Source: Octopus vulgaris (Eukaryota). Taken from it: a stretch of 64,000 nt of DNA. A program made the position numbers and the translations under genes. A model generated the notes under the pieces. The model did no database searches. It saw only the letters and a program-made list of their open reading frames with translations, and was not told the origin of the DNA. Within the stretch, counting starts at the first letter, position 1. Each line of letters opens with the position of its first letter. Below, in pieces: positions 1-64,000 of the stretch. The stretch is from positions 67,642,001 to 67,706,000 of the forward strand of contig OX597818.1 in the NCBI GenBank assembly GCA_951406725.2. Reading direction: 5' to 3'.

Positions 1-337
1 CAGAAATATTCAAAGCTTATTGGTGAATGTCATAACTGAATTACAAATACTTTGACTTATGAACGTATTCATAAATGCAATATTATTTAGATCAATATTT
101 ATTTTTCATACGTGGGCTGTTTGCGTAGAAAGGAACTATTAACGTTGTAAATAATCAAGTATTTCACACGCAGAATTTAGTAAAGGTAATCAAAACATTT
201 TCGTAACGTAACTGTGTTCTTGAAATTCTACGACATGTTGCTGGAAATAATTGAATAATCAGAGTTAAATATACTAGCAGAAAGATTTCAATTCAGCAAG
301 CCATCTGTAAGCTTTGCAGTGTGTGTAAGAGAGAGAG

Positions 338-368
<31 letters not shown>

Positions 369-908
369 CGGGAGCGAAAGAACATTACTAACAATGAATG
401 AAATAAAGAATGAATGAAAGAATCGCATCAATAAAGGGGAATTACTACAGATGTATACCCCCCCCCCCGCCACTGACTGTGTTGCCTCGTAACATCCAGA
501 AAAATGGATACTTTTTATCAAAAATCTTCTATAAATACCGCATAGGGGTTGTGACTTCAGTGTATAGAGGAATTTATGGGAAAGAATTTTTCCGACGGGG
601 TGGAGAGAGGAGTTTCAGAAAATTCCCACAATCTTTTATCCCTCATAACTTTCAGGACAATCGGTATCTTTTAATGAAAATTTATACAAATCGCCTTACA
701 AACGGCATAGATTACGATTATAAAGAAATCTTTGAGCAAAATTCTTTCGGGAGTTTTGTCCCTTTTTTTTAAAGATCACAGTCTTCGAAATGATGGGGGG
801 TGAGTTGGGCATCAGTGAGTGAAAAATGTTTTGAAAAATCTCTTTGATATACACCCACTCCCTCATCATCCCACTCCGGACCTACTTTGGTCAATTCTTT
901 TTGCTCTC

Positions 909-1051
909 CTTCTTCTTCTTCTTCTTCTTCTTCTTCTTCTTCTTCTTCTTCTTCTTCTTCTTCTTCTTCTTCTTCTTCTTCTTCTTCTTCTTCTTCTTCT
1001 TCTTCTTCTTCTTCTTCTTCTGCTTCTTCTTCAACATTAACTTCTCCTCTC

Positions 1052-1130
<79 letters not shown>
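909..1130. repeat. (CTT)n followed by (CTA)n microsatellites
   Basis: Pure trinucleotide runs at ~909-1032 and ~1052-1130; they explain the poly-L/F/S/T ORFs in the track. Confidence 0.97.
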
Positions 1131-1956
1131 ATGTTCTTTTTGCTTACACTTCTCCATATGTCAGCGGTGATCGAACAGAACTATAGTAATTGTGATATTC
1201 TGGGAATTATAAAATGTAATCTAGCGATCTGTTTTTCTAAAGGATGTTGTTGCTCTAATCACAGGTGTTATATAACTCTATCACTCTTTACTCAAGAAAC
1301 AGATTGAGTGATTCATCTATGCTTGCCTTAGAATGATCGAAATCGACTTTAGGCGTCCAGTTGTTATCTTTATTTCGTATTATCTCACATTTATATCGCA
1401 AATATAACAGATTTTATTCCTTGTAGAAAGTTGATCGCAAGCAAATACCAATACGGCTGTTTATCTAAATATCTCCCAGCCTACACTAAACTTTATATAT
1501 AGTTCTTTGTCTCCAGATCAACTTTCTTCCGAAATCTCGCTGTTTATGTATTTTTTTAAGGCGTTAATTAGCAACTGTTTCAGGAGAAATTTTAGAGTAA
1601 GTTGAAGATTCATGGACGAAACTAATTCTTCCAGAATCAGCGATAAAGTGTATATCCCTACAAGGTCTCTCGTCAGCAAATCAGAGACAGCTCTAATAAT
1701 CATTCAAGTGTCTCTTAAGTAGCAATCCAATTGTCACTAAGCTGCTCGCTCTCGTCTTAGAAAATGAAAGGCAAAGTAAATATTGTTGCTCCAGATGTAT
1801 TTCTGCCAACAACAGATAAAATGTCATGGCTGCAAAGATATTGGAGACAAACACAGCCTAAATAGAGATAAGGTGAGATTAAACAACGCCGGTAAAACGG
1901 AATATTCTCATGCAATATACTACAACTCACATTATCTAATTACGTGTCTTTATAAA

Positions 1957-2302
1957 TGCAGTACGATATATTTAAATATAAGAAGAAAATAGAGAAATTG
2001 ACGAGAAGACATCAGTTTCATTGAGGATATTCAAATCCATATAATAAAATTCCTGTCCTATAGCCGATTCCATATCCAATTAGTTCAATGCAGGAATTAA
2101 ATTAAATCAAATTAAATTAATTTAATCTATTTTAATTTAATTTCCGTAACTGAACTAATTGGATATGGAAACGGCTGTAGGACTGGAATTTCATTATATT
2201 GATTTCAATATCTTCAAAGTAACTGACGTCCGCATCTCAGTTTTTCCATTTTCTACGTGTTCTCATTCATAAACATTTTAAATATCTAAATATATTACTG
2301 CA
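1957..2302. mobile_element. Fold-back (palindromic) MITE-like element
   Basis: The left half is the imperfect reverse complement of the right half around ATTAAATT|AATTTAAT (~2118). For example, TTCCATATCCAATTAGTTCA pairs with TGAACTAATTGGATATGGAA. The termini read TGCAGTA...TACTGCA. Confidence 0.7.
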
Positions 2303-2423
2303 AAACTTATATATTTAGTTTTCACGGAACAATGGTATAAACCAGAGGACAAGGGTGCATCCTTTCAGCAATAATAGGTCCTTCATACTATTGTATAAAT
2401 ATATATTCCATTATTCTTCTATT

Positions 2424-2627
2424 TCTTTCAGTCATGTGACTGCGGCCATGCTAGGGTACTGCCTTTAGTCGAACAAATCACCCCAAGGACTTATTCTTTG
2501 TAAGGCTAGTACTTATTCTATCTGTCTCTTTTCCCGAACCGCTAAGTTACGGTGACATAAACATATTAGCATCGGTTGCCTGTGATGCCGGGACATATAC
2601 ACACTCACAGGCACACACACACACACA

Positions 2628-2686
<59 letters not shown>

Positions 2687-2840
2687 GATATCTACGACAG
2701 GCTTCTTTCAGTTTTCCTCTACCAGATCCACTTATAAGGCTTTGGTCGACACGACCCATAGTAGAAGACACTAGGTGCCACGCAGTGGGACTGAATCAGG
2801 AACTATGTGGTTGGTAAGCAAGCTTCTTACCACACAGCCA
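2424..2840 (-). mobile_element. tRNA-derived SINE with internal (CA)n/(TA)n
   Basis: Minus-strand head TGGCTGTGTGGTAAGAAGC...GATTCAGTCCCACTGCGTGGCACC carries A-box- and B-box-like motifs. A tail fragment GACTGCGGCCAT recurs at ~60886-60907. Confidence 0.75.
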
Positions 2841-2843
2841 CAT

Positions 2844-2887
<44 letters not shown>

Positions 2888-3074
2888 TTACAAAGAAGCA
2901 TACATAATATACATACACACACACACATATATAGATATATAGATATATATATATATATATATATATATGCATATTGACAAACACAAAAATATATATAAAT
3001 ATTCATGTTCATATATACTTATATATGTGTGTGTGTGTATGTGTGTATATGTGTTGTGTGGGTGGACGCGCGCC

Positions 3075-3285
3075 TACGAGGGTTTACTGAAACTCTCCTG
3101 ACTTTAGGTAAAAGAAAATGGAAGAGGATCAGTTAATTATGATAATATCGAAAATATTCCCCTCACAGATTTAAATATATATGGCAGCGGTCCTCCAATT
3201 TTGTAAGCCCTGTAAAGAATAAAAGAACTCCGAAGTCTGGGCCTCCAACTAGGCTTCTCGTGATTACCTTAAAGCCAGGAGCTCT
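3075..3285 (-). mobile_element. mariner 3'-end remnant (TIR plus transposase C-terminus)
   Basis: TACGAGGGTTTACTGAAA is a mariner-type terminus. The minus strand reads FFTGLTKLEDRCHIYLNL*GEYF, matching the mariner C-terminal consensus (G..KL..RW.KC...GEYFE). Confidence 0.7.
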
Positions 3286-4694
3286 ATATATTTAGCTGTG
3301 TGGTTCGCTTCTAATCTACACGATTCAGAATTCTGTTCAGAGCAGGAGTTATCTGTGATAACTGCTATTATGGAAAACACACCAAAATATCAAACGTCAT
3401 CTACTTAGGTAACCTTCCGTAACTTAATCGGTGAGCCCCTTAAATCTGTTAAGGTTTAAAGGGCTCAACATGCCTGTGTGTCCCAATTGCCAGTACACTA
3501 AATATGCAGTCATGAATCTTGTACACATAATGGGCTGTAACACTCCGCAGAAGGAAAAAATTGAATTTTTAAAACGAATAGTGTATTTCACTAAAGAGGA
3601 TTTATTTGTATTCGATACAATCAACAGGAACTAAACAAGCTTGATAGCATCATGTTCCCATTTAATCACCATATTTTAATAGTAAAAGACAAATAGCCAA
3701 CACTTCTACATGAGTCAGTGCTATGAGTCAGAAGAATCTAATGATATATTTCTTCCAATTTAGATAATTCTAGCTACCATTATCTTGTTTGAATTTCAAA
3801 TGACTAACATCGAAATTGGTTAAGATATTTAAGACTTTTCTAAAAGCAGAGATTTGTCTAAGTCATTGAAATCCTCCTTCAAATATGAAGTTTAAATAGC
3901 AGTTAAAATGCTAATGCGTAAATCTATTTTCTGCGAAGATATATTAGCAGATTAAGGATGACTTCTTAAATGTTGCTAACCAGTCTGAAAAGGAAAATGT
4001 GTAATATTTAGATTGACTACAGAGGGTTGTTGTTTCTAGGTTGCCATTTATTCTTGAGTAAACACAAACAGAACATTTTGATATCATTTATCAATATAGC
4101 AACGTATATACAAACACTTATAAGCAAATAAAGATAACCATGAATTAGAAATGAAATCAAATCTATCCGTCTCAAACTATAATAAATATATTTGAAGAAG
4201 ACAGATTACAAATCTCCTGTAAAATAATTTCGTCTGGCATTTTGTAATGTTAGCATAATTCTCAAATGTTTCTGAAATTCTAGATATTTTTCCAGGGGCG
4301 TCCGAAAGAGAAGCTTCCATAGGAAAATTTGATACTTCATAAAGTAAATGAATATAGATCCTAAATAAGAATTATTTTCCCATAGAAAAACCAGCGCCGA
4401 AAAAGATAAGAAATGAAATAAAAAGCCCTTAGTTGTGTGCATGTCAGAATATATGAAGTATTCTGCTTAAAATCGTTTTACCTTCAACTCGAGAGAAATT
4501 AGCCTGTCACTTTAAACTTATATTTACGCATAAAAAAGGCTACCTCTCTCCCTCCCTATATATATTTGTATGTGTGTGTCTGTATTTGTGTGTGTGTGTG
4601 TGTGTATGTATATAACCATCCGTCTATTTATATTTATCAATATCTCTCAGTGTCTCTCTGTTTCTGTCTATCTGTCTACGTATCTATCTCTCTG

Positions 4695-4725
<31 letters not shown>

Positions 4726-4742
4726 TATATATATATATATAC

Positions 4743-4802
<60 letters not shown>

Positions 4803-5849
4803 ATACATACAATTATGTATATGTATATACGTGAGTCAGTATGTTTGTGTGCGCAGATTGTGCATGCATGTATTAATTCATGTTTTTACACCTGAGCAAT
4901 TTCTTCTCCCTATTTTTTCTAATCCTTTAAGCAATTTATATATATACCTCATTTTCTAAAACCTATTATGCAATGCAAAAAACTCACTCTCATCATAGCC
5001 ATCAAGTATTCTTGATAAAACTTTAAAAAAACATAAGTTTTTTTTTCTCTGTGAATTACTGCAAACATTTTCCGTCCATGAATATCTTATAGATATCAGA
5101 TTATATAATTGCAAGCCTACATAACAATAGATATTTTTCTCATGACTAAATCAGAGAAAGGAACATAACATCTCTATTCCTCTTTTCAGATATTCACAGC
5201 CTTAGAAAGTGATGTTCCGAAAGATGTTAGCCTCAGATCGGTGGAATAACTCTTCTGAATGCGTGACTCAGTTCGACCTCTGCTAAAGACACCCAAGTTA
5301 TCCGGTAGTGGGGATAAACCGGATGAAGGATAACCAAACTCGGAAATAGTTCCGCTGACGTATAACATGCTTGGTTTTCCACTTTTCATCAACCAAATTT
5401 TAGTAACAAATTTGATATTGAAGTATTAGTATAACATTTACTACCAAAGAAAATCTATAATATTCAACCTATATTGTATTGTGGGGTTCGATTGTGACCC
5501 AGTGATAAAGTGATCAACAAAACAATTATATAAGTAATATCAGTTTTATATTCTGAACTAATTTACAAACTCAGCGTCATATTATCTCATTCTGGGGGTG
5601 TGATTGGCTTGACTAAAATGTCCGTTGAGTATTCTAAGCGACACCAATTTCCGTCATACGACCACGAGAATCACCGATATTCTCTAAATAACGTATCGAG
5701 TGTTGAAAATTTTCTGCATCAACGTAGCTAAGTCAATATGTTCTACGTTTGTGTTCCACATCAGTTGACTGAACTAATCTCACCTAAAAGATTGCCCACT
5801 TCAATTCAGTGCACAATCGAGAAGAAGTTTTAAACACCGAGCGATATAT

Positions 5850-6960
5850 TCAGTCAGTAATATAATTACCATTTCATTCCAGAATCTTCTGTCATCTCGT
5901 AGTCTGATCCATTATTTCGGCTGAAAGAATTTCTTGTCTTTCCTGGCAAAAGCCATTACGAGGTGAAGTTTTACATCGGCTTCAGAGTTCAAGCTATGTG
6001 AATGCCATCAATTTTAAAAATACCGATTAAGACTGATGAACGTTGATATCTGTAGGCCCAAGGTGGAATCAAATAAGGAAGATGCGGGAAAAACTTTTCA
6101 GCCAAGAACCCAGTCACCTGTGCCACGTCGGCAAAGATGTGGGCGGTCTGATATTGTCGTGAAGACAGACAATAGACTTATGATTAGCTAGTGCGGATTC
6201 TGGTGGATTACTGCGTTTAATTTTTCCAGCTGGTCACCCTTATCATCCGTTGATGGCCCTGTCCGTGGAAAGAAGACCGTAAAAGACAAAACCCTTTTAT
6301 TTTCATCAAACTCACGGCATAACCTTCTTCGGGTGAAGTCTTCCTTTAGAGATTGATTATTGTACTTTGCCGAAATTTCCTCATGATTCTTTGCACTTCA
6401 TATTATTGTAGACGAAAGGGTTTTCATTCCCTCTTAAAATTCGTTCCTTCTTACAATTCTCATCAACGAGGATAAATTTCCTCACGATTGTGCACTAATC
6501 CAAGAGGGCAATCTTTCGGCCGAGATTAGCTCAATTCACCTGATGTGCAATTCTGACAGAACTCCGTTGATGTACATAATTATCAACACTTGATGCGGGC
6601 ATTTAGGGAATCACTGTGATTATCGCTGTCGCGTAACGGAGGTTAATATCGCTGATAATCTCAGTTCGCCGATCAGAGTGAGTTTCATCTGGAATCGAAA
6701 TGTTTCCCGATCAAAGTGTTCAAAATAAAGTCCGACAGACCCGTTTCGTAACAATACTCTCTCTGTACACAGCGCATATCTTCCTGCAGATTTCCGCCGT
6801 TTTCTTGTCTCTTAAAAAAAAACCATACTCTCTTTGGTTCACCATTTTCAGAGTCGACCCATGTGCACCAAATACAACCTGTCTCATCACAGTTTGGGTC
6901 GAACTACGGTGAGTATCAAACAAGTGGGCATGCACAATGGACAGGCTATAGTTACTTATT
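5850..6960 (-). pseudogene. Decayed mariner transposase
   Basis: Collinear motifs on the minus strand with stops and frameshifts: KTAEICRKICAVYRESIVTKRVCRTLF (HTH), HDNIRP (~HDNARPH), LG*KVFPHLPY (~LGWEVLPHPPYSPDL), and R*QKILE*NGNYITD* at the C-terminus. Confidence 0.85.
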
Positions 6961-7204
6961 AGAGTGCTTTATGTGTACCATCGGAAAAAACCTTTTCGGC
7001 CTATATAACGTTTCTATACAAACTTTTATAAGCAACGGTTATGGCGTATTCCGAACTGTAAACCATATACAAACATTAACTTATTTAAGGGTGGTAAAAC
7101 ATTTTTGAACAAATTAATAGAAATGATTCACGCACAAAGACACACACATATATACACACACACAAACCCAGATATTATATATATATATATGTATACGCAA
7201 ATAC

Positions 7205-7253
<49 letters not shown>

Positions 7254-7383
7254 TGTAAATATATACATATATATACACACATACATACATATTTATATAC
7301 ATATATATGTGTGTATATATATATCTTTATATGCATATATATATATATATGTAAATATATACATACATGCATACATACATACA

Positions 7384-7448
<65 letters not shown>

Positions 7449-8161
7449 CTATGTGCAAGCACACATACACATACAGATACGCATACGTAACGAAGCAAGT
7501 CCATGAATCACGAGATTTGCCCTTGGAAACACTAAGAGTGTTTATCTAGAAAAATGACAATAGTAACAAGAATATTTAAATTGTTGCACGCATTATTCAA
7601 CTATATTCTTTCATAAAGTAAAAAAGATATGTGCCTGAAAGCAATTTCCTTCTCTCCACTCGACTTCTTAATCGTAAATTCTCATCAAATATTGAGAATA
7701 AATTGAAAATTCTCAAGGGAATAATGTAATAAATTTAAATTGCTTCCAGGTATGTGTTTCACACTCCTTCGTGCTTCTTAAAGCAGAGTAGATTGGGTTT
7801 AATACGGTTTCGAACTTTCAGATTATAATGGAGATATAACAGTGCAAACTGACGTAGTATTTTTTCTTTTCTCCGCCGTTGAAGCAGTTTAGACTATCTT
7901 GGCAATGATAACACTGATGAAATGTAATACTGTGTCAAATGAGACCTAAAAATTTGTTGACTCACAGTTTAAACACTTTTAATGTAAAACATTTCGTTGC
8001 GTTTGCGGCGTTTATTTCAGAGAGATTTTGTCTTTCTTTTTGGCTGAAGAATATTCGGGAACACTGGTGATGTATGATTATACGTCTGTGGTCTAATTTT
8101 ATTCACTTTCAAATTCGGTGTCGGTTAAAGTATTCAGTGAACGAAACCAATATTGTGTGTG

Positions 8162-8219
<58 letters not shown>

Positions 8220-8233
8220 CATACATACACACA

Positions 8234-8317
<84 letters not shown>

Positions 8318-8661
8318 ATGATATGTAACTGTAAGATCCAAGTTAGTAAGCTTCGATCGATCCGTAGAAGTTATACAAAAGAACTTTCAAGAACAGGGAT
8401 ATTTTCATTGATGTAGAAGGTTATAGGTTTTTCCTATATCGAAGTTAAATAAACTGAAAAAAAATCTATTTTGAATAACATCTGCGCCGACTCAATTTGA
8501 GAACCGTTGGCGACAATGCAACCTTCATTTAATGAAGATGTTTTAGGCTTGAAACAGTATCTAGTAGAGTACCCCACGCTGAGTAGTTATTAATTTCGGT
8601 GTTTTGGTGGCAAGGAAACATATGTAGCCTTGCTTTTACCAGCTACATTGCCTCAATTTGG

Positions 8662-8719
<58 letters not shown>

Positions 8720-8720
<1 letters not shown>

Positions 8721-9050
8721 GGTTTAAGTAATTGAGATTCAAGTGAGTTCTAATGAATTCACATGAATATGGTCCTTAACATGGATAAACCGGAAATCTA
8801 TATGGTGTTAACCATACGACAAGTGGGGTGATTACAAATAGGAAAAAAGCAACAAGAATGGGTTAAAATATCGGTACAATTGTTTCGTACGAGGGCATCT
8901 TTAATAAGCTACAAAAAATGCAGTGAATATAGATGGCTCGTACTCTTACTCGTACGAGCCATCTTTATTCACTGCATTTTTTGTAGCTTATTAAAGATGT
9001 CCTCGTACGAAACAATTGTACCGATATTTTAACCCATTCTTGTTGCTTTT

Positions 9051-9054
<4 letters not shown>
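8720..9054 (-). mobile_element. Non-autonomous Penelope-like pseudo-LTR insertion with ~100-bp inverted duplication
   Basis: Arms ~8843-8943 and 8952-9051 are near-perfect inverted repeats, flanked on both sides by (TA)n. It contains a long stem followed by GAAACAATTGTA (hammerhead 3' half). A related copy lies at 45248-45565. Confidence 0.65.
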
Positions 9055-9119
<65 letters not shown>

Positions 9120-9260
9120 GTGGAACAATGAGAACGAGGGCTCAACACTTTATTGCTGGATAACATTTCTTTATTTGTGTATTAAGGCCACCATTGGTTC
9201 CATGTTACGAGAAACATCTTAATACCTTCAGAATTTTGAAGCCGATCACATGAAGAAATT

Positions 9261-10283
9261 GTGTTTGTCTCCATTTTGGATGAAAACATGAAAAGTTTCG
9301 GGAAAAATTTCGGGAATCCACGAAAGTGTCTCAGGGATGAAAATGAATGCCATGCGACAGCTCTATCCTATATGATATGGTCATTGAAAGAAAGAGGGAT
9401 AAGCAAGCCTTGGATAGCATAGAGCATCATTGCTAAAGCTAGAAAATACAGGTGATGAGGTAACAAATGTGAGCTCTGTATCAGTGTAAAGCTAAATATC
9501 ATAGTCAACAGACAACATCTTTAAAGTTAGGGTTGAAACCTTCTCTCTTTGCATACACAATATTTCACACATAACATATCAAAAAGGAACCACCACCCAC
9601 GCCGCTATTCCTAGAAGAATAGTCCCCTTTCTTGAGCGTGAACATTGAATATATACAACACGTGAACTCCACACAGAAGGTACGTGGCCCTCCTAATGAA
9701 GTCTCTCGGGACACAAACATACGGACGTCACATATACACACAATATAATATAATATAATATAATATAATATAATATAATATAATATAATATAATATAATA
9801 TAATATAATACGTGGCAATGGCGCAGTGGTTAGGGCAGCGGACTCGCGGTCGGAGGATCGCGGTTTCGATTCCCAGACCGGGCGTTGTGTGTGTTTATTG
9901 AGCGAAAACACCTAAAAGCTCCACGAGCCTCCGGCAGGGGGTGGTGATCCCTGCTGTACTCTTTCACCACTCTTTCTTCTGTTGGCCTGCTCGCTTAGCC
10001 AGCGGGGTGGCGTCATTCAAAGGCTAAAACAATGCGAACGCATTGTGACCAGCGATGTGTAACAACCTCTGATGGTCTAGTCGGTCACGTGATCACGTGA
10101 TAATATAATACAAATTCACAATCCAACACAGTTTTTCCCCAAAAGTCAACCTCAAGGGCGATTATCACTAAAAAGATGTCATCCAAGTATAGTGCCCCTC
10201 GTTTAAATTACGAAACTTTTTCGTGAATTCCCGAGATTTTTCACTATATTTTTCGTGTTTTAATCCAAAATAGAGACGAATAC
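9261..10283. mobile_element. Non-autonomous DNA transposon with ~65-bp imperfect terminal inverted repeats (SINE nested inside)
   Basis: 9261-9325 (GTGTTTGTCTCCATTTTGGATGAAAACATGAAAA...CGGGAATCCACGAAA) is the reverse complement of 10218-10283 (TTTCGTGAATTCCCG...TTTTCGTGTTTTAATCCAAAATAGAGACGAATAC). No TSD was identified. Confidence 0.55.
9812..10101 (+). mobile_element. Young GC-rich tRNA-derived SINE inserted in (TAATA)n
   Basis: A-box TGGCGCAGTGG, B-box-like GGTTTCGATTCCC, tail GGTCACGTGATCACGTGAT. The same tail occurs on the minus strand at 49968-50040. Confidence 0.85.
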
Positions 10284-10922
10284 CACTCCGGCTTGACGAG
10301 TTAGTCTATTGCTCGGTTTTAGCAACACTCACGAACCGTTAGTAGACCTTCTTGCTATTCGTTATGTTGCAAAGATACATAACACGCTGACGATAAATTC
10401 TGACTTTAATACTAACGAAAACCATTTGATGATTCTAACAGAAAAAGCATATGAGACTTTGCTTCATACTTTAACAAATATATATCAGTAAGAGAAGTGC
10501 AGTCCGTATCGACAGGACAACGGATGAGTAACAGATGCTACACTTTCATAAAAATAAAAATAAAAGAAATTAGAGGAATGTCTATACTATTAATGTGATA
10601 CGAAATACCGACTCTGTACCCGACAGGGTGGAATCTTATAGACTAATGTTCTCTCTGACACCAACTATTAAACAACGAAGGAGATCATTTGGCTCCGTTA
10701 GAACCACGATAATATCCTCTAGAAATTTAAGCAAACGTTTCCGTATTTTCTTTTCTTTTAGATTTAAAGTTTTACTCCGAAGAGGAGGAGGAGGAGGAGG
10801 AGAGCTAAAACTAAATTATTAGAGCTATACGGTAGAAATAGCACATTACTTAAGAACAGTATCCCTGTGTAAATATGTGTGTTTATGTGTGTAGATAAAT
10901 TCAAATATACACATATATATAC

Positions 10923-10954
<32 letters not shown>

Positions 10955-10996
10955 ACCTCTCTTTTTCTTTCTTTCTGTCTCTCTCTCTATATATAC

Positions 10997-11045
<49 letters not shown>

Positions 11046-11046
11046 A

Positions 11047-11083
<37 letters not shown>

Positions 11084-12639
11084 GAGAGAGAGAGACAGAG
11101 AGTGAGAGAGAGATTTGTGTGTTTATAAACACACAAATTTAGCAATACAATAATATGAATGTATATATAGTACGATTCATATACGCATATACGCGTATAT
11201 CTGTTCGTATGTAAATGATTATTTGTATCTTGATACATGTGTGCGTTCGTCACTCTGTGCGTGTACGTATGTGTGTGTGGCTCTGCGTGTGTGTGTGTGT
11301 TAGTAAATATACAACTTGTGCGCCAATGTTAGCTGCACTAATAAACGGCAATGAAAATACACGTTGAAACGTTGGTGATGCGGATGATAATGTTTTTCTC
11401 TGCACTGATGCTGATGCTGCCGATGATGGTAACGAGAGGGGAGTGAGATGGTGATGACTATCATTATTATTTGTCTTTGTTGTGCCAATAGCTCTTCTAC
11501 TTGCTTCAGTTAATTACCAGTGTCCTAATTGCAAGTAATTGTACGCAACCAATTGAAATGTTTATTTTCGATCTTTCTTTTTTTTTTTTCCTGTTGATCT
11601 TCTCATTTTCTTTTCTTATTTTCCCCAACCAGCTTACAGTTCAATATTATTGCCATTGAAATAGGCCCTTCTTAGGTACTGGTTGCTCTTTGAAGTAAAA
11701 TTAGTTCAGGGGAGATTTAAACTGCGCTACGTACTTAATTGCTGTATGTTAACCTCAAGCAAATGCTTCAATACAACGTGTCTCACTTTTCGTAGATTAC
11801 AGCTTCGCTTGAGAAAATAGAAATTGCACATTCATTTCATGCGTCTTTCGTTGAAAACTTTTCTGGCCACCTCTGAACTCGCTCCATTTAATAGATGTCT
11901 ACTATTATGTGAACATAATATGGTGGTGAACTTGAAGAACCGTGAGCAGTCGGGACAAAACGTTTAGAGGCATTTTGTTCGTCTTTAAGTTCTGAGTTCG
12001 CATTCCTACCAATGTGTAATTTGCCTTTCGCTATTGCAAGTTCGATAGAATAAGGACAAGTTGAATTCTGAGGGAGATGTAATCGACTGAACCCCACTTC
12101 CAGAGCTTGCTGAATTTGAAACCTAACATTATAAGGTTTCATGGTAGTGGTGGTGCTGTTGTCGGGGGTGGGGGATGACATCACGATGATGATGATGATG
12201 ATATTTGCAACTTTCAGGTAATGTTTAAATTACTGATGAGAAATAGAAAGTTTGAGACTACTTCTAAAATTCTATGAAAAAAACATTACACAAAATTTTA
12301 TAAAATTGCCGCACAATTTACAAAGCTATAAATTATCCAAATCATAGGATTAAGGAATAAATTTGGAACCTATAATCTAAAGAATACTTATACTGTTTTA
12401 CTAAACTAGAATACATATATCAAATCTAAAAAATAACACCGGAAGGAATTCCCCTAAAAATACACAAACAAAACATATTGGCAATGTAGAAAACCAAAAA
12501 GAAAAATCAAAAGAAAAAGGAACCTACTAAAATAGTAAATACAAAGGCTGAAACAGTGATTATCAGACTCTCAATAACCGGTTATTCAAAATAAAACAAA
12601 ACAAAACACCCATAAAATACCTCCTTATTTAAAAATTTT

Positions 12640-13345
12640 AAACACGTTTATTCCTATGAACACAGGAAAAAACCTCTTTCAGATTTAGAATTTAACAGCT
12701 TCGAGAAAATAAAAACAAAAATAATTCCTCAGAACAAAGATTAAAGAATTTATTCCCAATCTTATAAACCCTAAAATGTTCCATTCAATAAAGAAGGGTT
12801 TTCTATTATCTTTATGACTGCAGATGTAATTACTAAAACTTGTAGATGAAGCCCTATTTTTGTTCCCAAAGGAATTGTAATGATTCGAAACCCATTCTTA
12901 ATATATTAGCAAAAGAACCAATATGAAAGTAATTATGAACCTCAGAAATGACTTTAGCTTGATAAACAACTTCTCTACGTTTTACATAAATTTCGAAATA
13001 AACAATTTTCTTTGTTTCTACAATCACAAAGAGAATTTCTGCCCCTACTTGAACCGTCAACAATGGAATCATTATTAAGCAAACACCTATCACCCTCATT
13101 ATTATCAAAACTTATATTAGAATCCAAACTATAACTATTTGAAGAACCCATAACATTGGCAGACTTGGCATTGATCTCGCTAACATTACCTATGATATCA
13201 CGAAGACAAAAACCAAATAATTTCCTTTCATTCATAGCTCGAGAAACCGGAAAAAGATAATTCTTATCGTTTCATTTTCGAATTAATTAGTCTTGGAAAC
13301 AATTTGTAGAATCTTTATTCGATTTGTACCAACATTGCATTAAAA
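12640..13345 (-). pseudogene. Penelope-like element 3' relic: RT thumb end, linker and GIY-YIG endonuclease
   Basis: Frameshifted minus-strand segments NVGTNRIKILQ, CDCRNKENCLFRNLCK, EVVYQAKV..YFHIGS, TSFSNYI...EWNIL, FNLCSEE and LLNSKSE..SCVHRNK. These match the CxCR..CPL.G.C...VYQA...YIG...C.LC..EK...LN.RSE...C.H pattern of invertebrate PLE GIY-YIG domains. Confidence 0.75.
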
Positions 13346-13523
13346 GATCGTCTATGACTATATATCTTTTCCTTTACTTATAATTTATTTATTACTTATA
13401 TCAATACTGAATATATAGTTTTTTTATATACTCTTTGCTTGGATTATAACAGCGGACTTGCATGTTTAGCATCCCTTTAAGGTTTTTGGCCCTCACTTCT
13501 TTTTATATATATATATATATATA

Positions 13524-13892
13524 CTAGCAGTATCGCCCGGCGTTGCTCAGGTTTGTAAGGGAAATAACTATAAAGCATTTTTAGAGAGTTATAGCCAAAA
13601 AATAGCCAAAAAATGGAAAAAAAATTATGGTAAATTTTTTTGAGAGTTAAAAAGGTCGAGTCGCGTCCCCTAGACAGTCTGTGGTTTGTGTTTCTGATTC
13701 TCGACCCCATGCCGAATTTATCGATTTTTTTCAGAACTGGGGGAACTTTTCAAAATTTTCGGTGCGTTAGTTTTGAATTATGACATTGGGCTATGTGTGT
13801 GTCAAGTTTCATCAGAATCGGTTGAAAGCGGTGGTCAGGGTGAGGGTACAACCAAACAGACACACAGAAACACACACAGACAAACTGCCGTT

Positions 13893-13900
<8 letters not shown>
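13524..13900 (-). mobile_element. Non-autonomous Helitron
   Basis: The minus-strand 3' end is a GC-rich hairpin (CCTGAGCAACGCCGGG) about 10 nt before a terminal CTAG. It is inserted in (TA)n with no TSD, and the opposite end fades into TATATATAAACGGCAG. Confidence 0.7.
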
Positions 13901-13959
<59 letters not shown>

Positions 13960-14094
13960 CTACAAGCATGCATTGAAGGAAACTTCTAACGGAATAATAC
14001 AAGGGAAAACATCGCCCACACGCTAATTCACACACATAAACATATACAATGACATACGTGCTCACATGCAGATATATACACACACACATATGCC

Positions 14095-14481
14095 TTATCT
14101 ATTCTAGGCACAAAGCCCAAAATTTATGGGGCGTGTTCAGTCAGTTTAATCGACTACAGTAGGTAACTGGTACTTAATTCATCGACCGCGAAAGGATGAA
14201 AGGCAAGGTCGACCTCGGCGGAATTTGAACTCAAAATGTAAAGGCATGAAATACATATTTCTTTACTACCCACAAGGGGTTAAATACAGAGAGAACAAAC
14301 AAGGAGAGACAAAAGGATTAAGTCGATTATATCGACCCCAGGGCGTAAGTGGTACTTATTTAATCGACCCGGAATGGATGAAAGGCAAAGTCGACATCGG
14401 TGGAATTTGAACTCAGAACCTAACGGCAGACGAAATACGGCTACGCATTTCGCCTGGCATGCTAACGTTTCTACCTGCTCG
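14095..14481 (-). mobile_element. Abundant tRNA-derived SINE (core GCCTTTCATCCTTTCGGGGTCGATAAATTAAGTACCAG), head-to-tail dimer
   Basis: Full unit at 14255-14481 plus a second unit starting at the internal GTATTTC. B-box-like GAGTTCAAATTCC. At least eight homologous copies occur in the window. Confidence 0.85.
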
Positions 14482-14910
14482 GCATCTTTACACACACGCA
14501 AATATGGAGGCCCACGATCGATTATTACACCACGAGCGCTTCCCATAGACGCAGTTATGTTATTCTCAGTGCGATCAATGTTAAACCAAGAAGTACAAAC
14601 CATCCAATATTTCGAAAGGTTATCATATAACACGACAGAATGCTATACAAATAAACGGCAACTAAGAATAGCGTAACATTGAATGGCCTATAAAGGTCTG
14701 TGAATTTTAAGCTATCGATTTATTGTTGGCAATGAAGAAGATAATGATTACTTGTCTAAGTGTCTGGTAGTTTCAGGAATTCCTGCACAAAGCATCGAAT
14801 ACGATCATTAGTTCTTGACAGGCTGTTCTGAAATCTAATATCCTTGGAGGCACTGATCCTAAACTCATCTAATAACTACCTCTTTTTGACTTATATACAT
14901 ATATATATAC

Positions 14911-14975
<65 letters not shown>

Positions 14976-15186
14976 CATATATATATATACATATACATAA
15001 TTGTAAGAATGTGTATATATATATATATGTTTATATATATGTATATATATATATATACAATATATATATATATATACATATACATAATTGTAAGTATGTG
15101 TATATATATGTATATATATATATATATATATATACATATACATAATTGTAATTATGTGTGTATATATATATATAAATAATTGTAAG

Positions 15187-15249
<63 letters not shown>

Positions 15250-15994
15250 TAAGAGAGAAACAAAAAGAGAGAGATTTGTTCTCACGTACATTGACATTTC
15301 CTAATATGTGTAGTGTATATTATATACATACATGCATATATATGTAAATATAGTTATCCATATATGGGTATGCATATGTGTGTGCGTGTGAGGGTGAGTG
15401 TGTGTGTGTTTGAGGTCATAATTCTCGAGGACATATACATTTATGCATTATCGTCTATTTTAGACAGTTGTAGACGCATATAGGAATGCGTAATGAATAT
15501 AATACAAATGTATCGGAATACTGATGTATAAATGAATGCATAACACATATATTCCGGCACTTCTATATAGAGCGGTAGATATATAAATATTCAAGTATGT
15601 AGATATGCATATACATATATATATATATATATAATTATAGTATAATCTGTTAGGAACTTGGGAGAGTACAGTATAAAGCTTGCCCACCCTCAAAATTACT
15701 CAATACTATATGGAAGCATTATTACATAGTTCCTGGTTTATGACAGGGTATTCTTCGAGTGGTCGAGTGCGAATATAAAATTCAAGAAATTTGAGTCAAC
15801 AACACGTGGTACGTTTGGACAGTTGTATTTTGAATCAGTACAATTGTTTCCACGCAACGTCGTTCTGCCGTAAAATACAGGTGTGTCTTCAAGTATATAT
15901 ATATATATATGTGTGTGTGTATATATATATATATATATGCACATATATGTATATATATATGCATGTATATATATGTGTATATATATATTTATAG

Positions 15995-16123
<129 letters not shown>

Positions 16124-16125
16124 TG

Positions 16126-16156
<31 letters not shown>

Positions 16157-16348
16157 GTAAGTATATATATATATGTAAATTATTATTACTATTATTATTG
16201 TTATTGTTATTATCATCATTAGACTACAGAACGAAAGGTTTATACCCGGTAGCTTACTGGTGCAGCACGATAGCTTTCAATGCTTGCCTATTTTTGCGTT
16301 GTCGCACATCTTCCATTTCCTCCTCCCATTAATCACACACACACACGC

Positions 16349-16414
<66 letters not shown>

Positions 16415-16415
<1 letters not shown>

Positions 16416-17370
16416 TCCTCCTCATCTCTCTCACAGCCGCTTGTCTTCCTCTATCTCTCTCTCTCTCTCTCTCACAGCCGGGCGACCACTTCCTTTCGCT
16501 TGCGGCCTCCTAACAGTGAACACGCTTTCTTCCTGCGCTCTTAAGAATCTTTCCTCGTCTGGGCCGAAAAAAGGCCCTCATTATTTGTTTTCTTGTTTGT
16601 TTTTATTTCTTGTACTGTATTTTTTTGTAATTTTATTTTTATTTTGTATTTTATTTTGTAATTTTATTTGTATCGTTTTTACGTTTTGTTTTTGTCACAT
16701 TTTTTCTTTTCTTGTTTTTAACCCTCTGTAAAGGATTTTTATTTATTTCTTGCGCAGGAAGGGCTAGTTCGACGAGTCGTGTTCTGTGCTCACCTTCGAA
16801 ACACGCATGGAGTCGTACTAGGGACAGCTGATGAAGGGGAATTTTCCTTGTGTTGTTTGTCTTGTACTCTGTTTTATCGTTGTTAAAAGAAGGTCCGTTT
16901 CCATGTTTGTTTTTACGTTATCGTTTCTAGTTGAGTTCTACGTCTATTTGTGGTGTCCTGTACTCACGTATATATATTTATATATGCATGTATATATACA
17001 TGTAGATGTAGGTACGTACATATATGTATGTATGTATGCATATATTTTATATATTACACTATATATATCCGTTTATCAATCCGCTTTGCAAGATTCCTGA
17101 TGTGTAATCATGCGTTAAACAGATATTGTTGTATTTCGGGATGTTCATTTATTTTTGGCCAAATAAACACATGCTGTATACATATATACCTTTTTAAACT
17201 CGTTTATTTTTGCTCTTATTCTATTATCTTGATTCATATCCATTGCCCGGACAATGGTCATGAGTGACAATAATAATAGAGGAACGGTAATAAACGAGTG
17301 AAGAAACAATATATAGTGCGGGTGTTTATTCGACAATTTCGCAAACAAATTGCCATCCCGACCTACAGCA
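16415..17370 (+). repeat. Interspersed repeat between (TA)n tracts, probably PLE-derived non-coding sequence
   Basis: Contains CCTTCGAAAC...GTC...CTGATGAAGGGG hammerhead-like motifs at 16794-16840 and T-rich blocks; no ORF. Confidence 0.4.
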
Positions 17371-17380
17371 ATATGTATAT

Positions 17381-17760
<380 letters not shown>

Positions 17761-18564
17761 AAAGCTAATAGTCTTTAACGATACGCTACTAGAATCCTTA
17801 TGCGAAAAAAGCTTCACCAGAATAGGATAAAGGGAGAATATTACAGTAATTGTAGTAACGAAATAGGAGGACAACCCAACTGCCAAGCGGAAGCGAATGA
17901 GACAAAGAAAAAAAATGATAATTTTTGAAAAGTGCAAAAGCTTATCAAACGAACACCGTATGGAGATATCTTCGTCTGGTTAAAACAAAAAAGTCACAAG
18001 ACTAATATAAGAACAGCAATTTACAGCACCATCTCTAAGGTATATAATAAACGGCATAGAAACCGTGATTAAAACTGTGAAATTTACAAAAATTCCACCT
18101 CCACTTCATTATCATATTTCACTCCCTATTTCAACTGAACGTGTTTGCCATTTATGACTATAATTGAACCATTTAAATAACAATCTTCATATATATACTT
18201 GCGTAATCATTACGCTACATCAGACGCTTCGCATTATCGATAAACAAACCAATACGATTATTTATTTTAGAGATCCATATTATCTGACTTCGAAAATGAT
18301 ATATCCAATCAAACGGTTTGCTTTGGGCGAGACAGACGGATTTAAATAAAATCATTCATTTATATTTACATATGCACATATATTTGCATGTCTGTGTCTC
18401 TGTTTGCAACGATGATTTTGTGTATGCATGTTATGCATGTGTCCATACGTATATGTGTGTATGTTTCTGTGTGTAGTATGTGTGTTTGTGCACGCATATA
18501 TATATGTTTGTATGTGTATGTTTCTGTCCCCATTCCTGCTCTGTCTGTCTAGCTCTCTCCAGCC

Positions 18565-18902
18565 AGGTAACCTTGTACCTCCTCTACAGCAAGACACCTG
18601 TTTTTGTCTCTCTGTCTTGCTATAAACTTTCATAATCTGATCACCTCCTGCAATGTCCCTTCCCCTCTCAAAAGATTTTTGTCTTGCTAGTTACTTGGTG
18701 ACCCTGTCAGTGCAGGTGCCACTTAAAAAGCATCCAGTCTACACTGTAAGGATATCCAGCTGCAAAAACCTTGCCAAATCTGACCTTACCTGTGCATGTG
18801 CCATGTAAAAAGCACTAAGTCCACTCTGCTGGGTGATTGATGTTAGGAAGGATACCCAACTGTAAAAATCCTGCCAAAACAGTCACAGGAGTCTGGTGCA
18901 GG

Positions 18903-18903
<1 letters not shown>
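18565..18903 (+). mobile_element. SINE 3' fragment with internal duplication
   Basis: Two related blocks GTGCCAC/TGTAAAAAGCA...GGATA(T/C)CCA(G/A)CTG(C/T)AAAAA...TGCCAAA; resembles a common cephalopod SINE body (from memory). Confidence 0.5.
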
Positions 18904-18953
<50 letters not shown>

Positions 18954-18960
18954 TAAATCT

Positions 18961-21252
18961 CTGAGCGAAGTATAAACAGTAGCTGCAAGACATCCTGAAG
19001 TATATTTGTCACTTAAATGTGGCTAACCCTTAAGGGTGGATGCTATTGTAGTTTGTTGCTCCAGGAGGACACCTCCTGCAGCTGGCTATTGACACACTTT
19101 CTGTGACTTATTAGTAATTGCAAAGGGAAGCCATCCTTCCTATCTTCAATCTGACATGATACACACGGACTCGAGTTTATCTTAGGCACAAGTCCTGAAT
19201 ACAAAGGGGACCTAGGCAAACATGCGGGAACAAAAGAACATATGAAAGAATGAATTAAATTACAATGACTATGAGACGGTTCTCTCGGTCCCACTCCGAG
19301 ACGAAACCGTGATTTCTTTTTTACAATTAAACGTTCTTACTGTATTTTCTTTTTTTTTCCTTTTTAGCGCGTTCTTTTTTTAGTTTTTTTATCGTTTTTT
19401 TTCTCTTTTTTCTTTAAACTTTTTAACAGTCTATTTTCCTTGTGTTTTTTTTTTATGAAGTACTAATTTTACTTATTTGTATTTAAATGTTCATAAAGGG
19501 TTTCAAATCTCCTTATTCCACGACCGGTGGGAGTTCGTCAAACTCAACTTCTACCCCCAGCGGCTCTATGAAAAGTTCCTGCATCTCTCTTTATCTATAA
19601 CTATTCCTTTAGTGTATTCCAGGTATTCTCCTGGCGGCTGCTTTACTCTTTTTACCGATTTATATTTTACAATCTTTTTCTCTATTTCTTTACTTTTGGA
19701 ATACCTGACCAAATGCCACTTATATCTCTTCCTTTTCACTTCTGCTTGCTTCGGCTCCCGTCCTGATCTGTTCGGGTGTGCAGAAACATCACAACCAATT
19801 TTATAAACACTTCCTCTTTCTCCCTGTTGTAATGCTGCTTTTTCCTGTGAGCCTTCTTTCACCATTGCTTCTGTTGGTGTTTCACACCTATTTCTATTTT
19901 CTTTCGTCACAATCTATTTTAGCCTTTTTTACTGTCTGGGGTAGAATTCACCCGTTCCTTTCTCTTCCTCCTGTTTACTACTGTGAAGGGTTCCTCCACT
20001 CTATCTGTCTCCTTTATTGTTACTACCTCCCCGGTATCGCTTTCTTCACTTCTCCTCTCCTCCTCACCTTCCTTCTCGGGACATCCCGCCTTTATGTGCC
20101 CTCCCCTGCCGCATAAGAAGCATGTTGGTGGTCCTCCCTCTACTGCTTTCGAAGTCCAGCGTCTTCCGGAAATACTACTTCCTCCGTAATAACATGCAAA
20201 ACTTCCAAAGATACCTGCATGGTCACTTCGAGGCTATATCCCTACCAATTGGCCTTCGGGGTCCTCGTTATCTTGAAGATCTCTACCCCATCTTTCATAT
20301 CGTGCATTATGGCAGCTACCAGCCATTCTTCATCGATTTCGAGCTGTACTCTTCCATCTCTGACACTGGCAACTCGTTTTCCACAGTACGTCGGAAGTAG
20401 TATCCATGTCGTCCTCGGTAACGGGTCCGTGGAGTGGTTTATGGCATCTTCTTCGTTGCCAAACCTTACTTCCACTGAGCCATACTTTTTTCCACGTGCA
20501 TAGAATGTGGTCAATTTTTTAAACATTTTCGAGACATTCCTCTATTTTTTCTGTTGGAGTGAACTCTATCTTGTTCGAGGACAGAGACAACATTCTGTAT
20601 ACTACCGTTCTCTTCGCTATGCTTTTCATCAGTTCTTCTGCGGGAATCAGCCCTAGACTAACTCCCTTCTTTTTTACAAATTTTCTCCCTTTCCTCCTCC
20701 TTCCCGCATCAATTTTCACCTCCTCCACCTCCAGGGTTCAGGCACTCATTCTTTGTATCGCTTCCGGTACGCAACTTTGTCCATTCTCCATCTCTCCTCC
20801 CTTCCGCACCTCTCCCGCAGACGGGGATTATACAGGTGCAAACGAAACAGCGACTGAAATTCAAGAATTTACACAATCCAACGAATCCTGGTTCACCTGC
20901 GCGGGGAAACCTACAACAAACACACAACATCAGTGTGTAACGATTCCAACTCACATCGGAGAAATCACCACCAACACCCATTAGTGACAATCACCGATTG
21001 CCGATGAAAAGTGGGTCCCCCTTGCAAATATATATCCTTTTTCCAGTGACGAAAAGTCACTGATATCGAAAAAGTTTAAACAAGCAATAATAACTTACTG
21101 ACCGAGGTATAAACAGTAGCTGCACGACATCGTGAAGTATATTTGTCACTCAAATGTGACTAACCCTTAAGGGTGGATGCTACTGCAGCTTGTAGCCCCA
21201 GGAGGAGTTTGCAAATACTAATAGGGCTCAGAAAGTGTGTCAATAGTCAGCT
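18961..21252 (-). mobile_element. ORF1/gag-only retroelement with 109-bp direct terminal repeats and an inverted 5' segment
   Basis: Direct repeats at 18961-19069 and 21098-21206 (11 mismatches counted by eye). 21208-21252 is the reverse complement of 19080-19124. A single decayed ORF lies inside. Confidence 0.75.
19513..20791 (-). pseudogene. Disrupted ORF1/gag-like nucleic-acid-binding protein (RRM-like region, CCHC zinc knuckle, K/E-rich tail)
   Basis: Joins ORFs 20519-20728, 20242-20526 and 19566-19910. Between them an alternative frame reads VEGGPPTCFLCGRGGHIKAGCPE (C-X2-C-X4-H-X4-C at 20081-20122). GSVEVRF is RRM-like. The layout is typical of L1/Tx1-type ORF1. Confidence 0.75.
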
Positions 21253-21665
21253 ATATTCTATAATTTACAACAGGTTTTATAAGAACGCTTACCTAGGACG
21301 TAATCCAAGATACAGTTACATATATTTTACACTTTTGAAAGCCTGATATGAAACCGATGAAGAGTATGGTAATAATTTAAACTATAATGAAATTGTAATG
21401 AAGTCTAATATATTCGTTGGGCGTTTTCAATTTAATGTTTTCTGCATTTCTAATAATAATTTATCTCTCACTTTCTATCTCTGTCTCTCTCTCTATTTAT
21501 ATCTCTTTCTTTCTCCCTTTCTCTCTTTCTCTCTCTCTCCCTCCCTCCTCGAAGCAGAGGAACCCAGCTAATGTAGCTTAGGTCACGAGCCTGACGAGCT
21601 GCGTTCCTGTGCAGAATCCACGAGACTTTAAGTTGGGTAGGACCAAAGCAAACTGTTTTTATTTA

Positions 21666-21706
<41 letters not shown>

Positions 21707-22023
21707 TAATAATAACAACAAAAACAATAATAATAATAATAATAATAATGAAAATAATAATACATATACATTAAAATTCGTATATGTGGATGCATGTATA
21801 AGCATATGTATGTATTTATATGTATGTGTATAAGTATGGATTTTTGTGTTTGCACACATGCAGAGAAAGCTGTGCTCACACACACAAAGACATGCACACG
21901 CACATATACACACATACACACGCACACACATATATACATATATATAGGTTTATTTATTGCTGGAGATACAGTTGCGTAGGAAGATGTGTCTACAGATACA
22001 TTGATAGATATATAAGCATTTTC

Positions 22024-22074
<51 letters not shown>

Positions 22075-22929
22075 CCTATAAATAATATTATGTACATATA
22101 TGTATAAATATGTATACATACAGTATGTGTGTATATATATATATATACACGCACACTTATATATAGACATATATGTTATACATGCAATACACACACACAT
22201 ATATATATATTGCATGTACAACATATATGTCTATATATAAGTGTGTGTGTATGTGTATATATATATATGTGTGTGTGTATGTATGTGTGTTTGTGCTTAA
22301 CGTATATATATATATATACATTTTCAGGTATGTTCGACTTATACCTGTTTTATCCTTTAGCATAATATTTAGTGTGAACTAAGTGGTAATAAATGTTAGA
22401 TGGCAATAATAATTTCCAGGTAACATAATGATTCTATTTCATAAAAATTTATTGCGAGTGCACGAGGATATATTTTCTAGAACGTTCTTCTGAGTGATAA
22501 TAAGATTTGATTTTATGAGAGCTTCAATCACATAAATACATGGGTGGGTGATGTAAATATATAAAGATGCGTTATATGACGATTCCTATTGTGTGTTTGA
22601 TTGTTTGTGAATATAGCAGAAAACATAAACCATGGTATTCCTGAAGTGATAACACATAGCTGCGTGTGTATATGCAAACATTCAGACAGCCAGACAGCCA
22701 CACAGGCAGACGCACACTCACACGCATTTAGATATGTAAATGCATGCACACGCACACGTGCATACATATTCATAGCTTGATGCATGGATGAATAAAAAAG
22801 ATAGATTGCTTAAAAGAGAAATATAGAAAGAGAAATATAGACACAAATCTGTTATATAGCTGTATAATTCTGAAGGTATATAAGTATTCATATCTATGTC
22901 GGTTTCCATTTATCTTTATTTCCCTATGT

Positions 22930-23420
<491 letters not shown>

Positions 23421-23486
23421 GTCTATGCATCCATTTATCAATCGATCTACCCCTTTCTCTCTCTCCTCCTCCTCTTTCTCTCTCTC

Positions 23487-23528
<42 letters not shown>

Positions 23529-23950
23529 CATACATACACACACTTATATGCATATACTGCTACAAATATAGAAATATATGTATGTTTTATCCAAAATGTA
23601 GACGAACACAATTCCTCCAAGTAATCAGCGCGTGTGAATTCAGCATTGTTTAGATATATGTACTATCCATTTTCATATATAAATCTCCACTGGTATTTTG
23701 TGTGTACATGTGTGTTTGCTTGTGTTGTGTTTGTGTTTATATGTGTTAGTATGTGAGTGTGTGTTTTTCATGTGCTGATGTGTATGTTAACAGTAAGTTA
23801 GATGGAGGCATTTAGCTCCAGAAATATTTATATTAGCAGCGTCTACCGGAAAATTCCGATAGGAAAATAACCCCATCTCTACCGAGGTTTCAAATAAGAA
23901 AAGATTTCATGTTTTAAAGCCATTGGGAAGTATGAATAATAAAGTTTGAT

Positions 23951-24100
23951 ACATTATTTACGTTTGACGAATATTTGTCCTCATCTTGCTAGTTGTTAAT
24001 ACAACGTTTCGGCTGATAAAACCTCCAGCCTTCAAAGAGGTGTCTCAAGGAAATTTCTAACCTGGGTTATTATTCCTAAGGTATTTTTCGATGTTTTTAA

Positions 24101-24183
<83 letters not shown>

Positions 24184-24413
24184 GTAATATTATTATAATT
24201 ATTATTATTCAGATCACTGCCTGGAATCGATTTCGGAATCTTGGGGTTAGTAGCCCGCGCTTTTAACCACTACGCCATATGCTATTAAGCCTGGAGGGTA
24301 TATCAGCCGAAACGTTGCGTTAACAACAAACAAGATGAGGACAAATATATGTCAAATGTAAATGATGTAAATAATGCAAATAATTCCTCATCTCTTAAAT
24401 ATAGAACTGTGTT
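23951..24413 (-). mobile_element. tRNA-head/(AAT)n/hammerhead retroposon, copy A (minus-strand unit plus inverted plus-strand 3' part)
   Basis: Head TGGCGTAGTGGTTAAAAGCGCGGGCTACTAACCCC at 24209-24278 (-), (AAT)n, and a degenerate hammerhead at 23996-24046 (-). The plus-strand arm 24287-24409 ends TAAATATAGAACTG. Perfect 12-bp TSD ATAAAGTTTGAT at 23939-23950 and 24414-24425. Confidence 0.85.
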
Positions 24414-24532
24414 ATAAAGTTTGATGAATGCAATTTATGATATCATTTCTACTCCATGGCAGCAAATTGCTTTAACAAACCTCCGGTGACTTTTCACGTA
24501 TTATGTTAACAATGATTTTGTCATGACTACTT

Positions 24533-24571
<39 letters not shown>

Positions 24572-25914
24572 TATTTATATTTATACACAAGGTATTGTAT
24601 TATAAGTTCAGCAAAATTTAGATTCAGATGAATATGGTACTTATGTCAATGGCACCAGAATTGTGTATGGTATTATCCATATAAATCCTTGCTTATTTTG
24701 ATTATATATATATATATATATACATATATACTTATATACTCATATGAGCATGTATAGATGTATGTATGTATTGTATATGTATGCGTTTATGTATATATAA
24801 ATATAAAATACTGTGTCGTATTTTGCATGTATGTGTGTGTGGGTGTGCGTATGTATGTTTATGCGTGTGTGTTCGTGTCTGTATGCTTGTGTGTGTGTGT
24901 GTGTATGTATATAATAGGACATATGTAGGTAGAAGTGGATTAGAATATACGAGTATTTTAAGATTATATGTATATTTATGCGTGTGTCTATACGATTGTG
25001 TGTACTTGCGTATATGGATATGGTTATATGTGCACAGTTGCACCTAAACGTTGTATCCATTCACAGTTAGACGGTGATGAGAGGAACAACCACACACCCA
25101 CACATATATATATATGTGTGTGCGTCTATACAAACATATATGTGTGTACGTATACAATCTTCAACAAAGTAAGTCATGTACACAACTTGGACGGACACAT
25201 ACCAATACACGGACATGCGTTCACATACACATACACATGTACACACTCTCACAGACGCGTCTGCCCATTTTCCTAGACACTCACATACATACGTAGCACA
25301 TGAGTACAAACATACATACATACCTACATATGGGCATACACACGTACGTACGCACGTACATGTACGCACACACATACATGGGCACATGCATACGTGCGCG
25401 TATACATACATACGCACATGCGTACGTATGTGCATACACACATACATACATACATACATACGTACGTACATACATACATACATACATACATACACACATA
25501 CATACGTATATATATTTAACCTGAACTAACTAGATGTAGGGAGGAAAAAAAAACAAGTAATATTAAAACAAAAGTGCTGTGATATAGAGATAAATGTCTG
25601 ATAATAGGTTTTAGGGTTTTGTTTTGGGGGTGAGGGTCGTAAATCACTTCCTAGTTTCGGCGAGGGAGGTTGAAATTTGATATTATTGTGATGGGTGGTC
25701 AGTCTACATCTATCCATCACTACAGGTTTATAGCTTTAAGTCTATAGTGTGTATGTGCGTGCATATACACACACATACATACATACATATATATATATAC
25801 ATACATACACAGGCGTATGTACGTACATAATACATACATGCACGCATGCGTGTATACATAACTGCACACACACATACGTACATATATATTACGAACTAAC
25901 TGTTTCTTTCTCAG

Positions 25915-26115
25915 AAGCAGCACGGATTTTTGTCAGTGAACAGGTCGCGGATATTAGCGACGAAAATATTTTGACAAATTAAACTTAAATGTTGAAGTGA
26001 ATCGAACGGCTTTTGTGTGTTTCTTAAATGGCTTATAAACACCTTCCACTCTGCAATCGTTTTCGTTCCAGCGCACGATCTCAGATCAAATCACTTGCTA
26101 TGCGAGTAAATCTCC

Positions 26116-26118
<3 letters not shown>
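25915..26118. repeat. Unclassified interspersed repeat fragment abutting (TA)n
   Basis: Complex sequence block ending ATCTCCGTA between microsatellites; recognised only from memory as a common octopus repeat. Confidence 0.3.
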
Positions 26119-26165
<47 letters not shown>

Positions 26166-26494
26166 CAAAACACTTTATATATTTGTTTCATCGGAACCGT
26201 TTGCAAAAGTGGTACAGAAAATAATCGGCTGCAAGTATGCCCGGTTAAATATGAAATATTTATCATTGATCAGAATGGGCAGCGAGAAAATTTAGAATTT
26301 TACGAAGAAACAGAATAAGTAAAATAACAAAGATTTAGTTTGCTTGTCTCTGTTAGCCCTGGATGATAAGAATGACTCAAATGCCTAGCAGACTTCCTCC
26401 TTTGTCAGTCTGGCAGGTGACCTTAACTACGAGGCCTAAGATAGAACGTTCAATTAGGTGTAGTTGGTATGGGAGAAACACTAGCGATGGAAGA

Positions 26495-27460
26495 GACTAT
26501 TATTACGATTAAAAGCCATAAGCCAAACTCTTGTTCTAACCCCAAATGCCGGGAGTGCTTCGAACGTTGTTTAGCAGCGCAGCACCAACCGTAACATGGT
26601 TTAAAGTAAATAACAGTCGGCGTCGAGTAAGATTTGATTTAGATCATTTTTACCTGTCTGTATCAAGGGAGCTTCTATACAAAGCCCTAAATTTCGCTAC
26701 AACTTACTATAATATTAGAGGTGAGGATACATGAATACACAGGCATGTCAAAAAAAAAACTCTACTTTTCAACAAAGGGCCGTCCTGCGTCAGGAGAACT
26801 GTCGTAGAAGGCCCCTTTGTCACAGCGATGGGCGCATATGAAAGTGTTGAAGAATGAAGGATTTGGATTTTTTCCTGAATTTACTTGCAATAAAATTCTC
26901 TTCAAATAACCATACCTTCTACAGAGGCGATACCTTCAAAATATGGAGAGAAATATACCGAAACATTTTCGACAGGCTTAAAACGCATATCACCAACACC
27001 AACAATGCCTTTGCTCTCAATGTCATAATAGAAACCAACCTGAGGATGGTGCATTTCCCTGATATTAGACTTGGAATACGGGAGATTTTACGTCCTTAGG
27101 AGGCCATACAAGAAGCAGAAGTACGTCAACTAAACTTTCCCTCATCCAATCAGAACGGTTAGAAAACTGGTGAAAGGAGTCAGCAGGAAAATCTCCAACC
27201 CATCTTCAAGTAAAGAGATTTTGACGCTGCTCTCCTGTGCGACAAAGAGGCCCTGGCTGTGACTGGATTTAAAAATCGGTTTAGTTATCCGCCAGATCTT
27301 AACTCCTCCAAGACAAAACGACACAGGAAGGTGTTGTGATTCTCCCGTTTCACCTGAAGCAGAAAAATGGTATGAGTGGCATTTTCTTTATAAATATTTT
27401 CCCTGTACGAATAAGGTTAGTCAAGTTTTTAATAGGCACACCTTCAGTGTTAGTTAGGCC
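26495..27460 (+). pseudogene. Decayed Penelope-like reverse transcriptase
   Basis: Collinear degenerate motifs: ITIKSHKPN..NPKCR (~ITLKDHK.NF..NPKCR), RFDLDHFYLSVSRELLYKALNFA (~FDI..FYPSI), FVTAMGAYESVE (~FDVTMGSYDGAE), FYRGDTF (~LYRDDGL), VHFPDIRL (~VNFLDVTL), and VFNRHTFSVS. Confidence 0.8.
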
Positions 27461-27678
27461 CGGCCCTGAGACAGGCACTTTGCTCATGTAGGTATAACAC
27501 CACCTCTTCTTAACAATTGATGCGACATGGAAACAGTTGTATATGGCGCAGATATAACACACCGTATTAATTAATCTTGCTGCATTCTAATGTAGGGTTT
27601 TGATACCCGGTGCGAAACCGATTGATAGCATTGGCTATTGTGCATATGTAACAGAGTATACTTTGATATATATATATT

Positions 27679-27764
<86 letters not shown>

Positions 27765-28834
27765 AAGGGAGAGAGCGGAAGTAACAGAGAGGGAGAAACA
27801 GAAGGATGTGTGGGGAGAGAGGGGCAATTTGTGGATTACAAACTGATTTTCATTAATGCTCATCTGACAGAAGTGAATTTCGAAGAGGTGTGAGTAGACG
27901 ACTTTAATTTATATATGTTTTTTCCTTTTAGTAAACGGTGGCAGCACTGTAAACTGCTGAATGTTTTTTTTTATTGGCATACAATGAAACGTGCTCTCTG
28001 AATTCACGATACTTTCTTACATGTGCAAACAGGCAGAATTGTTTCTCCTGATTTCACGGATGCAAATTAATCTAGCTGATCCCTCAATTTTGGATACTCC
28101 TAATCATAAAACATCGAGTAATTGACTTTATCACGCGAAAGATTATTGATTTCCAAGAAAGAAAATAATTACAGAGTCAGTTTTAATGGAAAGCAAAGAT
28201 CAAAATAATTTTTTCCCGTTATTTTCGATACAAGAGTTTGTCAATATGATTATCAATGTAATTGTTATGAAACGCTGTCTCCTAGGAACGAAACACACAA
28301 TCTGCTTGCAGCATATATTCTATAGATGTTTGGGAATAACTTGGAATATCGATTTCTTATAATGAGATTCAATGTAGAGCTCATAATTGGCCAAATAAAT
28401 GAGAGTGAATGACGTTCATGCCTTTTTTATGCGAAAATTTTATGTACGAACCGAGATATATCAAGAAAAAATTACTAACAGAGATATTTAATATATTTAA
28501 AAGACTTCTGTAAGTTGCCGAAAATATAGATTTCTTTCTAAATAACACGGATTTTATGGGGGGAAGAAATATTACATCGAAGCAAGTTTATGCTTCTTTT
28601 AATAGCAAATGCGATATAAGGGAAACACTATACTTTCACCCTGGAAATGAAATTGTTTTATTTTTTGAAAGTGCTTACTCAAAGGAGGAACAACAGTGTC
28701 AATCATATATCTGCTGAGCTTCTGAGATTTGTAGTAGAAAGCAGAAGGAAATCATATGTACGACGGAGCATTAACAGTATTTGTTGTTTTGAGGTGGGTA
28801 AAATAAATCAAAGATAGATTTAATCTGCCATATA

Positions 28835-29366
28835 CGAAGGTGAGTCAAAAGGTAATGCACTTTTGTTTATGACAGGTACAATTACCAACAAAGGAACATG
28901 TATGATACATCAACATGAAGCTGGTCCGCTGTGAAATATATCCCTATTTCTCAACATAGTCACCGTTTCTCTCCATAGCAATGTTCCACCTTCGAATGAG
29001 AGCATGTATCCCTGCCCCATAAAATTTTGTTGACTTTCCTTTGTGCCTCTTCTTCACTACAGTTTCCAATTCCTTGTTACTGGACTCTCATCTCTTCGGC
29101 CCCATGAAAGAAGGTTTCAGAGGCAAACGTTATTCCAGTGACGCGGAATTGAAAACTGTAGTGAAGAAGTGGCTCAAAGAACAGTCAACAGAATTTTACA
29201 GTGCAGGAATACATGCTCTCATTCGAAGGTGGAACATTGCTATTGAGAAAAACGGTGACTATGTTGAGACGTAGGGATATGTTTCACAGCGGACCAGCTT
29301 CATTTTGATGTGTTGGTAATTATACCTATCCTAAACAAAATGGCATTACTTTTTGACTCACCCTCG
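28835..29366. mobile_element. mariner-derived fold-back MITE made of two inverted 3' ends
   Basis: TA|CGAAGGTGAGTCAAAAGGTAATGC ... GCATTACTTTTTGACTCACCCTCG|TA. Arms ~28835-29072 and ~29145-29366 are reverse complements. The plus strand encodes the mariner C-terminus DSHLFGPMKEGFRGKRY...GIHALIRRWNIAIEKNGDYVE. Confidence 0.9.
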
Positions 29367-30294
29367 TATTTTTATTGAAATTCATTTTGTTTTATTGAGA
29401 TCCAATGACAGTTTGTATTATAACAGTTTTCGATGTTCTATAACCCCAAGTCTATCCTAATCCAGGGTATCGTTCTGATAATCCAGCATTAAGCAACTAC
29501 ACTACCATAATATCATAAGATCACGTTTACTAATGTGTCCTGCTCTTTTCTGGAGTCGACAGCGACGGATAATTGTCAGTGAGATCTTAGAACTTCAGCC
29601 ATCATATATTGTTCTTTTCCTTTGTCTCATTATCTGAGGATTTACATGAATTAGGAATTGTTATATCTCATTAGAACAAACCCAATAAATTACTGGTACC
29701 TCATTTCTAGCTACGATATAATGAAATTAATTACTGTTCGCCTCGACTTCTCGATTCAATCCAGCATATCGTCGAACATAATAAAATATGTAAAATGTCG
29801 ATTAATTTCCTTTATCCCTGTCGACATTTATTTTGAATTGACTTGCAAAATAAATTTTTAAAAACCTAATATTACCTATAAAATACACCACCCCTTACGT
29901 CTATGAACAATATATCATTTTCCCAATTCACACTTCTGTTTGAAGACTCATATTGACTGCCATTTCTACAGAAAAAACACCCTTTGTGGGTAACATAAAT
30001 AATGGCTAGTTGAATTCATTAAACGCTGTTTCCACTAAAATGCTATCGATATCTAAAGAACATCAGTTGTATAGTAGCTAGCCATCAGATCGATGCAATG
30101 CTCTTTATCTTTTTTAGTCATGTGACCTAAATAATCTCGTGAAACGGAGCTAATTTTCTCCAGTAGAAATTAGAAGCTCATTCAGTTTCATGAGGACGCT
30201 CTTACAACATGGCGTAATTGATAAATAAATAAGAAGAATAAGTCAATACAAACGTAAACAGATATAGATAGATATAGATATAGACAGATAGAGT

Positions 30295-30359
<65 letters not shown>

Positions 30360-30780
30360 GTAGTTTGGTTTGTAATCTTGGCCAATGTGTTGAAGCAAAA
30401 TGCAGACACATACTACTTCAAAATTGCTAGTTATTCTTTGCGGCGTCTGCTTTTGGTTTGGAATAAAATTTTATGGAACCAATAATGCTTTCAGTAAAAT
30501 AGATCATGCATAAATAGCTTCATCTGCAATCAAAGATCTCCTGGAAATTCAATTTAAGTAGAATATAGACAGAAATAAAATAAGATCATTTCATATCTTA
30601 TCACAGAAATCTAAGACTGCTGTTTTGAATTTTAATAAGATCTTTTGATTAGAAATATTGCTGAGAAAAGTCATTCCAAGTCATATTTATATCGCCCTAT
30701 TATTACACACACACACACATACGCAAACACACACACATACACACACACATACACACAAACATTCACACACTCTTGTGTGC

Positions 30781-30829
<49 letters not shown>

Positions 30830-30882
30830 TATATGCATACACAAATGAATATATTTATACATACAGTCGTACGTACACACAC

Positions 30883-30924
<42 letters not shown>

Positions 30925-31276
30925 AAGAACGACACAAATACGCACACATACGCACACACGTATAGTGTATTTGCTTGTGTCTATGTTTATCTCATGTTTG
31001 GAAGAATGAACAAGCATTATCCATATGCGTATTTAGTCAAACATGTTGTTGGACATATACACAAACTGTGAACGAGTGTAGAATACAAAAACAAATCTAC
31101 ACACAGCAAACACTAATACATTCATACACTGTGTTTTATTTATCAATACTTTGCTGCTATTTACATATGAATTCCTGTACATACATATAAAGTTATATAC
31201 ATGTGTGTGTATGTGTGTGCATGTGTATGCGTGTGCAAGTTTTTGTGTATGTGTTTGTGTGTGTATATATATATAA

Positions 31277-31332
<56 letters not shown>

Positions 31333-31343
31333 ATATAATATAT

Positions 31344-31389
<46 letters not shown>

Positions 31390-33093
31390 TATATATATAT
31401 GTATATAATATATATCTATATATAGAGATATATCATATGTATGTGTATATATATATATATATATATCCCTCGCGTAATTTCCTTTCAACTTCATATATGT
31501 TTATATACATATATGTATATATGCGTATATGCAGGCGCAGCTATATTTGTCCGTGTGTATGTGCATGTATATCTACATAATGGAAACAGATGTGCTTAAC
31601 AGTTCTCAAATCAAATCATCTCAAATACGGTTATTTTCCACTAAATGATAAATAAATTTCTGAAATATTAAGAGCTATTTCTATATCTAGGCACAGGAAA
31701 TAAAATTAAATGGAAACACTGAAAGGGAAGTGAACTAATGAAGTATCATTCTTCCGTAATATCCCCACCCTCATATCACTATTTCGTACTTAAATGAGAG
31801 AATTTAGTCCACATTCTCACTTTCGCTTTTTATTTTTTTGCTCTTTATTCACAAAGGTATACTACGTCGATCATAAATGGATTTACGGGGTCGGTATCAT
31901 AAAAGTGTTGGACAGAATTCTTCTCGTTCTCTAATCTCAATTCAGATTCTCCAGTGTTAATTTTGTTTTTTATCCTTTCGATCTCCTCTTAACTGAGTCA
32001 AGCTTATATACTGGAGTTGAAGATATTAACTAACAGCATATACTCAGGCACATCTTTCCATATGCTACGCGTATATGAAAGGAGCATCCTTTGTCACAAG
32101 TCTACACTTCCTTTAATTGTATACAAAAATCCTAATTAGTCATTACTAAGCAAACGTAACTCATTTACGTCGCCGTTTTCAAATGATTTCTTCCGGCAAA
32201 GAAGTACATGCATTTGTAACCTATTGTTGCCATGACTGATTCTTTAACTGAATTGGGCGCTTATCTAAACGCTCTCTTTAATTGTAATTCTAGCAATAGA
32301 AATGGCCTTACTTTGTTAACTTCGCTTAAGCTTTATTTGGCACTGTTCCTCGTTCTCCTGCTTTTCTTTGACCAAATAAAATATCTCATATTTCAAAATG
32401 TCTTAGTTTCACTTTCGTTTCTATTGCTTATATTGGGTCTTGCCTTTGACATTTCTTTTATGTGTTTTATGTCATATCAGTAATTTTGCTAGTGCCATCC
32501 TACCTCTGTAGATACCATACGGGATAATATAAACAAAATAACATAATACCGAAAACGTTGCTCTTGGATATATATTCCAAAAGCCGTTGATTAAAAATGA
32601 TTATAAAAAAATTATTCTCTCAGTACCACTTCGTAGGCTATAAAATAGGAGCTGAGCACTGAGATTGTTTTAACGGATTATCCATTATACAACTCCCCGT
32701 AAAATCACAAGGCCTGTACCGAATTTTAAGCCATAAATATCAACATTGATTCTCTATTTCTTCTTCTTCCTTGCCGTGTTTCTCTGCTTTTCTATTCATA
32801 TATACTCTAGTTAATTTCTTTACTAATGTAGAGTCTCACCATGATGGATATTACCTCCGATACCACATGTTTGGTGTGGTGTATCTCGTCGTTTCATGTC
32901 GTTCTCCGTCTCTAGACATTCTGGCCAATAAAAGATATTATCATTGTTGTTGTTGTTGATCTACTATTTCTTCATTTTCTTAACTCCTTTTTCTTCATCT
33001 TTTCTTCTTCTCGTTAAACTTCTGTTTCTACTCCTTTTTTCTTCTAGCTGCTGTTGCGACTGTTCTTGTTGTTTGTGTTCTCCTCATTATTAA

Positions 33094-33156
<63 letters not shown>

Positions 33157-33299
33157 ACTAATACCATATTAGATATAGCATGCTTATTACTTCCAACCGA
33201 AACAAATCGTTATTTATTCAGAATCTAAAAACAATATGTAAGATAACAAAGAGGCAACATCACAGAAGATTGAACCAAGATTAAATCCAAGCGAAGAAG

Positions 33300-33652
33300 T
33301 CATAGCAGCGCACCAGGCTCATGCATCACATATGTGTCTGACATTTGAATCTCATATCAAAATAAGCAGCACGCACAAGGCCTTGTGCTGGGGCCCAGTT
33401 CGTGTTTTCTTCAAGCGGAGTAGTACATGCCACTCAAATAATCCCTTAAATGTTGTCGTTTAAGGATGATTAACGAAACGCTCATTCTTCCAGAGATGAA
33501 TTATTCAAACACCAAATAATTCCCCTCTTTAGGTGGCAAGTTGTGAAGGACATCCCACCAAAAACATCCTTGAATAACGGTTGTTTAACGATGGTGAACA
33601 AATTACCTGATTCCAGTGCTGAATATCGAAACTCCAAAGAATTCCTCTCAAC
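33300..33652 (-). mobile_element. Diverged partial copy of the (AAT)n-flanked ~560-bp repeat, with internal tandem duplication
   Basis: Homologous to 52590-52810 in reverse (GGGGCCCAGTT, TTTAAGGATG, TGAATTATTCAAA); block 33420-33530 is repeated at 33550-33650. Confidence 0.6.
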
Positions 33653-33671
33653 TTTTATTATTATTATTGCT

Positions 33672-33710
<39 letters not shown>

Positions 33711-33870
33711 ATCATCATCATCATTATCATCATTATTATTATTATTATTATTGCCATCATCATCATTATTATTCATAATAATATTAGCAACAGCATCGTC
33801 AACAACGACAACAACAACATTTTTTTATTGTTAGCATCATTAAGAACAAAATTAGAAACAACGGCAGCGA

Positions 33871-33971
33871 AAAGAAGAAGAAAAAGACGACGAAGAAGAA
33901 GAAGAAGAAGAAGAAGAAGAAGAAGAAGAAGAAGAAGAAGAAGAAGAAGAAGAAGAAGAAGAAGAAGAAGG
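33871..33971. repeat. (GAA)n microsatellite
   Basis: Direct inspection. Confidence 0.97.
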
Positions 33972-34519
33972 AAACATATTATTTAGAGATGAGAACTAAA
34001 GGTTGATGGTAGGGGCTAAACGTGTAAATCCATCCCAGCCCTTCCCTGAAGTTGTCTCACAAGTCTAAAGATAGAACTGGTAATAATAAAAATGATGTAG
34101 CTAGACAGAAATAATAAAACAAGAAGAAAAAGGATCGTATAAATGGATGGGCGAGTGACCATATATGGCGATTCGACACACCAATGACTCGCTCTTCCTC
34201 CAAATACACTTTCCTACCATACAATAACCAATTGCGAACACTTACCAGGTTGTTTCTTCGACCATTGCTTACATTTCCCTAGAATTTACGTCGGAGTAGT
34301 ACTTCTGATCATGCTCATGAGCAAAGGTATTCGATTTATAACCATAGCGCGTTATGGATTTCTAGTAATAGTATACCAAAGATGATGTTTTTGAAGATTT
34401 TAGGTCGTGGCTTCTGTGTGAAGTTTTGCTGATTCTTGTAGATCGACGGATAATGCTGGCCCTTTCGTCATTTGCAGGACGAGATTAGAGGTTTCATGCT
34501 ATTAAAGAGGCACTGTTGA

Positions 34520-34700
34520 AGGCCCGTGGCGATGTGGCTAGGGTGTTCCGTTCAAGATACTAATGTTGTCAATTCGATTCCCGGCGGCCTGTTGTGTTCT
34601 TTAGGAAAACATTTTATTTCACTTCACTCCAAACCACGAAAGCTGCAAATATGAGTTGTACCTATAATCCCAAAGAGCCAGTTTTGTCACTTTAGGAATC
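34520..34700 (+). mobile_element. Old tRNA-derived SINE head
   Basis: TGGCGATGTGGCTAGGGTG...AATTCGATTCCCGG, resembling the head at 9812. Confidence 0.45.
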
Positions 34701-36422
34701 ATCTGCATCACCCTAAAACCTTCTGCGTGTCGGGGGGGGGGGGGGTGAGCAGCCTCTTTCACGGTAATTTCACTCGCAAGATGCTGTATGCATAATTCAT
34801 TGGATCAACTGGAACACTCGTTGTTGTAACCGACATAGTTCCAGGCAGTGTGTCAAAATGAACACCATCGTATTTTGATGATACTGTGGATAGAAAAGGA
34901 GAAATGATCAGCAGAAATATATTGGTGAAATACATGGGAAAAGAATAATAATGAACAGAACGACTTAAATTGGGTAAAAGTCTGAGATCATCAGTAACAC
35001 ACCAGATACATCTTTGATAGATACTAAACATGACAAATGAAGAAAAAGAAATTTACTTGGCAACGAAATTGTCAGTCGGGGTCAGATTCACGTTAACAGT
35101 TCAAGTGTAACAGAAGTAATGCAGTATTTAATCTAGGTTAAAAAAAAGATCTTGACTTGTGAAAATGGGTTTCATATTTAGCAACAGAGAAGAATAGATG
35201 GTTCAAGATTAATATTGTTTTTTGGTTTCTATTTTTAGACCGATATCAAAATTCTTTATTCAGTTCTCAAAAGAATTACTCATTTTCGTGATTCCTCTCT
35301 CGTCGGAAAGAGTCTTGATGATGTGTAGGAAATATCTGGTAGCACCATCATTATCTGCAGCCTATATATGATGAGTAAATAAGCTGCTCGATAGCTGCGT
35401 AGTCTGCAGTAAGTGTCAGCTTTAAAATAATTATACCAATACAACGAATTCGTCTTCCACTGTACTGGAGTACATTTTGCTCAAACCCCGATAAATTGAT
35501 TTCTGATAATGGAGTGGATCGAATTAAATGCTAATGGATTTTCTCTTTTATGCAATAATATCATCGAATCTCTCTTTTTATGAGGTTAATATATGTATGT
35601 ATGTAATTGTCACGAGATCCAATGACCAAATGATTACGTTCCAAACATTGATTTCTCCTGCAAACTAATTCACTTCTCATGAGTTGGTGTTGAAATTCAA
35701 ATTATGCTTGCCACGTTTACATGGCGCCTTGTTCCCATGAATACCGAATTTCCATGATTTTTCAAAATATAATAGCTCTATATGTATTCAATAAAGCATA
35801 TATATTTCGTGTTGGGGTTTACTTTAGAAGATTCTTTACGCGAGTTCGTGTATTGAAGTATATTTTGTTGTGTCTGGAGAGATGTCATTCCTTTTAGTGC
35901 CTTATTATTTAACACATTCACCGGTAACGTATTAAAATATATAAGCATCAATATAAAGGATAAAATTAAAGATGGATAGTTATTAACCTTCATTTAACAA
36001 TATTTCATTAATGAAAATATTATTAATATATTTCATTATTTTTATTATTTAGTGTTAATCTTTATTTTCATCCTTTATTTGTATTCATATATAATTTAAT
36101 TCATATTATAATTATTATTATTTTATTTAAATAAAAACAAAAATATACAGGCATGCACTCACGCACGCACACAATAAACACTCTTTCGTCTGCTTAGGCT
36201 GTTGAAGTATTTCAACTCATCATAATGTAAAATATGTAATGTCAATTTTGCCCTGCAAATCACCCACACAGGGAACTCAAAATGCAAGCATATTATTATA
36301 TGTTTTGTAATACAAATTGAGTGTGAAGTGAAACAATTACAGGCAATGTTAATTGATTAATGAATCAATCTATATCCATTGAATCTCTGTGTTTTGAAAC
36401 TTAACATATTATATATATATGA

Positions 36423-36497
<75 letters not shown>

Positions 36498-36638
36498 GAT
36501 ACATATTTAAATAATATAAATTAATTAATCTTATGTATTGGCTTAAGTTTTTCATTGTATGATTTGCCTAATAGTGGTTTTATCTCTAATTTAATATAAT
36601 ATATATACATATATACATATACACACACACACACACAC

Positions 36639-36688
<50 letters not shown>

Positions 36689-36847
36689 CTGACTGTTCAT
36701 GGCTTTGGCGTGCCTTGGTCGCTTTTTCACTTCAGTTTGCCATTTGGTAAATTGCAAAGAATATACAAATATTCATGCTTGCTTACATATATACATACAT
36801 ATATAGATATCCACACATACACTTACACACACACACAAACACACACG

Positions 36848-36884
<37 letters not shown>

Positions 36885-37233
36885 TCACAAACTATGGTGG
36901 TTTAGCTGGGGATCTAAAGGATTAAGTACGCTAGGTAGTTGGTGTAACGCTTTACTAGGGCTGCAAAGTTGTAGCCAAGATGGTAGTTATGGAGTCATTA
37001 CAGATCTCCGATATAAAGGATATATAATTCTTAATGAGGTAAACAAACGCTAATGCAAGGCAAACATCTTAAGTGATATACATTATTATTATTGGGAAAA
37101 AATTCAGTCTTACCGCTACTTCTGAGGTATCCTAGATGTCACAGAAACAGCTGTAAGACTTTGAAATTTTTCTTCGAATAATTATAAAGTATATCACTTT
37201 TGATGTTTGCTTTGCCTTGTTGACCTCTTTAAC

Positions 37234-37308
<75 letters not shown>

Positions 37309-37344
37309 TATGTATGGATGTATGTATGTATGTATGCATACATA

Positions 37345-38188
37345 CTAACAGAAATACCCGGCGTTGCACGGGTTAGAGAGAATAATAAAATTTATAAACG
37401 CAGTCTAGATTACTCAGATCTCAACGGCTAGCAGCTGAGACACCAGCTTTCTACATTAATAATCCTCCAACCCATGCTAAAGAATGTTTGCAACTCATAC
37501 ATGTATATTAAAGTTAATACACGTAATACGAAAACCAAACTACAGTTACAGATTATAAAAAATGAAAGGTCGATTTTGCTGATTCATTTGACAGATGTAG
37601 TAGAGAGCAAATGGGATCATATATCTGACCTTGGATCTTGAAAGTTTTTTCATGAATCCTGGCCCAATTAAATCTCTTGTGGCTCCAAATGATGTCATCT
37701 GCATTGCAGCGTTGTATTGTCTAATTTTGTTTTGGAAGTTCCTGGAATCTTTGTCACTTTGTGACAACAGTTTCTTCAAAGTCTCTTCCAATACTGCAGC
37801 ACAGGGAAGGTGACTCTCTAGGCTACTTCCTCGACGGGAACGGACGACGCAGACTTTAATTTCAAAAGTGAAGTGTTTAGTGAAAGCCTTTATGAGAGAA
37901 AATTCATTTTGAAGACATGAAATTCCCTGCTTGCTGACGAGCGAACCGATCTCGTGTATACACTGACCGTTCTCGGACTCAACTTCAACCGATCAAAGGG
38001 AAATAACTCCATCACGCTTAGATGACTCGCTTAGAAGGGAAGTTTTTACAACTTGGTAAGCAAAGCTGTATTCTTACGCCCAGAAGTATAGATATCGAAT
38101 GTAAAAGGACAACAGATGTTACGAGTCGCTTATACTGCTTAGGGAAAAATAGGTATGAAACCAACGACTACATTAAATATATATATAT

Positions 38189-38190
<2 letters not shown>
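37345..38190 (-). mobile_element. Internally deleted Helitron carrying a Rep/helicase N-terminal fragment
   Basis: 3' hairpin CCCGTGCAACGCCGGG followed by a TTAG end (CTAG variant) on the minus strand. ORF 37546-37791 ETLKKLL..SRNFQNKIRQYNAAMQMTSFGA...GFM, then TFKIQGQIY in a shifted frame, matches the RepHel IR.YN.AF.MTSFG...FKIQGQ.YH motif. Confidence 0.85.
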
Positions 38191-38257
<67 letters not shown>

Positions 38258-38651
38258 CTTTATATATATATATATATATTATTGAAGTAGATAAATGAAT
38301 TATCTTATTACGAATAATTCAAATGATAACCATTTTTTCCTACACTTAATATATATATATATACACGTAGAAGAAATAAAGATGCAAGGGAATGAAAAAT
38401 TCCACCGCAATCTTCATCACGTTTTAGCTGTTTCTGCTGTAAGATGCTATGCACACATATTTGAACGAGTGTGTTCTGGCCAATAGCATTACGAGCAGAT
38501 ATGACGTTTTTGTATCTTTTCCCATAAGGAAATTTTTTTCGTCACTGTAGCTACATTGAATCTACCTTTAAAATTCAAAATATGTCACAAACAAATTTTA
38601 ATTAACCTAAAGTTCCTTATTACTCAATACAATTTAACACCAATAATACTC

Positions 38652-38701
<50 letters not shown>

Positions 38702-38725
38702 TGTGTGTGTATGTATGTATGTATG

Positions 38726-38756
<31 letters not shown>

Positions 38757-39549
38757 TAATAAGGTGCAATGGTTTACCGTTGTTGTAAGTTTAACCACGT
38801 TACGTAGAATCTAGGCCGTATAGAATGTCACTTAACTCAAAATTTTGCTAGTGACGTATATATTTATGAAAAATATATTTTATTCTACATTTTCGAACGT
38901 ATTCTGTCATACTATATGACAGGCAGTATTAACATTTGGATTATGGATGCCAAATATATGAATGTTTACATACCAATGCTTCTGTGTTGAGTTCTGTGTG
39001 TGAGTGCCAATGTGTTTGAATGTCTGTGTTGTGTTATGTTTGTGCGTATACTGTAGACAGTGACAGAGATAAATATACAGGTTACTGTATGCATATTGAC
39101 GCGCATAAATATTACGCATAAATATTATTCTAGTACTAACTCCTTACCTGTACATTTTTACAAATAATATTTGTGACACAACGGAGAGTGTAAAACGGTA
39201 ATAGAGAAACAGAGTAAGAGACTTGGAAAGAGAGAGAGAGAGAGAGAAATAAAGAAAGAAAGAAAGAAATGGAGGGGTGGGGGAGAAAAATAGATATCAA
39301 TAAATATAATGTATTTGCATTTACATAGAGAATATATAAATATGGTATACTCTGCAAGATTCTCTATATGAATATGGAGAACTTATTACTGTTTTCCATT
39401 ATATCTTTTCACTTCCGGCCTTTCTCTGTATCTCTCTCTGTTCCTCCCTCTCTTTCTCTCTCTCTCTCTGCGCACAGGCACACACACAGACACACACTGT
39501 ACATATCAAACACATTAATAGGCACAAACACGCGTATATGCATGTATGC

Positions 39550-39646
<97 letters not shown>

Positions 39647-40750
39647 TGTTGTAGATATAAGTGTATTTGTGTATTTTGTGATTCTCCTTTGCTAAGTAGC
39701 TGAGTTGCATGCGTACTTCGATTTCCAGTTGAATTAATGCGGAATTTTCTTCAGGAAACCAATGATACTAGAACATTAAGCAATTCTATTAAATGGAATT
39801 ATGTGTGTATATATGAGTATAACTAACAGCTTTTGTTAGCTGTAATCTGGTGCAAAATTTCAATGTATATTATTATCAAAATAGCCTTATATAGAAATGC
39901 TCTTGCTTCTACAAGTTCTGTAAAAGATACTGTTGAGAATAGTGCTTCGAAACTAAAAGTGATATAGGAATCACCTTCTAAAGGACCTTAGCTTCTATCC
40001 AAGCTTTGTCATGACTTTCCCAGACATGACCACCTGCTAAGAAACGTTCACAGAGTTTGGACACGAGAAGAGTATTAGACTTATTTATAACGTTTCTATA
40101 AGCAATATTTTTGTGACACCCCTAAGATGGCTTGAATGGTTCGTAATTTTGCAACTGTTATTTTCCTGGTGTATATTAAATTTTCAACTGTCAACAATAT
40201 TTTGTCATATACGAATGGTGTGTATTTGGGGTCTTACAATTTAGGCTACGTTGTATAATTTTCTATTGTGCTTTAAATTTTCACTTAATTCTTGGCCGAT
40301 TTATTTCTCTATCACGTGATTATAATTTAGACCATGAGTGGAGACTCAAATTCATAATGGAAACAACCCTTTAATAATAATAGAAATCTATTTAATAAAA
40401 TTTTAATTTTAATTTAATTTAAGGGCATTTAATTTTTCCTTTGTAGTACCGCGACCGAGCCATTGATACCGCTCTATTTATTCTATGAATTTAAGAGTTT
40501 CCAAGCTTCCTACGGGCCTCTTATATGTACGTGTTTCACGCGTTGTTGAATCTCACACAACTTTTTGTGAATGTGATTGTTGTGCTTGTTTGTGTATTTG
40601 ACAGCCTGACGTTTTCGTGCATGTACGGTTTTTTACTGGTTTTATTTTGGTAAATGTGTGTTCGTGTTTATGATCATTGAATTTTGTTGAATTTGATCGT
40701 AGTTTAACCTTACTTGCAAATTAAATTCCTAACTTAAACACACGCACATG

Positions 40751-40786
<36 letters not shown>

Positions 40787-40791
40787 TATAT

Positions 40792-40827
<36 letters not shown>

Positions 40828-43060
40828 GTAGAAAGATAGATAGATAGGCAGGTAGATAGATATGTAGATAGACAGGTAGATAAATACACACACACACACA
40901 TATATATAGTTATACATATATATACATATACCACACACACATGTATACGTTGTACTTATACACATATACACACATATCCATATGCATAATCATTTACCCT
41001 TTTTACTCCTGTTCTTGTGTGTGTTTATTGAGAAGCGGCTCTGTATTTATAGGTACGTACAATCAGATAAATGCACAGAAAATCATTTATTACATGTTCG
41101 CATTTATTACATGATGGTTCATCCATGATAATGAGAACGTTTTATATCGATAGGAAACTTGGTATTTGGAGAAGAACGCTGGAAATGATAGGATAATGTT
41201 GTCATTCATACTTTTCCTTGAGGACATTAATGAAGTAAAATCATGTTAAATTGCTGTTAACCCTCTCGCTTCATAGTTGTACTCTGTGGTATTTACCACA
41301 AATTCATGATATTAAATTTCAATTATTGCTCAAGATCCATGCTTCTGGTCACTAGATATATTTCATAGCTTTCCTTCAAAGCTATACCTTTGCACGTTTT
41401 ATTTTCGGAAATGAAAGAAACAGCAGAATGAAACTTAGTTATTATAACTTTGCTGTATGGATTAAATATATTTCAAATAGATTTACAGATTTTGTCAAAT
41501 TCATATTTATGTATGTTGTCATTATTTTCATGGAGGGATATGTGAGATCATATAAGAAAACTTGGATATTGTGAGAACAAGCGCGAACATTTCTAATGCT
41601 CGATGCTCCTCCTAACATTTACCATTTGAAAATGAAACCACCGTATCCCCAAATGTGCCATTTTTATTATCTCGACCCAATAAGAAGCCTTAAGCGGCCC
41701 AGTCGACCTGCTAGACGTAACAGTTGAATAGCGAACACGTAACTCCACACCATTTCAAAGATAACCCTTGAAATATTGCATAATGCGGACCTATGGATGT
41801 TGTGTCTGTCACAAAAATGACGAACACCGCTAATCATGGATCCCTTCCAACGAGAAAAAGAAAAACAAAAAAAAGAAAAACAATTGCAGTTGGTTCTTGA
41901 CTGATAAGTACTTTTTGAAATCTTGTTTTGAGACTAAATTTATAAGAAAGATAGACTGTTATCTAGAAAACGTATCAGTTAATTTTACCTGATGGTCGTT
42001 AAGCTCCTAGTCGTAGAGCATTGCAGGTTTAACGAAACAGCATGAGCGCCCTAAAGGTTGCCATTCTCCTTAACTTATTCAGTCCAAACATGATTTGCAT
42101 AACGCCAGAATTTGCTCCCACCCTGCTAGCTGTAGATTTTGTACCGAAGACAATTAATCGCAGCCCATTATTCCTACATTTTAAGACTGATTAAAGATGT
42201 AATGACATAGTGTGGTATCCTGATAAGTGTATCCATTTACGTTGATTCTGTTTCCAAAAACATCCTTCACATGAGATTCTTTAACTTAATTCTCCAACAC
42301 CCCAACAGTATATATTGCTTACTATCTTTCTTCAATCTATTGTATTCCTCTTGTCATTATGTCTTACGTTTACTTGTTATTTCAACAAGATATTTATTGA
42401 TTTTATATTCGTACATCAAGTTCCTATGCGCTGCATGGCTCAGGTGAATTTCATTTTCAGCTTGGATTCTGTCAATTCTGAATAGGTTTTGAACTCTCTG
42501 CCATTGTTATCGCCAACAATACAAGCAGAGGCGCTGATACAATTGGTTCACAGGATCCAGAAGAGTCATTTCGCCATGCGTTATTGATTCCCGAGTTCTT
42601 TTTTTTTTCAGTTAAGATGTTTAAAGCAAATAGAGTTATACATTATTAATATATAGCACAATTCCATGACACTTGATGGAAATCTAGGACACTTTAGAAG
42701 AAAAATGCTTGCAATATTCCCAGCAGCATCTCATGAATTTAGAATGGCAAAAATAGCTTTCATGATATTGATAATATCATGAACATTCCTGCTAAACGAC
42801 AATTTCTAGTAGTAGTTATAGAATCTGGCGTCAATAACAGTCCTCATCATGACATTTTGAAAGTAAGATGAATGTTTAATCCTGACACATTTTTATCTGT
42901 CGTCCTCTAATTTCTAGGGGCAATTTCTTGACATTCCGCTACATAGTGGGAAAATGATGTCAGATGTTGGTATCGAAACGAGCTGACACTTTCGGTATTG
43001 CTCAAATGATCTCGATAACAGGCTTTATTTCTTTACCTATGTTTATATGCATATAAGTAC

Positions 43061-43102
<42 letters not shown>

Positions 43103-43864
43103 TACATATACACTCGCACAAACACATATATCCATTTGTATCTATGTACATATATATTAATGAATTGTTTCGTGTAAATTTTCATAAAACTGAACACGGT
43201 TGATTTTAGTTCTACATCTGTCTAATGTTAAACGCTTTTCTGTTGCACCAAATGAGGATTAGGATGAAATTCGATGCATGGCAGACAAGATAGCATCCAT
43301 TGGAGGTTTATTAATTTTAAGACTGTTTCCTTTATTTCTGTGATTCTTTAAACATTTCTTTATTTTTTCATATTCCATAATTTGTGTCTTGATTTTTGAT
43401 TTTGTGGTTTCAAACTTTATGAACGCAAATCTGAAATGTATTTGTAACATTTCATAATTCTCATGATTCCTAATTAGTTGCAATAAGAAATATACTCAAA
43501 TATCCCTCTCAGGATCACTCTTCTTCTTCCAAATATATTGCGTTCTCACAACCTAATTAGCAGAATGGCCAACGACTTTAAACTCGGATGCACATTATAT
43601 ATCACTATGAGTTTATTTCAGCAACTTACATTGAGTTCTAATCCATTTGTTAGCATCATTGTAATGCAGTTCTATATTTAAGAGATGAGGAATGATGTAC
43701 ATTATTTACATTATTTACCCTTCAGGGATATTTGTCCTCATCTTGTTTCTTGTAAACACAACGTTACGGCTGATATACCCTCCAGCTTTCATCAGGTGTC
43801 CTGAGAAAATTTCGAATCTGGGTCCGCATTTCTAAGGTATTTTTGGATGGTATTATTATTATTA

Positions 43865-43953
<89 letters not shown>

Positions 43954-43964
43954 TTTATTATCAC

Positions 43965-44024
<60 letters not shown>

Positions 44025-44027
44025 CAC

Positions 44028-45043
<1,016 letters not shown>

Positions 45044-45211
45044 CATTATTATTATTGAAATCATTGCCTGGAATTAAACTCGGAGTCTTGTGGTTAGTAG
45101 CCCACGTTCTTAACCACGTGCATAAGGTGTAGTGATTATTAAGAGTTTGGTTCCGAGTTCGATTCCAACCAGTGACCTTTGCATCATTGTGCCTAAATCT
45201 CATCACAACTT

Positions 45212-45243
<32 letters not shown>

Positions 45244-45247
45244 CGCG

Positions 45248-45565
45248 AGAAAGAAGCAACAAGAATGGATAGGTTTTTAGTACAATCGTTTCATACAAGG
45301 ACAGGCTTTATTAAAAGTTGCAAAAATTACAGCATATAAACGTACAAAAATTACAGCATATATTTTGTAATTTTTGCAACTTTTAATAAAGCCTGTCCTT
45401 GTATGAAACGATTGTACTAAAACCTATCCATTCTTGTTGCTTCTTTCTGCTTATAATCACCCCACATTACTGTATTGTTAAAACAGTATAGTTTTTTTGG
45501 TGCATCTAAGTTAGGTACCATATTCAAGTAAATTCATTTAAATTAACTTGAATCTTTATTGCTTT
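45248..45565 (+). mobile_element. Non-autonomous Penelope-like pseudo-LTR insertion with a perfect 84-bp inverted duplication
   Basis: Arms at 45248-45331 and 45366-45448; same family as 8720-9054 (CCATTCTTGTTGCT, TAATCACCCCAC, ACCATATTCA, ACTTGAATCT); lies between (TA)n tracts. Confidence 0.65.
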
Positions 45566-45566
45566 T

Positions 45567-45614
<48 letters not shown>

Positions 45615-47494
45615 AGTGTGTGTGTGTGTGTGTGTGTATGTGCATGTTTAGTCGAATAATCTTTTCTATATATGTGTATTCCTGAATATTTATGTGTGTA
45701 TGTGTGTGTTTGTGTGAGGGTGTACACGCGCTTGTATGTATACACGTGATTGTAAACAAGAGCAAGAGGGAGAAAAAGTATTCATTAGAATTGGCTGAGC
45801 TAAATAATTAATTACAATGTAAATATGAATCTTTATATCTCATTACTTCGAATTAGTCAGTGCCATGTTTTGAACGATCCGAAAAAGTGGAATATTGCAT
45901 TGAAAATATAAAATCTATTTCGAACGTTTAGAATACCATTCTTAGATCCTAAATATACAACATAGAAGAAAAAAAAGAGAAAATAGTAAAGAATAGAAAC
46001 TCGCTTAAAGATTGAAGTATCAGCAGATAAACATGTTCAGCAATTTTGTCGTGATTCCAACTTATTTCACATATACCCCGGATGCATTTTGCAAACAGCT
46101 CATTTCCATTAATCATTTTTTTCCGAGTTGCTTGGAAAAAAATAAACAAAAACAAAAACTATTTATCAATTGGCAACTTCCTTTTTGAGTTGTATTTATT
46201 GAAACGCTAATATAGATATTGTGTTTTGTCACGTTACTCTCCTTGAATTCACTGTTTTAGAGTGGTTAATACCAGAAATGGCCTGGGAAAAAATCAAAAT
46301 TATAACAGTATGTGCAAAAAATAAAAATGGTTTTTTAATCAAATAAAATAGAAAAACGCAGAATGTATATCTACATATGGATATATGGAGTTTGAAATAT
46401 TGATACAAAGACCAAATATACACAAGTAGGTAGAAAAAATAATAATATATCACTGCAGGAATATTGTACATGGAATAATATTTTAGAGATATCATTCACA
46501 TATCCGCTACCGAATTTATGTAACTTATTCTATACGTTGCAGAGAACAAGTGAAACCAATTTCTGCATAAACCGTGTCCTGTTAATATATCGGGGACATG
46601 TTTCTCATTATTGCTATCGTTGTTCCTGCTGCTATGTGTCATCGTTTTATAGTTTAGATCAACGCGTGAATTTCCTCCACTGTCCTTTTTTCCCATTGGA
46701 CAAATAATGAAACGTATACACATATACACAAACACGTATATCATACGATATATACTTCATTAAAACAGTTGAGTATAATTTGAGAACATTTAGCAGCAAA
46801 TTTTAACAGTTTCAATGAATATTTATAAAAATTCCAGTTCACTTAAACCTTAATTATTATTGTTTTTGTTAGAATTGTTTAGCTACGAGCCTGCCAGGTT
46901 GAAGAAGCCAACGATGAACATCTTCCAACTCTGGCCGTTCAAATATTTTTCGTAACACTGGAACTATATTGGCCAATGTACCGTTCTTTTCTGTAAGACA
47001 CTAGAATATGATTTGTATTACATTTGGCTGCTATATTTAGCCGTTCAACAAATACTTAGAATCTATCCGGGTGGCTGTAGACCCCGTTTCAGATGTTCTT
47101 ACTTTTTCTTAACACCAAAAAGCCATTTTTTAATGAGTCTATGGTCAAAATATTTTAGCTACAACTGTCACGTTTTCATTTGTATATCTAGGATTATTGT
47201 GACTTACATAACCCAAAATGTATTCAAATTATTTCAAAATACCTTACTGAACACGTCGGTATTGATAATTACAGAAATATATCAAAGCACATAATTGCAA
47301 ACCAATTTCATGTCTTACAGTGTGCGTGTGTAGTGATTTGCTATGCGCCTACGTTTCATATACGATGCGTCTACCGGGCGTAGCCTCAGTACAGTTGCAT
47401 TGCTTTAGAAGAGACTGATGTTGGATATGCGATTAGATCCAAATTGCGTAGGAACGTAAATATTTACATTTCTAATTATTCAAAACTATACGGG

Positions 47495-47713
47495 GAACAT
47501 GGTTTCAAAATTTAACTCAAGGTCTGCAAATTCGGGGAATGGAATAAATCAATTACATCGACCCAACTACTCAACTAGTTTTTATTTTGTTAACCCCTAA
47601 AGGAAGAGAAATAAAGTCGATCTTGGTAGCATTTGAACTCAGAACAGAAATACAGACGAAATGCTGCTATGCAGTTCTCCCGGCGCGGTAGCAACTCTGT
47701 CAGTTAACAGCCA
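47495..47713 (-). mobile_element. Diverged copy of the abundant tRNA-derived SINE
   Basis: TTACATCGACCC...AAAGTCGA...ATTTGAACTCAGAAC...GACGAAATGC is homologous to 57285-57518. Confidence 0.7.
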
Positions 47714-49967
47714 TTTAGAAAATGGGATAGATACAGATGACAGTTTTTAGTTAATGATTTAAAATGGGTTTACATTTTACAATAAGAAAGTTTTTTCTTG
47801 TTTTGTGGATTCTTTGCTTACTTTCCGTAAATTCCTATAACAGGAAAAGTTTAAAATGTGGTCACCGTATTACTGCAAATCTATGTAACTGCGTATTTAG
47901 TCGAGTTTTTCTTGCCTTCAGAACACGAGGAGAATGAATTTAAAACCTATAATTCTTCCTAGAATATTCCAAATCAGACCAATTAAAGATGAAGAAGAAC
48001 AACAAAGACAAACATAAGACAGACAATTTATTGATAAGTTTAGAAAGGATGGAGATTTGTTAAGTATAAAGTAAACTACTAATGAAGAGAAATATAAGAC
48101 AATTGGTGAAGGAATATCTGTAGAATTATATAAGAAGGCGGAAGGAATTCGTTATGAAAACATTTACAAACTGTTGAAGTAAGAATGGGAAAATGATTAT
48201 TTCAAATTAAAGATGAGATAAAAGAAGTGGGGAAGAATAATTTCAAAAAAGAACATTCTTTAGAAAACCTTTTTCATGAAAGAACTGAAATTAAGCTATA
48301 TGCAGAAGCCATAGAACAAACACACAATGAACCACGCGTTATAAATTTGGAATGGAACAATGATCAAACATTGAAAAGCAATAGAAATACAAAAACTTAA
48401 TCTAATTGAAACCGACCCCGGTATGAATTCAACGGAAACCAGCTTAGATACAGAGTGGCATCTTACTCAACGAATAAAATCTTCTATTATCCAGAAAAGA
48501 ATATCCTATTGTTTCTAATAAGTTTCTACAGTAATGAAAATAGAATTATAGGAGAAATACGTTAGAAAATTATTGTGGGAGAACGCACTTTCGAAGTAGG
48601 TACAGGAGAAGCAAGATTGCAAGGAATCATGACAGCCACCTTAACTATTTTGTTTAGAGTAATGAATGCAGAAATATATCAAATCTACGAAACTATTTCC
48701 ATGACTACTTTTTAGATCCCGTCGAAAGGAACAAGGATGCCAGCTGGAATGACCAAAACACGAGACACTAACATTTTTTTATTGCAGTCAATACAACAAT
48801 AACAACATTTCCAAAAACTTAAATTGACGCCAATTCCAGGAAATTCATAGACAAATGATATAAAAATATTACAAACCTAAGACTTTCAGATGAGATGCTT
48901 AATGAGGCTTGCGATTTCGAATCTCTCGTCAGAAATAAAAGTAAACCTTATGTACCAAGAGGTAGAGACAGTGAACGTGATAGGTTTTCGGATCATATTT
49001 TTTGCAACTGGATACCTACAAATACAAAGGGTACGTGAAACATTCACAACAATGGAATGAGAGTATATTAATGCATTTTAACCGATTCAAAACTGATTGT
49101 ATATGAAGCTAATAAAGGAAGAATTGTAGGTGTAACAGGCATAGAATTCTATCAAAATTTTACACTATCCATAGTTGACCAGAAGAGCAGTTGTGAAAAG
49201 TGCGCTTAAAATATTACAAAAACTTAACGCCCGATTCAATTTATACAAAAAGGGGTTAGCTGACGAAGAATAGGAGTACTTAACCGATTTTAAATGTAAT
49301 CAAGCAACGTGACTGGACAGCAAAAATCCACAGAAGTAAATTTATAAACAATACTTGTAAAGGATTCTAATGTTCTTACGTAAATCACCTTCATCCAAAA
49401 GATTAAAAATTTTAATAAATCTGTGGCAGGACCATTTCTGAAATGCACTGATTGAAGAATTCTTAGACATAATACTAAAGTATTATCTGAAGCATATCAG
49501 AGCTACATAAGTGATAACTTGAATATGTCGAGCTATCTGTCATGTACAATGAATGAAGAATCATTCATAATTTCTTTTGATATTCAAATATGCCGATTGA
49601 ATATGGAATGGGAGCGAAACGTTTTGGGTTCAGTATATTTCCTAAATAACAAATAGGAATGTATTTTTGAAGCTCGACAGTTACTTCAAAAAATATTTTT
49701 TCGTAATTTCGACCACAAGATATATAGCAAAAGGAATTGAAACCTAACAGGGATCCCGATAACCCCAATATTTTGTAATTGGATACGATTTAATAAAAGA
49801 ATAAATTGTATATCCAGGTTGAACAATCAAACGATTTTCAGAATTACTTCAAGGGAATTTAGAGAATTGATTGTTTTATATCATGGAGAGAGCTTGGAGA
49901 TAAAATTTTTGATTGCAAAACAATCATGAAATAGTATTAACAAAAATATTCCATATACTATGGAATA

Positions 49968-50211
49968 TCACATGACCGACCAGGCTATCAGATGTTGTTG
50001 TACATCGCTGGTTACAATGCGTTTTGTATTGTTTCAGCCTTCCCGCTGGTCTCCCAGCTGGCCAGGTGAGCAGGCCAACATTCCTCCCTGATCAAAAGGG
50101 GGACTGGAGCAACGTGAGACGAAGGTTTTGCTCAAGAGCATAAAGCGCCGCCCAGTCAGCGAATCGAATCCACCATCTATTGATCGTGAGTGCCTAACCA
50201 CTGGGCCATGC
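49968..50211 (-). mobile_element. tRNA-derived SINE sharing its tail with the 9812 family
   Basis: TCACATGACCGACCAGGCTATCAGATGTTG...ACATCGCTGG matches the reverse complement of 10040-10101; head ATGGCCCAGTGGTTAGG on the minus strand. Confidence 0.75.
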
Positions 50212-51020
50212 AACTTCTCTATGAAATATAGCAGGGGTAAATCGTGATTTTTATGTTTAGTAGTAATACAAAGAAAAAAATTAGAAATAAGGCAGATATA
50301 TATAATAAACCAATCGACTCGAGGCAATATTTCCATTTTAGTTCATGGAAGCCAGAACACACGAGAGTTAATAGCCGTGCAATCTAACAAAAAGAATATG
50401 CATCAAAGTATCATTAATTATTAATGTAATCTAATGTCTACAAGCAACGCACCTGAGATCAGTGATTTAAGAAGTGTAAAAACCGAAACCGCAGCAACCG
50501 TTTCAGCTTACATCTCATTCTGCAATTCTAAGAAGACTGGGGCGTTTAATGCAATTAAGTGCAATTTCAAATTGTTAGATTAAGGAGAATCTTACAAAAA
50601 TAAATAAAAAAAAGTATTGTAAGGTATAAAATGGTAACATTCTCAGTAGAAATCTTCAACAATTGTCCAACTACTACCAGCGTTACACAAAATCTGACGG
50701 CTAAAATTTGTGGAATTTGGATCAATATATCTGTAGGATCAGAGTCCGATTACAACAACGGGAAAAAAAAGTTTTAAACATAACGTTTGATGTCTTTCAG
50801 AAACTTAATTTACGTAATAAATACGTTGTCCCACAAATGCGTCTTCCCAGCACTATAAGACTTCGAATCTTATATGCGGAAAATATGATAAAAACAACAA
50901 TGAAACAATAAAAGAAACGTTTTAATAGTAAAATAGAAAAGCGATTTCAATCATTAACCTAACATTGGCACCTGCTTCTACTTTATTTTCTAAGACTTAT
51001 CGGGTATATACCGTCTTATA

Positions 51021-51530
<510 letters not shown>

Positions 51531-52235
51531 TATACCTTCTTATAGTTTTGAAAAAGTAAAAGTACAAATATTTACCTCCCTGCACCATTTGGATTTAATA
51601 ACGTAATCTGTATGATTCCCTTCTAGCGTAGTGAATCTGCAATGAGGCATCGTCTACTTCCCTCAGCGGATGTGAAAGGAAGGCAAGTAGAAAGCCATTG
51701 AACATGAGCATTGGGAGGGCTGGAAGTGAAATCAATTTGAAATTATGAACTTTGATGTATTTTTGTAATCATGGATATTGAAAAGGTTAATAAGATATTT
51801 AGAGATTATTTGGATGTAATTTGGAATCCATAATCTTGAAATAATTTGATTGTAGAAATGTATTTTGGATTTGATACAAATATATCGCAATATGTAATAA
51901 AGACTTTCGATAGAATTTGATTGTGGTAATCAGTCTTCAATTCAATGCATTTTATTGTGTCTTGAAATTATTCCACTGACTTAATATACTTTGGAAAGAA
52001 TTCAATGATATAAACATGTAAAAGCGCATTTCCTTTTTATTACTTTTCTGTATGCGTATGTATGTATTTCTGCATTTATGTATGTGTATGTATGCATGTA
52101 TGTATGTATTTATGTATGTATGTACATAGGTAGGTAGGTAGGCTTGCAGGTACGTACGTACGTACTTCCGTAGGTTGGTATGTCGGTTCGTAGGTAGGTA
52201 CGTTGGTAGGTAGATAGGTATGTAGATATATATAT

Positions 52236-52288
<53 letters not shown>

Positions 52289-52347
52289 GAATGATAATAA
52301 TAATGATGATAATAATAATAACAATAATAATAATAATAATAATAATA

Positions 52348-52905
52348 AATGCCCTGATGCAATACGAGACAGTGGCTCTCGTGTCTTCTGATCTTAACTG
52401 ATTGCAAGTGTTATCATGTACATTGTTTTGTCTTGGTGTTAAAGATGGACTACAGCAAATATTCTGCTGAATACCACAGATTTGCTTGTCAGTTGTTTGA
52501 CCTTAACCAGTTGAGCATCTCCCTTAGTGGCTGACGATATGTGCACCTATGATCACGAGCAGAAGTGGTTGGGGAGCATCATAGTCGTGTGTTGAGAGGG
52601 ATTATTAGGTATTTGAATAATTCACCTCTGGAAACATGGGTGCTTCGATTAACATCCTTAAACAACCCTTATTCAGGGACCTTTTGAGCGGGATGGGTTA
52701 CTCGACCAGAAGAAAATTCTAACTGGGCCCCACCTGCAAGGTCCTGTGCTGTTTATCTTGATATGAGATCACCATGTTGTGCACATATTGTTGTGATGCA
52801 TGTGCCTGGTGTACCCTTATTAGACGGGTAGTCATGATAGGTATACTGGGCTTCGTATATTTTACCCCAGTGTCACTTTGGTGGCATGCACTGCTCTCTT
52901 ACTCA
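52348..52905 (+). mobile_element. ~560-bp non-coding interspersed repeat flanked by (AAT)n
   Basis: Starts AATGCCCTGATGC right after (AAT)n and ends CTCTCTTACTC-AATAAT; homologous copies at 62931-63377 (-) and 33300-33652 (-). Confidence 0.75.
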
Positions 52906-53091
52906 ATAATAAAAATACTAATAGGAAGAAATAGAAGAAGACGAAAAAGAAGAAGAAGACCATTTCCACTGGAATTTTCTTTCCTGCTTCGCCTTACTTT
53001 CTTTATTTTTACCCTTCCCCCTTTTTCCTCGCTCTTCCCCTTTTTTGTATCATATGACTTTGCAAGTGAACAATTTAGCGTATTTATCTTG

Positions 53092-53175
53092 ATGGCCTAC
53101 CAATTTGTACAGTGAGCTTCTTTACCCTAGGTGTTGGGGAGACGCTCAGCAATAAACGAAACAATTGAAATAAGA
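53092..53175 (+). mobile_element. 3' UTR remnant of the R4/Dong-like family
   Basis: ATGGCCTACCAAT...TGAG...CCCTAGGTGTTGGGGAGACGCTCAGCAA aligns with the reverse complement of 44090-44155. Confidence 0.7.
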
Positions 53176-53215
<40 letters not shown>

Positions 53216-53216
<1 letters not shown>

Positions 53217-53299
53217 TCACAACAAATCACAGCACATGCCCAAGGCACACAGAGCTGCGCTCGGTAGTGAAGTGAAAGCACGCTATAAAAATAAAACTA

Positions 53300-53361
<62 letters not shown>
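53216..53361 (+). mobile_element. Probable 3' end of a second non-LTR family with an (AAT)n tail
   Basis: CCCAAGGCACACAGAGCTGCGCTCGG resembles the CCCTAGG...CTCGG 3' motif, followed by an A-rich spacer and (AAT)n. Confidence 0.45.
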
Positions 53362-54559
53362 GACTGGACCCGGTGCGCGCTAGCTAGTCGTAAGTAGTCG
53401 ATCCTACAACGACTTGCGCGTATGCAAATGAGTTGGTTAACGAATGAGTTGATTTTACAGAATAAAATAAAAGAATATTTTAAAGAAATTAAATAAATTA
53501 TTTCTTAGAACAATGTATATGATTTTTTTACACAAATCAAATAAAATGTGTGCGATATATATTGGCTAAAAACTCACGAAAGTTTTGAAAAAGTTTGGTA
53601 ATTTCGCCCATACAGGGGCGGAATTATCCTTGAAAAATTCTCAAGTTTTTTAGTGAATGATTTTGCACAAAGATTAAAAACAAAATATTTGATAAGAAGG
53701 AGTTTTAAACATGTAAAAGTGGCCAACCTACGTGGAGCCCATTTGACTAGCGTCCGTCCACGCCGAGCTGTACATTATGATCTATTCACCAATCTGCTGC
53801 CCAACTATTCTACTAAAATGATGGTGGTGCTGATGGTGATAATGAAAAAAAAAATAATGATAATATGCTGCAGCTACTGTTACTAAATACTACTAATACT
53901 ACAATAATACTACAACTACTACTACTATGATAGCACAGGAATCTGAGGCCCAACTACCACACTAACCAGCACACACAGCCCTGCTATTGTTGCTGCTGCA
54001 GCAACTAGTGCTAATACTACACATAAAAACAATAATAGCATTGATATCAGTGATGATGATGATAATAATAATGAAAGGAAACGGGTGGAGTCTCCTTATG
54101 GGCTGATTAATGATACATCAAATGATGGTGTCACAATAAAATCACTGGTAATTGCTCAACCTGATAACCGCTACCTCATATGAGGGACAATGAAAACACA
54201 AAATATTGTGAATAACGGTGGTAATGAAACAGAAGCCAATGATGGTGACATCATTAAGATGTGTTACCTTAGTTCACTGGTAGGGACCAGCTGACACTGT
54301 AGTACATCTCCAGCGTTAGAAGTTGTGCAAAGGCAACAACAACAACAACATGAAAAACAACAATAGTAATAATAATGTCGAAGACGACAATGATGATGAT
54401 CATAACTTTGCAAGGAAAAAAATTGACAGCAATTACGAAATTTTGAAATCGTCAGTTACAGGGGGAATGAAACCTTTGGTAGTTTACTGAATTGAATATT
54501 GGTAATAATAAGGTTGGAAGTAAGAAAAAAGGGAATTCTCCTAGTTCATATATATGTGT

Positions 54560-54613
<54 letters not shown>

Positions 54614-54614
54614 C

Positions 54615-54810
54615 TGGAATATAAAGTAAACAAACAAAAGAAAAGACGAAGACGAGTGTGTAAACAACAAACACAAGTATTGGTTTAACGCTCGGGAAGT
54701 GAGAAAGTCTTTTACGTTTCGTGCCTATGTTCTTCGACAGAAAGTAACACAGAAATAATCAGGGAAGAAAATACAAAAGGTTTAGTGGGTAGCGATCTAT
54801 CATGGCGAAT
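54615..54810 (-). repeat. Probable PLE pseudo-LTR fragment within (TG)n
   Basis: Minus strand CTTT-CTGTCGA-A-GAAC(atag)GCAC-GAAA-C-GTA-AAAG is a degenerate minimal hammerhead layout; flanked by (TG)n on both sides. Confidence 0.45.
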
Positions 54811-54824
54811 CATGTGTGTGTGTG

Positions 54825-54857
<33 letters not shown>

Positions 54858-55144
54858 ATGTGTGTGTGTGTGTGGTAAAATAACTTGAAATTTTCCATTG
54901 AAGTAAAATTCAATAAAATTAATATGGCAGAATATTTATGTTGTTACATTCCAGACATTTTCGACTGGAGATTAAGTTTGTTTATGCCTCTAGTGAACTG
55001 AAGATGTTTAATTTCTTTTATATACATAATACTCCTCTTATCAGATATTAAGCCACTCTTTTCCCAAACGTGAAAAGACGGAAGTGTTCAACGTTCCCTC
55101 AAAACTTTAAATCATATTTTGTTTAGACAAACTGTTTTATAAAC

Positions 55145-55179
<35 letters not shown>

Positions 55180-55182
<3 letters not shown>

Positions 55183-55715
55183 TAAATGAAATAAGACATC
55201 AAAAACAAGGGTGTGTGGATTTTATACGCCATCTTTATCAATGTCAAATAACTTCAACTCAGCATTCGTTTGGTCGTCTTATTTCATTTAACATATACAT
55301 GCTCACACAAGACACCCGTTAGATTCCTCAGTCGTATTATTATTGAACTGAAAGTCTAACTACGATCCTCCTGTAGCACCTACATAGCCTCACATGTCAT
55401 CTTGCGTCTTCTGGACATCTCTCATATATATATGTATATATATATATATACATATATATTTTCGTTTTTTGTATTTATATTCGTCCCTGTGGCGTTTACA
55501 TTCGTTCCTTTTTCCAAGAAATCTAATGCTCACAGCTTAGTTTTTCCTTGGGGCTGGCCGCGTTGGAGCAAATATCAGAATTATTCAGCCGAAATTTGCT
55601 ATGATGATCCGGTTTCTGACTGAAGATTAAAGGCTTCGAATGACCCGTCTGTTTTCTGTGTTCGTCCCTTTGTGTATCTCACGTTCTTGTTTCTTAATAT
55701 ATATTTTTATTCCTA

Positions 55716-55791
<76 letters not shown>

Positions 55792-55928
55792 CGTATATAT
55801 ATACCCAAATATATACATTTCTTTTTAAGGATTGAATAAAAAGACGACAAACAGAAAATTTGACATACCTATATATAAATATGTATGTCAAATTTTCCGT
55901 TTGTTGTCTTTTTATTTAATCCTTAAAA
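55180..55928. repeat. Cluster of inverted repeats and repeat fragments interleaved with (TA)n
   Basis: 18-bp inverted repeat at 55180-55197 / 55276-55293; hairpin with 46-bp arms at 55823-55928. Confidence 0.6.
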
Positions 55929-56001
55929 TAATATTTATGTAACACCCACATTCCTTAGATTTGTTAACCCTTATGTATATACGTATGTATATATATGTGT
56001 G

Positions 56002-56072
<71 letters not shown>

Positions 56073-57101
56073 CGATCAACAATAGTTGTGACAAGTTAAA
56101 TATTTTCTTGAGAAGTCTTAATAAGACGTCAGGATGTTTTTGTGAGTTATCAGTAAAGAGTGGATGCTTTTTAATACAGAATCTTCTGTATCTTCCATAT
56201 AGTTAACCAAATAAAATTGCATCTTTTGCCTTTATTTGCGTTCAGATAAAAAGCATCTTACGAGGTTGTTTTATTTACTCTTTGCTTAGACATTTTTTTT
56301 TAAATCTCTCTTTTTCATTATAATACTGCGATTAAAACTTCCCATATATTTCTATTTAGCATGTTCTGCCCACATCGGGGCATTTCCCCCTCAGTCTTAT
56401 TGAATACTTAGGAATACATTTACATTTATACTTTATTTTGAGTTAGTTCTGTTTCCGTTCGCCTCAGTTACTTTATATCTAATTATGCTCGAAACTAAAC
56501 GCCATTTTGATACAATAAATTCTGGTCCGAAATTCATCCGTGAATAACGTAAATAGCCAAGAATATGATAGAATATTTTCACAAGAGATAGAATTGATTT
56601 AAGAATTCCGTTAAGTGATGTATTGCAGATAGAGATGAAAGATATATTAAATATTTTAAACTTAATATCAATAGCGTATCTCCGAAATATTTAATATTTA
56701 GAGTCTGTCATAGACAGTTGGAAGCCTACCAAAGATGCTATCGGATCCGTGAATTTCCTAGGATCTCAAGAAATGTTTGCATAGAATTTAAAAGTTGACA
56801 TTTACAGTCGGTCTTTATAACTTTTGAGCAAAATCTTTTGAGAAACCGTTTTAATACCCAAATGGTTCGCTTTTACTTTTCTCACACTAATTCCAGATAA
56901 GTATCTTCTAAGAGTTGCCATACACAACACTTTGTAAGCTGCTGGCCTTCCTACTGCTGCCGCAAAATGCAACTGGTTTTGCAGGCTATAGTGGCCATCT
57001 TGTATTGTTCCTATTCTTGTCTTTTATTTCCAGATCGAATCTAAATAAGACGATGCATGAGTAAAGGACATTCTGGCAGTGATCATCGCTTCTACTTAAC
57101 T

Positions 57102-57518
57102 TATTTCTTTACTACCCACAAGGGGCTAAACACAGAGGGGATTAACAAGGACAGACAAACGGATTAAGCCGATTACATCGACCCCAGTGCGTAACTGGTA
57201 CTTTATATATCGACCCCGAAGGGATGAAAGGCAAAGTCAACCTCGGAGGAATTTGAACTCAGAACGTAACGGCAGACGAAATACCTATTTCTTTACTACC
57301 CACAAGGGGCTAAACACAGAGTGAACAAACAAGGACAGACACACGGATTAAGTCGATTACATCGATCCCAGTGCGAAACTGGTACTTAATTTATCGACCC
57401 CGAAAAGATGAAAGGCAAAGTCGACCTCGGCGAAATTTGAACTCAGAACGCAGCCGCAGACGAAATACCGCTAAGCATTTCGGCCGGCGTGCTAACCTTT
57501 CTGCCAGCTCCTCGCCGC
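57102..57518 (-). mobile_element. Abundant tRNA-derived SINE, head-to-tail dimer
   Basis: Full unit at 57285-57518 and a headless unit at 57102-57284 starting at GTATTTC; both end GGGTAGTAAAGAAATA. Confidence 0.9.
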
Positions 57519-58346
57519 TTTAACTATCCCTTCTGATTAACCATCATTAAGACCCCACCCTTCGAAATATCATTTATTTTTAAAGGGCGTGACTTTTAAA
57601 GTGTGACTTGTAGGAGACGTTACTGCTATTGCTAGCATGAATAGCAAACACACGTAGACCCACTCCAGATAGGGCCAACCCAGCTCTGTGCTCGTTCCAC
57701 TTGTTACTGGTACCAGTATAAAGATTTTGCATAGTTTACCTTTAAATATCTGTCCACTGCTTTGACTGTGTTAGCGCCGTTGTTTACCAACGCAGTGTAG
57801 AGCATATCTACGTGATGCAATATTTTCCACCTGATCATGTTATAATATATAATCATATGAGATCGTATGAGATCGCCTTTTATCAATTTTCATATAGCTT
57901 TTAGAGAATAAACACTGATTTGTACTGCGATCTAACGGACTTCAATCTCAGCTTTTAAACATGGAGGTTTTGAAGCTAGTTTTGTGATTCATGATGTTCT
58001 GTTGTTATTTTTCCTACTCTGGCACAGTATTAATCATCAAAGGGTTTTTCCTTGCTTTCTGCCTTGCATAATTTTCTGAAATACACTGTTTCATATTTTC
58101 CGTTCCTTTTTATTCTGCCTTTTAAAAGATTAGCTTTGTACTCTTTTTCGTTCTATGCTTCAGTCGATGGGTTACATTCTTTAGTCTTGTTATTGTTGTT
58201 ATGGATACAGGAAGAGCGAATCTTTAATAAGTGTGATTCGCGCAACACGTTGTTCTTCGTTCGATCCCACCGCCTGGTACCTTTAGCAAGTGTCATTTTA
58301 CCATAGTTTCATAACACTGTAAGCTTTGATAATGTAATGGAACAAA

Positions 58347-58565
58347 GGCGGCGAGCTGGCAGAAATGTTAGCCCACCGGGCGAGATACTTAGCGGTATTA
58401 CGTTCTGAGTTCAAATTCCCCCGAGGTCGACTTTGCCTTTCATCCTTTCGGGGTCGATTAAATAAGTACCAGTTACGCACTGGGGTCGATTTAATCGACT
58501 TAATCCGTTTGTCTGTCCTTGTTTGTCCTGTCTGTGTTTAGCCCCTTGTGGGGAGTAAAGAAATA
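58347..58565 (+). mobile_element. Abundant tRNA-derived SINE, monomer with a 17-bp TSD
   Basis: GGCGGCGAGCTGGCAGAAATGTTAGC...GAGTTCAAATTCC...GTAAAGAAATA; TSD GATAATGTAA(T/A)GGAACA at 58328-58344 and 58566-58582. Confidence 0.92.
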
Positions 58566-59796
58566 GATAATGTAAAGGAACAGGTTGAAAATACTTGGGA
58601 GGCGGTCCATAGAAATGACCCAGGGATTCAAAAGTTCAGCTTTGTCGAATGCGACATAACACTGACTCTCTTTCAGAATAGATTAAGTTTTCTCATGTCT
58701 ACGGGATACTCAGTCACCCCACACCATATTTCACCGCATAGGTAAATCAGTTGAGCGAAGACCCCAATACACGTCTACGAAATTGTCGGAGAGTCTGTCT
58801 TCAACGTCGTGCTCCTATTCGTCGTCCTCGTCGTCGTCATCTTTATCATCTCCATCATCATCGTCGTCGTCGCCTTCCTCATCATTATGAAGTTATTGTT
58901 GTTGTTAGTAGAGGAACCACTAGAATCTTGTTAGCAGTACATTTGGTCATCTCCGAAACCATGAATGGCAAAGCCCACTTAGGCGGGATTAGAACCGAAA
59001 CGGCACAGAGTCGGATTGAATATTGAATGATGTTTCATCCAACACTTTATCGAGTCTGCCAGTTTGCCGCATGTGTACCAATGCCAGCTACACTAATGTC
59101 GAATAGTTTCAGTTATACATGCGTATATGTATGTATTTATGTATTTATATATGTAGTTACGTATGTATATATGTTTGTATGTATGTGTTCCTTTTTATGT
59201 ACGTGTATTTATTTCCATAGCACTAGCGTCACGAAATCGTCCGTTAATATATTTTGGGTTCAACGTGTTTTTCTTACCCCAGGGGAGGTGCCATTGTCTT
59301 TCTCTGAATACTCCCGAATATTCCCACCAGTAATATATTGTGTCACTTGAATCTAATTTACTCTCTTCCACTATCCCCCACCCCCACCCCGTTCTATGAA
59401 CCTACTCAAGTTTTAAATGAAAAGAAATTATTATACATAATATTAATCACAATAATGACTATTATTAGCGGAACGTTCCGTGATGAACTGAAAGGAAGAT
59501 AACAATAACAGATTAAATTGACAAAACAATGGGAAATAATTGGTGAATACGAAGCAATACGGAGTAATACGGAATAATACGAAGTAAATTACTTGCAAAG
59601 TTACATAATTTACTTTTAAGCATCAAACTAGACGAGAAAGTTTGCAGAGTGTCAGAGTGTTGTCGCTGGTTTGCTTCAAGCTATCCATTGATAGTGATTG
59701 GAACGTGTTCAGAGATGAGACAATTGAGAAGACAATTGAAAAGTTGCGAAACAACCTAAGAACAAAAGGCGTGAAATATATGTTTGTTTGTGTGTG

Positions 59797-59846
<50 letters not shown>

Positions 59847-59853
59847 CACACAT

Positions 59854-59924
<71 letters not shown>

Positions 59925-59993
59925 ATATATATATATATATATATATAGGTATGTATCAATGTAGAGTTGTGTATAACTATTCACTTTTGTGCA

Positions 59994-60055
<62 letters not shown>

Positions 60056-61123
60056 CGTGTGTGTGTGTGTGTGTGTGTTTGCGCAAGCAGAGAAAGAGAA
60101 GTGTAGAGAGAGAAATGGTGACACTAACTGTGAGAGGCCGATATCATCTTGTTCATTAAGATATAAATATACGGGTGCCATGTTTTCTCAACCTGCAACT
60201 ATACTAAAATGAATCACAAGGACTTAATTGTTAACTTGGTTCGTGCATTACGTTTAAATCCGGCAACCGTGAGTAATTTTTGTTCTTTTTTTTTCAATCC
60301 ATCGAAATATAATGTTCACGGTGATACACCATACTAAAAAAATATCAACTAAACTTCCAGAAAATCCCACTCTAATTTTCTTAAAACAGAATGGTATTTT
60401 CGATGGATGTTTACGTAGATATTCTATGCTTGAACTGTGATTGAAATGTGACGTATGGGACGTGTATTGTGATATGTATTTGTCTGTCTCGGTTGATGTA
60501 AGGTTAAACAATATCAAACACAATTTTCAGAACGATAAATTCATAGCGTTTGTGGGGTAAGAAAAATACTTTTTATATTTATCATATGCAAGAATCAGTC
60601 AGTATCTCGGAAATATAAATGCATTAAATATATGAGAGTGAAAATAGGCAAGTATTTAAGTTAAAATCAACAATTTCAGCTTGACTAGTTTAGGTATTTG
60701 GTATATAAATATCACGAATTTTGTCCTATACCAAGGTTTCCGAAATAAGAGTACCACCTTCTATCGAATGAGGAATGGTCCTTCGGTAGTTGTCTCAAAG
60801 AAATGAAGTATATGCATTATGAAAACTACTTCTTTTTTACATTACATATTCCCTTATTCCGTCATTTGTTTCAGTCAACTACAACTTGACTGCGGCCATA
60901 CTGGAGCAAAACATGTAATGTAAATTTATGAACATTTATGTATATTTAATGTTCTTTTTTTAGCTTCACGATTATGATTGGAATCACTGTCTAGAAATGT
61001 TTCACAACATTGATCATCTTATATTTGCATTTGATTCTCTAACTGAAAAGTTCATTGTTCAAATTCTGTCTTTCATTTACAGTACTCTATAAATTTTAAA
61101 ATAATCTTTCTTATTTGAAACTA

Positions 61124-61337
61124 CAGTAATCGCTTGACTATCGCGGGTGTTACGTTCCAAACCCTCTGCGTTCAGGTGGAAATCCGCGAAGTAGAAACTG
61201 TACTGTATATTTTTTATTATATTTAAATTTTATATATATTTATTTTATTATAAATGCAAAACAATACCATGGAGGAATCGACGTAAGCTTAAATATTAAC
61301 CTACAACAGGTGAACCGCGATATCCGAGGGATTACTA
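61124..61337. mobile_element. pogo/Tigger-like MITE
   Basis: TA|CAGTAATCGCTTGACTATCGCGG ... CCGCGATATCCGAGGGATTACTA|TA: ~23-bp imperfect TIRs starting CAGT, TA flanks, AT-rich core. Confidence 0.8.
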
Positions 61338-61385
61338 TAGACTTGTTCATCTTCAAATGGGATACAAGCAGCTTATTAGTGGTGC

Positions 61386-61503
61386 ATTGCCTTTCATCTT
61401 TTCGGGGTCGATAAATTAAGTACCAGTGAAATTCTGTGGTCAATGTAATCGACTAGTCCCCTCCTGCGAAACCTCAGGCCTTGTGCCTATAACAGAAAGG
61501 ATT
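61386..61503 (+). mobile_element. SINE fragment (core plus older-type tail)
   Basis: TTGCCTTTCATCTTTTCGGGGTCGATAAATTAAGTACCAG...GGCCTTGTGCCTATAACAGAAAGGATT. Confidence 0.75.
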
Positions 61504-62456
61504 ACATAAGATTTTGGGACATACAAATGGATAGGAGCGACTGTTTTAGTAGAAGAGGAATATTCTTAGTGCTACTTGAAACAAATGTCAATGGGATGAT
61601 GTTTTCAGTTTGAGCCACTCTTGGTTTTGTTTGCTGCAACGGTCAGTGTTCGCTACTATTAACGAGACATAGACACAGTTCCTGATGTTGTTTATCTGGT
61701 TATTGCTTTTAATTTCGACCAAGCTGTGATTAGTGTTCCAAATGAATGGATCCACGGTACAACTATTGACAACAGATTTGAACTAGGAAGCCTTTACTTT
61801 AACATTGGCCAATCCGTTTTTACTAAGTACCGGAGAATTGATTTACTGTTTACTTTGTATCAATAATATTTATGAAAATTGTATTCCAGTTGTAGAATAG
61901 TGTTTAATGAATTCTTATTTGTTTTTTGTAGCAAGAGTTACAATAATAAAAGTCAAATTATATATATATCTTTATTTCAATTTTAATTTATCTCGTCGGT
62001 GTTATATTAAATTTTAATTCTTGATGGTAATCTTATTTTTTTAATTAATTTGTTTCTTCTTAACTGAAAATAATTCTTCATTTTTAAATCTGGAGGTTTA
62101 TCAAACAAGGTTGCGAGTGAGAGAGAGAAAGAGAGAGAGCGCGAGAGAGGGAGGGCGAGAGTGAAAGAAAGACAGAGAAAGAAGGAGAGAGAGAGAGAGA
62201 GAAAGAGATTGAAAGAAAGTAAGATAGCAAAAGATGCTACGAAGAAAGAAAATAAAATGTGATCTGAAACATGATCTCTGTAAACTCTTCTGAAGAAATC
62301 AATAAAGATTAAAAATTGGTGATGTAATTTCAAATTTATTACATTTATTACGACACAATAATTACGACTGTCATAGAGCATGATTCTTCTAACGGATCAG
62401 CATCATCATCATCAACATCATCATCGTCATCGTCATCGTCGTCGTTGTTGTTGTTG

Positions 62457-62503
<47 letters not shown>

Positions 62504-62527
62504 GATGTGGAGATCTAGTAGAAATGA

Positions 62528-62876
62528 TAGCACGCCTGGCGAAATGCTTAGAGGTATTCCGGCTGTCTCTACGTTCTAAGTTCAAATATCACCAGGATTG
62601 ATTTTGTCCTTCATCCTTTCGGGCTCGTTAAATTAATTACCTGTTATGCACTGGGGTCGATGTAATCGACTAGTCCTCTCCCCTCCAAAATGTCAATTTC
62701 GTCTGTCGTTACGTTCTGAGTTCAAATTCCGCCGAGGTCGGCTTTGCCTTTCATCCTTTCGGGGTCGATAAATAAAGTACCAGTTTCGCACTGGGGTGGA
62801 TGTAATCGACTTAATCCGTTTGTCTGTCCTTGTTTGTCCCCTCTATGTTTAGCCCCTTGTGGGTAGTAAAGAAATA
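62528..62876 (+). mobile_element. Abundant tRNA-derived SINE dimer (older unit followed by a younger headless unit)
   Basis: The second unit starts ATTTCGTCTGTCGTTACG at 62696 and ends GTAAAGAAATA. Confidence 0.85.
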
Positions 62877-62930
62877 TATATTATTATTATTGTTGTTGTT
62901 GTTGTTGTTGTTATTATCATTATCATTATT

Positions 62931-63377
62931 GAGTGAGAGAGCAGTTCAGGCCATAATGTGACACTAGGATACAAATATACAAAACACAATATACACAACA
63001 GGACTTGCCTGTCCGATAAGGATACACCAGGCACATACATCACAACCATATGTGCACGACACAGTGATATGATATCGAGATAAACAGTTCATGACCCTGC
63101 TGGTGGGGCCCAGTTAGAATTTTCAGGTCGGGTAGCCATCCCGCTCAAAAGGTCCCTAAATAATGGTTGTTTAAGGATGGTGAAACAGCCATGTTTACAA
63201 AGGTGAATTATCCAAACCCTACATAATCCCTTTCAACACATGGCTATGATGCTACCCCCGTACTTCTGCTCCTGATTAGAGATGCACATACCATTAGCCA
63301 CTAAGGGACATGCTCAAATGGTTATGATCGAACGATTGACAAATAATTCTGTGGTATTGAGTAGAATATTTGCTGTA
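62931..63377 (-). mobile_element. Copy of the ~560-bp (AAT)n-associated repeat
   Basis: Reverse complement of ~52450-52905; the 3' end runs into (AAT/AAC)n. Confidence 0.75.
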
Positions 63378-63384
63378 GAACCGA

Positions 63385-63742
63385 TCTGGCAGAATCGTTA
63401 ACATGCCGGGCAGAATGTTTATAGGGGTATTTCGTCAGTTTTCTGAGTTCAAATTTCTCCTACGTTGACTGTGCCTTTCTTGCTTTGAGGTTCGACGAAA
63501 TAAGTATGGCAACGTGCTTCAAGTAGAAAGAATTGTATAAGGCAGGGACTAACAGAATCAGTACCATGCTGGAGCTGCATTTTATCCATCTTTACTTCAA
63601 ACGCCGCCATGGTGGAATTGGTTGTTGATCCTTTCAGGGTGGACAAAGTAAGCCCTATTTGAGCACTGGGTTAAATGCTCTTGACCAGATCTCTTCCCTG
63701 AAATGTCAGGCCTTGGCCTTGTACTTATAACAGAAGGAATAA
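63385..63742 (+). mobile_element. Fragmented SINE copies
   Basis: CTGGCAGAATCGTTAACATGCCGGGC...TTCTGAGTTCAAATT head and AAATGTCAGGCCTTGGCCTTGTACTTATAACAGAAGGAAT tail. Confidence 0.6.
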
Positions 63743-64000
63743 TTATTGCTTTCCGTATACAATATGAATTATGGTTTGCTATCATTTCTGCCTAACTTTA
63801 AAGAGAAGTGTAACACACGAGAAATATTCAAGGCATGACTCAGCATCATGTGTTACCATAGGTTGTCCGTTAAACCTGCTATAAAACGGTAATAATAATA
63901 TTAAAGTGACAATTTTAATCCTCTTCTTATGCAACCTTCGTTACATCCACGCAGGCTATATATTTATATATTTTTTAAAATAAGTATATTACAAAACTGA

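Follow-up and report, generated by a model that had tools for sequence, protein, structure and literature searches.

The window (the whole 64-kb stretch of Octopus vulgaris DNA that was analysed) contains a decayed 2.3-kb retroposon copy on the minus strand at 18961-21252. This is the single copy examined, and it lies amid microsatellites and other repeats. Read along the minus strand, its features are as follows.

21208-21252, plus strand: inverted piece X', which copies segment X from the 3' block (40/45 identical to the reverse complement of 19124-19080) and forms the left end of the element
21098-21206, minus strand: repeat A (109 bp), 5' copy, resembling a pseudo-LTR; its start corresponds to the axis of the palindrome present in the 3' block
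20911-21098, minus strand: 5'-UTR intron of 188 nt, predicted only, from donor, branch and acceptor motifs
20792-20910, minus strand: remaining 5' UTR, from the sequence
19483-20791, minus strand: broken ORF1-like gene of about 436 codons, from the family alignment
20150-20650, minus strand: two tandem RRM-fold domains (approximate bounds), from a profile match and the model of a relative
20081-20122, minus strand: single CCHC zinc knuckle, from the motif and PF00098
19483-19715, minus strand: small conserved C-terminal alpha/beta domain with no Pfam name, from a profile and TBLASTN
19320-19479, minus strand: A-rich 3'-UTR tract, 62% A
19125-19319, minus strand: part of the 3' block absent from the 5' end; contains a purine tract (19147-19134), then TG
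19080-19124, minus strand: segment X, from which the inverted piece X' at the 5' end derives (40/45 match)
19058-19082, minus strand: 25-nt palindrome or hairpin straddling the start of repeat A, 10/11 pairs with a 3-nt loop
18961-19069, minus strand: 3' copy of repeat A (98/109 match to the 5' copy) and right end of the element, with no poly(A) after it
18905-18951, no strand: microsatellite (TA)23.5, interpreted as the target and not as a tail

The gene opens with an ATG at 20791 and its stop codon ends at 19483. An earlier note on this DNA had correctly described a disrupted ORF, but its length of about 425 codons is too short. The frame has at least four in-frame stops (near 20740, 20521, 20244 and 19515) and four or more frame changes (near 20490-20530, 20150-20175, 19920 and 19585). 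It is collinear with a diverse family (164 clusters, the named members from Octopus) down to the natural C-terminus of that family, and no ORF2 remnant follows, which bears out the earlier claim of an ORF1 without ORF2 at this locus. The family includes distant subfamilies such as LOC118765946 and LOC106877403. The long relatives with open RRM cores are 17-53% identical to each other (median 28%, 45 pairs), which fits a long-lived coding function.

The RRM region gives a profile match with an iE of 1e-49. A relative (P0092), which is 30-39% identical to the ORF of the window in three pieces, folds as two RRMs and a CCHC knuckle. The tandem RRMs of the modelled relative have structure matches at E 7e-5, and its comparison with the La RRM gives a Z of 9.6 and an rmsd of 2.6 with 82 aligned. 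The CCHC motif at 20122-20081 matches PF00098 at an E of 0.0065, which is below the curated cut-off; 17 of the 150 relatives, which are mostly fragments, contain the motif. The C-terminal domain was recovered with a two-sequence profile (iE 1.3e-4) and by TBLASTN (E 2e-5 and 0.002, over a 650-nt stretch), and in a relative it is modelled with a pLDDT above 80 at residues 431-490. It has no family in the Atlas, where the best score is 0.76 and ACT/HisG_C-like folds appear at a TM of 0.5-0.58. No capsid is present among the structure matches listed, all of which are RRM proteins, and the modelled relative has no capsid match in BFVD. The PDB sequence search matched only zinc knuckles and low-complexity stretches. 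Judged by the modelled relative, the ORF has the RRM and CCHC architecture of a type I LINE ORF1 protein.

The earlier note had called this gene L1/Tx1-like. The fold of the relative supports a type I LINE ORF1, but not L1/Tx1 in particular: a match to a ZCCHC3-RBD cluster in the Atlas (score 0.90) is the only lead to that possible source, and the 25 families listed, out of 33, for 48 relatives include none of PF23057, PF23058 and DUF4283. The type I ORF1 proteins of L1/Tx1 and the ZCCHC3-like RBD1/RBD2 proteins have tandem RRM folds followed by CCHC, as here, and type I ORF1 proteins normally belong to APE-RT LINEs (both from an excerpt of PMC5203782). The present ORF1 differs from L1/Tx1 in its one knuckle, its extra conserved C-terminal domain and its lack of an ORF2.

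No protein of a relative reads into the repeats or UTRs; five matches at E 0.015-0.048 are attributed to chance. In a word-indexed homologue search, 0/148 candidates were confirmed with the RRM piece and 4/8000 with the family alignment. Among longer proteins, 0/7995 were confirmed with a further alignment; the searches were insensitive and give weak evidence on fused ORF1-RT forms. Bacterial and archaeal contigs gave no match to a 23-nt motif and 0/600 confirmed candidate stretches, as expected for a eukaryotic element.

The two copies of repeat A (21206-21098 and 19069-18961) have 11 differences in 109 nt. The direct repeat has a BLAST bit score of 148 against a maximum of 28.3 in 60 dinucleotide shuffles, and the inverted piece scores 59.9 against 33.7. 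Both had been described earlier and both are real, with scores far above those of the shuffles. In 64 kb, A and X each occur only at these two places (nhmmer, next best E 0.48), while another repeat family in the window gives 5-15 self-hits at several sites. It is therefore highly improbable that the parts were assembled by chance, either with A and X as an independent SINE or MITE on each side of an ORF1 pseudogene, as the earlier note had allowed, or with an ORF1 retrocopy inside a short non-coding element. SINEs do make up 11.6% of the O. vulgaris genome (PMC13282606) and an A-rich tract follows the stop codon, but the two copies also have the same orientation at a distance of 2.1 kb (a chance of about 0.03 by our own rough estimate) and no TSD-like word longer than 7 nt is common to both sides of the ORF cassette.

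The 5' copy of repeat A joins the body directly, with no tail or oligo(A) between them. There is no oligo(A) at either repeat end and no 30-40 bp tail at the 3' end of the element. The A-rich tract and the (TA)n are present as previously noted; the former is internal and is possibly the old poly(A) of a captured ORF1 transcript. The (TA)23.5 is separated from the 3' repeat by 9 nt and lies on the 3' side only, with no (TA)n behind the 5' copy. Nothing beyond a 5-nt ATATA match resembles a target-site duplication. In a canonical inverted pLTR the terminal 120 nt are present; X' does not have them, and the flank contains no remnant of them (384/500 shuffles score equally well there). What the locus shows is this arrangement of repeats and a complete ORF1 that is not followed by an ORF2, with neither a tail nor a target-site duplication.

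A stem such as the palindrome at the 5' end of repeat A appears in 7/500 shuffles of the 360-nt block. The 3' block as a whole shows no unusual folding (z -1.26). The best of six short folds is the antisense 3' repeat (z -2.36, 4/200 shuffles); because its 5' twin gave a z of only -0.47, no conserved structure is claimed. Rfam returned 11 matches at E<=5, none of them near the gathering score and none a ribozyme or hammerhead. The sole CTGANGA hammerhead-core motif falls inside the ORF and the repeats contain no such core. A hairpin at about 19275-19310 looks like half of a hammerhead, but it was rejected for its missing core. The window has no tRNA gene.

A GTAAGT donor starts at the last base of repeat A, which is the repeat/body boundary. 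The motif occurs 18 times in 128 kb, and 362 of 7034 GT sites reach the same donor score (0.0028 per nt). A branch-like CTGAT is at 20933 and an acceptor AG at 20911, with an alternative at 20897. The boundary intron is a prediction from these motifs and its significance is post hoc.

This donor also bears on a gag-only LTR-type (TR-GAG-like) or non-autonomous DIRS-type element, which is an improbable reading. Here, a 172-bp TG...CA block would be a 3' LTR whose 5' twin was later rearranged, or X and the next 13 nt would be an internal complementary region. The earlier note had found neither TG...CA ends nor a primer-binding site. The first part is not entirely correct, as the 3' block can be read from TG at 19133 to CA at 18962, directly behind a 13/14 purine tract (a combination found 43 times in 128 kb, with about 0.01 expected in 30 nt). 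The second part stands: the 5' repeat is followed by a splice-donor motif, with no TGG and no recognisable sequence like a primer-binding site. The 5' counterpart of the TG...CA block is inverted and incomplete and lacks its first 9 nt in either orientation, there is no 4-6 bp TSD, and the modelled core is RRM-fold. TR-GAG elements of plants carry a structural gene only, between terminal repeats; the element here differs from them in this core and in having no recognisable primer-binding site or TSD. In favour of DIRS, X is complementary to the 5' end (40/45) and 9 of the 13 nt that follow X agree with the 3' end of the repeat (12/1960 background 13-mers; about 0.04), but the 13-nt match is better explained by a local hairpin. 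DIRS and Ngaro are defined by inverted terminal repeats or split direct repeats of the form A1..B1-A2-B2 (PMC8969392). The repeats here are direct with no B1/B2 pair, and the sole addition to the direct pair is a single inverted pair of 45 nt.

Some other classes were also rejected. A TIR transposon bounded by X' and X would enclose repeat A at one end but exclude it at the other. A long TSD, as in R9, would leave the inverted piece unexplained. KolobokP has direct repeats of 450-660 bp with their own TIRs (excerpt of PMC9587614).

As the earlier note had stated, no reverse transcriptase, integrase or endonuclease is apparent in the flanks and UTRs scanned; a six-frame Pfam scan of 12001-19602 and 20801-26802 (within about 7 kb) gave no match at E<=0.01. 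The 3' block has no C-terminal remnant of ORF2, and no RT, APE or GIY-YIG remnant lies on either side of the A-rich tract. RT and EN Pfam domains are absent from the 30 relatives scanned, and RT/APE/GIY regular expressions matched 1 of 152 relatives, falsely, inside the RRM region. No sequence common with three Octopus Naiad consensuses was seen by eye, and 0/5 motifs were found in the whole supplement of PMC8557442.

The element may be an ORF1-only derivative of an APE-RT LINE, comparable to HAL1 or HeT-A and moved by its parent LINE, but this is unlikely. The 5' repeat and inversion would then be a second, 5'-truncated and twin-primed copy, or the repeat would be the 3' end of an upstream copy serving as promoter. 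The type I architecture of the modelled relative, the Atlas score, the A-rich 3' UTR and the two precedents favour this reading, and the inversion has the geometry of twin priming, which affects about 30% of recent L1 insertions (PMC2912911). O. vulgaris also has 13 active L1-Tx1 families (PMC13282606). Against it, neither the 3' end nor the repeat/body junction has a tail of poly(A) or repeats, no target-site duplication exceeds the ATATA match, the donor is retained at the boundary and the 3' block is without an ORF2 remnant.

It is likewise unlikely, and slightly more so, that the element is a one-off deletion product of an autonomous two-ORF element, either a PLE that has an ORF1 or a LINE flanked by terminal repeats, which lost its RT gene at or just before insertion. 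One locus was examined, the A-rich tract could conceal a deletion junction, and Chlamys-2_cBra is a PLE that has a zf-CCHC ORF upstream (excerpt of PMC8557442). However, no remnant of the lost gene lies beside the A-rich tract. The lack of RT/EN domains in the relatives is a weak argument against deletion, as a separate ORF2 would be a separate protein, invisible to the protein searches, and the searches of longer proteins were insensitive.

The LINE-kind gene content (an RNA-binding ORF1 only) together with the Penelope-like end structure suggests a borrowed copying enzyme. The preferred reading, held tentatively at somewhat less than even probability, is that of a non-autonomous retroposon with ORF1 alone that was moved in trans, most likely by the RT of a Penelope-like element (an RT/GIY-YIG protein). 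The ends are read as PLE ends because the 3' end is partially tandem directly against the body with no oligo(A), and because an inverted piece of the 3' block is adjacent. The earlier proposal of PLE-like ends is supported, and the predicted splice donor at the boundary, the palindrome and the lack of a tail before the body are further Penelope-like traits. The complete ORF and the absence of an RT in the scanned flanks also favour this reading. Against it stand the single copy seen, the lack of a hammerhead and of a 30-40 bp tail, the lack of sequence in common with the Octopus Naiads, the incomplete inverted piece with its twin-priming geometry, the one-sided (TA)n, the usual place of type I ORF1 proteins in APE-RT LINEs, the active L1-Tx1 families and the weak LTR-like reading. 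The product would be an RNA-binding ORF1 protein (RRM-RRM-CCHC and the small C-terminal domain), and copying would be by target-primed reverse transcription. Transcription would begin in the upstream repeat, a 5'-UTR intron would open at the repeat/body boundary, and the ORF1 protein would package and chaperone the element RNA. The borrowed enzyme may nick at or near (TA)n and copy unspliced RNA from its 3' end. It would then continue into a second 3' end, through a tandem transcript or a template jump, to give the 5' repeat, while the other target strand would prime within segment X to give the 45-nt inversion. The copy would afterwards have decayed neutrally for roughly 16 million years.

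A broader proposal, which is rather doubtful, is that Octopus genomes hold a long-lived, diversified clade with a LINE-type ORF1 chaperone inside Penelope-type cis ends, moved by a PLE RT/endonuclease. The system may be bipartite, with the ORF1-only partner supplying the RNP-forming protein that single-ORF PLEs lack. HeT-A would be an analogue as partner of TART, although the clade would lie away from telomeres. If this is true, the clade combines two retrotransposon subclasses in one chimera. Should further copies have the same layout, they would show that a LINE ORF1 can be carried between Penelope-type ends and maintained there under selection. This would be a natural test of the cis sequence that PLE enzymes recognise, of how PLEs keep introns and of whether retrotransposons with a single ORF rely on an RNA chaperone provided in trans, and a large unannotated octopus protein family, now uncharacterized genes, would be transposon ORF1s. 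Should the element instead be the product of a single deletion, or a common half-LINE next to a twin-primed copy, its relevance is limited to repeat annotation.

The PLE layout has a partial tandem pLTR with an adjacent inverted 5' piece (PMC8969392; excerpt of PMC8557442). The present element shares the partial tandem of the 3' end that forms a pLTR, but has no PLE RT and no GIY-YIG, and its sole ORF is of the double-RRM LINE type. The predicted donor parallels Chlamys-3, in which a 5'-UTR intron spans the pLTR/body boundary, and Penelope, which also has a 5'-UTR intron; the one-sided (TA)n flank resembles the (TA)n target listed for Octopus Naiads (excerpts of PMC8557442). The palindrome parallels those at the pLTR 5' end of Pen2 and Pen3a (excerpt of PMC3846280). 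The lack of a clear TSD is common to Naiad, Chlamys and this element. Hammerheads occur in canonical PLEs but are absent from Naiad, most Chlamys and this element. The optional 30-40 bp PLE tail is missing here, and the inverted piece lacks the terminal part that canonical inverted pLTRs retain. In O. vulgaris, 31 PLE families have been active recently (PMC13282606). The earlier interpretation was overstated, as there are PLEs with a zf-CCHC ORF upstream (Chlamys-2_cBra) and non-autonomous PLEs with pLTRs (MRC1, a Chlamys element; excerpt of PMC8557442). No precedent for the combination of parts was found in the literature searched; every single part has one.

HAL1 is a mammalian element with a coiled-coil type II ORF1 and a poly(A) tail. 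HAL1 (half-L1) encodes ORF1 only and is non-autonomous, as here (excerpt of PMC5753468); the terminal repeat, the inversion and the absence of 3' poly(A) set the present element apart. HeT-A of Drosophila also encodes ORF1/Gag only, obtains its RT in trans and is transcribed from a promoter that the 3' end of the preceding copy provides, which forms an LTR-like unit (excerpt of PMC5537684), so the earlier contrast with ORF1-only LINE derivatives was overstated. At this locus the element shares with HeT-A the ORF1-only state and the lack of its own RT, but HeT-A is telomere-restricted with oligo(A) and long arrays, none of which were seen here. In Adineta vaga, pLTRs are sufficient for unrelated genes with introns to be moved in trans (excerpt of PMC3846280). 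As here, an unrelated gene lies between two direct repeats with an inverted piece, and a palindrome is at the pLTR 5' end. The cargo in A. vaga is a host gene (NRPS) that was moved once, with a TSD of 8 bp, and the donor of its pLTRs is known, whereas the cargo here is the retrotransposon ORF1 of a diversified family.

The element consists of a complete ORF1-type gene without a reverse transcriptase (RT); the duplicate of the element's 3' end that frames it is truncated and in part inverted. The anatomy set out in the earlier note is present in the sequence at the coordinates listed here, where repeat A is the 109-bp terminal direct repeat and X is a 45-nt segment of the 3' block (19319-18961).

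21252-21208: inverted X, the 5'-most part in minus-strand order
21206-21098, minus strand: 5' copy of repeat A, followed by the 5' UTR, the ORF, an A-rich tract and the unique 3' block
19483-19715, minus strand: C-terminal alpha/beta domain of ~70 residues, also in relatives P0006, P0014, P0032, P0086, P0092, P0123 and P0156
19124-19080, minus strand: X, 3' of the unique 3' block and 10 nt before repeat A
19069-18961, minus strand: 3' copy of repeat A, followed by 9 nt and then (TA)23.5

Self-BLAST of 18801-21500 against the window returned two pairs, a direct one of 120 nt (87.5%) and an inverted one of 45 nt (88.9%), with bit scores of 148 and 59.9 versus maxima of 28.3 and 33.7 across 60 shuffles. 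The core of repeat A is 109 nt, with 11 differences between the copies. Chance assembly of these parts is a most improbable explanation; against the case of independent repeats, profiles of the repeat and the inverted segment found no third copy of repeat A or X in 64 kb, whereas another repeat family in the same survey gave 5-15 self-matches at several sites. The 155 aligned positions hold 17 differences (Jukes-Cantor distance 0.119), which at a rate from PMC13282606 would date the insertion very roughly to 16 million years ago, provided that the copies did not yet differ when inserted. Inside repeat A (approximately 19027-19038 and 21164-21175), the sequence around a TTAA forms a perfect 12-bp palindrome, and beside it a second 5-6-5 inverted repeat gives a three-way junction in the predicted folds of both copies. 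Upstream of the element, 21545-21650 is unique, GC-richer and lies between microsatellites.

The ORF is broken over three frames by at least four stops and at least four frame changes, and a weak zinc knuckle is all that Pfam recognizes. When the middle piece was used in a full HMMER scan, it matched 164 clusters at E<=0.001 (best 1.4e-25, 50% identity). The window ORF is matched by 147 of 152 relatives, 34 of these in more than one frame; the pieces are collinear according to 14 longer relatives, and the family profile recognizes the N-terminal piece with 98% probability. The named records number four and come from Octopus sinensis and O. bimaculoides; three of these proteins are called "uncharacterized", and the fourth is labelled as an unrelated kinase. 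Core identity is 17-53% (median 28%) for the ten long relatives heading the alignment; chimeric or spurious P0044, P0065, P0095, P0127 and P0143 and some short fragments were left out of alignments. Fragments of the ORF1 family are spliced into the host-like gene models P0044, P0127 and P0157 (WD40, astacin-ShK, coiled-coil isoform X3), as either exonisation or annotation artefacts. The small C-terminal domain common to seven relatives was found in the window with a two-sequence profile (iE 1.3e-4) and a seven-sequence profile (0.02), and a five-sequence profile of a more distant group had no match there. It extends to a relative's own C-terminus; therefore, the gene is complete and not a truncated polyprotein. 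The domain has no Pfam or Atlas family and is weakly ferredoxin/ACT-like.

The protein had been called an L1/Tx1-like ORF1. An AlphaFold model of relative P0092, computed from 126 sequences, reaches a mean pLDDT of 67 (about 90 in the core); it has 62 matches to tandem-RRM proteins at E<=0.001 (best 7e-5) and aligns with the La RRM (Z 9.6, rmsd 2.6, 82 aligned); RRM proteins also rank top among the matches listed from a viral structure library. Type I ORF1p is defined by RRM plus CCHC (PMC5203782), and the modelled fold with the CCHC supports a LINE-type ORF1. The Atlas places the ZCCHC3 RBD1/RBD2 cluster fifth with a score of 0.90, a level that shuffled proteins attain 4-10 times in 100, and the corresponding Pfam families are absent from the 25 of 33 families listed for 48 relatives; therefore, the narrower assignment to L1/Tx1 is no more than a lead.

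Six-frame Pfam scans of 12001-19602 and 20801-26802 (18 translations, two chance matches) found no RT, integrase or nuclease, so the claim of an RT-less element holds at this locus. These domains occur in 0 of 30 relatives scanned, and an enzyme motif regex gave one match in 152 relatives, which is false. Their absence from relatives says little about other copies, since ORF2 is usually made as a protein of its own and longer forms were sought with little sensitivity. A one-off deletion product of a two-ORF element is a rather unlikely reading.

Four traits of the ends point to Penelope-type replication. The 5' repeat duplicates part of the 3' end in tandem, and neither oligo(A) nor (TA)n separates it from the body; therefore, (TA)23.5 makes a better target than tail, and (TA)n is a listed target preference of Octopus Naiads, a group of Penelope-like elements (PLEs), in the supplement of PMC8557442. 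The 5' repeat is also adjoined by a piece of the 3' block in inverted orientation. Both the partial tandem and the adjoining inversion are known in PLEs (PMC8557442, PMC8969392), and the ends look Penelope-like, as proposed earlier. The other two traits were noticed post hoc and their probabilities are uncorrected for that: a GTAAGT donor begins at the final base of repeat A (18 GTAAGT in 128 kb; sites reaching its donor score 0.0028 per nt), and a 25-nt palindrome (7 of 500 shuffles) crosses the start of the 3' repeat A, with the 5' copy starting at its axis. An intron is predicted, since a branch-like motif and an acceptor motif follow the donor at 165-188 nt. A 5'-UTR intron crosses the boundary of pseudo-LTR (pLTR) and body in Chlamys-3 and lies within the 5' UTR in Penelope (PMC8557442). 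Adineta is reported to have palindromes at pLTR 5' ends and intron-containing genes between pLTRs mobilised in trans (PMC3846280).

Other findings argue against a Penelope-type origin. No hammerhead was found in the element; hammerheads are carried by canonical PLEs and absent from Naiads and most Chlamys. None of five element motifs occurs in the supplement with Naiad, Chlamys and Hydra data, and the three Octopus Naiads depicted there have 3' ends that, by eye, look unrelated to that of the element. A canonical inverted pLTR has the terminal 120 nt, whereas the inverted piece lacks these and the flank holds no remnant of them. Neither a TSD nor a tail was found at the element. Twin priming leaves a deletion at the inversion junction, and the inverted piece has a short one there. 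Its outer end lies at the breakpoint, which also fits twin priming (PMC2912911). This geometry favors mobilization by a LINE enzyme, HAL1- or HeT-A-like, although that reading is unlikely overall. If twin priming made the inversion, the template would already have had X upstream of the body, so that the transcript would have been a tandem one or another RNA would have taken part. An LTR or DIRS element is improbable. The earlier note saw no TG...CA ends, but the 3' block does read TG behind a purine tract and CA at its far end, which allows an LTR reading, and a 9/13 match allows a weak DIRS reading; both explain the whole layout less simply.

In the proposed mechanism, a borrowed enzyme would perform TPRT at the (TA)n tract, with read-through into a second 3' end and internal priming inside X. 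The predicted intron would be retained, and the ORF1 protein may package the RNA. That the enzyme came from a PLE, the leading reading, has somewhat below an even chance.

Elsewhere in the window, 44243-44917 (minus strand) holds a LINE ORF2 fragment from the 3' part of the gene, in which zf-RVT (E 0.00076) precedes a PD-(D/E)xK-like nuclease stretch, adjoined by (ATT)45 at 44922-45056. It looks like a 5'-truncated Dong/R4 copy by a (TAA)n tract. An open frame of 148 aa at 37546-37992 (minus strand) has only a chance Pfam match and resembles the N-terminal region of Helitron Rep/helicase proteins. An abundant SINE-like family (14093-14489, 47534-47703, 57099-57516, 58344-58569, 61384-61500 and 62509-62882; 6-15 self-matches each) includes a 184-bp tandem pair at 57102-57469 and is exonised at the N-terminus of P0156, an O. 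bimaculoides gene model. The N-terminus of one named Octopus relative matches a repeat at seven window sites, which together with the named records points to an octopus host.

Among known systems, HAL1 is ORF1-only (PMC5753468), as is HeT-A, which forms an LTR-like unit from promoter to promoter (PMC5537684). Known PLEs include one with a zf-CCHC ORF and non-autonomous forms that have pLTRs (PMC8557442), and both PLE and L1-Tx1 families are active in O. vulgaris (PMC13282606). The consensus library of PMC13282606 could already contain the family of the element; the passages of PMC8967140 and PMC12477816 covered here hold nothing specific to it. No published description of an ORF1-only element with PLE-type ends was found, which is not proof of absence because subscription papers and Repbase Reports were mostly outside the survey. 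A cross-subclass, possibly bipartite clade is doubtful. Membership tests indicate that the element is not an autonomous PLE, LINE, LTR or DIRS element. It behaves as a non-autonomous PLE would if it carried a LINE ORF1, and it is an unproven candidate member of the non-autonomous PLEs, for which a partner that shares its 3' end would be needed. On present evidence, the structure is real and unusual, and is a variant of kinds already known.
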